Below are positions 1-64,000 of a DNA stretch of 64,000 nt, piece after piece. The notes under the pieces were generated by a model. The model had not been told where the DNA came from and did not search any database. It worked only from the letters and a program-made list of their open reading frames with translations. A program made the translations under genes and the position numbers. The stretch lies in the NCBI GenBank assembly GCA_963847705.1, contig CAWKBC010000040.1, positions 1 through 64,000 of the forward strand. Reading direction: 5' to 3'. Source of the DNA: an uncultured Pseudomonadota bacterium. GTDB taxonomy: Bacteria; Myxococcota_A; Polyangia; Fen-1088. Within the stretch, counting starts at the first letter, position 1. Each line of letters starts with the position of its first letter.

Positions 1-77
1 GGCTCCCCCTCTTCAGCGCGACGCCGGCTCGGCGGAGCCGAGCCTCCCGTTGGAAAAGACGCTGCGCTTCGCGCGCT

Positions 78-830
78 CTACGCCGCGAATGTCGAGGCCA
101 AGAGAGCTTCGGTGAATTCGGGGACGTCACGAAAGCGCGGGGCGCGGGCCCACGGATAGAAGTCGTAAGGGTCGATCATCGCCGCGCGGATCCCGACGGC
201 GTGGGCGCCGTCGACGTCGGCCGACGGTGAGTCGCCGACCATGAGGGCCTCGCTGGCATCGACGCCGAGCCGTTCGAGTGCCAGCGCGAAGATGCGAGGG
301 TCGGGTTTCGTGAACCCCACGACCGAGGAGTCGATGACCGTCGCGAAGAGAGCGTGCAGGTCGATCTCGATCAGCATCTGTTCGATCGTCCCCTCGCTGT
401 TGGAGACGACGGCCAGCTTGAAGCCGGCGGCGCGGAGCCGCTCGAGCGACTCGCGGACACCGGTGCCGATGCGGCGCCAGGCGTTGCTGGCGCGGTGCTC
501 GCGCAGGATGACGGACGCCGCGTGATCGAGTGAGGCGGGTTCGCCGGGCGCCTCCGCCAGGGCGAGCAGCCGGCGGTAGAGGTGCTGGTGCCAGCTGAAA
601 CCTCCGTCCGCGTGCGTGCGCATGATGACCCCTTCCGTCTCGCGAAACTCGGAGCGCAGCGCACGTTCGGCCTGCTCCAGCGCCGCCGCGTCGACGGTCA
701 CGCCAGCCTGGGCGGCGTAGGCGGCCAGCCGCACGCCGTCGTGGAAGGTCAGCGTGAACCCGGCGTCGAAGAGGATGGCGCGGGGGGTCGGTTTGAACAG
801 CGCCGCAGCTTCCTGGTATGAGGCGGACAT
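78..830 (-). CDS. HAD-IA family hydrolase
   Basis: Motifs ILFDAGFT, VSNS, KPDPRIF, MVGDSPSADVDGA. Confidence 0.9.
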   Translation of the reverse strand: MSASYQEAAALFKPTPRAILFDAGFTLTFHDGVRLAAYAAQAGVTVDAAALEQAERALRSEFRETEGVIMRTHADGGFSWHQHLYRRLLALAEAPGEPASLDHAASVILREHRASNAWRRIGTGVRESLERLRAAGFKLAVVSNSEGTIEQMLIEIDLHALFATVIDSSVVGFTKPDPRIFALALERLGVDASEALMVGDSPSADVDGAHAVGIRAAMIDPYDFYPWARAPRFRDVPEFTEALLASTFAA

Positions 831-1413
831 GGTCAGGTTGAACCGGATCTACACCAAAGCCGGCGACGGCGGCGACACCCGCCTGGTGGGCGGTCAAAAG
901 GTCCGCAAGGATGCCCTGCGGATCGAGGCCTACGGCACCATCGACGAGCTGTCGGCCTGCATCGGCCTGGCGCGCACGGCGCTGGCGGCGCCCGGCGCGC
1001 CCGCGGGTGCCGGGGCGCTGGCCGCCATCCTCCTGCGCGTCCAGAACGAGCTCTTCAACCTGGGCAGCGATCTCGCCACGCTGGCCGCCGATCGCCGCCC
1101 CCAGCAACCGGTGATCGAGGAGCGGCACGCCACGAAGCTCGAAAACGAGATCGACGACTGGAACAGCACGCTCCCCGAGCTGCGCAGCTTCGTCCTGCCA
1201 GGCGGGGGGATGGTCGCCGCCCACCTTCACCTGGCGCGCACCGTCTGTCGCCGCGCCGAGCGCCTCATCGTCCGGCTCGGCGACGCCGAGCCGATCGGGG
1301 CCGCCGTGATCCCCTACGTCAATCGCCTGTCGGACGCGCTCTTCGTGATGAGCCGTCACGCCGCGCGCCTCTACGGCGAGCCCGAGCCGCTGTGGGAACC
1401 GGAGGAGACGTAG
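829..1413 (+). CDS. Cob(I)alamin adenosyltransferase, PduO type
   Basis: MVRLNRIYTKAGDGGDT start, YGTIDEL, ARTVCRRAER, YVNRLSDALF; start placed at ATG 829 from the family N-terminus. Confidence 0.93.
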   Translation: MVRLNRIYTKAGDGGDTRLVGGQKVRKDALRIEAYGTIDELSACIGLARTALAAPGAPAGAGALAAILLRVQNELFNLGSDLATLAADRRPQQPVIEERHATKLENEIDDWNSTLPELRSFVLPGGGMVAAHLHLARTVCRRAERLIVRLGDAEPIGAAVIPYVNRLSDALFVMSRHAARLYGEPEPLWEPEET

Positions 1414-1489
1414 CCCGACAGCGCCCGCCCGACGCCAGAGGCGCGCAAAGCGAACGACGAAGCCGGTGAGAACGGCGTATTCTGCCCAG

Positions 1490-2569
1490 GTGGCCATCGT
1501 GATCCGCGACGGCGTCCCGCTGGCGCCGTTCACGACGCTGGAGCTGGGCGGACCGGCGCGGCACTTCGTCGAGGCGCCGGACGAGGCCGCCGTCACCGAG
1601 GCGCTGCGCTGGGCCGACGGCCGCAGGTTGCCGGTGGCGATCCTGGGAGGTGGTTCGAACATGGTCGTCTCCGATGCGGGATTCGACGGTCTGGTCGTCC
1701 GGATCGCCACGCGCGGGGTTCGGTTCGAGCTGTCGGGAGGCGGCGCGGAAGTGACCGCCGCGGCCGGCGAGCCCTGGGACGCGCTGGTGGCCGAATCCGT
1801 CGGGCGCGGGCTGGGCGGCCTCGAATGCCTCTCCGGGATTCCGGGGCTGGTGGGCGCCACGCCCATCCAGAATGTCGGCGCCTACGGGCAAGAGGTGGCC
1901 GAGACGATCCGCTCGGTGCGGGTGCTGGAACGCGGTACCTGGCAGACGCGCCAGCTTTCGCCCGAGGCGTGCGGGTTCGGCTACCGGGACAGCACCTTCA
2001 AGCACGAGCCCACCCGGTTCGTGGTCCTGGCCGTCACCTTCGGGTTGGTCCCGGGCGCCGCCCCGGTGGTTCGCTACCGTGAGCTGGCCGAGAGCCTGGC
2101 CGGCGCCGGCCAGGCGGCTCCCACGCTGGCCGAGGCGCGCGCCGCCGTGCTGGCGCTGCGGGCCGGAAAGTCGATGCTGGTGGCCGCGGGCGATCCCAAC
2201 CGGCGCAGCGTCGGATCCTTCTTCACCAACCCCATCGTCGAGGCGGCCGAGGCCGCGGCCGTGGCCCTGCGCGCCGGCGCCGACGGCGCCAGCATGCCGC
2301 GCTGGCCGGCCGGCGACGGAGCGGGCCGGGTCAAGCTCTCCGCCGGCTGGCTCATCGAGCGGAGCGGCGTCGCCAAGGGGCTGCGTCGCGGTCCCGTCGG
2401 CGTCTCCAGCGCGCACGCGCTGGCCCTGGTCCACCACGGCGGCGGCACGACGGCTGAGCTGATCGCGCTGGCCCGGGAGATCCGGGAGGCGGTCCGGCGG
2501 CGGTTCGGCGTCACGCTGGTCCCGGAGCCGACTTTCGTCGGCGTCGCCTGGAACCTCGAGGCCGGCTGA
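1490..2569 (+). CDS. murB: UDP-N-acetylenolpyruvoylglucosamine reductase
   Basis: PLAPFTT, LGGGSN, GIPGLVGATPIQNVGAYG, FGYRDSTFK, SVGSFFTNP, HALALV; GTG start at 1490. Confidence 0.95.
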   Translation: MAIVIRDGVPLAPFTTLELGGPARHFVEAPDEAAVTEALRWADGRRLPVAILGGGSNMVVSDAGFDGLVVRIATRGVRFELSGGGAEVTAAAGEPWDALVAESVGRGLGGLECLSGIPGLVGATPIQNVGAYGQEVAETIRSVRVLERGTWQTRQLSPEACGFGYRDSTFKHEPTRFVVLAVTFGLVPGAAPVVRYRELAESLAGAGQAAPTLAEARAAVLALRAGKSMLVAAGDPNRRSVGSFFTNPIVEAAEAAAVALRAGADGASMPRWPAGDGAGRVKLSAGWLIERSGVAKGLRRGPVGVSSAHALALVHHGGGTTAELIALAREIREAVRRRFGVTLVPEPTFVGVAWNLEAG

Positions 2570-2680
2570 GCATCTTCCAGGGCGGCGAGCGGGCGGTCCT
2601 GGCGCGCCCGGGCCGTCTTCATGCTTCTTCACATCTGGGCGCTTGACAGCGGAGCTGGAAAGGCGGAACTTATTCAGACC

Positions 2681-3334
2681 ATGAACCGCCGTTCACCCGA
2701 TGAACGACAGCCCCCAGCTCAGAGCCTGCGCGAGCGGTTCCGGGAGACCACCCTGCAGGCGGTGCTGACCGCCGCCGAGGATGTGTTCGCCGACGCTGGC
2801 CTGCACGCCGGGCACATGGGGGAGATCGCCGAGCGCGCCGGGGTGGCGGTGGGGACCCTCTACAACCACTTCGCCGATCGCGAGGCGCTGCTGGCGGGGC
2901 TCTCTGACGCGCGCTACGCCGAGATGCTGGCGCAGGTGGACGCCGCCCTCAAGGCCAGCGTCGGCCGCCCGTTTCGCGAGCGCCTGCGGGCCCTGGTGGT
3001 GGCGATGCTCAGCTACTGGGAGCGCCACCGAAAGTTCGTCCAGATCGTCCTGCAGAACGAGACCGGGCGGTACCAGCGGACCTTCCCCACCCTCTGCGCC
3101 CACATGCGAACGAAGATGAAAGAGATCTACACACGCGTCGAGAAGCTCACCACCCAGGGGGTGCGCGAGAAGGCGCTCCGCTCCGACCTGGCCGACCTGG
3201 CCCCCTTCTTTCTCATGGGCATGATGCGCTCGCTCCTCATGCGCGACGTGATCCACGAGATCGGCGACGGTCTCACGGTCGAGGCCGATCGCCTGCTGAG
3301 CGCCTTCCTGGGCGGCATGGGGGTCCCGTCATGA
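2681..3334 (+). CDS. TetR/AcrR family transcriptional regulator
   Basis: HTH IAERAGVAVGTLYNHF; heads the efflux operon; ATG at 2681. Confidence 0.92.
   Translation: MNRRSPDERQPPAQSLRERFRETTLQAVLTAAEDVFADAGLHAGHMGEIAERAGVAVGTLYNHFADREALLAGLSDARYAEMLAQVDAALKASVGRPFRERLRALVVAMLSYWERHRKFVQIVLQNETGRYQRTFPTLCAHMRTKMKEIYTRVEKLTTQGVREKALRSDLADLAPFFLMGMMRSLLMRDVIHEIGDGLTVEADRLLSAFLGGMGVPS
2682..2695. promoter_or_regulatory. Putative TetR operator palindrome TGAAC-N4-GTTCA
   Basis: Palindrome overlaps the tetR start codon; TTGACA at 2643-2648 upstream. Confidence 0.45.
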
Positions 3335-4938
3335 GCGCCGTCGCCGGGAGCTTCCCGCTCGCGCCCGCGCGCGCGCCCGTCAACAAATGGCTGGTCACCC
3401 TCTCGGTGACCTTCGGGACGCTGATGGGGGCCATCGACACCTCGATCGTCGCCGTCGCCACGCCCCACCTGTCGGGCTCGCTCGGCGCCACCGTCGAGGA
3501 GATGACCTGGGTGACCACCGGGTTCGTCATCGCCACGGTGGTGGTCATGCCGCTCACCGCCTTTCTGGGCCGGTTCTTCGGCCAGAAGCGCGTCTATCTC
3601 TTCTCCCTCGGTCTGTTTCTGGTCGGCTCGGCCCTCTGCGGCCTGGCCCGCTCGCTGCCGATGATGGTGTTTTGCCGCGCGCTGCAGGGCCTGGGCGCCG
3701 GCGCGCTGCAACCGACCGAGCAGGCGATCCTGCGCCAGACCTTCCCGCCCGAGGAGCAGGGGATGGCGATGGCGCTGTTCGGGCTGGCGGTGGTCGTCGG
3801 TCCGGCGGCCGGCCCGGTCCTGGGCGGCTACATCATCGACAACATGAACTGGCCCTGGATTTTCTACATCAACATCCCGGTCGGTCTGCTCGGCATCTTC
3901 ATGGTGACCCGCTTCGTGCACGAGCCGGAGGACATCCGTCGCGCCAACCGCGAGCGCGCCGCCGAGCAGCGCAAGAACCTCGACTGGCAGGGCGTCCTCC
4001 TCATGACCTTCGGGCTCGCCTCGCTGCAGTACGTCCTCGAGGAAGGGAGCCGCAACGACTGGTTCTCCTCGATGCCAGTCGCGGTCTGCACCTTCCTGGC
4101 CTTCTTCCTGCTGGCCGCCTTCGTCATCCGGGAGCTCACCGCGCCGGTGCCGGCGGTCGACCTGTCCCTGTTCAAGGACAAGGTGTTCCTCTCCGGGACG
4201 ATCATCGGGTCGATCATGTTCTCGGTCCTGATGTCGATCACCTTCCTGCTGCCGCTCTTCATGCAGGAGCTGCTGGGGTTCTCGGCGGTCCAGGCCGGCC
4301 TGGCGCTCATGCCCCGGGCGCTGGCCATGATGATCGCCATCCCGCTGGCGGGGCGGCTCTACAACTACGTCCAGCCGCGCATCCTGGTGATGATCGGCGT
4401 CGTGCTGGTGGCGCTCAGCGCCTACGAGATGTCGCGCTACACGCTCGACACCAGCAGCCACTCGGTGGTCGCCGCGATCATCCTGCAAGGGTTCGGCTTC
4501 GCCCTGATCTTCGTGCCGCTCACCACGGTGGCGCTGGCCAGCATCCCGCGCTTCCGCATGACCGACGCCACCGGGCTCAACTCGCTCTTGCGCCAGATTG
4601 GCGGCTCGCTCGGGCTGGCGGCCTTCGCCACGCTGCTGCCGCACTTCGTGCAGACCGCGCGCGCCGGCCTGGTCTCGCACCTGGTGGCCGGCCGCCCCGA
4701 GGTGATGCAGCGGATCGGCGGGATTCAGGCCGGTCTCGTCGCCCGCGGGCTCGATCCCGCCACCGCCACCGCCACCACCCGCCGTGTCCTCGACGGCATG
4801 ATCACCCGCCAGGCGATGCTGCTGGCGTTCGAGCGGATGTTCATCCTGGCCGGCATCGCCTTCCTGATCGTCATCCCGATTTCGTTCCTGCTCAAAGCGC
4901 CCGCCAACATGCGCGGCAAGCGCGTCGACCTTCACTAA
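3331..4938 (+). CDS. DHA2 family MFS efflux permease (EmrB/QacA-like)
   Basis: IDTSIVAVA, RALQGLGAG, GPVLGGYI, WPWIFYINIPVG; many TM segments. Confidence 0.93.
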   Translation: MSAVAGSFPLAPARAPVNKWLVTLSVTFGTLMGAIDTSIVAVATPHLSGSLGATVEEMTWVTTGFVIATVVVMPLTAFLGRFFGQKRVYLFSLGLFLVGSALCGLARSLPMMVFCRALQGLGAGALQPTEQAILRQTFPPEEQGMAMALFGLAVVVGPAAGPVLGGYIIDNMNWPWIFYINIPVGLLGIFMVTRFVHEPEDIRRANRERAAEQRKNLDWQGVLLMTFGLASLQYVLEEGSRNDWFSSMPVAVCTFLAFFLLAAFVIRELTAPVPAVDLSLFKDKVFLSGTIIGSIMFSVLMSITFLLPLFMQELLGFSAVQAGLALMPRALAMMIAIPLAGRLYNYVQPRILVMIGVVLVALSAYEMSRYTLDTSSHSVVAAIILQGFGFALIFVPLTTVALASIPRFRMTDATGLNSLLRQIGGSLGLAAFATLLPHFVQTARAGLVSHLVAGRPEVMQRIGGIQAGLVARGLDPATATATTRRVLDGMITRQAMLLAFERMFILAGIAFLIVIPISFLLKAPANMRGKRVDLH

Positions 4939-4955
4939 CAAGCGAGAGAAACAGC

Positions 4956-6239
4956 ATGGAAAGCGCCGCACAACCCTCACAATCCACCCCGGCCATCAAC
5001 GATCGACCGCAGCCCGTGGTGGCCACGCCGCTCACCGCGGCCGCACCCGCCGTCGTCGTGGCGGACGCCCCGGCCAAGCGCAAGCGCAAGCCGTTCGTCA
5101 TCCTGGGCGTCATCGCCGTCCTCGCCCTGGCCTTCATCGGCGTCTACACGATGATGACCTCGGGGCGGGAGAACACCGATGACGCCCAGATCGCCGCCGA
5201 CGTGGTGCCGATCGGCACCCGGGTGGCGGGCGCGATCGCACGCGTCCACGTCAAGGAGAACCAGCAGGTCAAGCGGGGCGACCTCCTGATCGAGATCGAC
5301 CCCAGCGACTACGACGCGCGCGTGCAGCAGGCCGAGGCCGAGCTCGCCACCGCGAAGGCGCAGGCCGACGGCGCCCAGGCGCAGGTGGAGATCGTCGACG
5401 CGACCTCCAAGGGTGGCCTCGCCTCCGCGAAGGCCGCGCTCTCCGGCTCCAACGCCGGCGTCCAGAGCGCCAGCGCGCAGATCGCCGCCGCGCACGCTGA
5501 AGCCGCCCGCGCCGACGCCGATCTCAAGAAGGCGCAGATCGATCTCGATCGCGCCCGCACGCTCCGCCAGGCCAACGCCGTGCCGCAGGAGCGGCTCGAC
5601 AGCGTGCAGATCGCCTTCGACTCGGCGCAGGCCGCCAAGGCCCAGGCCGACGCGCAGGTCGCGCTGGCCGAGGACGCCCGCCGCAGCGCCGAGAGCCGGG
5701 TGGGCGAGGCGCGCGGCAAGGTCAGCCAGAGCGCCCCCATCGCGCCCCAGATCGCCGCGGCCCGCGCCAACGCCGATCTGGCCAACGCCCGCGTCCGCAG
5801 CGCCGAGGCCTCGCTGGCGCTGGCCAAGCTGCAGCTCGGCTACACCAAGATCTCCGCCCCCGCCGACGGCTTCGCCTCCAAGCTGACCGTCCACGAGGGG
5901 CAGCTGGTCTCCATGGGCCAACCGCTCATCCAGCTGGTCCCGAACGCGACCTACCTCGTCGCCAACTTCAAGGAGACGCAGGTCGGCCGCATGCGCGTCG
6001 GTCAGCCGGTCGAGGTCACCGTCGATGCCCTTCCGGGCCGCTCGTTCGCGGGGAAGGTCGACAGCCTCTCGGGCGGCACCGGCGCCAGCTTCTCACTCCT
6101 GCCGGCCGACAACGCCACCGGCAACTTCGTCAAGGTCGTGCAGCGTGTCCCGGTGCGGGTCGCCTGGGTGAACCTCCCGGGCGACGTGGACCTGCGCGCC
6201 GGCCTCTCGGCCGACGTCACCGTCGACGTGAGGCAGTAA
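4956..6239 (+). CDS. HlyD/EmrA family membrane fusion protein
   Basis: N-terminal TM, TDDAQ, long coiled coil, ANFKETQ, FSLLPADNATGNFVKVVQRVPVR; true start ATG 4956. Confidence 0.93.
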   Translation: MESAAQPSQSTPAINDRPQPVVATPLTAAAPAVVVADAPAKRKRKPFVILGVIAVLALAFIGVYTMMTSGRENTDDAQIAADVVPIGTRVAGAIARVHVKENQQVKRGDLLIEIDPSDYDARVQQAEAELATAKAQADGAQAQVEIVDATSKGGLASAKAALSGSNAGVQSASAQIAAAHAEAARADADLKKAQIDLDRARTLRQANAVPQERLDSVQIAFDSAQAAKAQADAQVALAEDARRSAESRVGEARGKVSQSAPIAPQIAAARANADLANARVRSAEASLALAKLQLGYTKISAPADGFASKLTVHEGQLVSMGQPLIQLVPNATYLVANFKETQVGRMRVGQPVEVTVDALPGRSFAGKVDSLSGGTGASFSLLPADNATGNFVKVVQRVPVRVAWVNLPGDVDLRAGLSADVTVDVRQ

Positions 6240-6241
6240 CC

Positions 6242-7609
6242 ATGCGCCGACAGCTCGCTCTCTCCGTCACCCTGGCCACAACTCTGTCAGCCGCCTCGTT
6301 CGCTCACGCCGCGCCGCGCGCGCTGACCATCGACGACGCGGTCGCGCTGGCGCTGCGGACCAACCCCCAGCTCGCCTCGGCGCGCGCCCGCGCGGAGGCG
6401 GGTGACATCACCGCCGTCTCCGTCGGCCGCCGCATGCTGCCCGCGATCCACGTCAGCGACGAGGCCCAGCTCTGGAACGCACCGTTCGCCATCGCCTTCC
6501 CGTCGACCGGCCCGTCGACGGGCGCGGCCATGGCGCCGATGGCCTTCGTGGTCCGCAATCAGGAGACCAACACTTTCACCGCCGCGTTCGATCAGCCTCT
6601 GATGGGGCTGTTTCGGGCCAACGACGAGCGCGAGACGCTGACGGAACAGAGCGCCGGCGACCGTGCGCAGATCGCGGCCGGCGAAGCAGACCTCCGCGCC
6701 AACGTCGAGACGCAGTTCCTCCGCGTCTTCGAGGCCCAGGCGCTGGAGCAGATCGCCAGCTCTTCGGTCCACGAGCTCGGTGACCAGGTCACCGTGGCCA
6801 AGGCGCGCCTGGCCAGCGGCGTCATCACCAACGCCGATCTGCTGCGCATCGAGGTGGCCGTGGCGAACGCCGAGCAGCAGGCGCTCGAGGCCCACAGCCA
6901 GGGTGTGACGTCGCGCGCGCAGCTCTTCGCGGCGATCGGCCTCTCACCGGCCGACGCGGCCGAGCTGACGCTGATCGCCCCCGAGGCGCGCCTGGCGGCC
7001 GTGCGCGCCAAGGGGTCCTCGCCCTCGCTGGCGGCGCTGATGCCGCTGGCCCGGGATCACCGCCCCGAGATCGCCCGTCAGGCGCACCTGATCCTGGCCG
7101 CCGATCGCCAGGTCGGCGCCAGGACGTACGCGCTCCTTCCGGACATCGACCTCGAGGGTGCCTACATCCGCACCGACGGTCAGCTGTTCGCTCCGCCGAA
7201 CTCCGCCTTCCTGGGGATCAAGGCGAACTGGGCCATCTGGGAGTGGGGCGCGTCAGATCTCCAGCGCAAGGCCGCGGCGGTTCAGGCCGACGCCGCGCGC
7301 CGTGACCAGGAGATGCTGGCGCGTCAAATCGAAGCCGAGCTCAGCACCAGCCTGGCGCAGGGTGACGCCGCGCGGGGCGCGGTCGGTACGGCCGAGACGG
7401 CGGTGGCCAGCGCCGAGGAGGCCTACCGGGTCACCGACGCGGCGCTCAAGGCGGGCACCGCCACCACCACCGACCTGCTCGAGTCGCAGTCGGCGCTCAG
7501 CCAGGCGCGCCTCAACCTGACGCGCGCCCAGTACGAGCTGGTCCTGGCCGACGTCGCGCTGGCGCACGCGAGCGGCTCCGTCGGCGTTGCGGGATTGGCG
7601 CCGCTGTGA
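6242..7609 (+). CDS. TolC family outer membrane efflux protein
   Basis: Signal peptide, LTIDDAVALAL, helical repeats, follows EmrA/EmrB homologues. Confidence 0.88.
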   Translation: MRRQLALSVTLATTLSAASFAHAAPRALTIDDAVALALRTNPQLASARARAEAGDITAVSVGRRMLPAIHVSDEAQLWNAPFAIAFPSTGPSTGAAMAPMAFVVRNQETNTFTAAFDQPLMGLFRANDERETLTEQSAGDRAQIAAGEADLRANVETQFLRVFEAQALEQIASSSVHELGDQVTVAKARLASGVITNADLLRIEVAVANAEQQALEAHSQGVTSRAQLFAAIGLSPADAAELTLIAPEARLAAVRAKGSSPSLAALMPLARDHRPEIARQAHLILAADRQVGARTYALLPDIDLEGAYIRTDGQLFAPPNSAFLGIKANWAIWEWGASDLQRKAAAVQADAARRDQEMLARQIEAELSTSLAQGDAARGAVGTAETAVASAEEAYRVTDAALKAGTATTTDLLESQSALSQARLNLTRAQYELVLADVALAHASGSVGVAGLAPL

Positions 7610-7626
7610 AAAACTGAGGGTCGCAC

Positions 7627-7842
7627 ATGATCACCCGAGCGCTCTCCAAGACCCTCCTTCTCCTCGCGATCTCCGTCGTGGTCCCCGCGGTGGCGCGCCC
7701 CGCCCTGGCGGGCGTCCACAGCGCGCAGGGGCGCCGTCACCGCCACCGCCACCACGAACGGCGCCGCGAGCACCAGCGCGAGCACGAGGCCCGCGGCGAA
7801 GACCACGGCAACCACGACGGCGAACGCCACGGCGAGCTGTAG
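7627..7842 (+). CDS. Small secreted His/Arg/Glu-rich protein
   Basis: Signal peptide ending ALA, then RRHRHRHHERRREH... Confidence 0.55.
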   Translation: MITRALSKTLLLLAISVVVPAVARPALAGVHSAQGRRHRHRHHERRREHQREHEARGEDHGNHDGERHGEL

Positions 7843-7856
7843 CGTTATCTAGCTCA

Positions 7857-8031
7857 GGACCCTCAACGGGTCCCGCGCCCCCCCGCGATGAGCTCGAGCC
7901 GGCAAACCCGTCTCTCCCTCGCGCGTTCTAGATCGGGACCCTCAACGGGTCCCGCGCCCCCCGCGATGAGCTCGAGCCGGCAAACCCGTCTCTCCCTCGC
8001 GTTCTAGATTGGGACCCTGCCGACGGGTTCC
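7857..8031. repeat. Tandem ~77-bp REP-like repeat (two full copies plus a partial third)
   Basis: Unit GGACCCTCAACGGGTCCC...GATGAGCTCGAGCCGGCAAACCCGTCTCTCCCTCGC...TTCTAGAT, with a hairpin, between convergent genes. Confidence 0.85.
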
Positions 8032-8058
8032 CCTCGCCTTGTCTCCCCGGCAGTCCGG

Positions 8059-8589
8059 CTACGGGGGGCAGATCGTCGGATCGGGGTTGGCGGAGTTCGA
8101 GCAGATGGGGTGTTGCACCCACGCGTTCACCACCTTCATCTCCCAGTCGTTCAGAGGCGGCGCCGGCGGAGGTGGCATGGGATCCGGAGAGCTCGGGCCG
8201 ATGTACGTGGCGATCGACTGGGCCCAGACGAGCGCGCCGCAGATACACTTCGTTTGGGGGGTGTTGAAGCAGGTTCCAGCGCCGCCGTCGGCCAGCGGAG
8301 GGCAAGTGTCACCGAACTGGGTGAGAAACGGCCCGGTCGGCCGTGTAGGACCGGCGGCCTTGTAAGTCATCCCCGGCACGCCTGCGGCGTTGAACGCGCC
8401 GCCGTCCGGACCGTTGCCGTGGCAGCGGGTACAGTGGGCCTGGAAGATCGGGAGCACGTCGGTGTCGAAGGCCGGCTGGGCGGGCGGCGACGGGTAGGCC
8501 ACGCAGCCCACCCCTCCCAGCGCCAACGCGGCGACCAGGCCCCCGAAAAGACCGACGAGAAGCAACCTGGGTGGGCGGGTGTTCGTCAT
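8059..8589 (-). CDS. Monoheme c-type cytochrome lipoprotein (planctomycete cytochrome c-like), paralog 2
   Basis: Lipobox-like GGVGC, FDTDVLPIFQAHCTRCHG, distal MPP, WV. Confidence 0.8.
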   Translation of the reverse strand: MTNTRPPRLLLVGLFGGLVAALALGGVGCVAYPSPPAQPAFDTDVLPIFQAHCTRCHGNGPDGGAFNAAGVPGMTYKAAGPTRPTGPFLTQFGDTCPPLADGGAGTCFNTPQTKCICGALVWAQSIATYIGPSSPDPMPPPPAPPLNDWEMKVVNAWVQHPICSNSANPDPTICPP

Positions 8590-8631
8590 GGTGAACCCGG
8601 TTCCCTTGGCTCCGCCGTCTCGGCGTCGGGC

Positions 8632-9177
8632 CTACGGGCCGGGACAGATCGTCGGATCGGGGTTGGGGGAGTTCGAGCAGACGGGGTTGGCCGTCCAGGC
8701 GTTCACGACGTTCAGCTCCCAGTCGTTCAGGGGCGGCGCCGGCGGGGGCGGCATGCGCTCCGAGTAGTTGGGGTCGATGTACATCTTGATCATGGGGGCA
8801 TAGACGAGCGCGCCGCATTCACACTTCGACGGGGGGCTGTTGAAGCAGGTTCCAGCGCCGCCGTCGGCCAGCGGGGGGCAGGCGTCGCCGAACCGGGTGA
8901 GAAAGGGGTCGGTCGGCTGGGGAGGCCCGGCGGCGTTGTAGGTCACGCCCGGCACGCCTGCGGCGTTCAGCGCGCCGCCGTCTGGACCGTTGCCGTGGCA
9001 CCGGGTGCAGTGGGCCTGGAAGATCGGCAGCACGTCGGTGTCGAAGGCCGGCTGAGAGGGCGGCGACGGGTAGGACACGCAGCCCACCCCACCCAGCGCC
9101 AGCGCGGCGGCCAGGCCCCCGAGAAGACCGACCAGAAGCAACCTGATGGGGCGGGCGATCGTCATCGTGATGCTCAC
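8632..9177 (-). CDS. Monoheme c-type cytochrome lipoprotein, paralog 1
   Basis: Same motifs (CTRCH, RMPP); near-identical to 8059-8589. Confidence 0.8.
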   Translation of the reverse strand: MSITMTIARPIRLLLVGLLGGLAAALALGGVGCVSYPSPPSQPAFDTDVLPIFQAHCTRCHGNGPDGGALNAAGVPGVTYNAAGPPQPTDPFLTRFGDACPPLADGGAGTCFNSPPSKCECGALVYAPMIKMYIDPNYSERMPPPPAPPLNDWELNVVNAWTANPVCSNSPNPDPTICPGP

Positions 9178-10352
9178 AAATAGTAGTGCAGTTGCAGCAT
9201 GAAGAGCGACGCGCTCGCCTCGTTGGTCGTGCTCGGCCCGATGAACTGGTACCGACCGAGGCCGACCAGCTCGAAGTGCGCCCAGGGGAAGAAGTTGACC
9301 TCGAGGTCGACGGCGTTGCGTCCGGTGCCGGCCACCGACAGGTCCTCCTGATAGCGCTCGTAGGCGAGCCCGGCCATGAGGCCGCGGGTCGGGAAGAACG
9401 TGGCACCCAGGTAGGAGACGAACTGGTTCTCCCCGACTGAACCCGTGCTCACCACCTGCCGAATGAAGTTCGCCTCGCCGAGGAGCAAGAACTTCGACTG
9501 CTCGACCCAGAGCTTGCCGACGGCGCCGAATTCGTAGCGGGTCGCCTCGGTGGCCACGCCGATGCGTGTTTGCAGGCCGAGCGCGGCGATGCTCTTGAAC
9601 CGCTTCTCGCCGTAGGCCGCGCCCCCGCTCTCCCGCACGCCGACCGATTGGAGCGCGTCGGGGAAGCTCTCCGGCGGCGGCGCGAACAGCGTCAGGTGCA
9701 GCTCCCAGTCGTCAGCGACGTATCCTCCGGAGATGTTGTAGGTCTCGTTGTAGATGTCGAAGCCGGTGTAGCGCTGCACGAAGAAGATGTGCTCGACGAA
9801 GCGCAAGCCATAGGGGGCGAAGAACTTGCCGATCCGCAGATAGGGCCCGGTCGGGCTGGGCCGCCACATCAGATAGTGCTCATTCGAGATCAACCGATCG
9901 GTGACGGAGTCGATCCGGTTGTCGAAGGTCTGGTCGCGGCCGACGTCGCCCCGGATCCCGCCTTCGAGGTAGAGCGAGAACTGATCGCCGAAGGCGAACC
10001 GCGCGTAGCCGTCGGCCTGCATCGGGAAAAACGAATACTCGGGCGACTCCGCCCCACCCGACGAGTTGATGAGGGCTGCCAGCCGGACGTCGGCCCCCAG
10101 CGCCAGCCAGGAGGGCGGCGCCCACAGACCGTGAAGGAATGCGCCGTCGCCGCCGAGGCTGATGGTGTCGCCCGCCTCGTCGCGCCCCCAGGAGGTGATG
10201 AGGCCGCCCCCCGCGGGATCGTAGTGGCACTGGCTGCAGCGGGTGGTCCCCGAGGAGAACTGAAACTGCGGGTAGGCGGAGGCCGCGCCGCCGAGGGAGA
10301 GCAAGACGAGGCCCGCGGTCAGCGCGCAGAAGATGAGTCTTCGCATGTGCAT
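9174..10352 (-). CDS. Cytochrome c / beta-barrel porin fusion (Cyc2-like architecture)
   Basis: Signal peptide, YPQF..SG..RCSQCH...LITSWGR, amphipathic beta strands, C-terminal LQLHYYL. Confidence 0.7.
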   Translation of the reverse strand: MHMRRLIFCALTAGLVLLSLGGAASAYPQFQFSSGTTRCSQCHYDPAGGGLITSWGRDEAGDTISLGGDGAFLHGLWAPPSWLALGADVRLAALINSSGGAESPEYSFFPMQADGYARFAFGDQFSLYLEGGIRGDVGRDQTFDNRIDSVTDRLISNEHYLMWRPSPTGPYLRIGKFFAPYGLRFVEHIFFVQRYTGFDIYNETYNISGGYVADDWELHLTLFAPPPESFPDALQSVGVRESGGAAYGEKRFKSIAALGLQTRIGVATEATRYEFGAVGKLWVEQSKFLLLGEANFIRQVVSTGSVGENQFVSYLGATFFPTRGLMAGLAYERYQEDLSVAGTGRNAVDLEVNFFPWAHFELVGLGRYQFIGPSTTNEASASLFMLQLHYYL

Positions 10353-10368
10353 CTCGAACGTGGGGAGG

Positions 10369-10788
10369 TCAGTTGTCTTGCGCGCCCTGCGAGATCCAGT
10401 TCTCGATCAGCTGGATGTCGGCCTGGGGCAGCGGGTTGTCGGGGGGCATGCGGATCGATCCCTCGGCGTTCATCAGGTTCACGACCGGCGAGTACTGTGG
10501 GTAGCCGGGATAGACGTAAAAGGTCTGGAAGCCGCCGTCGCCGCTCTTGCCGACCAGCGTCTCGTAACCGATCCCGCGCGCGGAGAGATCGACGCCGCCC
10601 TGGTGCGTGATCGCGGAGTGGCAGTTCACGGTGGCGCAGCTCGGCTCCGTGATGGTGGCGGAGATGAACGCCCAGCTGGCGGGACGATCGTCGCTGCTGC
10701 CATTGCAGCCGCTGACCACAATCGAGAGGGCGGCTGCGACAACTGCCAAACAGGCCAGCCTCGGGGAGAGCATCGGGGGATTATGCAT
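10369..10788 (-). CDS. c-type cytochrome-like lipoprotein with CX4CH motif
   Basis: Lipobox VSGC, CATVNCH, RMPP..PLP..DIQLIENWISQGA. Confidence 0.7.
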   Translation of the reverse strand: MHNPPMLSPRLACLAVVAAALSIVVSGCNGSSDDRPASWAFISATITEPSCATVNCHSAITHQGGVDLSARGIGYETLVGKSGDGGFQTFYVYPGYPQYSPVVNLMNAEGSIRMPPDNPLPQADIQLIENWISQGAQDN

Positions 10789-12569
10789 CAAGGTGGATCA
10801 GGCTCAACTTTGATCGCCGATATCCATAGGGGGCTCTCGTCGTCGGGGCTAGTTGGAATTCCGCGCGAAGTTCCGACATCCACGTGCAACTTTCCGCCAG
10901 CGTGCGGGACGACCCCGCTGAGTGTGATGGGAGTCGCCTCGGCCGGCCAGCCGGCCTGTGCCAAAGTGGCCCCGTCGGCCGCCAAGTCAACCGTCGCGCG
11001 AACCGCTGGGCCCGTCGCCTCCGCACGCATGGAGACGCGATAGCGCCCCACAGGCAGGTCGAGATCGAAGGCGGCAGCCGCCCGGGGCCCGGAGAGCCGC
11101 AGCCCGAAGCCGTCCCAGACGCCCCGCACCGGCGAGGGGGCCGCCCCCGGCGCGGGCTCGGTCGCGCGCACGTCACAGAGACGCTTGCCGCCGGCCACCT
11201 GGCAGACGCAGACCGCCCAGCGGTTCCTGTCGCGCAGGGCGGTCCCGGCGCTGATGACCCGAGGCCAGCCGACGAAGAGCAGCGCCAGGATTCCCCCGGC
11301 GACCAGCCCCTCGCGCGCCACCCGGCGGCGGGCCCCGCGGCGGGCCGTCTCGTCGCGACGAAAGAGATCTCTCGCGGCGGTCACGACCCAGGCCAGCCCG
11401 TTCCCGGCGAACGGCAGCAGGAGGACCACGATCGCCAGGTGGTAGCGGGCCTCGGCAAAAAACAGCGTGTAGAGGACCAGCAGCGCCAGCGGCAGCGGCA
11501 GCAGGGTCAGTGCCGGCCAGTTGCGCCGCGCGGCCGCGGCCACGATCCCGATCACCATCGCCGCGATCATCAGATAATAGCTGTCGTCGACCAACCGCTC
11601 GATGCCGGCCCGGTGGGCGTCGAACCAGCTGCCGGGCGGCAGCACGCTCTGGCGGTAGAGGGGCCAGTAAAGCAGCGGGCGCTCGGCCCCCAGGAGACGA
11701 TCGGCCTTGGCCACGAGCAGACCGAGCGCGTAGCGCGGCGAGAAGGCGGTCCACTGCTTGGCCAGCGCGTAGGCGACGCGATCGGATTCCCGGTGTGGGG
11801 GCGCGAAGAGCGCGTAGCCGGTCCCCTCGGAGAACAGCCGATTGAGCGAGCGGCTGTAGCTCCCGTCGGAGTTGGGGTTCGCGCCGACCAGCGCCGTGTG
11901 GCCGCCGTGGCTGTCGGTGAAGAAGAGCTCGCCGTAGACGTGGTGGTTGCGCAGCCCCCAAGGGAGCAGCACCAGGAAGGCGACGACCGCGGCGGCGAGG
12001 GTGCGGGTGACGACGTGCAGCCAGCTGGCGCCCCGGGCACGAAAGTGGAACGCCGCCAGCAGCACCAGCGGCAGCGCGACCGCCCGCACGTAGGCGGCGA
12101 GCCCCATCGCCAGGCCGAACGCCGCCGGCGCCCCCAGCGGCCGTCGCGCGGCGTTGCGCGCCAGCAGCCAGACCGCCAGCCCCAGCAGCGCCGCCGCCGG
12201 CATGTCGGTGCCGGTCACGCTGGAGACCGCGATCCCCGCCGGCCAGAGCGCGCAGAGGAGGCCCGCCGTGAACGCGGCGCCGCGGCCGAAGATGGCACGC
12301 GCCGTGCCGTAAACCGCCGCCGTGGCGAGCGCGCCGGAGGCGACACCGATCATCTTCACGGCCAGGAGGCCGCCGCCGAAGGCGTAGACGCCGGCCGCCA
12401 GGTAGACGTAGCCCGGCATGTAGATGAACTCGGGATCGAGCCCGTGGCGCTCGACGAGGTAGCGCGCCGACTCGAGGTACATCGCGAAGTCGCCCACCGG
12501 GCGCGTGGGGACGACCAGCACCCAGAGCAGGCGCACGGCGAGCGCCAGCGCGGTCAGCAGCAGCCCCAA
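10788..12569 (-). CDS. GT-C / family 39-like membrane glycosyltransferase
   Basis: Multi-TM, early PVGDFAMY acidic motif, LPWGLRN, ARYH; soluble C-terminal domain. Confidence 0.75.
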   Translation of the reverse strand: MGLLLTALALAVRLLWVLVVPTRPVGDFAMYLESARYLVERHGLDPEFIYMPGYVYLAAGVYAFGGGLLAVKMIGVASGALATAAVYGTARAIFGRGAAFTAGLLCALWPAGIAVSSVTGTDMPAAALLGLAVWLLARNAARRPLGAPAAFGLAMGLAAYVRAVALPLVLLAAFHFRARGASWLHVVTRTLAAAVVAFLVLLPWGLRNHHVYGELFFTDSHGGHTALVGANPNSDGSYSRSLNRLFSEGTGYALFAPPHRESDRVAYALAKQWTAFSPRYALGLLVAKADRLLGAERPLLYWPLYRQSVLPPGSWFDAHRAGIERLVDDSYYLMIAAMVIGIVAAAARRNWPALTLLPLPLALLVLYTLFFAEARYHLAIVVLLLPFAGNGLAWVVTAARDLFRRDETARRGARRRVAREGLVAGGILALLFVGWPRVISAGTALRDRNRWAVCVCQVAGGKRLCDVRATEPAPGAAPSPVRGVWDGFGLRLSGPRAAAAFDLDLPVGRYRVSMRAEATGPAVRATVDLAADGATLAQAGWPAEATPITLSGVVPHAGGKLHVDVGTSRGIPTSPDDESPLWISAIKVEPDPP

Positions 12570-12576
12570 GGGGCCT

Positions 12577-14199
12577 TTATATCGCGCCGGGAGTCCCCCG
12601 CCCTATCACGATCCAGTGGCCGAACTGCGCCCCACCCCGCGGCCAGTCGGGCAGGCGCGTGGGCCAACCGCCGGGGCGAGCGTAGCCGACCAGGTATTCG
12701 GCGCCGGTCGACAGCAGGCTGTCGCGCGCGGTGGCGCGCGGCTCGCGGGTGACGATCAGGGTGACCGACTCGGTCCAGGGGATCCCGGCGGCGTGGGCGA
12801 TCCCGATCTCGGCGAAAGAAAACGGCTCGATCATGACGCGCTCGCCGGGGCGGCGGACGGCGCGCAGGTGGGCGGCCAGCGCCCGATCCTCGCCGTCGAG
12901 CCGGGTGAGCGCCCCCATCGATTCGGCGCCCGCCCAGATCCGCTCGCGCCCTACGGTGGCGACCAGCCAGACGACGACGGAAAACGCGGCCGCCGAGGCG
13001 AACGCCGCGGCCCGGAAGGCGCGCGCTCGCTCGATCGGCACGGCGGTGACCGCCAGCGGCAGGAGCAAAGCCCCGGGGATCAGCGCGAAGCGCGCCAGCG
13101 GCTCGAAGCTCTGCGCGATGAGCCCCTCGGCGAGGTAGATCGCCGGCGGCCCCAGCGCGGCCACCACCACCAGGCGCATCGCCGGCGACAGCGCGCGCGC
13201 GCCGCGCTTGAGCGCCACGGCGGCCAGCACGGCGCCGGGCGGCGTCATGGCGGCGACAAAGGCCAGCGACCAGACGCCGAGCTGGCGCGCCCGCCCCAGC
13301 CAGGCCCCGTAGCGCGCCGCCGCCGACGCGCCCAGGCCGGCGTGGTCGCTGGAGATGTAGTGGGCGAAGAAGAGCGGATCGCCGCCCGACGCCGCCCCCC
13401 AGGCGAGCCAGGCGATCGGAAAGATCGACGCCGCCAGCGCGAAGACCACCAGGCCGCGCGTCACCGACGCCGGATCGGGCTTGCGGGCGAACCACCAGGC
13501 GGCGACGGCCACCATCGGCAGGGCCAGCCAGGCGTCATAGCGGGTGACCGCCGCCAGCGACGCCAGCAGGCCGGCGGCGGCGAACGTGCCCAGCTTCCGC
13601 GATTCCAGCGCGGCCAGGAGGCGCTCGAGCGCGCCGACCCAGAGAAGAAGATAGAGCGCCTCGCTCGACGCGGTGGTCGAGGCCTGCAGATGAAGCGGCG
13701 AGACCGCCAATGCGAAGGCGGCCAGCGGCGCGCGCGCCTCGCCGACCAACCGCCGGGCGAAGGCGAGAAACGGGAAGAAGACTGCCAGCCCGCAGAGCAA
13801 CGACAGATAGCGCGACGAGCGCGGCGCGTAGCGGTCGAGCGCAATGAACGGGCGCATCAGGGTCGTGTGGAGCGGTCCGAACTGGCAGTAGGTGCGCGGC
13901 ACGGCCGCGCTGGCGGGCTCGAGCACCATCCGCTCGGCGATGAGCGCGCGCATCGAGGCGTCGCCGTGCTTGTTCTCCGCGAACGGGAAGAGGCCGACCC
14001 GCAGCACGACCGCCAGCGCGAAGATGAGGAGCACGCCGGAGCGCTGGCCCGTCGCCGCGGTCCCCGTCGCCGAGGTCGACGAAGGCGAGGTCGACGAAGA
14101 CAGGGTCGACGAAGACAGGGTCGACGAAGGCAGGGTCGACGAAGGCAGGGTCGACGAAGGCAAGGTCGACGAAGGCAAGGTCAATGAAGGTGAGGTCAA
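12577..14199 (-). CDS. GT-C / ArnT-like membrane glycosyltransferase
   Basis: Multi-TM, HGDA, SEALY, TRYDAW motifs; Ser-rich repeat at the N-terminus. Confidence 0.7.
   Translation of the reverse strand: MTSPSLTLPSSTLPSSTLPSSTLPSSTLSSSTLSSSTSPSSTSATGTAATGQRSGVLLIFALAVVLRVGLFPFAENKHGDASMRALIAERMVLEPASAAVPRTYCQFGPLHTTLMRPFIALDRYAPRSSRYLSLLCGLAVFFPFLAFARRLVGEARAPLAAFALAVSPLHLQASTTASSEALYLLLWVGALERLLAALESRKLGTFAAAGLLASLAAVTRYDAWLALPMVAVAAWWFARKPDPASVTRGLVVFALAASIFPIAWLAWGAASGGDPLFFAHYISSDHAGLGASAAARYGAWLGRARQLGVWSLAFVAAMTPPGAVLAAVALKRGARALSPAMRLVVVAALGPPAIYLAEGLIAQSFEPLARFALIPGALLLPLAVTAVPIERARAFRAAAFASAAAFSVVVWLVATVGRERIWAGAESMGALTRLDGEDRALAAHLRAVRRPGERVMIEPFSFAEIGIAHAAGIPWTESVTLIVTREPRATARDSLLSTGAEYLVGYARPGGWPTRLPDWPRGGAQFGHWIVIGRGTPGAI
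14073..14199. repeat. 15-bp VNTR (GGTCGACGAAGGCAG-like), ~8 copies, encoding (TLPSS)n
   Basis: Tandem array visible directly. Confidence 0.9.
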
Positions 14200-15467
14200 T
14201 TTCCGGCGAGCGCCGCGCGGACCCGGGGCAGCGCGGCGTCGATCTCCGCCAGCGAGACGGCGCCGACCGAGATCCGGAACCAGCCGCTGTCCTCGCGCAG
14301 GCCGAACGCCTGAAACGGCACCAGCGCTAGGCCGGCATGATCGAGCAGCAGCTTCCGCGTCTCCTCGTTCGTCCGCCCCGGAAAGGCGAAGCGGACCGAC
14401 AGATAGATCGCCCCTTGCGGCGCGATCACCTCGACCGGCAGCCCCTCCTTGCGCATCGCCGCGAACCCGACCGCCAGGCGATCGAGCCGCTCGGCCACGC
14501 GCGGGCGCATCTCCCCGAGGTAGGCGTCGACCGCGGCGTCGTCATCGAGCAGCGCCGCCATCGCCACCTGCTCGGGACGCGGCGCCCAGGCTCCGACGTG
14601 ACCGAGGATGTCGGCCATCCGCTGCCGCGCCGCCGGCGGCATCACCGCCCAGCCGACGCGCAGGCCGGTGGCGGCGAAGCTCTTCGACGCCGCGTCGAGG
14701 ATGATCGTGTAGGGGGCCACCTCGGCGCAGACCTCCGGCGGCGTGACGTGCTTGGCGCCCCCGAACACCAGCTGCCAGTAGACCTGGTCGTAGCAGAGCC
14801 AGGCAGCCTTGGCGCCGGCCCGCTCGCGGCGGTGGTTCTCCTCGACGATCGCCTCGCAGATCGCCCGCAGCACCTCCGGATCGATCGCCGTGCCGGTCGG
14901 GTTGAGCGGCGAGTTGAGGAGGATGAGCCGCGCGTACGACAGGTGCGGGCGCAGATCGTCGACGGTGGGGAAGAAGTTCGACTCGGCCCGGACGGGGATC
15001 TCGATGGCCCGCGCGCCGCACAGGTAGGCGTAGTGGTTGTTGTTCCAGGACGGCACCGGATAGACCGCCACGTCACCGGGATCGAGCACCGTGCGGTACG
15101 ACCCGTAGAGCAGCGGGCGCGCGCCGCCGGTGATCAGCACCGACTCGACCGGGTACGACAGGTCGAGCCGCTTGGCGTAATAGCGCGCCACCGCCTCGCG
15201 GAGCCCGAGCACGCCGTCGGAGGGCGGGTAGTTCGTCTGGCCGGCCGCCAGCGCCGCCCGCATCCCGTCGAGCAGCGCGGTGGGCGCCGGAAACTGCGCC
15301 GGATCGAAGTCCCCGACGGTGAGGTTGCAGATCTCGGCCCCCTTGGCCTTGAGCGCGCGAATCTGGGCGGCGATGCGCAAGATCTCCGACCCGACCACGC
15401 CGCGCGCGAGGTCCGACAACGACGCGTCGGTGGTGGCTGCATCGCCGAGCTTGCCCACGAGATCCAT
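14196..15467 (-). CDS. PLP-dependent aminotransferase class I/II (aspartate aminotransferase-like)
   Basis: NSPLNPTG, YDQVY, SKSFAATGLRVGW. Confidence 0.92.
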   Translation of the reverse strand: MDLVGKLGDAATTDASLSDLARGVVGSEILRIAAQIRALKAKGAEICNLTVGDFDPAQFPAPTALLDGMRAALAAGQTNYPPSDGVLGLREAVARYYAKRLDLSYPVESVLITGGARPLLYGSYRTVLDPGDVAVYPVPSWNNNHYAYLCGARAIEIPVRAESNFFPTVDDLRPHLSYARLILLNSPLNPTGTAIDPEVLRAICEAIVEENHRRERAGAKAAWLCYDQVYWQLVFGGAKHVTPPEVCAEVAPYTIILDAASKSFAATGLRVGWAVMPPAARQRMADILGHVGAWAPRPEQVAMAALLDDDAAVDAYLGEMRPRVAERLDRLAVGFAAMRKEGLPVEVIAPQGAIYLSVRFAFPGRTNEETRKLLLDHAGLALVPFQAFGLREDSGWFRISVGAVSLAEIDAALPRVRAALAGN

Positions 15468-15527
15468 GCCCGGAGTATCGCACGTGGACCGGCGATCCGG
15501 AGCGCCGCCGCACCGGTGGAGAGCCCG

Positions 15528-16100
15528 TTACTTCGCCGGGACGGGAACGGCCGCGGCCGGCTCGCAGGTGCGGTGGCGGTTGCAGATCTCCGTCGGCTCG
15601 CAGGCGGGGTTGCACTGCGGAAGGCATTGCCCAGCGGTGCAGGAGAACCCCGGCGAGCAGATCGGCACGCAGCTCGCGTCAGGAGCGTCGGCAACGGGCG
15701 CGATCGCGGCGGGCGCTGCGGTCACGGCGCTCGGGCTGGCCGGCGGCAGGTCGTTGCGCAGCGCCACCGTCGCCGAGATGAACATCCCGGCGCCGTCGGG
15801 GTTGATCCCCTCCTTGAATCCGTAGGCCGTGTCGCCTCCCGCCGCACAGGTCTTGAGGCGCAATTTACCGAGGCAGGCGGCGCGCCCCAGGGCTCGGTTG
15901 CAGACGGCGCGCACCGACGCCAGATCGATGGAGGGGTACGTCGGGGGTGTGGTCGGAAAGAGCTGAACCGCACAGTTCTCCGGAAGGGGCGGCCGGCGCG
16001 GACCGTAGGGTGCGACCTCCGAGCTGGCGCACGAAGCGGTCAGCGCGACGGCCAACACGACGGCGCCAATCCCGCCTGCCCAACCGGTGAGGACCTTCAT
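15528..16100 (-). CDS. Hypothetical Cys-rich lipoprotein
   Basis: Lipobox TASC; C-terminal Cys-rich module CVPICSPGFSC...CNPAC. Confidence 0.65.
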   Translation of the reverse strand: MKVLTGWAGGIGAVVLAVALTASCASSEVAPYGPRRPPLPENCAVQLFPTTPPTYPSIDLASVRAVCNRALGRAACLGKLRLKTCAAGGDTAYGFKEGINPDGAGMFISATVALRNDLPPASPSAVTAAPAAIAPVADAPDASCVPICSPGFSCTAGQCLPQCNPACEPTEICNRHRTCEPAAAVPVPAK

Positions 16101-16128
16101 CGCGTGCGCGAAAACAAGCGCGCCGGCG

Positions 16129-18051
<1,923 letters not shown>

Positions 18052-18181
18052 GTTGGGCCTACGTTGAAGAACTTTCGGGGGAGATTCCAGTGAAAATTCG
18101 GTGCCGTACGGCGCTTCTGTGGGCCGAGCCCTTCACCGGAGCCGCCGGGGCCCATTTCGAGCGGCCGCCCGTCCAGACCCG

Positions 18182-20380
18182 TCAGAATTTCAGGGACATG
18201 CCGCCGACGAAATAGAAGTTCGGGTCGCCGGTGCCGATCAGGGCCTGGTTGTACTTCCCCTCGAACTCTTCCCGCGGGGTCAGGCCGTAGCTCTGGGTCA
18301 GCGGCACGAACTCGAACTGGAAGAACAGGGAGGTCAGCCGGTCGATGGCGGCCGTCGCCGAAAAGCCCACGTAGAAGCGGTGCCCGGTGAACCCCTGCGA
18401 GACGTCGCCGCCCGGGAACATCGTCGGGTCGACCGGGGCGTTGGCGGGCGGGTAGCCACAGTAGGCGTCCGCCGTGGTGCCGTTGTTCAGCTGCCCCTGG
18501 GTCGGGCAGAAGTGATCGTCCCAGGCCGAGAAGTGAAGGAAGGCGGAGACCATCGCCACGTCGGCGAAGGAGAGCGACGCGGTCGCATCCCAGTCGAAGA
18601 AGAACGAGCTGCGGCCGTTGACGCCGGTGCCGCCCCCGATGTTCGCGTCGGTGGCCATCGAGAAGGGGCCCACGTCGAGGAACTGCAGCCGGCCGCGCAG
18701 CGCGAAGTCGGTGATGTCGAACATCGTCTGGGCCTGGACGCCGACGTCGAGGCCGAGGTTCTTGTAACTCAGCGCGCCCACCATCACCCGCGTCGTGAGA
18801 TACCAGGGATAGCCGAGGCCGAAGTCGACCGTGACGCCGCCGACCGGATTGGCCCGCGCGCCGAACGAGGACATCTGGGTCCGCCGCCGCGCCACCTGCT
18901 CGGGTGACGGCCCGGTCGGAATCAGCTTCAGGTCGACCGAGAAGACCTTCTCGCGGCCGCCGTCGGCCTTCATCGTCTCCTTGTGGTCGAAGTAGCCCTT
19001 GAGGCGGAACTCGACCACGTGATCGCCGGCGGAGGCGTCGTGAACCACCGGCGTGTGGCCGATGAGCTCCCCGTCGAGCCGGACCTCCGCCCCCTCCGGC
19101 GTCGAGAGGATGCGCAGCGAGCCGGTCGCCGAGAGGTCGGCCACCAGCGTCACCGCCTGGTTCTCGACCAGCATGATCTCGCGCTTGAAGTCGGTGTAGC
19201 CGTCGCGGTGGACCGAGACGTAGTGCTTGCCGGGATCGAGATCGTTGCGGTCGACCGGGGCGCGCCCCAGGCTCGAGCCGTCCAGGAACACCTCGGCGTT
19301 GGGGATGGTCGACTGCACCTTGAGGCCACCGTGGGGCCGATCGGGCGGCGCCACCTCCATCCGGAAGCTGACGATGGCGTTCTCGTTGGTCGCCACCCGC
19401 ACCGTCTGTTCCTGGGGCTTGAACCCCTTCTTCCGCCCGCCGACGATGTGCTCGCCCGGCCGGGTGTCGGTCATCGTGACCGGCGCCTTTCCTTTGTCCT
19501 CACCGTCGATGAAGACCTCGACGTCGGGCTCGTTGGCGATGACGCGCAGGCTGCCATTGCCGCTGGCCGCGGCGCCGAAGCTGGCCGCGACCTTCACCTG
19601 CTGCCCCGCCAGCACGGTGACGGTCTGGCGCCAGGGGGGAATCCCCTCCTTGCGCACCTCGATCACGTGGTCGCCGGCGGTGACGTTCGGAATGATCGCC
19701 GGCGCCACGTCCTTGCGGGTGCCGTCGAGATAGACGTCGCCTCCCGCGTCGGAGGTCACCAGCAGCGTCCCGGACGGCGCCTCGGCGCGCACCAGCGACA
19801 CGTCGCGCGTCCGGTGCTCACCCTCGGCGAGATCGAACCAGTCGGAGAAGGGCTTGTAGCCGGGCTTGCGCACCTCCACCTGGTGGCGGCCGGCCGGCAG
19901 CTCGAAGACGTTGGGCGCCGTTCCACGGTCGGCGCCGTCGATGAAGACCTCGCCACCCGCGGCGCCGCCGTCGGGGCTGGTCTGCAGGTCGAGGCGGGCG
20001 AGCGAAGGGGCGCGCTCCAAGGTGAACATGAGCGGCTGGCTCCTGCGGACGTCCAGCGTCTGCTCCTGCGACTTGAAGCCGGCGACCTCGACGATCACCT
20101 TCACCGGACCCCGGGGCACCTTGAGCGTCATGGGTGTGTATCCAGCCACGCCGTAACTCTTCGGGTTGGGCGCGAGGCCCGAGTCCCAGTAGACCGTCCC
20201 CTGCTGCGGCGAGCTGTCGATCTTCAGCCGATGCGTCCGCCCCTTGATCCGCGGCCGGATGGCCGGGGCCTGCGGGGCGGCCTGCTGGGCCTGGGCCGTG
20301 AGGAGCTCGAAGCCTGGGGCGGCTCCACTCAGCGCCGCGCCGAACACCAGCAGCGCGGGGACCAACGAGGGACGTGCCAT
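18182..20380 (-). CDS. PEGA-domain protein with C-terminal beta-barrel-like region
   Basis: Repeated AEVFLDG..G.AP...G.H.VEV.K.GY PEGA units; signal peptide. Confidence 0.88.
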   Translation of the reverse strand: MARPSLVPALLVFGAALSGAAPGFELLTAQAQQAAPQAPAIRPRIKGRTHRLKIDSSPQQGTVYWDSGLAPNPKSYGVAGYTPMTLKVPRGPVKVIVEVAGFKSQEQTLDVRRSQPLMFTLERAPSLARLDLQTSPDGGAAGGEVFIDGADRGTAPNVFELPAGRHQVEVRKPGYKPFSDWFDLAEGEHRTRDVSLVRAEAPSGTLLVTSDAGGDVYLDGTRKDVAPAIIPNVTAGDHVIEVRKEGIPPWRQTVTVLAGQQVKVAASFGAAASGNGSLRVIANEPDVEVFIDGEDKGKAPVTMTDTRPGEHIVGGRKKGFKPQEQTVRVATNENAIVSFRMEVAPPDRPHGGLKVQSTIPNAEVFLDGSSLGRAPVDRNDLDPGKHYVSVHRDGYTDFKREIMLVENQAVTLVADLSATGSLRILSTPEGAEVRLDGELIGHTPVVHDASAGDHVVEFRLKGYFDHKETMKADGGREKVFSVDLKLIPTGPSPEQVARRRTQMSSFGARANPVGGVTVDFGLGYPWYLTTRVMVGALSYKNLGLDVGVQAQTMFDITDFALRGRLQFLDVGPFSMATDANIGGGTGVNGRSSFFFDWDATASLSFADVAMVSAFLHFSAWDDHFCPTQGQLNNGTTADAYCGYPPANAPVDPTMFPGGDVSQGFTGHRFYVGFSATAAIDRLTSLFFQFEFVPLTQSYGLTPREEFEGKYNQALIGTGDPNFYFVGGMSLKF

Positions 20381-20421
20381 GCGCAGTCGCAGGGTAACGG
20401 CTGAGCGCCCCCGAGGTCAAT

Positions 20422-20520
20422 CTACAACACAGGAACCCTGAGAGGGTTCCTGCGACCTCCCGCACTACAACACAGGAACCCGGGAGGGTTCCTGAAACCT
20501 CCCGCGAAGAGCTCGGCCGA
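20422..20520. repeat. Tandem ~43-bp hairpin repeat (two copies), REP-like
   Basis: CTACAACACAGGAACCC-N4/5-GGGTTCCTG..ACCTCCCGC occurs twice. Confidence 0.85.
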
Positions 20521-20610
20521 GCGGAGCTTGCCCGACCTCACGCGATTACGCCCCTGTGCATTCACACTCCTGGGCGGCGCATCCGCCGGCGTATATTCGC
20601 AGCCACAGTC

Positions 20611-21355
20611 GTGTCGCCGCGCCGGTCGGTTCTGTTCGCGGTCGTCGTGGTGTTGACGTCGTTGTCTCGGTTGCAGGCCGCGCGGGCCTATCGGCCCTTC
20701 GACCAGACCGACGCCGACGTCGCCGAGACCCACTACGTCGAGCTGGAGCTGGGGCCGATTGGCTACCTCCACGATCCGACCGGAAGCACCTTCATCCCCG
20801 GCTTCATCCTGAACTACGGCGTCGTTCACCGCGTGGAGCTGGTGTTCGACGCGCACCACGCCTTCCTGTTCGGCGGGCCCGACGTCGAGGTGCGCCGCCG
20901 CCAGCTCGACTCCGAGCTGTCGGCCAAGGTGGTGGTGCGCGAAGGGGTGCTGCAGGACCGCCCCGGCCCGAGCATAGCGATGGAGATGGGCGCGCTCCTG
21001 CCCACGGTGCCGCTGGCGGGCGGCGCCGGGGCGGCGGTCACCGCGATCGCCTCCGAGCGGTGGCCGGCGATGGCGCTTCACCTCAACGTCGAAGGGGACT
21101 ACACCCGCGACGGCACGTTCGCCTTCATCGGCGGCTTCATCCTCGAGGGACCCGACGCCTGGACGGTCCGCCCGGTGAGCGAATTCTTCGTGTCGCACCA
21201 GAGCGACCTCCCCGCGACGGTGTCGGGGCTGGCGGGCGCCATCTGGCGGGCGACGCCGCACCTCTCGTTCGACAGCGCGTTCCGGCTCGCCTACCAGGGG
21301 AGCGCGCAGGAGCTCGAGAATCCGCGCGGGGCTGACCTGGGCGTTCCCGCTCTAG
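20611..21355 (+). CDS. Secreted beta-barrel-like hypothetical protein, apparent +1 frameshift near 21319
   Basis: Signal peptide, YRPFDQTDADVAE; removing one A at 21319/20 gives ELEIRAGLTWAFPL-stop (TAG 21353-55), abutting moeA. Confidence 0.7.
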
Positions 21356-22614
21356 AGATAGAGCAACGCTTCGACCGGCGCGCCGGCGTCCAGCTGCTCG
21401 ACGGCGGCGGGGACACAGACGAGGGCGTCGGCGCGCACGACGTTGGAGAGCGTGGACGAGCCGCCGCGAAGCGGATCGGCCCAGAGCGCGCCGTCGCGCT
21501 CGTCGAGCGCGACGCGCAGGTAGTCCTCGCGCCCGACGACGGAGCGATGCGCGGCGCCGAGGCGCGCGGCGCGGCGGGCGGGCCAGGGCTCGCGCGCGGG
21601 CTCGCCCCCCAGCCGCCAGAGCATCGGACGGATGAAGGCGTCGAACACCACCAGCGACGAGGTCGGAAACCCCGGCATGCCGATGACCGGCTTCCCACCG
21701 GCGCGGGCGAAGAGCGTCGGCTTCCCGGGGCGGATGTCGATGCCGTGAAACAGGATGCCCGGCGGCGGGAGATCGCCGAGCGCCTCGGCGGAGAGATCCT
21801 TGGTCCCGATCGAGGAGCCGCCCGAGAGGATCACGGCGTCGTGGTCGGCGAGCAGGCGGTGAACGGCCGCGCGCAGCGCCGCCGCGTCGTCGGGGACGAT
21901 CCCGGCGCGGGTCACGTCGCAGCCCGCCGCGGCGCTCTGCGCGGCGAGCGCGAGCTGATTGGCGTCGCGCACCTGGCCAGGGCGCGGGGCGGCCTCCGGC
22001 GCGCAGAGCTCGTTCCCGGTCGACAGCACGGCGACGCGCGGCCGGCGAAAGACCTCCACGGTGACGACGCCAAACGTGGCCAAGAGCGCGAGATCCGCCG
22101 CGCGCAGCCGACGGCCCGCCGGAAGTACGGCCTCGCCGCGGGCCAGATCCTCACCCGGCTGCACGACGTTGGCGCCGGGCGCCACGGCGCGCGAGACCTC
22201 GATCCGGGCGCCGCGGCTGCTGCCGTCGCCGCTGCCGCCGAGCGGCGCGGTCTGCTCGACCATCACCACGGCGTCGGCGTCGGCGGGGAGAAAACCGCCG
22301 GTGGGGATCTCCACCGCCTCGCCCGCGGCCATCCGCCCGTGGAAGACGTCGCCCATCGGCACCGACCCAACGACGTTGAGGACGATCGAGAACAGCTCGG
22401 AGGCGGTGTGAACGTCCGCCGCGCGCACCGCGAAGCCGTCCATGACGGAGCGCCGCTCGGAAGGAAGATTGTCCGGCGCCGCGAAGGCGTGGGCGAGGAC
22501 GCGCCCCTCGGCGGCGGCGAGCGGAACGTGCTCGTGACCGACCGGCGGCGTCTCGGCCAGGATCTGGCGCGCCTCGTCGGCGGGGATCAACGTCAGCCAG
22601 CGCGCGATGGACAT
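21352..22614 (-). CDS. moeA: Molybdopterin molybdotransferase
   Basis: SVMDGFAV, IPTGG, STGNEL, SGGSSIG.KD, RPGKP, PGFP; ATG 22614. Confidence 0.93.
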   Translation of the reverse strand: MSIARWLTLIPADEARQILAETPPVGHEHVPLAAAEGRVLAHAFAAPDNLPSERRSVMDGFAVRAADVHTASELFSIVLNVVGSVPMGDVFHGRMAAGEAVEIPTGGFLPADADAVVMVEQTAPLGGSGDGSSRGARIEVSRAVAPGANVVQPGEDLARGEAVLPAGRRLRAADLALLATFGVVTVEVFRRPRVAVLSTGNELCAPEAAPRPGQVRDANQLALAAQSAAAGCDVTRAGIVPDDAAALRAAVHRLLADHDAVILSGGSSIGTKDLSAEALGDLPPPGILFHGIDIRPGKPTLFARAGGKPVIGMPGFPTSSLVVFDAFIRPMLWRLGGEPAREPWPARRAARLGAAHRSVVGREDYLRVALDERDGALWADPLRGGSSTLSNVVRADALVCVPAAVEQLDAGAPVEALLYL

Positions 22615-22619
22615 GGCGA

Positions 22620-24155
22620 TCAGACCGGCAGCACGGGCCGGCGGCGCGGCATCGCCGGAACGCTCTTGGAGCCAGTGATGGCGAGACGCCGGAGCAGCTC
22701 GGCGCGCAGCTCGTCGCCCGGAACGACCGCGTCGACGTGGAGATTGGCGGCCAGCTTCAAGATGTCGATGTCTGCCCGGTACTGCGCCCGCAGCTCCTCG
22801 ACGTAGGCGGGGCGCTCGGCCTCTGGCTTCTCGGCGATCTTGTTGGCGAACACGGCGTTCACCGCCGCCTCGGCCCCCATGACCGCGATCATCGCCTGCG
22901 GCAGCGCGATGGTGGCGTCGGGCTCGAAGCCGGGTCCGCACATGGCGTAGAGCCCCGCGCCGTAGGCCTTGCGCAGCACCACGCAGAACTTGGGGACGGT
23001 CGCGTCGGCCACCGCCGAGACCATCTTGGCGCCGTGGCGGATGATCCCCTGCCGCTCGACCGCCTTGCCGATCATGAAGCCTGGCACGTCGGCCAGAAAG
23101 ACCAGCGGCAGCCCGAAGGCGTCGCACAGCCAGATGAAGCGCGTCGCCTTGTCGGCCGAGTCGACGAACAGCACGCCCCCTTTCCATTTGGGCTGGCTGG
23201 CGACGATTCCCACCGCACGCCCACCGAGCCGGGCGAAGCCGGTCACCAGCTCACGGGCATAGAGCTTCTTGAGCTCGAAGAAGCTCCCCTCATCGACGAG
23301 CGCGTCGATCACCGCCGCGATGTCGTAGGCCTGATTCTGGTTGGCGGGGAGGAGGTCGTCGATCCGCTTGGCCTCGGCGCGCGGCGGGCGCGGCGCGACC
23401 TCGGGTGCCGGCTCGCCCGAACGCTGCGGCAGGTAGGCCAGGTAGGCGCGCCCGGCGGCGATGCAGCTCTGCTCGTCCTTGGCCAGCAGATCGCCGCAGC
23501 CGGAGACCTCGCAGTGCATGCGCGCGCCGCCCATCTCCTCCAGCGTCACCTTCTCGCCGATCACCATCTCCGCCATGCGCGGCGAGCCGAGGTACATGGA
23601 GGCGTTCTTCTCGACCATGAACACCACGTCGCAGAACGCCGGGATGTAAGCGCCGCCGGCCGCCGAGGGGCCGAACAGGAGGCAGATCTGCGGCACCGCG
23701 CCGGAGAGGCGCACCTGGTTGTGGAAGATGCGCCCCGCGTGGCGGCGCCCCGGGAACATGTCGATCTGATCGGTGATGCGCGCGCCCGCCGAGTCGACCA
23801 GATAGAAGACCGGCAGCCGCAGCCGCGCGGCGGTCTCCTGCAGGCGGATGATCTTCTCGACGGTGCGCGCCCCCCAGGACCCGGCCTTCACCGTCGAGTC
23901 ATTGGCCATGATCGCCACCGGGCGCCCGTGCACGCGCCCGATGCCGGTGACCACACCGTCGGCGGGGAGATCCGTGGCGGTGGCGTTGGCGAAGAGGCCG
24001 TCCTCGACGAAGTCCTTGCCGTCGTCGTCGCAGAGGAGCGCGATCCGCTCGCGGCAGAAGAGCTTGCCGGCGGCGGCGTTGGCCTGGTGATACTTGGGCG
24101 CGCCGCCCTTCTTGATCGTGGCGCCGAGCGCCTTGAATTCGTCGCTGCGTGACAT
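22620..24155 (-). CDS. Acyl-CoA carboxylase beta subunit (methylcrotonyl-CoA carboxylase-like)
   Basis: DSAGARI, GPSAAGGAY, DVPGFMIG, RKAYGAG. Confidence 0.92.
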   Translation of the reverse strand: MSRSDEFKALGATIKKGGAPKYHQANAAAGKLFCRERIALLCDDDGKDFVEDGLFANATATDLPADGVVTGIGRVHGRPVAIMANDSTVKAGSWGARTVEKIIRLQETAARLRLPVFYLVDSAGARITDQIDMFPGRRHAGRIFHNQVRLSGAVPQICLLFGPSAAGGAYIPAFCDVVFMVEKNASMYLGSPRMAEMVIGEKVTLEEMGGARMHCEVSGCGDLLAKDEQSCIAAGRAYLAYLPQRSGEPAPEVAPRPPRAEAKRIDDLLPANQNQAYDIAAVIDALVDEGSFFELKKLYARELVTGFARLGGRAVGIVASQPKWKGGVLFVDSADKATRFIWLCDAFGLPLVFLADVPGFMIGKAVERQGIIRHGAKMVSAVADATVPKFCVVLRKAYGAGLYAMCGPGFEPDATIALPQAMIAVMGAEAAVNAVFANKIAEKPEAERPAYVEELRAQYRADIDILKLAANLHVDAVVPGDELRAELLRRLAITGSKSVPAMPRRRPVLPV

Positions 24156-24158
24156 CGT

Positions 24159-24968
24159 CTATCGTCCTTTGTAGACCGGCGGGCGCTTCTCGATGAAGGC
24201 CGCCAATCCCTCGTTGCGATCGTCGGTGACCAGGACCTCTTCGTAACGGCTCCGCTCGATCTTGAGCCCGTCGGCCAGCGAGTGCGAGATTCCTTCGTCG
24301 ACTGCCCGCTTCGCCGCGCCGAGCGCCAGCGGCGCCGCCGCCGCGATCTCCGTCGCCCAGCGCGCGGCGGCGGCCGGCAATTCTGCCGAAGGCACCACCT
24401 CGCTGACGATCCCCAGCTCGCGCGCCCGCACCGCGCCGATGCGCCGTCCGGTCAGGATCAGCTCCTTCGCCGCCGCGACGCCGGCGATCCGCGCCAGCCG
24501 CTGGGTGCCGCCGGCACCGGGAATGATCCCCAGCCGCACCTCGGTCAGTCCCATCTCGGCGCTGTCGGCGGCAATCCGGAGGTCGCAGGCCAGCGCCAGC
24601 TCCAACCCTCCGCCGAACGCCACGCCGTTCATCGCCGCGATCGTCGGCCGCGGGAACGCCGCCAGCGTGTCCATGAGCGCGTTGATCTCCCCGAGAAAGA
24701 CGCGCGTGTCGTCGAGCGTCCAGGTCCGCCGCTCTTTCAGATCGGCGCCGGAGGAGAACGCCTTGTCCCCCTCGCCCGTCAGCACCAGCACGCGGAGGTC
24801 GGCGCCCCCGGCGATCTCACGCGCCAGCTCGCCACAGAGCTTCGTCAGCTCCGCGACCAGCGCGCGCGACAGCGCATTCGCCGCCGTGGGCCGGTTGAGC
24901 GTCACGAACAGCGCGCGATCGCGACGTTCGACCCGTAGGATCGGCGACGCGCCGGCCGGGGTGCTCAT
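24159..24968 (-). CDS. Enoyl-CoA hydratase (methylglutaconyl-CoA hydratase-like)
   Basis: FSSGADLKER, AFGGGLELALACD, GIIPGAGGTQRL. Confidence 0.92.
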   Translation of the reverse strand: MSTPAGASPILRVERRDRALFVTLNRPTAANALSRALVAELTKLCGELAREIAGGADLRVLVLTGEGDKAFSSGADLKERRTWTLDDTRVFLGEINALMDTLAAFPRPTIAAMNGVAFGGGLELALACDLRIAADSAEMGLTEVRLGIIPGAGGTQRLARIAGVAAAKELILTGRRIGAVRARELGIVSEVVPSAELPAAAARWATEIAAAAPLALGAAKRAVDEGISHSLADGLKIERSRYEEVLVTDDRNEGLAAFIEKRPPVYKGR

Positions 24969-25022
24969 CTCGTCAACGGTAGCACGGCTTCCATCGCGCT
25001 TCGGTGAAGAGCCGGCGCGCGC

Positions 25023-25946
25023 TCATCCCGCCGAGCGCGAGCGGGCGCCGACGGCGGCGCGGTAGTACTTCGACGGCACCTCGTGACCGACGAAGGCCGA
25101 GGCCATCCGGCCGCAGTCGACCAGCTTGTCGAGGTCGATGCCGGTGCGGACGCCCATCCCCTCCAGCATGTAGACCACGTCTTCGGTCGAGACGTTGCCG
25201 GAGGCGCCGGGCGCGTAGGGGCAGCCGCCCAGGCCGCCCAGCGCGGCGTCGACGGTGGTGATCCCCATTTCGACCGCCACCAGGATGTTGGCCAGCGCGG
25301 TGCCGCGCGTGTCGTGAAAGTGCACCGCCACCTCGGGCGCCGGGATCTCCGCCAGCACCCGCCCGAGGACGTCGCGCACCTGGCGCGGGTTGGCGACGCC
25401 GATGGTGTCGCCGAGCGAGATCTGGTAGCAGCCGAGCTCGCGCAGCGCGCGCGACAGCTCCACCGCCTTGGCCGGATCGACGGCCCCTTCATACGGACAG
25501 CCGTAGACGGTCGAGACATAGGCGCGAACGCGCATCCCCGCCGCCAGCGCGGGCGGCACCGTGTCGCGGAACGCCGCCAGCGTCTGGGCGATCGTCTTGT
25601 TCACGTTCTTCTTGTTGTGCGTCTCCGACGCCGACATGAAGACCGCCACCTCGCGCATGCCGGCCGCCTGGGCCGCCTCGAGCCCCTGACGGTTCGGCAC
25701 CAGCGCCGAATAGATGACCCCTGGCTTGCGCGCGATCCGCCGCGCCACCTCGCCGCCGTCGGCCAGCTGCGGGATCCACTTGGGGTTGACGAAGCTGGTG
25801 ATCTCGATGGCCGGCAGGCCCGTCTCCGAGAGCGCGTCGATCAGACGAACCTTGTCCTCGGTCGGGACCATGCGCGACTCGTTCTGCAGGCCGTCGCGCG
25901 GGCCGACCTCGTAGAGCGTGACTTCAGGTGGAAGGTGATCGAACAA
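25023..25946 (-). CDS. Hydroxymethylglutaryl-CoA lyase
   Basis: EVGPRDGLQNE, HFHDTRG, GLGGCPYAPGASGN. Confidence 0.95.
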   Translation of the reverse strand: MFDHLPPEVTLYEVGPRDGLQNESRMVPTEDKVRLIDALSETGLPAIEITSFVNPKWIPQLADGGEVARRIARKPGVIYSALVPNRQGLEAAQAAGMREVAVFMSASETHNKKNVNKTIAQTLAAFRDTVPPALAAGMRVRAYVSTVYGCPYEGAVDPAKAVELSRALRELGCYQISLGDTIGVANPRQVRDVLGRVLAEIPAPEVAVHFHDTRGTALANILVAVEMGITTVDAALGGLGGCPYAPGASGNVSTEDVVYMLEGMGVRTGIDLDKLVDCGRMASAFVGHEVPSKYYRAAVGARSRSAG

Positions 25947-25981
25947 CGCCTGATTTTACCACGCGTGTCGAATTGGCCTTC

Positions 25982-26647
25982 TCAGGCGAGGAGGCGCGCG
26001 CACAGCGCGTCGGTCACGTCGTCGAGCGTGTCGACCACGACGTCGGCCGGCGAGAGGTCGTAGCCGGCGAAATTGCCGGCCTGCACGGCGATGACGCGGA
26101 TCCCCGCGGCGCGCGCCGAGAGGATGCCGGGGGTGGCGTCCTCGATGACGATCGACCGCGCCGCGGCCACGCCGAGCTGCGCCAGCCCGGTCAGGTACGG
26201 CTCAGGTGACGGCTTGCCGTTGGCGTAGTCCTCGGCGGCGACGATGACCGGGAACAGCTCACGGACGCCGATGCCGGAGAGCGCGTCGCGCACCTCCTTG
26301 CCGCTGGCGCCCGACACCAGCGCCAGCTTCGACCGGCGCGCCAGGCGCTGCACCAGCGCCACCGCCCCCGGCAGCGCGCGGTGTCCGGTCTTGGCCAGGA
26401 GCCCGTCCTTCTCCTCGACGGCCAGGTCGATGAGCTCCCGCATCGGGACAGTGAGCGCGTGGTTGCGGGCGATCATCTTGTAGATCTCGTTCCAGGAGTG
26501 GCCGATGACGAAGCCGCGCTCCTCTTCGGTCAGCTCGGCGCCGTGGTGCCGCACCGCCAGCACCACCGACTCGACGTTGGCCCGCTCGCTGTCGACCAAC
26601 GTCCCGTCGAGGTCGAACAGGAAGGCGTCGGGGATCGGCGTGCTCAT
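25982..26647 (-). CDS. HAD family phosphatase
   Basis: FDLDGTLVDS, KPSPEPY, IEDA..G. Confidence 0.92.
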   Translation of the reverse strand: MSTPIPDAFLFDLDGTLVDSERANVESVVLAVRHHGAELTEEERGFVIGHSWNEIYKMIARNHALTVPMRELIDLAVEEKDGLLAKTGHRALPGAVALVQRLARRSKLALVSGASGKEVRDALSGIGVRELFPVIVAAEDYANGKPSPEPYLTGLAQLGVAAARSIVIEDATPGILSARAAGIRVIAVQAGNFAGYDLSPADVVVDTLDDVTDALCARLLA

Positions 26648-26681
26648 TCCCGGAGAATACGGGGTAAATTAACCGGGCAGC

Positions 26682-28258
26682 GTGACGATTCGGACGAAAA
26701 TCTGGCTGATCGCCGTCAGCGTGGCGGTCACCGTCGGCGTGGCCTCGTGGGGGCGCATGTTCCTCACCCGCAACCGGATCATCATGGACGCCCAGTCGAG
26801 CGCCACGGAGCTGGCGCATGACATCGCCGAGGATCTGAAGAGCCTCCCTCCCGACGCCGATGACGGCGCCCTGGAAGAGAAGCTGCTCGGCTACCTCAAC
26901 CGCCACACGCGGATCGTGCGGCTCGACCTCTACGTCTATCGCGAGGCGAACACCCCCTCGAGCCGCATCGTCGCGCCGCGCGGCGATCGTCCGGAGATCA
27001 CCCGCTTCGCGCCTTTCGTCCGCCAGCCGCTCGCCCTCACCCGCCAGCCCACGCCCGGCGAATCGCAGGAGGAGCCGATCGAGCTGGACGTCGATCTGCA
27101 GGGTCCTTGGAAAGCGACGCTCGACATGCGGTGGACCCTGGGCCCGGTCGAGTCGATGCTGAAGACCGAGGAGCAGATCTCGATCATCTTCGCGGTCGTG
27201 TTCGTCATCGGCCTCACGCTGGTCTCCGGGCTCATCACCCAGCGGGTGATCGGCAAGCCGCTGGAGGTGCTGGCGGCGGCGATGCGGGACGTCGAGGGGG
27301 GCGATCTTTCGCGCCGCATCCCCGTCGAGACGCTGGACGAAGTGGGCCGCTTGTCGGAAGGATTCAACCGGATGCTCGAACGACTCTCCAAGGCAGATGC
27401 GCAGATCCGCGCTTTCAACCAGCGCCTCGGCGCCGAGATCGAAAAGGCGACCCACGATCTGTCCGAGAAGAACGTGGCGCTCGGGCAGCTCAACCGGCTG
27501 CTCAACGACACCCGGCTCGACAACGCCTCCAAGGTCCGCCTGGCCACCCTCGGGCAGCTGGCCGCCCAGCTGGCGCACGAGATCGGCACCCCGCTGTCGT
27601 CGGTGTCGGGGCACATCCAGCTGGCGCTCCTGCAGCGGGATCTGCCGACCGTGCTGCGCGAGCGGCTCGACGTCTCGGCCCGCGAGATCGAGCGGATCAG
27701 CAAGATCGTGCGCGACTACCTCGATTCGACGCGCCCGCTCGAGCCCGAACGCAGCCCGACGAAGATCCCCAAGCTGCTGGAGGAGGCGGTCGAGCTGGTG
27801 CAAGGCGTGGCGCCCGGCAAGCGGGTGGCGGTCACCTGGAAGGTCGATGCCTCGCTCGGCGAGCTGGTGACCGACCCCGGCCTGCTGCGCCAGATCGTGG
27901 TCAACCTCGTCGCCAACGCGCTCGACGCCGTCGACAAGAACGGGCGCATCGAGATCGCCGCCCGCCCGATCGCCGACGACGTCCTCATCAGCGTGCGCGA
28001 CACCGGACACGGCATCCCGCCCGACGATCTGCGCCGCATCTTCGAGCCGTTCTACACCACCAAGGGGCGCGGCAAGGGGACCGGCCTGGGCCTGGCGATC
28101 TGCCGCCAGCTCACCGCGGCGCTGGGCGGCGCCATCTCCGTCGAGAGCGCGCCCGGCCAGGGGTCGACCTTCACCGTCCGCCTCCCGATGCAGGGGCCAC
28201 CCCCCGCCTCGACGGGGAACACCGGCGAATTTCGGCCGCGCGCAGCCGGAGGACGGGC

Positions 28259-28262
<4 letters not shown>
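26682..28262 (+). CDS. HAMP-domain sensor histidine kinase
   Basis: Two TM, HAMP, LAHEIGTPL, NLVANA, DTGHG, GTGLGL. Confidence 0.94.
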
Positions 28263-29667
<1,405 letters not shown>

Positions 29668-29776
29668 GTCCGCCTCAGCCTGGCCTAACCCGCGTCGAGA
29701 ACGATGGGTCCTTTTTCGGTAAGATGCTTACATTCTCAGGCAGCTCGAACACTCAACCCTCTCGCCGGAGATCTCC

Positions 29777-30286
29777 ATGAAGCTCGCCCCGAAGCTGGCA
29801 CTGCCGTTCGCCCTCTCGTTGTCATTCGCCTGGCTGCAATTCGCCACCGTCGCGCATGCCGAAGAGCACCACGCGGAGGAGCACCACGAAGGGCACGGAG
29901 GCGCACGCCCGGCGCCGCCCCCGCGCGCCGCGCCGCCGAAGTTCCAGGCCCACCCGCCGGGCGTTCACCCGCACGGCCCCATGGTGCGACCGCACCAGGT
30001 TCGCGTCATGCGCCCGACCGTCGCTCACTACGGCGCCCACCCCTTCCGCCACTGGGAGCATCCGGAGTTCGCCCGCCCCGCCTATTACTGGGACTGGAAC
30101 GTGGTTCACAGCGTCTCTTGCACCGCCGAGGATTCCTACGGCGATCAGTACCCGGTGACCGAGGAGACCTTCGCCGGGTTCGGTCTGGCCAACATGACCG
30201 CCGTCGAGGACGACGCGCTCGACCGCTGCTACCAGGAGTCGGGCGGCGATCCGAGCTGCTACCTCGCCACCTGCTCACACTTCTAA
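29777..30286 (+). CDS. Secreted His/Pro-rich hypothetical protein
   Basis: RBS GGAG, signal peptide ending AHA, C-terminal 4-Cys domain. Confidence 0.7.
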   Translation: MKLAPKLALPFALSLSFAWLQFATVAHAEEHHAEEHHEGHGGARPAPPPRAAPPKFQAHPPGVHPHGPMVRPHQVRVMRPTVAHYGAHPFRHWEHPEFARPAYYWDWNVVHSVSCTAEDSYGDQYPVTEETFAGFGLANMTAVEDDALDRCYQESGGDPSCYLATCSHF

Positions 30287-30448
30287 TCGTCACGGTCCCA
30301 CTGCGGTAACTGGCCGCCCAGCAAGCGGTTGGTTTCCGCAGTGGCCTGATATTTCTGGAACCCGCGAAATTGAAGCAGTGAGAAAATTCGCACCAGGTCT
30401 GCCGATTGTTTGGCCCTGATCGCGTGCCGAACGTCACTGATTGGGACG

Positions 30449-32089
30449 ATGACGTCCATTCGCTTCGGGGCCTGCCTGGTCTTCCTTTGCCTTTTCGGCT
30501 GCGCGCAGTCGGTCGACGTCTCCGGCACCGGTGGCAGCACCGCCATGGGCGGCGATAACGGCGAGACCCATTCAGGCGGCGCGACGGGCACCGGCTCGGG
30601 CGGTAACCCCGGCACGGGAGGAGGCGACACGACCGGCACCGGCGGTGGAACCAGCACCGGCGGCGTGAGAGGGACCGGCGGCACGACCGCCACCGGGGGC
30701 ATGACCGGAGCAGCCGGCGCGAAGGGGACCGGTGGAGCAGCCGGCGCGAAGGGGACCGGCGGAGCGGCCGGCGCGAAGGGGACCGGCGGAGCGGCCGGCG
30801 CGAAGGGGACCGGCGGCACGACCGCGGCGGCCGGGGCGACCGGCAACGCCGGGAGCACCGGAAGCACCTCCTGTACGATCACCGCGACGTCCTCCTTCAG
30901 CACCGCGATCCCGACGGTGGCGGCGGTGACCTGGACGACGACGCTCTCGACCCTCACCAAGGCGGAGATCGACTTCGCCCCCGCCTCGGGCGGAACCACG
31001 CTGGTGGCCCCCGTCGATCTCACCCAGGCCAGCTACCGCACGCTGCTGCTGGGGATGAAGCCGAGCACCAGCTACGCCTACAAGATCGTCGCCACCAACG
31101 CGAGCGGCTCCTGCACCAGCAACAGCTACACGATCATGACGGGCGCTCTGCCCAGCTCGGCGCCCAAGGTGACGGCGACGATCATGAACGCCGCGGCGCA
31201 CGACAAGGGGTTCATCGTCACCAGCACGGGGCTGGCCGGCAACACGACGTTCATCATCGACCCCGACGGCGCGGTCGTCTGGTCGGCCACGGGACCGTCG
31301 ATGCCCAGCCGATCTCACATGAGCTGGGACGGCACCCACATGTACATGATGGCGCTCAACGTCATGAACACGAACGCCGGCAACATCCAGTCGGTGGCGA
31401 TGGACGGCACCGGCAACACGACGCTCTCCGGGGTGACCACCTCGCACCACGACCTGACCGCCATCCCGGGCGGCCTCGCCACCATGCTCTGGAACAAGTC
31501 AGGGACGGACGCCCCGTGTTCGCTGATCGAGCGCGCCGACGCCACCGGGACCTTCACCACCGTCGTGGCCGACATGTCGACCGTCTACACCTCGAACACG
31601 TTCCACAGCAACGCGGTCCACTACTATCCGTCGGACAACACGTACACCGTCGGCGATCGCAACCCGAGCCTTTACGTGAAGCTGTCGCGCACCGGGTCGC
31701 TGATCTGGCAGTTCGGCGGCAGCAACCCCAAGGACCAGAGCAAGTTCTTCACCGGCGTGCCGACCTGGTCGGTCAACCATGGCCACCAGCTGCTCGGTGA
31801 CGGGACCTTCATCTTCTTCAACAACACCCCGAACGAGGCCTGGGTCTACAAGCTCAACACCACGAACATGACGGCGAGCAAGACCCTGACCTACACCGCC
31901 AGCGGCGCCAGCAGCATGGTCCTGGGCGACGTCCAGCAGCTCCCCAACGGCAACTACCTGGTCACCTTCTCGACCTCGGGCCAGATCCACGAGATCAGCC
32001 CGTCCGGCGCCCTGGTCGCCAAGTTCACCTCCAGCTCGTTCGGCTACTCCGAGTTCCGCGAGTCGCTCTACGGCCAGCCGCCCTACTAG
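30449..32089 (+). CDS. Arylsulfotransferase-like lipoprotein with Gly/Thr-rich linker
   Basis: Lipobox LFGC, SHHD, FHSNAV, NHGH, FFNN, GDVQQLPNGNYLV propeller motifs. Confidence 0.75.
   Translation: MTSIRFGACLVFLCLFGCAQSVDVSGTGGSTAMGGDNGETHSGGATGTGSGGNPGTGGGDTTGTGGGTSTGGVRGTGGTTATGGMTGAAGAKGTGGAAGAKGTGGAAGAKGTGGAAGAKGTGGTTAAAGATGNAGSTGSTSCTITATSSFSTAIPTVAAVTWTTTLSTLTKAEIDFAPASGGTTLVAPVDLTQASYRTLLLGMKPSTSYAYKIVATNASGSCTSNSYTIMTGALPSSAPKVTATIMNAAAHDKGFIVTSTGLAGNTTFIIDPDGAVVWSATGPSMPSRSHMSWDGTHMYMMALNVMNTNAGNIQSVAMDGTGNTTLSGVTTSHHDLTAIPGGLATMLWNKSGTDAPCSLIERADATGTFTTVVADMSTVYTSNTFHSNAVHYYPSDNTYTVGDRNPSLYVKLSRTGSLIWQFGGSNPKDQSKFFTGVPTWSVNHGHQLLGDGTFIFFNNTPNEAWVYKLNTTNMTASKTLTYTASGASSMVLGDVQQLPNGNYLVTFSTSGQIHEISPSGALVAKFTSSSFGYSEFRESLYGQPPY
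30707..30814 (+). repeat. 27-bp coding tandem repeat x4 (GAAGAKGTG)
   Basis: Visible directly. Confidence 0.85.
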
Positions 32090-32173
32090 GCTGTCCTGGC
32101 CCGTCGGCCCCCTTCCCGTTTCCAGTGGCGCCCACGCCGCCTGAAATGCTAGGTTCCCGGCCTCACGAAATTC

Positions 32174-32257
32174 GCGGTCGTGGCGGAACTGGTAGACGCG
32201 CCAGATTCAGGTTCTGGTGATGGTAACATTGTGGGAGTTCGACTCTCCCCGACCGCA
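32174..32257 (+). tRNA. tRNA-Leu(CAG)
   Basis: Acceptor GCGGTCG/CGACCGC, D-arm TGGTAGAC, anticodon arm CCAGA-TTCAGGT-TCTGG, long variable arm, T-loop GTTCGAC; CCA not encoded. Confidence 0.95.
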
Positions 32258-32279
32258 CAAATTCAAGTACTTAGGCGAT

Positions 32280-33512
32280 TTATGCGGCGTCCCAATCGGG
32301 TGCGGAACTCTTGCGGAAGTTCCGCAAAGAAGTCATCACCAGATCGGTTCTTGCGTCGATGACGGCCTCCGGTTTCGCGTAGTGATCCGCCGTCACCGCG
32401 AACGACTCGTGACCGAGCGCCCGCGCCACGGCATCCCCGGTGACGCCCGCTTGAACGGCGAGCGTCGCGTGCGTCCCACGAAGGCCGTGTGGGCTCACGA
32501 TCGGAGTTTTGGCCAAACGGCAGATACGCTGCACGGCCGAACGGAGCCACCATCGGTCGGCATCGGGCCCGAACAGACGCTCGGTCGGTTCCTTGCCCGC
32601 CGCCAGCCGTGCCAGCAGCGGCTGAAGCACCGCCGGGAGCCGGAGGCGTCGAATGCCCGCCCTCGTCTTGGCGCGAGGAATCACCAAGACACGCCCGTCG
32701 TCGTCGAGGTCGCGGACCAAACGGTCCGTCACCTCTGAGGCCCTCATCCCCATGAGCAGCGCCGTCGCTGCTGCCAGCGCGCCCACGTCGTCGGTCGCCA
32801 GCTCCAACGCTGTCGCCAACCATCGGCGGGCATCGTCCACCCGGTCGAGCTGTTCCTTACCTCTGGAGCGCTCCCCGAGTATCTCGATGCCATCGAAGGG
32901 CTCTGGGACCTTCGTCCAGCGCTGCTTCAGGCACCAGCGCATGAACGTCTTCGCTTCGTGAAGGACGTTGATCCGGGTATCGACGGCCGGCGGCTTCCCC
33001 GTGCGGGTCGGTCGCGAGACGTACCCGTTCCAGATTCTGACGGCGTCGTCGCAGGTGAGTGCCACGACGTAGTGGGTCTGGTCCTTGAACAGCGACCGAA
33101 GCCGCTCCAGCGTGCTGCAGATCGAGAGGGGCTTGTTCCCCTTCTCGGTCAGGTGCTTTTCGTAGGTCATCAGAGCCCCGTCGATGCTGATACCGATTTC
33201 CCTCTCAGCTTTACGGCGGAGTCTGTTGATGGCGCTTCTTGCTTCTATCTCGGTCGGAAACATCGTGTTGGTCGACTTGCCGGTGACGCGGTCGACGACC
33301 TTCACCCTCCAACCTTTTCTCTCTTGATATGGTCCATGAATGCGACGCATCGGTTTCCCTTTCGACAGGGTTGATGCGTCGCCGGATTCGTCGGCTATTC
33401 CGTTCTCAGAGAGCTGGCCTTCACCCTGATCCTGCGCGGATTCGCTGTCAACCTCGGCCAGCAGCGCCCGCAGCGCAGCGATCTGATCGGGGGTGAGCGC
33501 CGTCGTCGGCAT
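32280..33512 (-). CDS. Tyrosine recombinase / integrase
   Basis: GMRASE (R), AKT (K), HGLRGT (HxxR), LGHES, HYA (Y); start uncertain (33512 or 33351). Confidence 0.92.
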   Translation of the reverse strand: MPTTALTPDQIAALRALLAEVDSESAQDQGEGQLSENGIADESGDASTLSKGKPMRRIHGPYQERKGWRVKVVDRVTGKSTNTMFPTEIEARSAINRLRRKAEREIGISIDGALMTYEKHLTEKGNKPLSICSTLERLRSLFKDQTHYVVALTCDDAVRIWNGYVSRPTRTGKPPAVDTRINVLHEAKTFMRWCLKQRWTKVPEPFDGIEILGERSRGKEQLDRVDDARRWLATALELATDDVGALAAATALLMGMRASEVTDRLVRDLDDDGRVLVIPRAKTRAGIRRLRLPAVLQPLLARLAAGKEPTERLFGPDADRWWLRSAVQRICRLAKTPIVSPHGLRGTHATLAVQAGVTGDAVARALGHESFAVTADHYAKPEAVIDARTDLVMTSLRNFRKSSAPDWDAA

Positions 33513-33570
33513 GGCTAGGCGCACAACCTTCGGACAGGCGCGCGGAGCCTGAGCCGGAGGTCACTGGTGC

Positions 33571-34332
33571 TCATGATCGCTTCGCCCTTCGACGGCGCGA
33601 AGCGTGGGCGCTTTCAGCCGCCCTCGTCGCCGCCTTCCGACGGACCCGCACGGCCTCGGGCGCCCTTTTCTCCAGGACCTTTCGAATGGTGGTCAGAACA
33701 AGCGTGTGCCTACGGCAGGCCCATGACCGACCGAAGCGCAGCTTCTGGGCCGCGTCACTCAGGCTCCGGTCCTCGCGGTAGCAGAGGTGGAGCAGTCGCC
33801 GATCGCGCTCGGGAAGACGCTCGATCTCCACCTTTGTGAGCGCTTCGAGCTGGTCGTCCTGGACCGCCGCCGGCTGCACGAACCGCCGCCCGTTCCACCA
33901 GGCGTTGCGCTCCGTTTCATCGACCTCGGCGACATCGAGGGACGCCCCGGCCGCCGGTCCAGTCCGTTGAGTGTAGGGCCCAGCCTCCGACCCCTTTGGC
34001 GTGCCCTGCAGTCGCTTGTAGGTGCGCTTTGGGACCCAGTGATGTTTGCGGATTCCGTCGAATATCGCTCCCTTGATCCGACGCCGAGCGAAGGCCTCGA
34101 AAGGAACCCCTCTTTCGGACTCGAAGGTTTGGGCGGCCTGGAGCAGCCCGAAAGCCCCCTCGCCGAAAAGATCCGCGAGGTCGATATTGCTGCCGGCAGA
34201 TGTTGCCGCGATGCCCTTGGCGATCTCATGGACGAGATCCATGTGAGCTTCGACGAGTCGGTTGCGCGCGACCAGGTCGACCGCGGCAGTAGGCCGACCG
34301 TGGCTCTTGCTGGGTCCCTTGGGCCTTGGCAT
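33571..34332 (-). CDS. Sigma-70 family factor, FliA/WhiG-like
   Basis: Region 2 DLFGEGAFGLLQAAQTF..RGVPFEAFARRRIKGAIFDGIR; region 4 LPERDRRLL..SLSDAAQKL. Confidence 0.85.
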   Translation of the reverse strand: MPRPKGPSKSHGRPTAAVDLVARNRLVEAHMDLVHEIAKGIAATSAGSNIDLADLFGEGAFGLLQAAQTFESERGVPFEAFARRRIKGAIFDGIRKHHWVPKRTYKRLQGTPKGSEAGPYTQRTGPAAGASLDVAEVDETERNAWWNGRRFVQPAAVQDDQLEALTKVEIERLPERDRRLLHLCYREDRSLSDAAQKLRFGRSWACRRHTLVLTTIRKVLEKRAPEAVRVRRKAATRAAESAHASRRRRAKRS

Positions 34333-34379
34333 CTTTCGTCCCTCTTTCGCTCGCCGATGGCGGGCGGTAGGAACGAATG

Positions 34380-34394
34380 GCAACTGCCGTGCCT
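34380..34394 (-). promoter_or_regulatory. Sigma54 (-24/-12) promoter
   Basis: Minus strand AGGCACGGCAGTTGC = GG-N10-GC, 48 bp upstream of the sigma factor ATG. Confidence 0.7.
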
Positions 34395-34479
34395 GGCGCA
34401 GTCAGCACTGACCGGCCCAGAAAAGGCCAGAATATCGGGATCTCGACAGCGATACGACGTAGCGGTTGTTTCAACCCGG

Positions 34480-34514
34480 CGTTTCACGCTGTTTCATGAA
34501 ACGCGCGTGAAACG
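34480..34514. promoter_or_regulatory. Palindromic GTTTCA/TGAAAC array, putative enhancer (UAS)
   Basis: CGTTTCACGCTGTTTCA|TGAAACGCGCGTGAAACG, about 100 bp upstream of the sigma54 promoter. Confidence 0.55.
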
Positions 34515-34567
34515 GTCAGCCTCTCCACCTAGCCGTGCTACGTTTTAGGTGTCTAACGGGTTCACCA

Positions 34568-34812
34568 TGGCGCGCATCCAAGCCGAAGTGCAGGCACTTG
34601 CAGAGCGTATCCAAGCGCTGGCCGACGCCGATCGGGCGAAGATCCTCGCTCAGGTGATGCAGGCCGAGGGGACGAAGGTCCCCTGGTCCGCCGTTCAGCG
34701 GGTGCAGAGTCGCGTCCGCCGAATCGGGCTCCGCGGCGAGAAGCTTGACCGCGACATCGTCAGCACCGTCCGCCAGGTCCGCCGGGATCGCGCGCGCAAG
34801 TCCCGCGGATAA
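34568..34812 (+). CDS. Putative antitoxin of the PIN toxin
   Basis: Small ORF ending 3 bp before the PIN gene. Confidence 0.6.
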
Positions 34813-34815
34813 GGC

Positions 34816-35295
34816 GTGCCCGCTCCACGGGCCGTCCTCGACACGAGCGTGCTCGTCAGCGCGATACTGCGTCCCGACGGTCCGTCTGGCGCCGTGCTGA
34901 GCGCTGCGCGACGAGGTAGGTTCGTGATGATCGCGTCGCCGGCGATTCTCGACGAGCTGGTCGACGTACTGACCCGGCCCAAGCTTCGCGCGCAGGCCCG
35001 ACTCACTTTCGAGGACGTCGCGAGGATCCGCGTCGGTCTCCAGCAATTCGCCGAGACCGTCCCTGGGGCGTATCGCGACCTGGATGCCGTTCCGACGGAT
35101 CCCCAGGACAACCCTGTTGTCGCGACCGCTCTAGAAGGGGAGGCCGACCACCTCGTGACCTTGGATGAACACGATCTCCTCGCTCTAAAAGTCATTCTCG
35201 GTCGTGCTCACCGCCCTGTGCAGATCGTCAGCCCGCCAGACTTCCTCGTGACGCTGTCCCTGCGTAGGCGCGGGCGCCGCCCACGGCGAGGCTGA
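34816..35295 (+). CDS. PIN-domain toxin (PIN_3 type)
   Basis: RAVLDTSVLVSA, DPQDNPVVATA, LVTLD..DLL. Confidence 0.88.
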   Translation: MPAPRAVLDTSVLVSAILRPDGPSGAVLSAARRGRFVMIASPAILDELVDVLTRPKLRAQARLTFEDVARIRVGLQQFAETVPGAYRDLDAVPTDPQDNPVVATALEGEADHLVTLDEHDLLALKVILGRAHRPVQIVSPPDFLVTLSLRRRGRRPRRG

Positions 35296-35380
35296 GAGTC
35301 GGTAGGCGTGACGCGACGTCCCCTTCTTTCATCATATGGGCACATAGCAGTCTGCGAGCCGCTCTCCGCCGCGTGTAACA

Positions 35381-36901
35381 ATGAGCACGATGAACCTCAG
35401 CCCATCTCAGGAACGTGCCGTCGCGGCGCTCCGGCCCGATTGGCCGGATACCGAGTCGTTCGTGCTGTGGGCACCGTACGGTCTGGGGCGGTCCACGATG
35501 CTGCGCGCCGTGCAAAAGGAGCGCGGCGGAATCGTCCTCGACATGGCGTCGTATCTGGAACGCCTCACCGAGGCAGAGCCTTTGGCACTCGAAGAGACCT
35601 TGCACCAAATGCTGTTCGGCGCTCTGCGGGAGAATGAGGTCGTCCTCGTCGACGATCTTCACCTGTTGAACAGCGTCGTCTGCTGCAACAGCTTCTATCC
35701 GAAAAAGGACTTTCTCAACGCGCCACTCGAGGTGGCCGCGGCGTTCGCACGCGAAAAGGGTCGCAAGCTGGTCTTCACGATGCCGAGCGGGATGCCGCAG
35801 CCCATCGCCGGGCGCGCCCACTTCCAGGGATACAAGCGGCTCCAGCCCGCCGACTTTCGGTTCTTCTTCGACCTCTACCTCGGCGCCGACGGTGGGGATC
35901 TGGACGTCGCGAAGATTCATCGCTTTGCGCCCAAGTTGAATCTGCACCAGATCCGACTCGCCAGCCTGGAGCTGCGGCGCAAGGGGAAGCCAACCACCGA
36001 CGGCATGATCGACTACCTGCGCACGTCGCAGATGATCAGCAACGTCGACATCGGCGAGGTCCAGGATGTCGACCTCTCGTCGCTGCGCGGAGTCGACGAT
36101 ATCGTCGCTGCGCTCGAGGCGAACATCATCTTGCCGCTCGAGGACGACGTGCTGGCGACCGAGCTCAAGATCAAACCCAAGCGCGGCGTCTTGATCGCGG
36201 GTCCGCCCGGAACCGGAAAGACCACCATCGGCCGGGCGCTCGCCCGGCGCCTGCGTGGCAAGTTCTTCCTAATCGACGGAACGTTCATCAGCGGGTCGCG
36301 CAACTTCTACCAGCGCATCCATCAGGTCTTCGAAGGCGCGAAGCAGAACGCCCCAGCCGTTATCTTCATCGACGACAGCGACGTCATCTTCGAGAACGGC
36401 AAGGAGCATGGTCTGTACCGTTACCTCCTCACGGCGCTCGACGGGCTCGAGAGCGAGAGCGCCGGTCGCGTGTGCGTGATGATGACCGCCATGGACGTGG
36501 GCGCCCTCCCGGCGGCGTTGGTGCGCTCGGGACGCGTCGAGCTGTGGCTCGAGACGCGGCTGCCGGATCGTGGTGCGCGCCTGCAGATCCTGCAGGATCT
36601 GATGCGCGACGTGCCGCCGCCGTTTCCAGAGGCCGATCTCGAGAAGCTGGCCGACGAGACCAACGATATGACGGGTGCCGACGTCAAGCGCCTGATCGAG
36701 GACGGCAAGGTTCTCTTCGCCTACGACCGCTCCCGCAAGCTTCCCCTGAAGCCAGTGACGGATTACTTCGTCCAGGCTATCGCGACGGTCCGCGAGAACA
36801 AGAAGCGCTACGCCGAAGCCGAGGCCCGAATCCGCAGCCGCCCGCACATTCCGGAGAATCCGTACGGCTACGTCCCAGATTTCGGCGGCGACGACGACTG
36901 A
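35381..36901 (+). CDS. AAA+ ATPase with degenerate N-terminal P-loop and intact C-terminal AAA module
   Basis: APYGLGRST / VLVDD; GPPGTGKT, IFIDDSD, LVRSGRVE. Confidence 0.85.
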   Translation: MSTMNLSPSQERAVAALRPDWPDTESFVLWAPYGLGRSTMLRAVQKERGGIVLDMASYLERLTEAEPLALEETLHQMLFGALRENEVVLVDDLHLLNSVVCCNSFYPKKDFLNAPLEVAAAFAREKGRKLVFTMPSGMPQPIAGRAHFQGYKRLQPADFRFFFDLYLGADGGDLDVAKIHRFAPKLNLHQIRLASLELRRKGKPTTDGMIDYLRTSQMISNVDIGEVQDVDLSSLRGVDDIVAALEANIILPLEDDVLATELKIKPKRGVLIAGPPGTGKTTIGRALARRLRGKFFLIDGTFISGSRNFYQRIHQVFEGAKQNAPAVIFIDDSDVIFENGKEHGLYRYLLTALDGLESESAGRVCVMMTAMDVGALPAALVRSGRVELWLETRLPDRGARLQILQDLMRDVPPPFPEADLEKLADETNDMTGADVKRLIEDGKVLFAYDRSRKLPLKPVTDYFVQAIATVRENKKRYAEAEARIRSRPHIPENPYGYVPDFGGDDD

Positions 36902-38001
36902 TGATCAGTCACCTTCACGTCGAAGGTTACCGCTCGATCCGCAAACTCCGCCTGGATCTCGGAGCGGTCAACGTCGTCTTGGGACCGAACGGGAGCGGCA
37001 AGACCAATCTCTATCGCGCTCTCTACCTCCTGGCGGAGGCCGCCCATGGGCGGTTCGCCCGCGCGCTCGCCGACGAGGGGGGCATGCCCTCGGCTCTCTG
37101 GGCAGGCACCCGTCGGAAAGGACCGGTCAGGATGGTCTTCGGTGCCACGATCGATGCGTTCACGTACGAACTGGCGTGCGGACTGCCCCAGGCCGTCGGC
37201 ATGGGTCGCTTCACGCTCGATCCACGCGTAAAGGAAGAGAGCGCGGCCTTCTTCGACGGCAAGCGCTCCACCCCGCTGCTTCAGAGGGAGAACGCCACAA
37301 CCTGGCTCCGCGACGCCGACGGGGTTCGCGTCAGCTATCCGATCGCGCTACGAGACGCTGAGTCGGTCCTTTCCCAGCTTCAAGACCCGCAGCGCTATCC
37401 AGTCGTCGCGAGCCTGGCTAGCGAGCTGCGCTCATGGCGCTTCTATCACCACTTCCGTACTGACCACGAGTCGCCCCTGCGCCAGCCGCAGGTAGGCATT
37501 CAAACTCCTGTTCTATCCTCCGACGGAACCGACCTCGCAGCGGCGCTCGAAACGATCTTCCAGATCGGCGACAGCCAAGCGCTGAATGAAGAGCTGGAAC
37601 GCGCGTTCCCAGGGGCAAAGCTGGAGATTGACGTCCGCGAGGGCGAAGCACGGTTCGCCGTCCAGATGACGATGCCTGGAATAACGCGCCCGCTTCGCGC
37701 CGCCGAGCTGTCCGACGGTACGCTCCGGTACCTCTGCTTGCTGGCCGCGCTGCTAAGCCCACGACCACCAACGTTCCTCGCGCTCAACGAGCCCGAAACC
37801 AGCCTGCACCCCGATCTCCTTGAACCGTTGGCCCACCTCGTCGCGCGCGCTGGGAAGACGTCGCAGATCTGTCTCACCACGCACGCGGAGCAGCTGGCCA
37901 CCACCATCGCCCGCCTCACGGGCAGGCCCGCCGTCCACCTCGAGAAGGTCGACGGGGAGACGCGTGTGGTCGAGGCGGATTCGGGTCGCGAGGACGAGTA
38001 G
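36901..38001 (+). CDS. ABC-type/RecF-like ATPase (AAA_21 type)
   Basis: MISHLHVEGYRSI, GPNGSGKT, LSDGTLR, NEPETSLHP, TTH; ATG overlaps the upstream TGA. Confidence 0.88.
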   Translation: MISHLHVEGYRSIRKLRLDLGAVNVVLGPNGSGKTNLYRALYLLAEAAHGRFARALADEGGMPSALWAGTRRKGPVRMVFGATIDAFTYELACGLPQAVGMGRFTLDPRVKEESAAFFDGKRSTPLLQRENATTWLRDADGVRVSYPIALRDAESVLSQLQDPQRYPVVASLASELRSWRFYHHFRTDHESPLRQPQVGIQTPVLSSDGTDLAAALETIFQIGDSQALNEELERAFPGAKLEIDVREGEARFAVQMTMPGITRPLRAAELSDGTLRYLCLLAALLSPRPPTFLALNEPETSLHPDLLEPLAHLVARAGKTSQICLTTHAEQLATTIARLTGRPAVHLEKVDGETRVVEADSGREDE

Positions 38002-38014
38002 GGCCCCAGGCATG

Positions 38015-38269
38015 TCAGCCAGCCGATGGAAAATGTAGCTCGACACGATGTCCATCCGGGTCGTCGATCGTCACCGGCGAGCCCGGACGAGGCACAGCGC
38101 CGATCTCCACCAGCGCCGAAAGCACCGCTGAGAGATCGACGAGTCGCAGTCCCAACCGGAGACCACGCGTCGAACCGCTCGCGTCCCGATAGAGTTCGAG
38201 GACAGTCTCACCACTCGGGCCGACCAGTGCCGGGGGGCCCGGGCCGTGCTGCTCGGGTGTCAGCGTCAA
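38015..38269 (-). pseudogene. VOC/glyoxalase-like fragment
   Basis: EQHGPGP...VLELY...DPDGHRVEL, N-terminus missing. Confidence 0.5.
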
Positions 38270-38352
38270 ACCAAGGGGGTGCGCGAGCTCTCCTCCGCGA
38301 CTAACTGCCCGCCCAGCGAGTGATCGATGAAGAAGATCCAGGGTTCAGGCAG
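38266..38352 (-). pseudogene. Truncated VapC45-like PIN toxin remnant
   Basis: Frame overlapping the antitoxin stop reads LPEPWIFFIDHSLGGQLVAE, then stops. Confidence 0.55.
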
Positions 38353-39040
38353 CAGCCGGGATCGCGGTCCTGATGGCATCGTTCACGTGGTCCGTGGGGA
38401 TGCGGTAGTCGCGGGCGATCTCGCTCGGATCTTCCCCCGCCCGGTACCGGCCAACGATGACGCTGACGGGGATGCCGGTCTCGAAGATGACGGGCTTCCC
38501 GAACGAGAGCTTCGGGTCCATCAAGATCACCTTCGGCCCTCCCTCGGTGCCCCGGACGAACGGGAACAGGCGAGAGGCCACACCCTCTTCGTCGCGGTCG
38601 ATACGGGCGAGCGACTTTCGAATCGCCTCGTCTATTTCCGTCTGGCCTGCGCCGGAGGCGTTGATCAGCCTCCCGAGCTCCTTGACGAAGAGATCGACCC
38701 CATCGGTCTCAAACTCCACCGTGATCAGGGGATGTGGCTGCTGGATCTTGCGCTGCACGAATCGGAGGGCCTTGCGAACCCGCTGCAAGGAGACCCCGTG
38801 CTGACAACGGATGGCCCCCAGGACGTGCGCCTCCACGAGATTCTGAAAGGACAGTAGGCCGCTGCTCGCGGGAAGCTTGATGACCGCTTCAGCCTGACGT
38901 CCGTCCTGGTCGACGCGACCATGAACCCAGGTCTTCAAGGTGGCACGGGGCAGGCGCAGGTACAGAGCCGCCTCGCCGACCGCGTAACGCGGCACCGTGC
39001 GGGGGTCCTTTCCGCCGTAGAGGTCGATCACATTGCCCAC
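38345..39040 (-). CDS. DUF433-containing antitoxin (VapB45-like)
   Basis: PRYAVGEAALYL..P..TL..W HTH, LSFQNLVEAH, DPKLSFGKPVI..TGIPV DUF433. Confidence 0.85.
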   Translation of the reverse strand: MGNVIDLYGGKDPRTVPRYAVGEAALYLRLPRATLKTWVHGRVDQDGRQAEAVIKLPASSGLLSFQNLVEAHVLGAIRCQHGVSLQRVRKALRFVQRKIQQPHPLITVEFETDGVDLFVKELGRLINASGAGQTEIDEAIRKSLARIDRDEEGVASRLFPFVRGTEGGPKVILMDPKLSFGKPVIFETGIPVSVIVGRYRAGEDPSEIARDYRIPTDHVNDAIRTAIPAAA

Positions 39041-39105
39041 GCGTCAAAAGTACTACAGCGTCCGACGGCCTTCCCCGCCAGTACCTTCCCGTCGCCGACG
39101 GGCCG

Positions 39106-40005
39106 TCAGTGAATGCACCCCTGCCAAACGTCGTCCGTCCTGACCTCGGCCGACGGAAACAGCGCCCGCGCCTTTTCCCCCACCGCGCGGGTCGACGGAT
39201 CATTCTTTGGGCCGCTGCCCAGAATGACCAGGTAGCCTTGCTCCTCGGCGTCGAAGAACCTGCGAGCCTCGTCGACGCTGACGTAAGCGCCGTCGTCGTC
39301 GCGGCCGCGGGACACGTAGCAGGGGTGCTCCCAGTCGTTGGCCTTGCAGTCGACGGGGGAAAAGGTCAGTCCCCCGTGGCCGTCCGGACGGGCACGTCGC
39401 AGGTCGAGCTTGAGGCCCAACCGCCGCGCGGCGGAGCTCGCGACCCGTCGGGCTTCTGCGTACGACGCAATGGCCGGCAAGACGACGAAGTCCTTTTCGG
39501 CCATCTCGGCGGGACGGGGAGGGATGGTCGGCAGCGGTCCGTACCCGCGCTTCGACGTGACGGTCCAAGGACATCCGACCGGCGTTCCCGGTCGGCCATT
39601 CAGCGAAACCTCAATCCATCCAGTCCTCAGTCCGGAGACGTCAATCCGGTCTCCGCAGGCTTCCCGCGCCGGCTCGGCTACGGAAGCGCTCGCCACGCTG
39701 TTGCTGTTGAGTTGGACCGTGAAGGTACCGCCGGCCAGCTCGAAGCACTTGAGCTCCTTCGCGACCACCAATCCGATCTCCTCCTGGGGTCGTCCCCCGT
39801 AGCCGACCGTGACGTACGTCGGACGCGCTTTCGTCACCCGGCTCCCTCCGGACCTCTGCACGCAAAGGTGCGGTGAAGGGACGGACCCTGCCGACGTCGG
39901 GGATGCGGCTGACACAGGTGGAGCAACCGAGGGCGGAGAGCCACCGTCCTTTGTCGCCGGGACCGCCGCGAGCAGGATCAAGGCGACCGACCACACAGGG
40001 GGCAT
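39106..40005 (-). CDS. Secreted hypothetical protein
   Basis: Signal-like N-terminus; C-terminal domain ending WQGCIH. Confidence 0.6.
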   Translation of the reverse strand: MPPVWSVALILLAAVPATKDGGSPPSVAPPVSAASPTSAGSVPSPHLCVQRSGGSRVTKARPTYVTVGYGGRPQEEIGLVVAKELKCFELAGGTFTVQLNSNSVASASVAEPAREACGDRIDVSGLRTGWIEVSLNGRPGTPVGCPWTVTSKRGYGPLPTIPPRPAEMAEKDFVVLPAIASYAEARRVASSAARRLGLKLDLRRARPDGHGGLTFSPVDCKANDWEHPCYVSRGRDDDGAYVSVDEARRFFDAEEQGYLVILGSGPKNDPSTRAVGEKARALFPSAEVRTDDVWQGCIH

Positions 40006-40174
40006 TCTACAACCTTCGAACCGGTGCTCGGCACGTTCGGGCCCGACCGGCGGAAGCCACGCCCGATTCCGGCGCTCGGCGCCCGAATTCCCCGCACGAA
40101 GTCCCCGACATCGCTGGCAAACTAGACGACGCGGAAACGTCGAATGAGGCCTCTTCGTTGGTCTCGATCCAACG

Positions 40175-40891
40175 CTAAGCGGCGGAAGAAGGTTTTGGAG
40201 GCTCGGTCGTCAGACCGAGGATGTCGCCTTCCATGAGCAGACCACGTAAGTAGGCCACGACCCGAGGATGATCCCATTCGGCTGCGCCCTCATGCTTGAA
40301 CGCGACCCGAGAATCGGCGGCGATGACGTAGGTTGCCGGGATGAATTCGGAATCGAACATCCTGGGCATCTGATCGTCCATCAGCGCGAACACGGGAACC
40401 GAGACAGCTTTGTCAGCAACCCAGTTGCGCAAATATTCGAGGTCTCCGTCGCTCGCGATGCACATGAACACGACGCCCTCGGGAGCCAGGATGGTGTGCA
40501 GTCGCTCGATGGCGGCCAGCTCAACAACGCAGGGGGCGCACATGGTCGACCAAAAATTCAAGAACAGCACCCTGTGCATGAAATCGTCGATGGTGACCGA
40601 CGTTCCATCGAGCTTGCGGACCTTCCAGTGATAGATGGCCCGCTCACCACCCGGTACGGGCGCCTCCGGCAGCTTTACACGAAGCCTCTCCATCCGAATT
40701 GTCTCAACCTTCCGTTGCGTGGATGCGACGAAGCCGAATAGAGCAGCCAAACTCAACACCACGCCCACCACGACGCCAGACAGGAAACCCCCTGTGCCGA
40801 TCTTTGCTTCCAGCCACCGCAGCGAAAGCAACACCCCCACTGTTCCGGCGGTAAGGACGAGCAGGTAAGCGGAGCTCTTCTTGGAAACCAT
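40175..40891 (-). CDS. TlpA-like thiol-disulfide oxidoreductase with two N-terminal TMs
   Basis: FLNFWSTMCAPCVVE, IPATYVI, HEGAAEWD. Confidence 0.85.
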   Translation of the reverse strand: MVSKKSSAYLLVLTAGTVGVLLSLRWLEAKIGTGGFLSGVVVGVVLSLAALFGFVASTQRKVETIRMERLRVKLPEAPVPGGERAIYHWKVRKLDGTSVTIDDFMHRVLFLNFWSTMCAPCVVELAAIERLHTILAPEGVVFMCIASDGDLEYLRNWVADKAVSVPVFALMDDQMPRMFDSEFIPATYVIAADSRVAFKHEGAAEWDHPRVVAYLRGLLMEGDILGLTTEPPKPSSAA

Positions 40892-41305
40892 GCCAGCGCG
40901 GCCAGCGTCGATGATACCTGGGCCGGCTCTACGGAGCGACGATATCGAGCCAAGGAGAGAGGAGAAGGTGACGCGAGCGTTCTGCATCCTGAAATGAGGT
41001 ACGTCGCGTTGGCCCCCCCTGTCGCTGCGCACATCCAGTGTAATCTCGTTGCGTGGGAGCCTGGGGTCCCGGCATCTACCAGAACGACGATGCGCTGGAC
41101 CTGCGTGATCGCTGGCGTGACCTCCTGGGCGCCGGCTTCGACGCCAAGGAGGTCGGTCGGCGCCTGCTCGGCGAACTCGACCTGAAAGACGACGCCGATC
41201 ATTCGCCGTCGTGGCTCGCCCTCGCCGATCTGCTGTGGCGCTCGGGACGACTTGCTGTAGACGGCCACGAAGATCCGAGGAAATCTGACCGTCGGGCCGT
41301 GGCCA

Positions 41306-42064
41306 TCACTTGGCCTTTTTAGGCGTGGGCGGCTGAGACTTCTGGCGCCAGGAGTCGGCGTCGATGTCGATGACGTGGCAGTGCTGGACGAAGCGGTCGA
41401 CGAGGGCGGCGACGCAGGCGGCACCGGGAAAGACCGTGCCCCACTGCTTGAAGGGCAAATTCGTGGTGATGACGACGGACCTGGTCTCGTGCCTGCGGCT
41501 GACGATGTTGTAGAGGAGATCGGCGGAGCGGCTGTCGCAGGGGAGGTAGCCGAGCTCATCGACAATCAAGAGCTTCGGCGCGAGGTACCTGTGGCGCAGA
41601 GCGCGTTCGAGAGCGGGCAGCGACTCGCGACGAAGGAGATCGGTCAGTAGCGCGGCGAGGCTAGAAAAGCGGACGGAGTGGCCGCGGGTGAGGGCGGCGA
41701 AGCCGAGATTCTGCGCGAGCGTGGTTTTGCCGACGCCGCTCGGCCCGCGCAGGAGCACGTTGTCGCCGCGCTCAAGGAAATCGAGGTTGGTGTGCAGGCT
41801 CTCATAGAGGTTGCGGTCGATGGAGCGGGGATGGTTCCAGTCGAAGCGGTCGAGGGTGGTGAATTTGCCGAGGGTTGCGAGGCGGGTGCGCGCGGCGAGA
41901 TTGCGGCTCTCGCGTTCGCGGCGCTCCATCTCGACCAGCTTCTCGCAGGCCTCGACGGGGCCGATGCGACTGTGGGTGGCGTGCTCGAAGAGAGCGCGGA
42001 GCGCGGCCAGCGAGACGCGGAAGCCGAGCTGGCGCAGCTGGGTGGCGATGTCATCGCTTGGCAT
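41306..42064 (-). CDS. istB: IS21 helper ATPase
   Basis: GPSGVGKT, LLIVDELGY, ITTNLPF, DRFVQHC. Confidence 0.93.
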   Translation of the reverse strand: MPSDDIATQLRQLGFRVSLAALRALFEHATHSRIGPVEACEKLVEMERRERESRNLAARTRLATLGKFTTLDRFDWNHPRSIDRNLYESLHTNLDFLERGDNVLLRGPSGVGKTTLAQNLGFAALTRGHSVRFSSLAALLTDLLRRESLPALERALRHRYLAPKLLIVDELGYLPCDSRSADLLYNIVSRRHETRSVVITTNLPFKQWGTVFPGAACVAALVDRFVQHCHVIDIDADSWRQKSQPPTPKKAK

Positions 42065-43526
42065 CGTAGCCCCCGAGATCGTGCGGGATGACGTCGCGGT
42101 CGGGGATGCCATCCCCGAGCGGGATATCGATGGGGACGGGATGCTCGGCGGCGCGGCGGTGCTTCTCGCACAGCACGCCCACTTCGCCGGGGTCGTGCGT
42201 GCCGCGCTCGACGGTTTCCGCGACGGCCTTCCCGAAGATGTCGGCGCCGTAAAGGTCGAGCAGCTTGCCGGTCTGGGCCACCATGCTTCCGATGTTGCGG
42301 CCCGCCTCGACCCAGCGCTCGATGAGGACATCGACTTGTGGCGCGACGGTGCGCAGTCGATCGCGGCCGGCGGAGGGCGCGGCGCCGCGCTTGCGACGCA
42401 GGATCTCGGCACGGTGATCGGGATGCTCGATCTTCTGGCGGTGGCCCCACGAGCGGGGGTGCTGGGCGACGACGGCGGCGCCGTCGAGCAGACGGACGGA
42501 GCGATCGTCGGCGACGATGGTGAGGGTGCGCTCGACGTGGTCCGGCGGCACCGAATAGACGTTGGTGTCGAAGCGGGCGAAGGCGGTCTTGTCGACGAGC
42601 ACGGGCTGTACCACGTCAGTGGCGGGCATCGGGTCGGGCAGCGGGAGCAAGCGCTGCTTCTCCTCGACCAGGCAGTCGGCGATCGTGCGTTGCGGGAAAT
42701 TGGGATGTCGCTGCTGGTGCGCGATGGTGTCGATGAAGGCGAGCAGCTCCCGGTTGCCGTGCTCGACGTCGTAGATGTCGCGGCCAGCGAGGAAGCGCTC
42801 CCGAAGGAAGCGAATCTTTCGCTCCACGCGTCCCTTCTCGTTCCCCCGGTACGGGGCGCACAGCCGCAGCTGGACGTGCATGGCGCTGCCGAGGTCGAGG
42901 AGCAAGGGATGGAAGCGGGCCGCGTCGCCGTGCCGTTCGAGCACGACAATCTTCGGATTGTCGAAGAGCCACTGGCGGGTCGAGCCGCCGAAGTAGGTCG
43001 ACGCACGCGCCAGCGAGCGCAAGAGCGAGTGCACGGTGGTGTCGAAGCAGAATTCACCCCACATGGCGCGCGACCAGGCCAGCACCATCACGAAGAGCCA
43101 CAGTGAGCGGCTGCCCCCGCCCGGCACCGGAATCTGCCCGACGTGAGCCCAGTCGATCTGAGCCTGCTCGCCGATGAGGGGATCGAGACGCAGGAAGGCC
43201 TCGCGCTTGGGCGTGGGACGCGCCGTCATGACGAAGCGGCGCAGGGTACGGGCGCTGCCGCGAAAGCCGCGCTCCTTGAGCATGTCGAGCAGCCGCGTCG
43301 ATCGCAGGCGCGGATACTTGAGCAGCGTCTCATTGATGAAAGCGACGTACGGCACGACGAGGAGAGATCTCCGCTCGACCCGATCGGTTCGGGGCCGTAG
43401 CAGCCCCAGAACGCGGCGGACGACATCCTCGTGGACGCCGAGTTGGGCGGCGATGGTGCCCACCTTCCAGTGCTCGGCGTGATGAAGGCGCGCGATCTCC
43501 GCCTCGACTTCGGCGGCGACGGTCAT
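42051..43526 (-). CDS. istA: IS21 transposase
   Basis: GEQAQIDW, LFDNPK, EKGRVER DDE motifs. Confidence 0.94.
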   Translation of the reverse strand: MTVAAEVEAEIARLHHAEHWKVGTIAAQLGVHEDVVRRVLGLLRPRTDRVERRSLLVVPYVAFINETLLKYPRLRSTRLLDMLKERGFRGSARTLRRFVMTARPTPKREAFLRLDPLIGEQAQIDWAHVGQIPVPGGGSRSLWLFVMVLAWSRAMWGEFCFDTTVHSLLRSLARASTYFGGSTRQWLFDNPKIVVLERHGDAARFHPLLLDLGSAMHVQLRLCAPYRGNEKGRVERKIRFLRERFLAGRDIYDVEHGNRELLAFIDTIAHQQRHPNFPQRTIADCLVEEKQRLLPLPDPMPATDVVQPVLVDKTAFARFDTNVYSVPPDHVERTLTIVADDRSVRLLDGAAVVAQHPRSWGHRQKIEHPDHRAEILRRKRGAAPSAGRDRLRTVAPQVDVLIERWVEAGRNIGSMVAQTGKLLDLYGADIFGKAVAETVERGTHDPGEVGVLCEKHRRAAEHPVPIDIPLGDGIPDRDVIPHDLGGYDAKR

Positions 43527-43897
43527 CGGCGCTCTCCGTGAACGAGACTGAGCTGCCGCAGATCACGAAAGTCGCCGATGCCGGCGATGCGCCTGCGGCG
43601 GCGGCGGGTCGGTCGCTCCACGACCTCGACGGTGTAGTAGACGCTGCGCTGGGGATTGCCTATCTCGTCGGTGAGCCCGAATGAATATGTAGCGTCCGCT
43701 TCGGCCGCAGACACAACAACGCGCGGGCAGCGATCGAGCCACAGGGCCAACGCTTCCAAGAGCGAGAGGACTGCCCGGTCGTTTCGGACCTGCCCCGGCG
43801 GTGGCAGCACCGCGCGCATCAGCTCGTCCGCCCCCGCCGTCACCAGGATCCGGCTGCGCGCCGTCGAGAAGGACATGGTCACCGTGTACTCGCTCAT
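43523..43897 (-). CDS. IS21 passenger ORF, hypothetical
   Basis: Stop overlaps the istA ATG; MSEYTVT...[11 protein letters not shown]. Confidence 0.65.
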
Positions 43898-44246
43898 CGT
43901 CATCGCTCCCGCCGGTGATCTCGGGCCCGACGGAGATCGGCGGGGTCGGACCACTCGGCCCCTGCGATTTCGAGCGAAACGCAACTTTCTCGGTACCCAT
44001 ATCCGTCACCGGCGCGCGCCTGGTGACGGCAAGTCGCCGCCGCCATGCCCGAACGTGATCACGGTGATCGAGCCGTCCTTCTTCGCTCCGTCGGTGGCGC
44101 GCATTGGCTGCGCGTCGGGCGCGCGCTCGACCTACGTCACGACAGCTCGGGCAATAGATCTGCCCGCGGAAATCTCGCCGGCACACGAAGAAGACGCGTC
44201 GGCACAACGCGCAACCCAGCTGAAATAGAGGCTCTTCGTCTTCCAT
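43563..44246 (-). CDS. IS21 passenger ORF, putative Zn-finger protein
   Basis: [17 protein letters not shown], Arg-rich helix, later CCVCG. Confidence 0.6.
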
Positions 44247-45479
44247 CCGCCGCGGGCGGAAGGAACTGGACGATCGATCCTCTCAGCCTTATCGTCCCTG
44301 CTCGTCAGACTTTCATCCGCCTGACAGAGGGCCCAGGGCGGCAACCCTGGGTCCTCATCCTTCTGCCCGCCGCTGCCGTTTACGCCGGGCCCGCGGCTGT
44401 CGCGACTTTTGCTGCCGCGCCGATTTCGGCCACGACCCGAAGGTCAGATCTCCTCGGATCGAGATGGCCGTCTACAACTTGCTTCCGACGTGCGACGACG
44501 CGCTCTGCGAATCATCCGAGACGGCGTCGACCTGCAGCGCTGGGACGATGCCCATCGTCGCGCGCGCGAAAGAGCGCTGGAGCAACTCGAACAAAGGCTG
44601 CTTTCGCGGATGCCATCGCCTCGACCGATCCGACCCCGTCACCCGTGCGACTGGAAACGCGGCGAGTACATCGTCTGGCGGATGGCCGACGGCGGATCGG
44701 CGGTCCTCCGCGTGGTGAGCTTCGACCCCCGATGGGGTGGTGGCGGATCCCCGGTGTGCGAGTTGGTGGACTCGGGAGGTCCCGGATATCGGCCGGCCCT
44801 CGTCGACATCATGAACGCCAATGCTCGCCCGGTGGCGCACGGCCTCAACCTAACCAGTGGGCGCCGTTGGAAGGGAGCCCGATTCAAGATTGGAGTCCTC
44901 GAGCCCGAGACCTACAGCGCCCGCCGTGTCCACAGAATGAAGCCGTCCTCACCCGCTCGCCGGTTTCCTGCGACCAAGGTCGAAGCGATTGGCACTCGCT
45001 GGAACGGCCTCGATGGATTCCTCTTCAGGGGATTCAATCTGCCCTGGCCCCGAGGATCCATCCTCCGTGTCGCCTCCAACGGCTCACCGATATGGTTGGT
45101 CGTGGTCGATGTCACAACCCGTTCGAAGTTGCCCGCGATCGTCTGCGAGGTGCTCGACTGGCACCAGAAAGCCGACCCATCTCCGACAATCTTGCGCGGC
45201 CTCGACACGCATCGGACTGGCGACACAGTGAGCATCGTTCGTGCGCGCATCGTCGATCCTAGGAACCGGCAATCGGTCGCGAAGATGAAGCGCCATCTCG
45301 GCGTGCGGGATGTCGACGAGCGAGCCCCGTTTCGCGTGACCCTTCTCGGCTATTGCCCGACGAACGCGAAAGTTGTGGGACGACGGCGAGTCACTGTCCC
45401 GATGTCCAGCTCGAACGTGGTCGAGTGGACCAATCTCGAAACCGCGGTGAGCGGCCTCGCCGAGGTGGCGGCCTCGTAA

Positions 45480-45598
45480 GCCATGGTCCGTGCGCGAAGA
45501 TGCCCCCGGAGTTGAACTCCTCGCCGCGCTCTTTGGGCCAGCTTGAGAAGCCGCTGGCGAACGGACGCGACCAGATCGCGCGGGGGCCGTGCCTTCAC
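45480..45598 (-). pseudogene. Truncated AbiEii-type toxin remnant
   Basis: Overlaps the antitoxin stop; MKARPPRDLVASVRQRLLKLA, then (shifted) RGEEFN, then lost. Confidence 0.6.
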
Positions 45599-46209
45599 GA
45601 GACGACCGCTTCCAGATAGGGCCTCATCACGTTCACTACGCGCACGACGGACGCGGCCTCGGTGAGGTCGTCCATGGGCCGGCGCGAACGACGGTGCTCG
45701 CGGAGGGCCTCTAGCGCCACGTCGAGCCCGATCTTGTTGCGGTACTTGAAGCAGTCGGCGACGGTGCGGGCGACGGTCGTGACCCTGACGGGTACGCCCT
45801 CGATGACGTGAACCTCGACACCGTGCTTGAGCGCGGCTCCGGAGAACCGGACGATCCGGAGCGGAAGATCATGAACGGTCGGCTTGCGATCCTTGACCCC
45901 GATGGCAAGCCAGGTCTCGAAGGGAGCCTGGGTCCCGAGGCCGTGAAACTGCAGGGCCGACAGAAGGCAGACCACACCATTCGGTACGCGGAGGGCAGCG
46001 GCAGCGAGGCCGTGGTGCTCCGTGGCCTGGAATCCCGCCGCCGGGTAGAGGCCTCGCCCCAGCCGTTCCAGCTTGCCAGCCTCGACCAGTCTGCGGATGG
46101 CGGGACGCGACGTCCCTTTGGCTTCCAGGTCACGGCTACGCATGAGCCTGCGCCGGCGGCTCAGGTCAGCTTGATGCCTTGGGCCAGGCTGTGTACGTTT
46201 CGTCGGCAT
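45595..46209 (-). CDS. Type IV TA antitoxin, AbiEi family
   Basis: LERLGRGLY, GVVCLLSALQFHGL.TQ, ARTVADCFKYRNKIGLDVALEAL. Confidence 0.9.
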   Translation of the reverse strand: MPTKRTQPGPRHQADLSRRRRLMRSRDLEAKGTSRPAIRRLVEAGKLERLGRGLYPAAGFQATEHHGLAAAALRVPNGVVCLLSALQFHGLGTQAPFETWLAIGVKDRKPTVHDLPLRIVRFSGAALKHGVEVHVIEGVPVRVTTVARTVADCFKYRNKIGLDVALEALREHRRSRRPMDDLTEAASVVRVVNVMRPYLEAVVS

Positions 46210-46228
46210 TTATAAATAACTACCGACA
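46202..46228. promoter_or_regulatory. Putative AbiEi autoregulatory inverted repeat
   Basis: GTCGG-CATTTATAAATAACTA-CCGAC spanning the start codon. Confidence 0.45.
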
Positions 46229-46320
46229 TACTGTATCAGCCGTCCGACGGGGACTGCAATATCCAGCCGAGAACCCATGCCCACGAGCCTAGCGAGAGAA
46301 GCTGGCTCCTCGCTACGCGA

Positions 46321-46725
46321 CTACCCAGCGATTCGATCGAACCGCGACCAGTTTTCGTGTGCGGCGCACCTAACCGATATCCAGCCGTTTCTCTCCGCCA
46401 AGACGCCCGCGGAGCCGCACACTTCGCACGTCACCATAGAGGCTTCGCTAGCCTCGCCGATCGCAGCCCACATCGCTGGCGTGGGGGCCTCCGACAGATA
46501 GACGGTCAACGTGCCGAACTTTTGCCGGAGCTCGACGACCGTGAACATCCGCCGCTCGTCGGAAGGTAGCTCCTTGACGATGGTCGAGAGGCGTTCGAGG
46601 AGGCGAACGAGGATAGGCTTCCACCCCTCGAAGCAGGTAAACGCAGCAGACCCCGCAATCGGAAATCGTGCGCGCAGGGAGGCCGTCCATTCCTCGGGCT
46701 GAGCCTCTTGATCTGAGCCCATCAT
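46321..46725 (-). CDS. Hypothetical protein (phage-type family)
   Basis: CFEGW...LRQKFGTL.VY...CEVCG...C..H pattern. Confidence 0.65.
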   Translation of the reverse strand: MMGSDQEAQPEEWTASLRARFPIAGSAAFTCFEGWKPILVRLLERLSTIVKELPSDERRMFTVVELRQKFGTLTVYLSEAPTPAMWAAIGEASEASMVTCEVCGSAGVLAERNGWISVRCAAHENWSRFDRIAG

Positions 46726-46839
46726 CGCGAAACAACCCTAGCACCTGTTGCGCCACCTAGGATGCGACCTGCCGCACTTCGCAAGCAGATCCGTATGGTC
46801 GCCGGGCCGGAACAGCAGTCTGTGTCTTGGTTCCTCATG

Positions 46840-47223
46840 CTAGAGGGGAAGATCATCGAGGTACCCGCCCTCCACCGACTGAGATGGGACGCTTGGCACG
46901 GGCTGCCCGATTTCTTTCTGTGCTTCTAAGCGAACACTCGAATTCCCGTGGCAGTTGATGTGAATGGTGCTTCTGCCGATGAGAGCCCGATCGATTATCA
47001 GCTCGATCCGAACGGGCCCCCGTCCGGTACTTAGGTCGGCGTCTATCTGACTTTGAATTCGCTGAAGGGCGTCAGAGGTACCGTCGGGAGGCACGGTGAC
47101 TCGTGCGTTTCTTGTCCCCGTCCCCCGCCCCGGTACCCGATACCGGAGGGCCAGATAGACGGCTCCGAAGCAACCAGCAGCGGTCAGAGCAGCGCGCAGG
47201 ATGTCTGTGGCGTTCATGATCAT
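46840..47223 (-). CDS. Hypothetical membrane-anchored protein
   Basis: N-terminal TM, RBS-like GAGGA; follows mobE. Confidence 0.5.
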   Translation of the reverse strand: MIMNATDILRAALTAAGCFGAVYLALRYRVPGRGTGTRNARVTVPPDGTSDALQRIQSQIDADLSTGRGPVRIELIIDRALIGRSTIHINCHGNSSVRLEAQKEIGQPVPSVPSQSVEGGYLDDLPL

Positions 47224-47317
47224 GATCCTCTCTTTCGTCTGGAGCCCGAAGATCGGTCGCGGTCTGGGGCAGGGCCGGATCGCCGACGAACACTCGAGCG
47301 TCGGAGATTCGCGAAGG

Positions 47318-47977
47318 TTAGTTTTTCAAGGCAGCGTCAGGGACACCGCGCAAGCGCCATCCCTGAGCCTTCGACGTCGCGTAGCAGACTTCGTCTCGCG
47401 CCACCCATCCTCGACCCGAACAGGTCGCGAGGTCGCGCAGGCTTCCGGCTTTGGCGAGGGCGTAGCCGAGCTCTCCCTCCGGCGTGTTGGCCCACGAGGC
47501 CAGGGCCGCCGCGCTCGCGTATTGGCGTCGCGTCAGCTCGCTCCCGTTTGCGAAGCCTGCGATTTGGCCGTGCGAGTAGGCGAACCAGGCGACAAGCGTG
47601 AGGCACCCAGTCGCCGCCCCAACGCAGGCGGTAGCCCATTTCAAAGGGTTCATCCGCTGGCTGTCCCGCTTAGTGACTGCGGCTGACGCCTCGGCCGCCG
47701 CGCGAGAGACGGCCGCCTTCGCCGTTTCCAGGGCGGCGCTGATCTGCGCCGCTGCGGTCGCCTGAACGTCCCGCGTCGCAGCTCTTGCAGCCTCCGTGAT
47801 CAGCGCCGGGATGCGTTCGTAAAGCGTCCTGTAGTGCTCGAGCACCATGAGCAAGAGCCAGAGGGAGTCGTTGCCTTTCAGCTTCAGCGCGTCCCTGACT
47901 CTGTACAGATTTTGCCTCTCCTTCTCGGTCGCCTGACGTCCGAGGAGAAGCGCAAAGCTCTCCTCGATATTAGCCAT
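47318..47977 (-). CDS. Mobilization protein MobE / TraM-like
   Basis: LLGRQ...LYRVRDAL.L..ND.LW..L..LEHY, one TM; coupled to mobD. Confidence 0.7.
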   Translation of the reverse strand: MANIEESFALLLGRQATEKERQNLYRVRDALKLKGNDSLWLLLMVLEHYRTLYERIPALITEAARAATRDVQATAAAQISAALETAKAAVSRAAAEASAAVTKRDSQRMNPLKWATACVGAATGCLTLVAWFAYSHGQIAGFANGSELTRRQYASAAALASWANTPEGELGYALAKAGSLRDLATCSGRGWVARDEVCYATSKAQGWRLRGVPDAALKN

Positions 47978-48653
47978 GGACGACCTCCGCCAGCATCAGG
48001 CGACATTCTTCCCGCCACCGCTCGAGCTCCATTCGATCGCCCAGCGACAACTCCGTCGACGCCTTGGTGATCGTGAGCCGTCCTTTGTTCATCGCGTCTG
48101 TCACTCGATCTGCCAGCTCGGGGAAGTTGAGCGACCTGCCGCCGGCATCCTCGATGGACACCTTCATCTTCGAGCCGTTGTAGAGCTCGAACTTCCCCTC
48201 GGTCCCGAGATAGGTATTCCGGACGACGTGCATCTCTGCTTCAGGGATGGCCCCGGCGAAGTCCTTGAGCAGCTCGAGACTTTCCCGCTTTCGATCGATC
48301 AGCCAGAAGACGACCAGCTTCCTTTTGAGCTCTGGAAGCGCCATCCCCAGGGTCTTGCCGAAATTGCTGATGCCGGTCTGATTCCGTGCCCCCGTGTTGA
48401 TGACGATCGCGCTCTCGGCCTTGCTCTCGATCAGGTTCACGAGGTCGATCCAGCCCTCGCGTTCGTCCAGGTTCACCAGCTCGCCTCCGATCGTGTCCCT
48501 GTAGGTCTTGTAGACGTCGGGAACCGATGTGTCCGTCTCGACGAGGAATGGCCCCTCGCCGCTGCCTTCGAGGTAGTCGATGAGCGCGATTGAGAAGAGC
48601 GACTTACCGACTCCGCCCTTGCCACCTCCGACGAGAAAAACTGACTTCGACAT
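47970..48653 (-). CDS. Mobilization protein MobD / TraL-like P-loop ATPase
   Basis: GGGKGGVGKS, ETDTSVPDVYK, VINTGARN. Confidence 0.8.
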   Translation of the reverse strand: MSKSVFLVGGGKGGVGKSLFSIALIDYLEGSGEGPFLVETDTSVPDVYKTYRDTIGGELVNLDEREGWIDLVNLIESKAESAIVINTGARNQTGISNFGKTLGMALPELKRKLVVFWLIDRKRESLELLKDFAGAIPEAEMHVVRNTYLGTEGKFELYNGSKMKVSIEDAGGRSLNFPELADRVTDAMNKGRLTITKASTELSLGDRMELERWREECRLMLAEVVHG

Positions 48654-48667
48654 GTTCGTCCTCCTGG

Positions 48668-49063
48668 TTAGTAGCTGTCCTTGTCCGTCACGAGAAATGC
48701 CTCTTTGCCTGCCCGCTTGACGCCTTCATCCGTTGCCGGTTTTGCCCGCGAAGGCGTCTCCGCCTTCGCTTGTGGGGGTGGCGCGGCGGATCGCGTTCGC
48801 GTTGCGACCGCGTCCTTGCCCCGTCGCCGCTTGGCTCTCTGCAGGTAGCTCTTCAGCGTCGGGGTGGTGATGTCGAGCCCGACACCGTGCAGGCTCTCGA
48901 CGACCTGCTCGATCGTGTATCCGCGTGCCTGCAGGGCGGCGATCTCCCGAGCGAGCCGTCGTACCACCGCCTGTTTGGTCAGCTTGCGTTTCGAGCTGTC
49001 CATCGGAGGAAGCCCGCGCAGTGCGCTCGCCATCAGGTCGGATTGTTCCAACGTGTATGCCAT
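48668..49063 (-). CDS. Mobilization protein MobC / TraK-like
   Basis: LRGLPP...KQAVV..L..EI..LQARGYT...TLKSYLQR; first gene divergent from oriT. Confidence 0.7.
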   Translation of the reverse strand: MAYTLEQSDLMASALRGLPPMDSSKRKLTKQAVVRRLAREIAALQARGYTIEQVVESLHGVGLDITTPTLKSYLQRAKRRRGKDAVATRTRSAAPPPQAKAETPSRAKPATDEGVKRAGKEAFLVTDKDSY

Positions 49064-49339
49064 CTGCTTTCTCCCGGATGCGCGCTCCGCCCTCACGGGG
49101 AACGAGCGCTTTGTCTGTCGAGCTCTCCGCTATTCCAGTCGGCCAGTTCTCCGGCGTTGTTTCCTGCTTCGAGCTGCGAAGCGAAAATAGTTCCCGCTGC
49201 GGCGCTCTCCTTTCCTACCGCCCAGGTGCCGTGGCTCCGTCCACGTGACGGTGCCGGCGGAAACATCGCGAGGCGTCCGGCCGACTGGAAGAACGTGCCG
49301 ACCGTGCCTACGCGAATGCCTTCATCGAGTGTCGATGGA

Positions 49340-49360
49340 CGGATAGCAGGATGGGGGCTT
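49340..49360 (-). other. Putative MOBP oriT nic site
   Basis: Minus strand CATCCTG^C matches the RP4-type YATCCTG^Y consensus, between divergent mob operons. Confidence 0.7.
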
Positions 49361-49514
49361 GTCCGGACACATGCGGCTTCCGCCGCACGTGCCCTCCCAA
49401 GCCCCGCTCCGCCCCGCCCGTTCGGCGCTCCGCTTCTCACGGACAGGGCTGCGCCAGACTCGGAGCTGCTCGGCGCTACCGCTTCTCGCAGTCGGTCGGT
49501 CGGAGGCGACAGCG

Positions 49515-49826
49515 ATGCCGTTTCGTAGGAAGGGAAAAGCGGGTCTCACGGCCCGCCTCGACGTGCGCGTCTCGCCCGCCGAGAAGAAGCAGCTTGGGGG
49601 CATCGCTCGCGAAGCGGGCCTCCCCGTCGCCGAGCTGGTGCGCCTGCGCGCGCTCGGGCGGCCGGTCGTGTCCCGCACGGACGCCACGACCATCCGGGAG
49701 CTACGGCGCCTCGGGGGCCTGCTCAAGATGGTCCACGTCGAGAGCGGCGGCGCCTACCGCCAGCAGACGGCCGAGCTGCTCACGATGCTGCGCGCCGCGG
49801 TCGGCAAGCTGGCGGGCGGGCAGTAG
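49515..49826 (+). CDS. Relaxosome accessory protein MobB / TraJ-like (RHH)
   Basis: LDVRVSPAEK..L...A..AGL.VAELVR..ALGR, IRELRRLGGLLK. Confidence 0.85.
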   Translation: MPFRRKGKAGLTARLDVRVSPAEKKQLGGIAREAGLPVAELVRLRALGRPVVSRTDATTIRELRRLGGLLKMVHVESGGAYRQQTAELLTMLRAAVGKLAGGQ

Positions 49827-49839
49827 GGAGGCAGGGACG

Positions 49840-51861
49840 ATGATCGTCAAGAAGGTCCCCACGTCCAAGCACGCCCCGGCCAAGAGCAAGGCCCACAACG
49901 TGCGCGCCCTCGCCGACTACATCGCCGGCCCCAAGGCCGGCGGCGCCGGTGAGAAGGTGGAGCACCGCGGGGCTCTGAACCTCCTCAACCTCGATCACGA
50001 GGGACAGGTGCAGGAGATGATCGACCTCGCCGAGACGGCCAAGCGCAGCCCGCAGCCGGTGCAGCACTGGATCATGAGCTGGCGGGAGGGGGAGCAGCCG
50101 ACGTCGGCCCAGGCCGATCAGGCGGCCAGGATGTTCCTGGACGAGATGGGCTTGGCCGGCCACCAGGCGCTCTATGGATTGCACCGCGACACGGAGAACT
50201 GGCACCTCCACCTGGCCGTCAACCGCGTCCACCCCGAGACGGAGAAGCTCGTCACCGTCAACAACGGCTTCGACCACGAGGTCGCCCACCGGGCGATCGC
50301 TCGCATCGAGCACGCGCAGGGGTGGCAGAGGGAGGAGCGCGGCCTGTTCCAGATGCGGGAGGACGGGCGCGTTGAGCGCGCACGTCCGCGCGACGAGCAA
50401 GAACGCAAGCCATCCGTTCGAGCCCGCGATTTCGAAGAGCGGGTGGGCGCCCGGAGCGCCGAGCGTGTGGCCATCGAGGACGGAGCGCCCGCCATCCGCG
50501 CGGCCGGGAGTTGGCGGGAAATGCACGAGGCCCTGGCCGAGAAGGGGATGCGCCTCGAGAGGAAGGGCTCAGGCGCGATTCTGTGGATCGGCGATCAACC
50601 GGTGAAGGCGAGCAGCGCCGGCCGCGACTGTTCCATGTCGGCGCTCCAGAAGCGTCTGGGCGAGTTTCAACCTGCGAGGGATACCGCGCGCGTGATGACA
50701 CGCACCCGAGCCCCCGAGCCGATCATGCCCAGCGCCCCCGGCTGGAAGCAGTACACCGACGCACGACGACAGCACTACCTGGAGCGTTCCCGCAGACGGG
50801 AACGGCAGATGGAGCAGCAGAGGAAGGGTCGGGAACGCATGGCCGCTCGTCATCGGCAAGAGCGAGCAGACATCTTTCGCGGATCCTGGAAGGGACGGGG
50901 CGCTCTCCTCAACGCGACCAGGAATCTGCTCGCCGGTCGTCAAGCGCAGGAAAAGGCCGAGCAGCTTGATCGCCAAAGGCTGGAGCGCGGGGTACCGGAC
51001 AAGGACCGGGGACGGTTCCCGAGCTACGAAGAATGGCTTCACCAAAGGGATCACGGGCTCGCGCAGGGGTGGCGACATCGAGAACGACGGCCGCCTGGCA
51101 TAGAGGGGCCGACGTTCGTGCGGCCCGCGCCCCAAGATATCCGCGCGTTCGCCCCGGTCGTCGAAGGTTGGCACGTCCACTATCGTCGCGTCGGCGAGCG
51201 CGGCTCCCCTGCCTTCACAGACCGGGGTAAGGAGATCGACATCTACGACAGCAACCGACGGGAAAGCGTCCTCGCCGCCCTCCAGTTGAGCGCCCAGAAG
51301 TGGGGCGCGTTCACCATTCGCGGAAACGAGCGGTTCCGGAGCATGTGCGTCGAGTTGGCAGCAGAGCACGGCTTCAAGATCGCGAACCCGGAGCTCCAGC
51401 AAGCCATCGTCGCCGAGCGGAAACGGATTCGGACACGTGGAAGAGAGCGCACGACGGCGCCTGTGCGCCGCGCGGTCGAGATCGTGGCGACTCGGACGCC
51501 AGCGGACGTCTATCGGCGTCACCTGGCGGATGTCACCCGGGAGCGCCCGGGTCAGCCCGTCGACCCCTCGCGGGTCGATACCGAGATCGCTGTTCGCATG
51601 CGTCTTGCGGGCCATCGCCGGGGCGAAATCGAGCGAGCGATCAGAGAGGCCGTACCGGCAGATCGGCGCGGCGAGACGCGCGATTGGGATGTTTACGCGA
51701 AGCGCACGGTGGCAGTCGCCTTCGGTATTCCTGGGGACCGCCTATCTGAGCACCTCAGACGGCAGCACGACCGATTCCGCCGCCTCCAAGAGCGCCATCG
51801 CGAAGAGCCCGAACGCCTACCGCCTGGCGATCCATTCTCCCGCTCTGGACCCGAACGCTAA
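49840..51861 (+). CDS. MOBP relaxase (TraI/MobA) with LPD7-like and RepB C-terminal-like domains
   Basis: LADYI (catalytic Tyr), HWIMSW, HRDTENWHLHLAVNRVHP; FTDRGKEI..AALQL..QKWG. Confidence 0.92.
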   Translation: MIVKKVPTSKHAPAKSKAHNVRALADYIAGPKAGGAGEKVEHRGALNLLNLDHEGQVQEMIDLAETAKRSPQPVQHWIMSWREGEQPTSAQADQAARMFLDEMGLAGHQALYGLHRDTENWHLHLAVNRVHPETEKLVTVNNGFDHEVAHRAIARIEHAQGWQREERGLFQMREDGRVERARPRDEQERKPSVRARDFEERVGARSAERVAIEDGAPAIRAAGSWREMHEALAEKGMRLERKGSGAILWIGDQPVKASSAGRDCSMSALQKRLGEFQPARDTARVMTRTRAPEPIMPSAPGWKQYTDARRQHYLERSRRRERQMEQQRKGRERMAARHRQERADIFRGSWKGRGALLNATRNLLAGRQAQEKAEQLDRQRLERGVPDKDRGRFPSYEEWLHQRDHGLAQGWRHRERRPPGIEGPTFVRPAPQDIRAFAPVVEGWHVHYRRVGERGSPAFTDRGKEIDIYDSNRRESVLAALQLSAQKWGAFTIRGNERFRSMCVELAAEHGFKIANPELQQAIVAERKRIRTRGRERTTAPVRRAVEIVATRTPADVYRRHLADVTRERPGQPVDPSRVDTEIAVRMRLAGHRRGEIERAIREAVPADRRGETRDWDVYAKRTVAVAFGIPGDRLSEHLRRQHDRFRRLQERHREEPERLPPGDPFSRSGPER

Positions 51862-52450
51862 CGGAGTGCCGCGGGCCATGGCGGGTCTAGATCGCACCGG
51901 CGCGCGGCCGGGTCTCAGATTCGAAAGCCGATGGTTCCGTCCTGCCTGACGCGCAGCTCTTGGCGTACTCGCTTCGCACAGTGCTTGAGTCCGACGACTC
52001 AGGAGCTGCACCTCGACTACCAATCTACCGGGACGCGGCTTGGCGGCAGTCTGGATGCGCCTATTTGGCGCGGTTCAGGTCGAGGCTCCGGTAACCGGCT
52101 CCCATCCGTGATCTAGGGGGTCGAAATCCGGACACCTCGACCCCGGACCGGCAAGCCGATGCGATAACGCGCCGAGTTATGTTGGCGAGCGACGCATCAG
52201 TGTTGCTTCGACGTCTACAAAGCCGCTGGTCAGACTCGCAGTCCCGCCTTCCAAGAGTGGCACCGGGGATGCAACGGCATGCTAGGGAATAAAGTGCCAC
52301 GAGTTGTCGTTCAAAAACTTGAACCGTCCAGCTGCACCGGATGTACTCTCTGGGGCGTGCAGGATGGGTGTAGGCGATTTTGGAGAGCGTCGCTAGGTTG
52401 CTACCGTGCGTCGTTCGACAGCAGGCGTGAGGCGCCCGAGGAGGGCAAAG

Positions 52451-52648
52451 ATGGCCGAGAAAGCTGACGAGACGAGGCCGCTGCCCCCGACTTCCGGGCA
52501 GAGAGCTACCGACGAGGCGTTTCGCGAACCAACTGTGGAGCGAGTTGTCCTTGGCCGAAGCATCACATACCGCGCAGACGCCGCGATCGCCGCAAGCCGA
52601 GTTGTCGAACGTGTACTGGCCCGAATAGCAGCATCCACGGACGAGTAG
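52451..52648 (+). CDS. Small hypothetical protein (65 aa) upstream of the phosphoesterase
   Basis: RBS GGAGG, ATG 52451, stop 17 bp before the next gene. Confidence 0.55.
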   Translation: MAEKADETRPLPPTSGQRATDEAFREPTVERVVLGRSITYRADAAIAASRVVERVLARIAASTDE

Positions 52649-52665
52649 GCGCTTAGCCCTCGCCC

Positions 52666-55086
52666 GTGAAGATCCTCCATATCTCTGACCTGCACGTAAC
52701 ACCACCGAACAAGAGTCTACGTCAGGTCTGGTCACCCGCGGCAGCGGAGCTCTCGCGGGGAGGCCACGAATCCTTTGATTTCGTGGTCGTAAGCGGTGAC
52801 CTCAGTCAGCAGGCCCAGAAGAGCGAGTACGATGCCCTTCTGAAGTTCTCTCGGGACTACCTGGTGCCACTGGTCTCGAATGAAGTGACCCGTGTTGTCT
52901 TCGTCCCAGGAAATCACGATGTGGACTGGACCGCAGAGTTCGCCGAGCCGGTTCAGATGTCCCATATCAAGGATCGGGCAGACCTAGAGCAACTCGAGAA
53001 GACCTTCAAGGCGGTCAGCAAGTCGCCTCAGGACTGTGGTCACCGCGTTGCGCTCAGCCGGTTCGGACACCTTGAACTTCTCAAGATTGATCCAACTGCC
53101 TACAGGAACCGGTTAACAACGGCCCAGGCGTTCCTAGATGCCTTCTATGATGGCTCATTAACGAAGCCGACAGGTGTGTCAAAGCATTTTGAACTCATGG
53201 CCGATCCCATCGAAGGGAAGGATTGGTCCGCTCACGTGTTTCCAAGTTCCAATGTGGCGTTTTTCGGACTTAATTCCTGCCATCTAAACGATACGTACTG
53301 GCACGGCGCGCACTTTAACCCGGAAGCGCTTGCGAACGTGACATCGCGTGTTGCCTCGTTGAAACGTCTCCACAAAGACATGCAATTCGTTGCGGTTTGG
53401 CATCATGGATTTGTCTCCGAAAGGGGAAGGCCTGACCGCCTGACGCTGGAAGACATCGGCGACCTCCTCAATGCAGGCTTCGTCGCGGGCTTCCATGGGC
53501 ATACCCACAAAGCTGACCAGCAGATCGTCGACCTGCTCCGGACTCGAATTGCAATCATTTCCACCGGGTCTCTTGGCGCCGGTGCGAGCGAACGACCCGG
53601 AGCGGTCGGCAATCAGTTTTCTATTGTGACTTTAAAGCCGGGCAGAATTCGCTCTGACGTCTTCTCACTGGATGACCAAAACAAACAGTACTCTGGCGGA
53701 CATCACAGATCGTTCTCGATTTCGCCGCGCGACCGGATTCGCATTTCTGAAGTTGCTGTCGCCACTCACGAACGAACTTGGACGGTCCGCGAAGATGGAA
53801 TTTCCCAGGTGTCGGTCAAGCTGACCACTGTGCGAACGGATGACCGCGTTGTTCTCGCTCAATTGTGTCCTCCTTTCTGCAATACGCTTTTCGACAAGCA
53901 AGCCGTCGTCGACCGGGGATATCTACCGGTTAGTGAGACCGTAATGGCCGATGGAAAGATTCGTTACACAGTATCGCCGCCGGCGACATCCTACGACGAT
54001 CTCTCCTGGCAGTACTCCGTTTCGAACGCGATCGCCCTGACCCAAGCAGACCTGTCTATTGTGCCCAATCGGCCGTCGCTGTTTCCGAATCTCCCGCAGC
54101 GATTCGAGACTCGAGGACACACCGTAAAGATGGAGACCGAACGCCTCATCTTGAGGATCGTCCTTCCGAGTCCCTATTCAGCCGTCGAGAAGGTTGGAGT
54201 GCAGGTCGAGAAGCAGATTACCGTCGCTGACGAAATCCATTGGGAGCGGGTGCCGTCCGAAGAACGCCGATGTACGATTGAAACCACGAAAGAGGTTCTA
54301 GAGTTGGCAGTTAGCTACCCGGTCGTCGGCTATCGATACAGCATCATCTACATACCGCCGACCGTGGGTGAGCCGCTGAGGCGCGCTGTATTGCAATTAG
54401 GTGGCCGTCTGATTGAGCAGTGCCGGTTGCGGGTTCGAAGCGACGCTAACCGTTCCCTTTCGTCAGCTCTTCAATCTGCAGTTCGAGACGTCTTCAGCGG
54501 AGTTTTCTCGGACGTTGTCCCAGAGAATGGGGCCGCCGAGCTCTTGCTTGGGGAGGAGGACGGCTGGATTGCTCACGTCTGGGACCACAGAGATCGTACG
54601 CTATATCCGATCTTTGGGCAGTTCAGCCCGCGCGCGTGGGGAAGAACCTTCCGTGCAGGGAATGGCGTCGCCGGGCACGCGTTTCGATTTGCGAAGGCCG
54701 CCTTTTGGTATCTCGGCGACGAAGGAATCGGCTCGTGCGTTTACGAACAGGCCGTCCGAACGAACTGTGAGTGGATTTTAGCAATTCCGATCCAAGTCAA
54801 GCCCCAAGGGGCGGCGATCGCCGTGGTGTCGTTCTCCGGTACTGCCAGCGCGCACCCTCTCAATCGACGTCTGTTTAGCCTCGTCCAACATCTGTCGGCA
54901 AAGAGCGATGGAGAGCCTGGCCTGTCAAGCAAAGATCAGGACGACCTCGATTCTCTGGCAACCCAACTGAATGTTTCATTCTGGCAGCTGCTCGAAAAGG
55001 GCGCCTGGCTGCAGCCTGCCGATCGTCGATATGCGCGTGAAATCGTGTCTGCCTTTGCGCCTACGTTATCTAATCCAAGTAATTGA
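52666..55086 (+). CDS. Calcineurin-like metallophosphoesterase fused to a beta-rich domain and a GAF-like domain
   Basis: HISDLH, SGDL, PGNHD, WHH, HGHTH; C-terminal GNGVAGHAF...WILAIPI...IAVVSF. Confidence 0.85.
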   Translation: MKILHISDLHVTPPNKSLRQVWSPAAAELSRGGHESFDFVVVSGDLSQQAQKSEYDALLKFSRDYLVPLVSNEVTRVVFVPGNHDVDWTAEFAEPVQMSHIKDRADLEQLEKTFKAVSKSPQDCGHRVALSRFGHLELLKIDPTAYRNRLTTAQAFLDAFYDGSLTKPTGVSKHFELMADPIEGKDWSAHVFPSSNVAFFGLNSCHLNDTYWHGAHFNPEALANVTSRVASLKRLHKDMQFVAVWHHGFVSERGRPDRLTLEDIGDLLNAGFVAGFHGHTHKADQQIVDLLRTRIAIISTGSLGAGASERPGAVGNQFSIVTLKPGRIRSDVFSLDDQNKQYSGGHHRSFSISPRDRIRISEVAVATHERTWTVREDGISQVSVKLTTVRTDDRVVLAQLCPPFCNTLFDKQAVVDRGYLPVSETVMADGKIRYTVSPPATSYDDLSWQYSVSNAIALTQADLSIVPNRPSLFPNLPQRFETRGHTVKMETERLILRIVLPSPYSAVEKVGVQVEKQITVADEIHWERVPSEERRCTIETTKEVLELAVSYPVVGYRYSIIYIPPTVGEPLRRAVLQLGGRLIEQCRLRVRSDANRSLSSALQSAVRDVFSGVFSDVVPENGAAELLLGEEDGWIAHVWDHRDRTLYPIFGQFSPRAWGRTFRAGNGVAGHAFRFAKAAFWYLGDEGIGSCVYEQAVRTNCEWILAIPIQVKPQGAAIAVVSFSGTASAHPLNRRLFSLVQHLSAKSDGEPGLSSKDQDDLDSLATQLNVSFWQLLEKGAWLQPADRRYAREIVSAFAPTLSNPSN

Positions 55087-55175
55087 GTGCTGCCCGAGCA
55101 TGGTATCGAGCCGGCGCCGGAGCGGAAGCGACAGTATTCGGGGGCGGCGTTCATCAAGGCGCACCTGGACGACAG
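55087..55175 (+). pseudogene. Transposase (integrase-core type) fragment
   Basis: EHGIEPAPERKRQYS..FIKAH resembles a conserved transposase segment. Confidence 0.45.
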
Positions 55176-55189
55176 CGTCTCGGAACCCT

Positions 55190-56365
55190 TCACCTCGCAC
55201 GGAGTCGCCTTTCCGAGGTCTCCACCACCTCGAACAATCCGACGGCTTCCCAGGCGCGGTTACGCTTTCCTGCGTTGACTCGCTTGATCACGCCGGCTTC
55301 CTCAAGCTGAATCATGGCCAGACGGGCCGCCTGGTTCGAGACACTGGCGATTTTCTCCGCGGCTCCGACGTCGAGGATTGGGTGTCCTGGTAAGGCCTCG
55401 ATGAGCTTGTCGGCGGCTGAACCCGAGCGGGGCCGACCGACCGCTTCTCGCCACTGCGTGCGTAATCGGTCGATCGCCGACGCCAGTCTGCCCGCCTCGT
55501 CAGCCGCCGTTCGGACTGCCGCCGAAAATACTCCGCACCACTCAGCCACTTTTCCCGCCCGGAAGGCCACCAGTCCCCGAACATAGGCCTTCGCGTTAGC
55601 CCCGAGCACCAGGCTCACCGGCGGGACGAACCCAGGAGTCAGACCTCGGCGGCGCAGGACGGCGTGGATGAGGCAGCGACCCACACGACCGTTTCCGTCC
55701 GCGAACGGATGGATCGTCTCGAACTGGGCGTGGACGATCGCCGCCTGGATGACCGCGGGCAGGTCGTCTCGGGACGCGAAGATGCAGAGATCGGCCACCA
55801 AGCTAGGGACTCGATCCTCTGGCGGCGGGATGAAGTCTGCGTGTTCCGGCGTACTCCCGCCTCCGATCCAGCCCTGGGCCGTCCGAAGCTTTCCGCCAAG
55901 GTGCCGATCGGGCGTGGCCTCGAGCAGTATCCGGTGGACGTTTAGGACGTCGCGAGTCGCGAGCGGTTTGCTTCGACTTCCGAGCGCGACAGCTGCTTCC
56001 ATCGCCGCGACGTTTCCCAAAACAGAGTCAGCCGTCAGGTCCTTGTGGGTCCGGCCAAAGTCGGCCCGGGCGAGGCGCCGGTGTGAGATCTCGAGACCCT
56101 CGATCCGTGACGAGGCAACCGATTCGGCGCGAAGAAGCTGCCGCCCAAGCGCTTCCCAAGAGACTCCGCCGGGTGGTTGAGCTCCGAGCTGCCGCACAGC
56201 CGTCGTCGCGGCCTCGGCCGCTTCGGCGACATCCGCCGGAATCGCCAGGTCTAGCTCGCCGATTTCGTCAGGGACGAAGGCCTCGTAGTAGAAGCCGCTT
56301 CGCGACTTTCGACCTCCGAACGCCTCCAGGTCCGCCCGCCAGTGGCGCTTCACGAGCGTCGGCAT
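55190..56365 (-). CDS. Fic family protein
   Basis: Canonical HPFADGNGRVGR; ESVASSRIEG inhibitory motif. Confidence 0.93.
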   Translation of the reverse strand: MPTLVKRHWRADLEAFGGRKSRSGFYYEAFVPDEIGELDLAIPADVAEAAEAATTAVRQLGAQPPGGVSWEALGRQLLRAESVASSRIEGLEISHRRLARADFGRTHKDLTADSVLGNVAAMEAAVALGSRSKPLATRDVLNVHRILLEATPDRHLGGKLRTAQGWIGGGSTPEHADFIPPPEDRVPSLVADLCIFASRDDLPAVIQAAIVHAQFETIHPFADGNGRVGRCLIHAVLRRRGLTPGFVPPVSLVLGANAKAYVRGLVAFRAGKVAEWCGVFSAAVRTAADEAGRLASAIDRLRTQWREAVGRPRSGSAADKLIEALPGHPILDVGAAEKIASVSNQAARLAMIQLEEAGVIKRVNAGKRNRAWEAVGLFEVVETSERRLRAR

Positions 56366-56454
56366 CGCTGGATCAAGATACCGTCGAACCTTTGCTTCGG
56401 CAAGGCTATGTCAAATCATGTCGACATAACATTTGATATACTCTTCGCGAGGAC

Positions 56455-56916
56455 ATGGATATGTCGGACTCAGAATCAGATGTCGATCAGCGTCCAGCCG
56501 CTCAGGAGTTGTTCGCGAATCTGAAAGGCGCGCTGCCCGACCTAAAGGCGCTCCTCGAGAAGTGCGGCAGCCACTGGGGCTACGAGGATCCTGTGTATCG
56601 ATTCTATCACCACAGCTTCAAGGTCTATCGTCTCTAGGAGACCACGGCCGAGATCGTAAAGGCACTCCAGACCCTGGCGCCAGGGCGGGAGCTCCACGAC
56701 GAGTTCATGCGGATCGTTCGAGAAGGCACCGGGAAGGCGTTCGCGCTCGAGCACAACGCGGTCTGGCTGGAAACGACGCGTCCGATCCTGGAGGCCTTCT
56801 TCCATGCCCGCTTCTTCCTCGAGATGGCGGTCCGATACGGCGAGGGACTGGAGTCACCGCCGAACCTGCTGCCAAGTGGCTGGGCCGCGCTACTCTATCT
56901 CTACGACTTGCGCTGA
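56455..56916 (+). pseudogene. Conserved-looking hypothetical gene with an in-frame TAG at 56635-56637
   Basis: ORFs 56455-56637 and 56707-56916 share one frame and read continuously across a single TAG. Confidence 0.7.
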
Positions 56917-58379
56917 CGACCCGGCCAGCGCTGTTCGATGGTGCGCTTTAGTCCGGGGCTCTTGCGGACCCGACGCCAGAGGGTGACACGCGTTGTTCGT
57001 GAATACGCAGCGACGTCGCCGCGGTTGCCGTGGAACCTTTCGAACAATGCCAGGATCTGTTCGTCCGTGAGTTTGGTGTGGGCCGTCGACCTGCCCCTGA
57101 CGATCGATGCATCATTCTGACTAGAACCAGAAGCGTGGCCAGCCAGAAACTTCTTCACAACTCGGTGGGTGTCGTACGGGGGATCGGTCGCCTTGTGGAG
57201 AAGGTTTCGCGCCAGACCGAGGAGGTCCCGAGCATTCGCGGGGAGCGGGGATAAAGCCACGGCCGCGACGTCGCGCGCCAAAAGCCATGGGCGGGACAAC
57301 GGGCGATCATCAAGGAAGCGTTGAAATTCCGCGGCGTCTCCCGCCTCATTTCGCAGGAAGTGCACGAGCAGGCAGCCGACATCTTCCCGTCGCTCCCGTA
57401 GTGGCGCAAGAGCTATAGAAACGGCGCTTTCGAGCCGGTTGTTGAGCGTGCGCTCGAATCGCTCTTCTTTGACCCACTCTTTCAGCTTGCGGTCGGTGGC
57501 GGCTACGACACGAACGTCGACCCTTTCAGGCTTGGAAGTTCCCAGCGGCAGTATCTCGTGATCGTCGAGGACCCGGAGCAGCATGGGTTGAACTTCACTG
57601 GTCAAATGGCCGATTTCATCGAGGAAGATCGTCCCACCGGCAGCCGAGCGAAAATGGCCGGGTACGTCCGCGGTCGCTCCTGTGAATGCCCCCTTCCTGT
57701 GACCGAACAACTCAGCACGGGCCTGTCCGGCTTCCAAAGTGGCCATGTTGACGGGAACGAACGGTCCCTTGGCCCGAGGTCCGGCCTCGTGCAGGGCGCG
57801 GGCGGCAAGCTCCTTTCCGGTTCCACTCTCCCCCTGCAGGAGAACAAACGTGTCGTTTCTCGCAGCGCGCAGGACCGATCGCCGAAGCTCCTCAATAGCG
57901 TCGCTGGTCCCGAGGAGACCAGACACCGCGGACCGAGTGATCGGTGGGTGAACTAAGTGCAAGCAGAACACGAAATGCCGCCCGACCGTGATCACCACTC
58001 CGGCGCGCACCTCTTCGGGTGACAGATTGCGGGAACCTGCGAGAGGCTCGAGGTTTACCTGGACTTCGATCCCCGGGTCGCACCGTTCAAGTTTGAATCC
58101 CTTCTCATAGCGGATGGCGAGAGCAGGAGCCTCACGGCGACCGATTGCAGGGTGGGCGAGCGGTTGCCCCTCGTCCAGTCCCGGCACGAGAAAATCCGGC
58201 TCGGATCTGCTGAGGTGCACAACTCCCGAGCCCACGATCAGCGTCTCTAACAGCGCGATCTGGCCGACGCGCTCGAGGTTTGGGTGCCAGACGATTGTCA
58301 ACGCCGGGAAGGCGAACAGCGGTCCGGAGTTGGACGGATCGCTTGGACCAAACCTGAGCGTCGCTTCGTCATCAACCAT
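56901..58379 (-). CDS. Sigma54-dependent enhancer-binding protein (FHA-like / AAA / HTH)
   Basis: [21 protein letters not shown]-terminal GNRGDVA..RVTLWR. Confidence 0.88.
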
Positions 58380-58647
58380 GCGGCTCTCCTGACGGCACCA
58401 TCCACGGACGGTTCCCCTCCACTATATCGGCTCCTGGGCGGGACGCAGCGAAATGGTCCGACTACAACGAGGCTGGCGATGGGGGCGGATGCGCAGTCCA
58501 ATGTGGTCGGAGTCGAAACGACTGAAGCGAGCGCAGGACTGGCCAGCATTCCCTCTACCGGGAACGTAGGCCGGAAGAACGCGGCACCTCGCGCGGAGTT
58601 GCGACTTTGCGAATCGCCGGGTGGCGCCACGCGGCTAGAATCCGACC

Positions 58648-60867
58648 GTGAATGACGCTCTGTCAGCCCTGCTGGACACGTTTGAGCATCAACTCTTGGG
58701 CCTCACGCGACGTCAGTTCCTGATCGACGCATTCCAGGCCGACCTCGACAAGGTGACGCGGGGTGAGCCATTCAGGTACCGAAACGAGGTCCTGTGGCGG
58801 ATGTTCCTCGACACGCGCGACGCCCACGTCGTCAGCCTGGCGAGCTGGGCACGCTCCGTCTACCAGCCGGACGGCCTGATCGACCGACTGCGGGCCTATC
58901 ACGCTCATGATCTGCCGACCAAGCGGCCACCGGGACCGCTCGACGACGATCCCTCTTGGCGCGCGGGCCGAGATCGTGAACACGCTGACGCGTTGGCCCG
59001 GCTGTTTCCGGGAATGCCGGGGGCGTACCCGGGCGACCAGCAGTTCGACCAACTCCGCGACGCGTTCGTCGCGCGGATGAAACCCGTCGTCGAGGACGCC
59101 TCCAACCGCGTCCGACCGTTCGACCGGGACCCGCAGGTAGGCAGCGTGAAGATGCTTGATTTCGGGGAACTCCGGGACGCCATCAGGTACGCCGAGCAGC
59201 TGATGAACGACCTCAGCATGGTCGGATGCCAGCGCAAGGACGACTATCGAGAGACGAACAACCCGGACGCTGCCGACGTGGTCCCTGACCTGGTCGACGC
59301 TATCGTGCTAGGAGCCCGCGAAGAGATCGAGCGGGCGCGAGGTGAGCTGGATAGGATCGCGTTCTACGACGAGCTCCGCCACCGGCACGCCACTCACACG
59401 AAGAGACCGACGCGGTTCTTCAACGACAAGATATTCGCCGAGTCGGACGACGGCAGCCCGACGCAGTCCGAGACGAGATACGTCGGGTTCTTTCCGGCCC
59501 TCCCGCTCGACAAGAACCTCGAGCTTGGCGAGTGGGTTGTCGGCACTCCACCGGCCGCCACGCCTTGGGCGTCGGATAGGTTTCGCGAGCTCTCGGAATC
59601 CTTGATCCGCTCGTTCAAGAAGCGAGATTTCGAGGGGGGCGCGATGCTCTGGCACCGGGACCGTGGCTTCGACGGGTCGAAGCCGACTAACGAGGAGATC
59701 GGCGCGATCCGCGCCGCCGTGACCTTCGCGGTGCTCGACACAAACGACCGTCTCCGGTTGACCGAGCCTGACCACGCGAACCAAGCCCGCGAGATGGCGA
59801 CGACGGAGAACGCGGACCTGTTCATACAGCCGATCACCGACGACAACGGCGGGATCACTCATCGGCGGGGCGGCCTCCTGAGGGGGATGCTGGTGGGCAA
59901 CATGAAGATCGGCGGCGCCCCCCCACCGCTTGCGGACGCGGTTGAGAAGATCGACAGGCCTGTCCCGGTGTCGGCCTTCCTCGCGCGCGCGGTCTACGAC
60001 ACCGTCCGCACCGAGAACCGGCGGGGACGGGCCATCGCGACGGCGGCGGAGTGGCACCGAGTGGCCCTGTCGAATCCCGAGGCCGTCACGATGGGCCAGC
60101 GGCTCATTGTCCTGAAGACCGGCTTCGAGGCGCTGTTCCGCACGAGCAACTCCCGCGTTGCTGCGCGGAAGCTGCGGTCTCTGTTCGAGAGCAGGACGCG
60201 GGCGCGGAAACACCTCGACCTCCTTCCCTGGGATGGGCTGCTTTGGTCTCCGAGGGAAAAGAGGTACCTCTGGCGCTGGTGCTGGATCGATGGGGAGCGA
60301 CAGATTGAGGCGTTCAGCGAGATCGAGCACTGGTTCATGGCACTCGCCGACGCGAGGAACGCCGTCATTCACGAGGGGCGGCTGACGACCTGGACCTACG
60401 AAGCGCCGCCCGAGCGCCCGCTGTCGGTCTATGCCGGCTGGCTTCTCTGGGTCGGCGAGCGCGTGCTGCGAGAGGCGATCAAAGCGAAGATCGGCCCGGA
60501 GGTGCTCCTGTGCGGGGCTATCGCCCGGCGAGCGTGGGCTGAGAAACAGTTCGGTGATCAGGCCCGCCAGCTGATGGCTGCGGCGAAGGCGCGTGCGAAA
60601 GCGCGCGCCGCCGCGGGGACGGAACCGGCGAGGCCCGCCGAGGCGCACGCGCCCCGCTCCCTGTCGAAGATTTTGGCCTTTCTAGGCGTCCCGGCGGCCA
60701 ATTTGGTGGTGGTCGAGGTCCTTACGCAACTGGTAGCTGGCTACACACACGGGGCGAGCGCGCGCCGCGGCCGGGTCAAGATGTCGATCACCGAGTCCGA
60801 GTTCCTCGCACTCCGCGCCGCCGGCGCCGAAGACAAGCTGCACCGGTTTTGGTACCCATGCCCGTAG
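58648..60867 (+). CDS. HEPN-domain fusion protein
   Basis: LKTGFEAL...ARNAVIHEG (RX4H); separate helical N-terminal domain. Confidence 0.7.
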   Translation: MNDALSALLDTFEHQLLGLTRRQFLIDAFQADLDKVTRGEPFRYRNEVLWRMFLDTRDAHVVSLASWARSVYQPDGLIDRLRAYHAHDLPTKRPPGPLDDDPSWRAGRDREHADALARLFPGMPGAYPGDQQFDQLRDAFVARMKPVVEDASNRVRPFDRDPQVGSVKMLDFGELRDAIRYAEQLMNDLSMVGCQRKDDYRETNNPDAADVVPDLVDAIVLGAREEIERARGELDRIAFYDELRHRHATHTKRPTRFFNDKIFAESDDGSPTQSETRYVGFFPALPLDKNLELGEWVVGTPPAATPWASDRFRELSESLIRSFKKRDFEGGAMLWHRDRGFDGSKPTNEEIGAIRAAVTFAVLDTNDRLRLTEPDHANQAREMATTENADLFIQPITDDNGGITHRRGGLLRGMLVGNMKIGGAPPPLADAVEKIDRPVPVSAFLARAVYDTVRTENRRGRAIATAAEWHRVALSNPEAVTMGQRLIVLKTGFEALFRTSNSRVAARKLRSLFESRTRARKHLDLLPWDGLLWSPREKRYLWRWCWIDGERQIEAFSEIEHWFMALADARNAVIHEGRLTTWTYEAPPERPLSVYAGWLLWVGERVLREAIKAKIGPEVLLCGAIARRAWAEKQFGDQARQLMAAAKARAKARAAAGTEPARPAEAHAPRSLSKILAFLGVPAANLVVVEVLTQLVAGYTHGASARRGRVKMSITESEFLALRAAGAEDKLHRFWYPCP

Positions 60868-60962
60868 GAGCGTCGGCGACAAAGGCCGGAGGACCGCCGG
60901 TCCGCGCAGCCCATCGGGCCGCGCAGCCGACAACCGAGCATGACGCCCCGGCTCCGACGCCC

Positions 60963-61940
60963 CTAGGCCCTGGACGGAAGCCGCGGTCCGCGGCCGAGCA
61001 CCGCGACGATCCGATCCGTCAGTCGTTTGGTCAGCTCCTCCAGCTTGCCGTCCTCCCACGTGAGGAGGTTCATGTGCTGCACGTCGAAGTGGACGCGGGT
61101 TTCGCTCTCCGGCCGCACCTGATCCTGGTTGCACAGCATAAAGACAGGGAGGTTGAGGCCGAAGGCAACCCCCGCCTCGTAGTACACGCCGCCCCGGTTT
61201 CCCCAAAAATCGGCCACCACGAACCGGCTCTCTCGGATCTTGGCGATGATCTCGTCCGTCACGCCGCCGATGAATTCCTCGCGATCGATCCGGCTTGGTC
61301 GGAACCCGGCCCTTTCGATCCCCGCCGCGATCGCGTTGAAAAGGCGGTCCGAGTCCTTGAACCACATCGCGATGAAGCCCTGGTCGCCAGCGGCTCTGGG
61401 GCGCGCCTCGAGCAGCTCCCAGCCCTTGTCGGTGAGGCGGACCTTGCCGTTGCCGATCTCGCTGATCAGCCCGTCTCGCACGAGGGGCTGGAAGACGAAG
61501 TTCCACTCGTCCCAGTTGCCATCGTCGACGGAGTGGCAGTAGGCGACCGGATAGTCGCGAGACGGGTCGTAGTCCACCAGCGCCCCGTGTGGCCTCCGCG
61601 ATTTTCTCGACTCGTAAGCGAGCCAGTCCAGGAGCGCATCTCGCTTCTCGGTGAAGGTGCGCTCGCGGATCTCCCCCCTCATCAGCGCCTTGAACAGGTC
61701 TTCATTGACGAGCACGGGAGGCACCTGGCGGACCGGAGCTGTTCGAGTGAGGGCGCTCAAGAGATCGCGATCGCCAGGAAACGCGTTCATTCCCCTGCCC
61801 GCGTACCAGACGCCGGTCGTGACGTTGAACGAGCCACACCGGCGGCACTCGACCGGGTAGATGTACGAATCTGACCGACGGCCAAAATCGGTCGTAACCG
61901 GCTGCCTGCAGAGGGGGCACGTTTCGCTCATGGGCGCCAT
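60963..61940 (-). CDS. Zn-ribbon protein with C-terminal nucleoside 2-deoxyribosyltransferase/TIR-like domain
   Basis: CPLC..CRRCG; GFIAMWF, IIAKIRESRFVVADF..NRGGVYYEAG, HFD. Confidence 0.8.
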   Translation of the reverse strand: MAPMSETCPLCRQPVTTDFGRRSDSYIYPVECRRCGSFNVTTGVWYAGRGMNAFPGDRDLLSALTRTAPVRQVPPVLVNEDLFKALMRGEIRERTFTEKRDALLDWLAYESRKSRRPHGALVDYDPSRDYPVAYCHSVDDGNWDEWNFVFQPLVRDGLISEIGNGKVRLTDKGWELLEARPRAAGDQGFIAMWFKDSDRLFNAIAAGIERAGFRPSRIDREEFIGGVTDEIIAKIRESRFVVADFWGNRGGVYYEAGVAFGLNLPVFMLCNQDQVRPESETRVHFDVQHMNLLTWEDGKLEELTKRLTDRIVAVLGRGPRLPSRA

Positions 61941-62127
61941 CCTGCACCAATCCCGTGAGCGCCAGTGAGCGCTCCTGGGCGAAAGGCCCCTGGCGCGCGC
62001 TCTGAGGGGCGTTCGCCACCGCGGTCGGCGCCCAGGCCGACGACGCCGACGAACGCTGAGCGTCGGGGCCAGCGGCTACGCCCCCCGATGAACAGCAGGA
62101 GGCACTGTGGCGTGGAGTTCGTGGAGC

Positions 62128-62931
62128 TTAGCCCGAACTCACAAGGATCTTCAGCAAGTCGGCCACGTTCCCGGCCGTTGACGACGGCAACACGTTCTCT
62201 CGCCGCATAGCCTTCTCTGCCTCTACGTCTCCCTGCGTCCAGTGGCTGACGTCACGCAGCAGGTTGTAGGCATCGCCGTCGCGGTCACAGCCGTACTTCG
62301 CGTACACGTCGCTCACGGCGCACTTCTTCGCCATCGCGATGTCCCGAAACAGACTGTCTCCGACGTACACGGTCTCTTCGGCGGCTGAGCCGTTGTGCGC
62401 GATCACGAATTGAAGTGCCTTCGGATCGGGCTTCCGCTCTTGGATTGTGACCACATCGCGTGCGGTTGATACGGGCATTCGATTCGGGAACCGCTCGTTC
62501 GCCGTGGCATAGACTCGCTTCACCAAGGTGGTATCAATGCCAAGCGCTTCGCACCGAGCCGCAGCAAGCGCTGAGGGAGCATCGGTATGAAGGACGACGG
62601 TGTCGCCGTTCCTCTGGAGAGCAGCCCAAAGATCCTTAATTCCAGAGAAGAGGTGATGTCCGGCCCTTCGAGAGGCGCTAAGACCGTCGGCGAGCCCATG
62701 CGCCTCCTGTTCACCGAGCCCGGGAAACAGCGCCTTCAGATCGTCGGAGGAGAACGGAAACTCTGACGTGCCGACGCTCTGATGAAAGCTTCGAATAGTC
62801 CTTCGGACGTTCAGATCGTCTAGACCGGTGACGCGTCCGAGGGTGCTCAAGAACTCAGAAAAGGACGAACTCCACATCTTCAGCCAGTCGAAGATGGTGT
62901 CGTCGATATCGAAGACGATCAGCCGCGACAT
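62128..62931 (-). CDS. HAD family hydrolase
   Basis: FDIDDTIFDW, HTD, RKPDP, YVGDSLFRDI. Confidence 0.88.
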   Translation of the reverse strand: MSRLIVFDIDDTIFDWLKMWSSSFSEFLSTLGRVTGLDDLNVRRTIRSFHQSVGTSEFPFSSDDLKALFPGLGEQEAHGLADGLSASRRAGHHLFSGIKDLWAALQRNGDTVVLHTDAPSALAAARCEALGIDTTLVKRVYATANERFPNRMPVSTARDVVTIQERKPDPKALQFVIAHNGSAAEETVYVGDSLFRDIAMAKKCAVSDVYAKYGCDRDGDAYNLLRDVSHWTQGDVEAEKAMRRENVLPSSTAGNVADLLKILVSSG

Positions 62932-62938
62932 CTGACGG

Positions 62939-64000
62939 CTATGCCGGCGCCGGGGCTGGGGACGGCGACGGATGTCCTTCCTCGTTCACCTTGAGCATCA
63001 GCTTGGAAAGCAACACCCGCAGGGGATAGATGGTGTGGCCAAACTTCTGCGCCGCCCTAGCATGGTCGAGAATGTCAGCAGCGGACCAATGAACGTTTAG
63101 AACTCCAATCGCTTCTCGATCTGCTTGCTCTTTGAAGTCCGAGGTAGGGATCAAGACTGGCAACGACATGAAGCCTGCAATGGATGGATCGCCTCGAAAA
63201 TACGCGCCTACAGCCTTCGCGACAGACGGGGAAAAGTCGCCGTACTTGACCATCCATCCCTCAATATCTTTGGCAGGATGAAAGTGCTCGAAGTCTTTTT
63301 TGACGAAACAGAACGGCGCACCGGGGAGAACGCTCCATCCACCATCCTGAGATCCGATCTTGAGAGGAACATCTAGGGCAAAATTCGGCAGCCCGTGTTT
63401 GTTATCCTCCCGGCTTGTAGCCACGGAGAAGGCACTGGGCATTGCCAGAACGCCTCGAACACCTTCGAGGGTCGTGCCGGTAGCTCTGAACGCCACGTGC
63501 TGATCCCACTGCTGTGCCTTCTCGCTTGGGATGTACCACATCACGTTCGCTACAAAGTCGGGCTTCGCGGTCGGATCCTTACGACTGTCGTAGACGCTGG
63601 CTAGCTTTGCGATTGCCTTCAGTATTAACTGAATGGCTCGTCTGCATTGCTCAGGGTTGCTGGCTGCGCTGAAAACGGTGTGGCTCTTTTCAAACGTAAG
63701 GCCAAACTCGGATAGATAGTCCGGAGAAGCGTTCGTCGCGACTGCGTCTTCGATCTTCGCCGCGGCGAGTTCAAACTTCCTTTGCGTCTTCCGTTGGTGA
63801 AACTGCGACGCAGCGGCCCGAGCAATGTGCAGGACCGAAGTGATCGCGAGAAGCTCCCAAAACAGTCGCGCCCCACCAGGAAGCGTGGGGAACGCGGCGT
63901 CTCCGTGACGCCAGATAGTCAGCCCACTCGCCCAGCTCTTCAGCTCATCTGCGAAGACAGCGCCGACAAGGCCCGCGAGGATCGCCAGGGCAGCTTCGAC
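62939..64000 (-). CDS. Membrane protein with two hydrophobic helices and a GAF-like C-terminal domain (5' end outside the window)
   Basis: Frame is open to 64000 by manual translation (ALAILAGLVGAVF; LFWELLAITSVLHI); LPGAP, FMSLPV, IGVLNVH. Confidence 0.75.
   Translation of the reverse strand, partial: VEAALAILAGLVGAVFADELKSWASGLTIWRHGDAAFPTLPGGARLFWELLAITSVLHIARAAASQFHQRKTQRKFELAAAKIEDAVATNASPDYLSEFGLTFEKSHTVFSAASNPEQCRRAIQLILKAIAKLASVYDSRKDPTAKPDFVANVMWYIPSEKAQQWDQHVAFRATGTTLEGVRGVLAMPSAFSVATSREDNKHGLPNFALDVPLKIGSQDGGWSVLPGAPFCFVKKDFEHFHPAKDIEGWMVKYGDFSPSVAKAVGAYFRGDPSIAGFMSLPVLIPTSDFKEQADREAIGVLNVHWSAADILDHARAAQKFGHTIYPLRVLLSKLMLKVNEEGHPSPSPAPAPA

Follow-up and report, generated by a model that had tools for sequence, protein, structure and literature searches.

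The order in which an enhancer-binding protein activates a sigma-54 promoter, and this promoter drives an alternative sigma factor, is known from the HrpR/HrpS, sigma-54 and HrpL cascade of Pseudomonas syringae, in which HrpL contains regions 2 and 4. This cascade governs type III secretion and not DNA mobility, HrpL is an ECF sigma factor, and HrpR and HrpS are not known to have an FHA domain. Among mobile elements, Tn916 encodes a split sigma factor, Sig7-8, upstream of xis-int, which is needed for excision (bioRxiv 10.64898/2026.10.01.756105). In that report, Sig7-Sig8 is encoded on the same transcript as xis-int and acts positively on the excision and transfer genes; it also switches on its own promoter, with priming by tetracycline read-through. 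SetCD and AcaCD control helper-dependent islands that SXT/IncC mobilise (PMC5812530, PMC5704250); there, a flagellar-type regulator has been co-opted to set the time of excision and transfer, and the helper's regulator can also act on small islands. SetCD is an FlhCD-like activator and not a sigma factor, it is released by SOS-driven loss of SetR, and the accessible parts of these papers describe no sigma-54 or enhancer step, in contrast to the island studied here. The PrpR enhancer of prpBCDE, compared here in Salmonella (PMC4987338) and in the sequence of the E. coli locus, has the same hexamer as our locus, in several copies that form an array some 100 bp before a -24/-12 element. PrpR, which has a similar recognition helix, senses 2-methylcitrate and controls metabolism. 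The activation of conjugative and mobilisable elements in myxobacteria is little described in the literature searched.

The window analysed here is the first 64 kb of contig C40, from the 6.1-Mb genome of an uncultured soil myxobacterium, and its features are listed in the table. The names of its homologues indicate the class Polyangia of the Myxococcota. The att core recurs downstream on the contig, so two islands lie in tandem, and the first one, of 33 kb, is bounded by att at 32205-65559 and contains the integrase and both flanking att repeats. This island shows a tyrosine integrase, a MOB_P relaxase with NikA/TraJ-like and TraL-like genes, and cargo that varies. A scan of 32 ORFs gave no coupling-protein or mating-pair family, and the terminal 1.5 kb beyond the window was inspected by eye. 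By its anatomy (integrase, att, MOB_P relaxase, accessory genes and no mating-pair family), the island is therefore a 33-kb MOB_P integrative mobilisable element in tRNA-Leu. The described MOB_P integrative mobilisable elements with an RP4-like oriT region share with it the integrase at a tRNA gene, the relaxase, the NikA/TraJ-like and TraL-like genes, the divergent promoters flanking oriT (candidates in the island) and the lack of visible coupling-protein or mating-pair genes. They differ in the private sigma factor under sigma-54 control, which is present in this island and was not found described for them in the literature searched. In an RNA run from a relative, one assembled contig (depth 3) joins the right inner flank, the att core and the integrase end, which is what an excised circle or a tandem copy would give. 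The short repeats just inside the att cores are candidate arm sites of the integrase, and their motif is unlike the GTTTCA array described below.

Table. Features of the island and its borders (positions in the window unless stated otherwise; a point marks features given without strand).
Feature	Position	Strand	Remark
tRNA-Leu(CAG)	32174..32258	+	Integration target of the island
att core	32205-32258		Last 54 nt of tRNA-Leu; further copies at contig positions 65506 and 75132, outside the window
Tyrosine integrase, 356 aa	32280..33350	-	Catalytic R-K-H-R-H-Y present
Short repeats just inside the left att core	32299..32326	.	Copy inside the right end at contig position 65436
54-codon leader, in frame with the integrase	33351..33512	-	Conserved in the clade; 46% identical in relative L002
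19-codon mini-ORF	33515..33574	-	Start overlaps the sigma stop; stop 2 nt before the leader start
Mobile-clade sigma-70-family factor	33571..34332	-	FliA-like region 2 and region 4, no region 3
Sigma-54 -24/-12 element	34380..34394	-	GG at 34393/34392, GC at 34381/34380, 10 nt apart
Array of five GTTTCA/TGAAAC half-sites	34468..34513	.	Predicted enhancer for the FHA-type sigma-54 activator
Antitoxin-PIN pair, divergent	34567..35295	+	Variable cargo, outside the regulatory module
traK-like, TraL-like and DUF6753 (traM-like) genes	47318..49063	-	Labels traK and traM given by position
Sigma-28-like promoter candidate facing the traK-like gene	49136..49164	-	20.5 bits
Sigma-28-like promoter candidate facing nic, the traJ-like gene and the relaxase	49259..49287	+	20.5 bits
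Candidate nic site	49344..49353	.	In a highly conserved oriT block
NikA/TraJ-like accessory gene	49515-49826	+	
MOB_P relaxase	49840-51861	+	NF041893, 300.7 bits, cut-off 250
Sigma-54 activator	56901..58379	-	FHA-fold N-terminal domain, AAA+ with GAFTGA, single Fis-type HTH; candidate enhancer binder

An initial annotation of this DNA, made from the sequence alone, had placed a near-consensus -24/-12 promoter upstream of the sigma gene, and the element is present at 34394..34380. Its predicted start, near 34368, is 36 nt ahead of the sigma ATG at 34332. The -24/-12 pattern occurs 36 times in the 6.1-Mb genome, which corresponds to about 4e-4 per given 150-nt window of one strand, and a scan of 32000-36000 for sigma-70 promoters found nothing. 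An ORF on contig C30, matching the RpoN box pattern, is taken to be the RpoN of the host. About 100 bp further upstream, where a 35-bp palindrome of four half-sites had been reported, the array and its enhancer spacing stand, but the half-sites are five (GTTTCA at 34468, 34481 and 34491; TGAAAC at 34497 and 34508) and the palindrome is imperfect, with spacers of 4 and 5 nt. The array lies 100-145 bp upstream of the predicted start, inside the range of 80-200 bp that was used for enhancers. Its 12-bp core has a single occurrence in the genome, and clusters of at least three half-sites within 50 nt are found twice genome-wide, in the island and on contig C16. The C16 array is directly behind a paralogous activator, 46% identical to that of the island, and is followed by a sigma-54 site, a related sigma gene and another integrase. 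A third island, on contig C29, shows a sigma-54 site, a sigma gene and a third integrase type without the GTTTCA array.

The close sigma clade (64-96% identity) contains 12 loci, and two of them, L212 and L213 (= L046), were omitted because their 5' end is broken. The array core and the -24/-12 motif do not vary in any of the ten aligned upstream regions, and the alignment ends directly to the left of the first half-site. At 13 of 14 positions the core agrees with the PrpR enhancer of Salmonella (PMC4987338), and the E. coli prpB locus also shows a multi-half-site array of this hexamer before a sigma-54 site. The reading of the region as an enhancer with a sigma-54 promoter, already put forward in the initial annotation, thus gains from the clade conservation, from the likeness to the PrpR enhancer and from the family cassette of activator, array, promoter and sigma gene. 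A search with the 12-bp core alone gave matches in ten of the 89 family genomes: three are clade loci, and the other seven, lone matches without a half-site array and most of them apparently within coding DNA, were dropped as chance. The array-plus-promoter pattern had 0 matches in viral contigs.

The enhancer-binding protein that had been reported on the same island is indeed within the att bounds, 22 kb from the array, with Walker A, GAFTGA and Walker B all intact and a C-terminal HTH. Its N-terminal domain, modelled with a pLDDT of 94.5, has the FHA fold (structural match with Z 13.8, rmsd 2.2 and 105 aligned residues; Foldseek E 1.6e-4). At the sequence level, Pfam FHA matches none of the 15 family members, the hhalign probability is 0.6% and the Atlas leads are below 0.9; the FHA domain came to light in the fold search only. 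An arginine at residue 58 of this domain is invariant in the 15 members and might take part in phosphothreonine binding, the type of input that an FHA fold suggests. The activator family has two members in this genome, the island copy and the C16 paralogue, among about 43 sigma-54 activators overall. The island activator lacks the second HTH of the family and has no kinase gene beside it; a fresh truncation was considered and rejected, since six relatives at 55-88% identity share the same single-HTH end. It is no PrpR, with a TIGR02329 score of 208.9 against a cut-off of 499.2 and an FHA-type sensor in place of 2-methylcitrate sensing, and its recognition helix (RVTLWRR; RTTFWRR in PrpR) is the closest to that of PrpR among the approximately 43 activators. 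The matrix scan found no sigma-28-like site before its gene.

Family f1 includes 27 activator loci with a readable 3' end. In 14 of them the array, the sigma-54 site and a sigma gene are found within 400 nt, in five the sigma gene is 1.4-3.3 kb further on, and in eight, the window included, there is none. Outside the family, no sigma gene was found within 6 kb of class-level activators at the 37 readable loci of 40 fetched. In the close clade, no activator adjoins the array in the nine other loci (several on short contigs).

The sigma factor had been called FliA-like, and FliA is its best-matching family. However, its TIGR02479 (FliA/WhiG) score is 93.2 bits against a cut-off of 189.6, and its Pfam domains are r2 and r4 with a variable linker in place of r3; it would work like FliA but, because of the low score and the missing region 3, is not a member of that family. 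Nei-Gojobori estimates of dN/dS are 0.23-0.39 for r2 and r4 and 0.57-1.07 for the linker, and by these estimates r2 and r4 are under purifying selection; for the integrase the values are 0.07-0.19 against four relatives. The sigma search gave matches in 79 of the 89 family genomes, mostly a single-copy host FliA-like paralogue, which has no sigma-54 site and shows a secretion-ring-like gene beside it in most of the loci examined. In a tree built with a quick method only, the window sigma and other mobile sigmas, 17 in all, form a supported group that is separate from the host copies, and further element-borne sigmas fall elsewhere. The island sigma belongs to a clade of mobile sigmas whose origin is a FliA-like host sigma. 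A scan of viral contigs with the sigma alignment gave 41 loci at 25-46% identity, which were judged from their listing as distant generic sigmas and set aside.

The sigma gene is co-oriented with the integrase, as the initial annotation had it. It ends 59 bp before the in-frame ATG at 33512 (about 60 bp in that annotation); to the conventional start at 33350 the distance is 221 bp. The leader that begins at this ATG is possibly an N-terminal extension or an RDF-like remnant, and the mini-ORF preceding it may couple the sigma gene translationally to the leader. No terminator-like sites were found on the minus strand. Stop-start overlaps suggest that the sigma gene and the integrase are on one transcript, and the integrase is more likely to be co-transcribed with the sigma gene by read-through that begins at the sigma-54 promoter. 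An excisionase-like HTH_17 ORF comes after the sigma gene in six other modules (Pfam E 3e-7 to 8e-3), and in L038 it overlaps the sigma stop. In G073 the integrase is convergent with the sigma gene and belongs to another clade, so the constant link may be that of sigma to excisionase.

In the oriT region, the labels traK and traM are given by position, after the gene order of RP4, and the nic block is presumably of the RP4 type. Ten aligned oriT regions share a conserved bipartite motif about 90 bp before nic. A promoter matrix trained on the relaxase-facing sites of eight other elements only ranks the two oriT sites as the best of the island, at 20.5 bits each (the next has 13.3), and as numbers 8 and 9 genome-wide. 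For 28 of the 29 oriT loci found, which were scored, the reverse site, never used in training, reaches at least 18 in 8 loci and at least 12 in 13, against 0/24 and 2/24 control windows; the forward site reaches at least 12 in 6 of 20 untrained loci. The -10 part agrees with the E. coli sigma-28 octamer, as given in PMC2859248, at 5 of 8 positions here and at all eight in the C29 island, with a spacer one base longer. Before the sigma gene itself, the best sigma-28-like site has 11.2 bits and overlaps the array. The best candidate targets of the island sigma are those that flank oriT and face the relaxase and the traKLM-like genes.

The best explanation of the whole, to which we give a probability of about 0.55, is a circuit in which the FHA-domain activator would bind the half-site array and fire the sigma-54 promoter, this promoter would transcribe the sigma gene and the integrase as one operon, and the sigma factor would turn on the two divergent oriT promoters that drive the relaxase and the accessory genes. 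A Ser/Thr kinase, of the host or of some larger helper element, would probably supply the phosphothreonine input to the activator. What the sequences show directly is the conservation of promoter and array, the cassette of the family, the fold of the FHA domain, the two oriT sites and selection on the sigma gene; binding, transcription, this input and the identity of the acting activator are inferred from them. The initial annotation had proposed an alternative sigma, gated by sigma-54 and an enhancer-binding protein, which controls excision or transfer; the comparisons support its upstream half well, and its downstream half is better taken as read-through into the integrase together with sigma control of the oriT promoters. 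This control logic had also been called unfamiliar from described integrative mobilisable elements. A sigma-54-gated private sigma on a mobile element was indeed not found described in the open-access literature searched (most subscription papers lie outside it), but the circuit has precedents, the closest of which are HrpRS-sigma54-HrpL, with the same order of activator, sigma-54 and alternative sigma, and Tn916 Sig7-8. Where Tn916 has a sigma split in two, the island has a single FliA-derived chain with r2 and r4, and it further differs in the sigma-54 promoter and enhancer before the sigma gene, in being a mobilisable element without a mating-pair apparatus and in its candidate targets at oriT. 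If correct, this would be a complete circuit, open to test and with its sites named, from the phospho-sensing activator and the sigma-54 gate to the private sigma and the oriT promoters. After Tn916, it would be a second way for a mobile element to use a sigma factor of its own as master switch, a switch held off here by the need of sigma-54 for an activator.

The same switch might be real and be fired in trans by the activator of a helper or of another island, the island's own activator being unrelated cargo, as in the SetCD/AcaCD eavesdroppers. We consider this rather unlikely; it differs from the circuit above only in who binds. The array and promoter are kept without an adjacent activator in all ten close-clade loci, which casts doubt on the island activator as the cognate one, the C16 activator adjoins the same hexamer, and islands that respond to helper regulators have a precedent in the accessible part of PMC5704250. 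The block of Fic, ORF and activator moves or decays independently: G074 retains only the last 17 codons of the activator, 37 kb from its relaxase, and G073 (73% complete) has no match to the activator N-terminal query. Against this, the helix of the island activator is, of all those in the genome, the nearest to the PrpR one, and activator relatives recur after the relaxase, as a 51%-identical remnant in L134 and in the assembled contigs of run X1, where relaxase and Fic are joined and a contig with the full activator has a depth of 11.5 (traK/traL, 12.2). It is no more than suggestive that a clade sigma and an activator fragment (77% identity) each lie on a contig of 114,489 bp. The cognate activator could be the island's own copy or the C16 paralogue acting in trans. 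At the other end of the circuit, the oriT sites might be read by a host sigma, or be sites of relaxosome proteins, and the island sigma would then have other targets or be a decaying leftover of a larger conjugative ancestor. A host sigma, or a sigma acting in trans, could read them, since variant sites occur in small islands without a sigma gene between traL and the integrase (G000 C35 and C44, G009, G026:C106 and G011) and few untrained forward sites score at least 12; in addition, the host carries the FliA-like paralogue, and the clade includes several broken sigma genes, with frameshifts or truncations in G074, L213/L046 and P0008. This account seems unlikely to us in view of the purifying selection on r2 and r4 and of the strongest site pairs, which are mostly on sigma-bearing elements. 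The motif density near the host paralogue is 3.3 per 100 kb against 2.9 genome-wide, which is no enrichment, and the first matrix scan also found the motif before a topoisomerase gene in two larger elements, L044 and L048, with no MOB_P oriT in the stretch fetched.

Two narrower readings go back to the initial annotation. Its cascade, in which direct transcription of the integrase by the island sigma would trigger excision, appears improbable. In 15 of the 16 sigma-integrase modules seen, with three integrase clades, the two genes are neighbours in the same orientation, a sigma-28-like -10 half is found about 40 nt before the start at 33350, and the relative L065 has a 14.7-bit site before its integrase. 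However, the matrix scan found no sigma-28-like site of at least 10 bits before the window integrase, so the step from sigma to integrase is not supported as worded, and the layout, with its stop-start overlaps, fits read-through. The conserved element upstream of the integrase tracks the integrase type and not the sigma type, and it is kept without such a sigma nearby in L002 and L146. As an alternative to its enhancer, the annotation had also named an arm site of the integrase or an operator that serves the divergent toxin-antitoxin pair, and this we regard as highly improbable. The array is 54 bp from the antitoxin start in the window, but eight of the ten loci keep the array with no such pair beside it; the pair adjoins the array in the window alone and lies at a greater distance in L206, and the array is therefore not an operator of this pair. 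As for an arm site, 2.2 kb separate the array from att, and both att cores are flanked by repeats of a different motif.

Beyond this island, the circuit with the FHA activator and the private sigma may extend to a Polyangia element family run by a kinase-gated cascade, with element-specific codes of helix and enhancer and smaller islands eavesdropping on the activator or the sigma, a possible reading that we hold tentatively. In it, a Ser/Thr kinase of the element would activate the FHA activator, which would lead to sigma-54 transcription of a private FliA-derived sigma and of xis/int, and then to the transfer genes. Many of the family cassette loci are in larger elements with a TrbB-like ATPase, a Ser/Thr kinase, a PEGA protein, topoisomerase I, RadC or SSB. 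In G068 the activator is at the end of the traKLM run, and in L044 and L048 topoisomerase and activator genes follow the motif; an activator within a sigma-driven operon would close a positive feedback loop. The family also brings together, in nature, recognition helices and the different enhancer hexamers that go with them, a collection that can serve the study of enhancer specificity and the building of orthogonal sigma-54 switches. The array hexamer varies with the helix: in this pairing, read by eye from few independent cases, helices with YE or YD show mostly TGTTCG-type arrays and those with FSRR or FWR show GTTTCA-type arrays.

The island, a mobilisable element inserted in a tRNA-Leu gene, shows a cargo containing an antitoxin of the AbiEi type, an insertion sequence and several genes of lower GC content, and a second island is found in tandem at the same tRNA. 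The partner of the antitoxin is present as an ORF of 306 aa in the relative G074. The lower-GC genes may be defence genes, and the first of their two blocks is skipped in run X1. The gene convergent with the sigma-54 activator apparently contains an in-frame stop, as read by eye, and the block in which it lies shows 97% identity in G074.

Features of the island cargo and of the adjoining tandem island
Feature	Location	Remarks
IS21-family element (IstA, IstB) and two small upstream ORFs	window 41306-44246	insertion within cargo
AbiEi-type antitoxin	window 45595-46209	partner gene mostly absent here
Lower-GC cargo: metallophosphoesterase, nucleoside deoxyribosyltransferase-like, HAD	window 52666-55086 and 60963-63544	
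Gene convergent with the activator	window 56433-56951	overlaps final activator codons
Second tandem island	contig C40 65506-75185, beyond window	same tRNA

The second island contains an integrase belonging to a different clade and an excisionase-like ORF, and no match to the sigma factor was found within it. Immediately 5' of the integrase start of the first island, a 15-bp motif and a 10-bp motif (33376-33410) are located, and both are repeated within the right end of this island, beyond the window (C40 65418-65464). Only three copies of the 15-bp motif and only three of the 10-bp motif are present in this genome; these motifs are possibly integrase or excisionase sites serving autoregulation.

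In the comparison locus L001, a degenerate extra copy of the enhancer array (7076-7110), which has no sigma-54 site, is located 1.8 kb upstream of the first array, and this second copy suggests that recombination at the array shuffles cargo. Between the two oriT promoter candidates, at about 49212-49223, lies a second copy of the 12 bp found where the sigma start is predicted (34357-34368); this match was spotted post hoc in the sequence and may be due to chance. Outside the family, loci L280, L288, L294 and L309 show the same activators, of the double-HTH form, followed by long tandem half-site arrays with sigma-54 sites and then by non-sigma genes.

Larger elements of the family (L135, L136, L137, L133, L138, L141, L044 and L048) contain genes encoding a kinase, a lipoprotein, a PEGA protein, an FHA activator and a sigma factor, and then ORFs of unknown function and lipoproteins. 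Some of them also encode a TrbB-like ATPase, topoisomerase I, RadC or SSB. The larger elements are candidate helper conjugative elements. The host itself has a single-copy FliA-like sigma factor without region 3 (L074 7092-9127, on contig C32), which is likely kin of the mobile sigmas; its gene adjoins one encoding a secretion-ring-like lipoprotein, and a host sigma of this type is found in most family genomes.

Follow-up and report, generated by a model that had tools for sequence, protein, structure and literature searches.

An apparently undescribed two-gene unit, recurrent across myxobacteria, pairs a small protein with a metallophosphoesterase carrying a modular beta-sandwich–GAF core

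Several described systems share one or another feature with the two-gene locus considered here. In type II toxin-antitoxin systems a small gene lies upstream of a larger toxin gene and the two products bind each other directly; a small first gene and disordered tails are typical of antitoxins. YydB works together with an ABC-ATPase partner, and the phosphodiesterase PDE6 has a catalytic fold unrelated to that of the metallophosphoesterases (MPEs). The accessible text of PMC6392808 describes PDE6 as a GAF-containing phosphodiesterase whose gamma partner, a largely unstructured protein of ~10 kDa, binds the GAF domain and also blocks the catalytic site. In the openly available parts of PMC7159879 and PMC8195603, conflict systems with variable effectors in multicellular prokaryotes are presented as a constant core to which different effectors can be attached, among them calcineurin-type phosphoesterase, TIR, MinD/ParA-like and EAD domains, with GAF appearing only as an occasional nucleotide-binding domain. 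As far as the available portion of PMC13092281 describes them, the DefensePredictor systems DS-8 and DS-9 have a calcineurin-like MPE effector related to SMPDL3A, and defence by both needs the catalytic residues of that domain. CapP, in the accessible part of PMC13228613, is a GAF protein acting in immunity with an architecture different from that of the large protein described below. Our literature search, which covered openly accessible main texts, recovered no paper on the latter architecture; the source data of PMC7159879 and PMC8195603 may list it.

The locus lies in a window of 64,000 nucleotides, the whole stretch of DNA that was analysed, from an uncultured Pseudomonadota bacterium (GCA_963847705.1, CAWKBC010000040.1:1-64000). 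Two genes on the plus strand, separated by 17 nt, encode a small protein (P0002) and a large one (P0001), and both are carried as low-GC cargo by a 33-kb element integrated at a tRNA-Leu gene. The relevant features are as follows:

32174..32258, plus strand: tRNA-Leu(CAG), the integration site
32280..33524, minus strand: tyrosine integrase of the element (PF00589)
49563..51861, plus strand: NikA/MobC-like gene and relaxase of the element (PF21983, PF03432; starts from the gene caller)
52438..52444, plus strand: Shine-Dalgarno-like GAGGAGG ahead of the small ORF, seen in the sequence
52451..52648, plus strand: P0002, 65 aa, ATG start, predicted GAF-binding partner
52544..52639, plus strand: P0002 core V32-T63, predicted interface (core residues 7-38 of 40 contact chain 1)
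52666..55086, plus strand: P0001, 806 aa, GTG start, MPE/beta-sandwich/GAF protein
52666..53718, plus strand: calcineurin-like MPE domain, residues 1-351 (PF00149; Rv0805/GpdQ/SMPDL3 fold; conserved ligands)
53755..54360, plus strand: beta-sandwich, residues ~364-565, with an aminopeptidase-N N-terminal/ribophorin-like fold (predicted structure, fold match)
54382..55071, plus strand: GAF domain, residues ~573-802 (fold match; GAF_2 in 15/40 members)
GAF helices 598-613 and 755-778 of P0001: predicted peptide-binding face (complex prediction)
55190..56365, minus strand: Fic protein, convergent to the pair (PADLOC SoFic)

Both its metal motifs and its fold place P0001 in the calcineurin-like metallophosphoesterase superfamily. 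PF00149 matches it with 35.8 bits against a cut-off of 21.5, and all five motifs (D-x-H, GD, GNH, H and H-x-H) are found, with the ligands D8, H10, D45, N83, H84, H246, H247, H279 and H281, which are kept in 119-120 of the 120 aligned homologues; altered ligands occur at two loci (L013 and L266). In an AF2 model built on the homologue alignment (pLDDT 92.7, pTM 0.90), residues 1-351 form the beta-alpha-beta-alpha-beta sandwich of this superfamily and match Rv0805 with Z 20.5 (rmsd 4.0, 248 aligned residues), the fold relatives Rv0805, GpdQ and SMPDL3 together spanning Z 18.6-20.5. For residues 326-567 the match is an oligosaccharyltransferase subunit (Z 11.6, rmsd 3.0, 163 aligned), to which Foldseek adds LTA4H and aminopeptidase N; no Pfam family was found for this beta-sandwich. 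The C-terminal domain, as modelled, has the GAF fold, with residues 584-785 matching the GAF domain of Lcd1 (5w10; Z 11.0, rmsd 3.5, 144 aligned) and with putative binding of a cyclic nucleotide or another small ligand; the GAF_2 profile matches 15/40 family members but not P0001 itself. The top Foldseek match of P0001 is YydB (9a6c_B; E 8.5e-12, TM 0.45 by target), via the MPE. A PDB sequence search returned nothing below E 0.01, no Pfam NTPase family matches P0001, and no library family spans the whole protein, the best matches covering at most 115 N-terminal residues. For the MPE these are the anti-phage DS-9A and DS-8 models and PDC-S60, the NCBIfam scores being 38.5 bits for DS-8 (cut-off 790) and 40.8 bits for DS-9 (cut-off 420). 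The original prediction had described a 65-aa ORF 17 bp upstream of an 806-aa protein that is more AT-rich than the host genes, has the five metal motifs intact, carries beta-rich and GAF-like domains instead of a NACHT/STAND ATPase and was not recognised from any named system. Each of these points is borne out: both ORFs lie where it placed them, the large gene has a GC content of 55.9% (GC3 61.7%) against 69.1% for the genome, 70.1% for window positions 1-32000 and 63.8% for the element, and the DS-8 and DS-9 scores fall far below their cut-offs.

The likeness to DS-8 and DS-9 lies in the effector type, these systems also being the best NCBIfam matches of the MPE. As far as the accessible account goes, DS-8 has a NACHT domain, whereas P0001 lacks an NTPase Pfam match and has a beta-sandwich–GAF region and a small partner; DS-9 has a HAD partner gene, whereas no HAD neighbour is conserved beside P0001 homologues. 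A HAD gene is present in the window, 7 kb from the pair and on the opposite strand. P0001 resembles YydB through its MPE, but no ABC-ATPase is conserved beside P0001 homologues. With the class III phosphodiesterases CpdA, Rv0805 and GpdQ it has the fold and metal ligands in common (Z 19.7-20.5), and it differs from them in its low identity (16-17%), its two added domains and its patchy distribution.

A homology search with P0001 recovered 408 proteins out of 7994 scored candidates; among the 120 matches listed, query coverage is 83-100% and the named ones are all myxobacterial. Two of the homologues, P0004 and P0005, have 53-75% identity. The pair of small and large genes recurs across myxobacteria. 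At the same time, the distribution of the large gene is patchy, as it was found in 0/25 same-genus and 1/72 same-family genomes (these genomes being incomplete) and in 3/401 genomes across the phylum, its own genome counted. A housekeeping CpdA would be a single-domain protein that is broadly retained; P0001 is multidomain and was not found in those 25 incomplete genomes. Searches centred on individual carriers gave matches in 13/251, 14/147, 18/73, 6/151, 2/154 and 1/121 genomes, a few of the matches being MPE-only and many of the genomes incomplete, with up to four paralogues in some genomes. Neither homologues nor module carriers were found on plasmids, viral contigs and viral folds yielded no module carrier, and 3/80 loci from a metagenome scan belong to the family. 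Patchy occurrence, together with carriage on a mobile element at the window locus, is what the distribution offers on the side of a conflict role.

Apart from the small ORF, no neighbour is common across lineages, and the Fic gene of the window shows no conservation beside large-gene homologues. The Pfam matches among 134 neighbours at 38 sampled loci are mostly housekeeping; at about 6 of the 38 loci a Pfam neighbour of defence or mobile type lies no more than 3 genes away (HsdM, Mrr, TIR-SLOG, transposase, PLD and PARP were seen), a count with no background rate for comparison. Most homologues match their flanks in GC, and their sites are stable within a genus. Given these mostly housekeeping neighbours, the few loci with defence or mobile types and the matched GC, enrichment in defence islands is not shown.

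P0002 was called by a codon-model gene caller and consists of a low-complexity N-terminal tail, a beta-strand (V32-V33-L34) and an amphipathic helix; it has no match in Pfam, PADLOC, NCBIfam or PHROGs. At 41/59 loci a same-strand ORF of about 46-93 aa lies upstream of the large gene within 330 nt and shares this strand-plus-helix pattern, namely V-[VA]-L, four or five residues, hydrophobic-x-hydrophobic-[DN] and an amphipathic helix, with low-complexity tails on either side. GGAG-type sites precede many of these ORFs. The 41 ORFs were chosen with hand-made motifs; with a leave-clade-out HMM the chosen ORF ranks top among the local frames at 38 of the 41 loci, against 10.9 expected. Across four clades (20 sequences, 120 codons) 60 codons show synonymous-only changes versus 21 with non-synonymous ones, and the variable sites are distributed 22/8/76 over codon positions 1/2/3. 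The small-ORF family is therefore under purifying selection. Searching with a profile recovered 80 small proteins, and Pfam assigns none of them to a family.

P0002 itself is weakly similar in sequence to this family: against the family HMM it scores 2.8 bits, which ranks it first of five local candidates, the leave-one-out HMM misses it genome-wide, and its pairwise shuffle test is not significant (319/1000 shuffles match as well). The last two results would be expected if the family pair were real and the 65-aa ORF of the window were a degenerate or unrelated frame with no action on P0001, and no close relative with genomic context is available for comparison. Yet the ORF has the same position and strand as its counterparts, a strong ribosome-binding site, a coding-like score and the first rank locally, and the complex prediction given below passes with P0002 as the query, and we regard such a degenerate frame as improbable.

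Nine loci lack an adjacent peptide gene, of which eight form one clade (SH-aLRT 99, quick tree) and the ninth is L260. In four of the genomes concerned (G401, G661, G120 and G949) the peptide was undetected genome-wide, by a profile that also misses P0002, and the MPE sites are intact; in the remaining three it lies beside another paralogue. An obligate antitoxin would not allow an intact MPE without its peptide, an argument limited by the sensitivity of the profile. A filled GAF groove does not clearly set the peptide-less proteins apart, since peptide-bearing proteins have bulky or acidic residues there as well.

At E<=1e-5 the peptide was detected in 15/17 module-bearing versus 0/56 other genomes in one order and in 12/12 versus 0/135 in a second, making 27/29 large-gene genomes versus 0/191 with both pooled; the counts are partly circular because most of the positives were in the profile (G403, G929, G931, G933 and G813 were not), and kin are non-independent. 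The peptide matches in the module-less genomes G953, G917 and G822 are weak (E 5e-5 to 7e-4, in frames of 257-360 aa), and we treated them as chance. Extra peptide copies are present in 5 genomes. The small-first operon is broken in at least three genomes: in G403, G931 and G933 a conserved peptide gene lies behind an SbcC-like gene, either at least 16 kb away from its large counterpart or on a different contig. Such conservation far from the large gene fits a trans-acting protein, and we rejected the role of a cis leader peptide because the peptide gene survives remote from the large gene. We also rejected a RiPP-precursor role, to which a distant fold match to MslH (Z 12.0) had pointed: the conserved part is central, the C-termini are variable and MPE-less forms are accompanied by the peptide as well. 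The unit resembles type II toxin-antitoxin systems in its small-gene-first order (at the 41/59 loci), predicted binding and co-occurrence. It differs from them in that the peptide has no recognisable DNA-binding domain, is predicted to lie on a regulatory domain and not on the active site, and can be encoded in trans.

The beta-sandwich–GAF module is also found in proteins that have no MPE at their N-terminus. A module profile searched against 1.84 billion representatives gave 480 matches at E<=0.001, of which 169 reach E<=1e-30; searching a word index with the alignment of the module gave 4 proteins only, and the ESM Atlas gave GAF leads only, all sub-0.9. We scanned 29 unusual layouts out of the best 150 module matches. 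Seventeen of these 150 begin with the module, their tails comprising 10 with pentapeptide repeats, 1 TIR, 1 C-terminal MPE and 5 with no Pfam match; the 10 pentapeptide forms have a hydrophobic stretch ahead of the repeats (a membrane helix by eye) and no evident enzyme. Other layouts are MPE-module-EAD1, MPE-module-TIR, ParA-like-module and FAD-oxidoreductase (DAO)-module. Two tails on module forms look PilZ-like by eye.

In genome G167 the module is fused to a C-terminal TIR without an MPE; a 60-aa ORF of the family pattern lies upstream, and downstream are genes for a PDC-M50A-like protein and for a TIR-SLOG protein that is similar to Thoeris type III ThcB4/ThcA. Genome G1074 has the same arrangement of peptide and module-TIR without an MPE; here the gene for the module contains a frame break, and its neighbours, as read by eye, are NACHT/FGE-sulfatase and reverse-transcriptase-like genes. 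The two peptides differ from each other at 1/3/11 sites of codon positions 1/2/3. That of G1074 aligns in register with a family member (3/1000 shuffles), that of G167 alone is not significant pairwise (117/1000 shuffles), and both score at background level against the family profile. The peptide data for fusions cover these two TIR forms, the library-derived fusions being known as proteins without genomic context. The MPE-less fusions, together with a TIR form that has a similar peptide, indicate that peptide and module make up the constant unit and that the effector is swappable; the MPE is one of several domains attached to beta-sandwich–GAF. Among the nearest module-less relatives of the MPE, 18/42 scanned appendages have a Pfam match and 15/42 are of NACHT, STAND, ORC-CDC6 or Roc types, with no control set.

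The effector types named in the accessible text on variable-effector systems recur on the module, and the variable-effector feature of the NTP-dependent ternary conflict systems (MoxR-vWA, GTPase) is seen in its MPE, TIR, EAD1, ParA-like, DAO and pentapeptide forms. Their NTPase core is not: no MoxR, vWA, GTPase or STAND core is conserved beside the module, the peptide is the sole neighbour conserved across lineages, and the core here, unlike theirs, is beta-sandwich–GAF plus a 46-93-aa peptide. The two-component unit with its modular regulatory core is real and apparently undescribed.

A complex prediction for the P0002 core (residues 26-65) with full-length P0001 gave a score of 0.74, the best of 3 controls being 0.00. 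The pass mark was reached by 116/157 solved complexes and 2/215 mismatched pairs, counts that are only a rough guide here because custom alignments were used, through which the family signal may carry the score. At least 90% of the contacts agree between runs, and the partner pLDDT is at least 74. In the predicted interface of ~130 contacts, the peptide helix packs against the outer pair of helices of the GAF domain, with the peptide strand placed at the edge strand of that domain, and the peptide touches helices 595-612 and 758-779 and segments 671-692, 707-714, 743-745 and 797-801; the beta-sandwich contributes residues 377 and 379, and no MPE contacts are listed. The prediction supports peptide-GAF binding, with the peptide predicted to sit on the GAF helices rather than the MPE, and the two proteins are likely to be physically linked. 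The resemblance to PDE6, as the available text presents it, is an analogy only, no catalytic-site contact being predicted for the peptide here.

With slightly less than even confidence, we infer that the pair is a peptide-restrained conflict unit, either defensive or toxin-antitoxin-like. The small protein would bind the GAF domain of the constant beta-sandwich–GAF module and hold the attached effector, here the MPE, inactive. The outer-helix face is a common GAF dimerisation surface, and as this is the face bound in the prediction, the peptide would block module-module assembly. The trigger could be the loss of the short, partly disordered peptide upon phage shut-off or proteolysis; alternatively, a ligand or phage protein could displace it. 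Removal of the peptide would let the module oligomerise, the oligomer would switch on hydrolysis of some nucleotide phosphodiester by the MPE, and the infected cell would go dormant or die.

Inhibitor and activator cannot be told apart from the predicted interface. The same binding prediction and co-occurrence data would serve a conflict system that cannot do without the peptide as a structural or activating subunit, which would complete the helical layer of the GAF domain and arm the effector. The large interface, the tolerance of intact genes without a peptide and the extra peptide copies in 5 genomes agree with such a role; conversely, the large protein is predicted to fold alone with high confidence, and the small-gene-first order and disordered tails look antitoxin-like. 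We consider an activating subunit rather unlikely.

A conflict role has indirect support in the exchange of effectors (TIR, EAD1), in the MPE's relatives of defence type and in carriage on a mobile element; the mostly housekeeping contexts, the four peptide-less genomes, the weak similarity of P0002 and the enzyme-less fusions count against a restrained conflict unit. Of the points that bear on the original prediction, conservation of the small ORF is upheld, and its part as a partner is likely in view of the complex score, the contact falling on the GAF domain and not on the enzyme. The proposed defence role retains the indirect support just named; a general association with defence islands is not supported by the sampled loci. 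The peptide-on-GAF contact and the constant peptide-module unit, with the MPE as one attachment, formed no part of that prediction.

Stable inheritance within clades and GC-matched genes amid housekeeping neighbours would suit a non-defence signalling system of myxobacteria, in which a cyclic-nucleotide phosphodiesterase under GAF control, paired with a small regulatory subunit as PDE6 is with its gamma subunit, tunes development or motility signals. The nearest solved folds, Rv0805 and a cAMP-bound GAF, point the same way, as do the membrane-anchored module forms and the two by-eye PilZ-like tails, which suggest signalling, and the PDE6 precedent in the accessible text of PMC6392808. This does not sit well with the patchy occurrence even inside genera, the TIR and EAD1 fusions, the Thoeris-like neighbours, the NLR-like fusions among the near MPE relatives, or a predicted peptide that, unlike PDE6-gamma, makes no contact with the catalytic domain; we give it perhaps a minor share of credence. 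As a speculative proposal, the module could serve myxobacterial immunity as a homotypic signalling adaptor of a kind not yet described, in an NTPase-free receptor-adaptor-effector pathway with a peptide inhibitor. Within this equally speculative scheme, membrane pentapeptide forms might respond to a cue from outside and bring in MPE or TIR forms by GAF-GAF contacts, while small cognate proteins might cap the GAF face until loss of the cap fires the effector.

The pair is a compact two-gene unit whose regulatory module, unnamed until now, comes with many different effectors, and its small partner belongs to a family of proteins of roughly 50-90 aa absent from every library searched here. If the peptide acts as a restraint on the effector, as we tentatively favour, the pair would represent a new way of gating an immune enzyme without an NTPase or second-messenger synthase, and the unit would offer a simple system for finding the substrate of defence metallophosphoesterases.

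The element that carries the pair is bounded by the tRNA-Leu gene (32174-32258) and a direct repeat of its 31-bp end (32228-32258) at contig position 65529, past the window end. The NikA/MobC-like gene and relaxase lie directly 5' of the pair, for which no sigma-70 promoter match was found. Sequencing runs contained just scattered short pieces of the locus; one of them (215 nt) comes from an RNA library and does not count as evidence that the locus is expressed. The element as a whole encodes an integrase, a relaxase, MobC, a ParA-like protein, Fic, an AbiEi antitoxin, a PIN protein, a TIR-like effector hit and a HAD hydrolase. In gene content, both the window locus and the G167 locus are defence-like.

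The nearest relatives of the calcineurin-like metallophosphoesterase (MPE) that lack the beta-sandwich-GAF module form a large group of proteins of about 490 aa with a 150-aa C-terminal domain of no assigned family (L014, L015, L017, L018, L087, L090 and similar loci), which are similar in size to YydB, the top Foldseek match of the 806-aa protein. A closely related MPE is also found as a stand-alone gene in genome G860 (L347:50-1033), where the gene end coincides with the contig edge and neither module nor peptide was seen. Two paralogues of the large protein (L013:10001-12232 and L266:485-2743) show altered metal ligands, namely D8N in both and H281S in the former; neither has an adjoining peptide gene, and a PARP gene lies three genes downstream of each. 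These paralogues might function as decoys.

The small gene, in turn, is present as a second, stand-alone copy in five genomes (L338:6878-7057, L339:6958-7155, L340:7161-7394, L343:2506-2703 and L344:1849-2007). By visual inspection, an inositol monophosphatase-like gene just precedes this copy in four of the five, often with an HNH-like gene intervening.

Among the module-bearing proteins, P0252 and P0259 have C-terminal tails of 110-140 aa that appear PilZ-like by eye; Pfam gave no match to these tails at 1e-3. The module-TIR gene of genome G1074 is interrupted by a frame break. Its surroundings (L281:100-16207), as judged by eye, contain genes of the NACHT/FGE-sulfatase kind, one that is reverse-transcriptase-like and one for an 1828-aa propeller-kinase-TIR-like protein, and resemble a DGR-linked conflict locus.

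The element hosting the peptide-MPE pair, and further features on it, are as follows:

32174-64000, on to contig position 65559: integrative mobilisable element, 33 kb, at tRNA-Leu
41306-43526: IS21-like pair
45595-46209: AbiEi antitoxin
58648-60867 (+): 739-aa protein, facing the gene for the 325-aa protein
60963-61940 (-): 325-aa protein whose start is zinc-finger-like and whose C-terminus is of the TIR-like/nucleoside deoxyribosyltransferase type
62128-62931 (-): HAD hydrolase (PADLOC 'Hydrolase', 124 bits)
62939-64120 (-): 393-aa protein, extending beyond the window end, with the HAD hydrolase behind it

Gene calling at the AbiEi antitoxin yielded no partner toxin gene, and family searches with the 739-aa protein gave no match. 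The 393-aa protein has N-terminal hydrophobic segments and a C-terminus that looks GAF-like by eye; together with the HAD hydrolase it likely constitutes a defence cassette of its own, separate from the peptide-MPE pair with which it shares the element. A second integrase-like gene lies immediately past the right repeat of the element.
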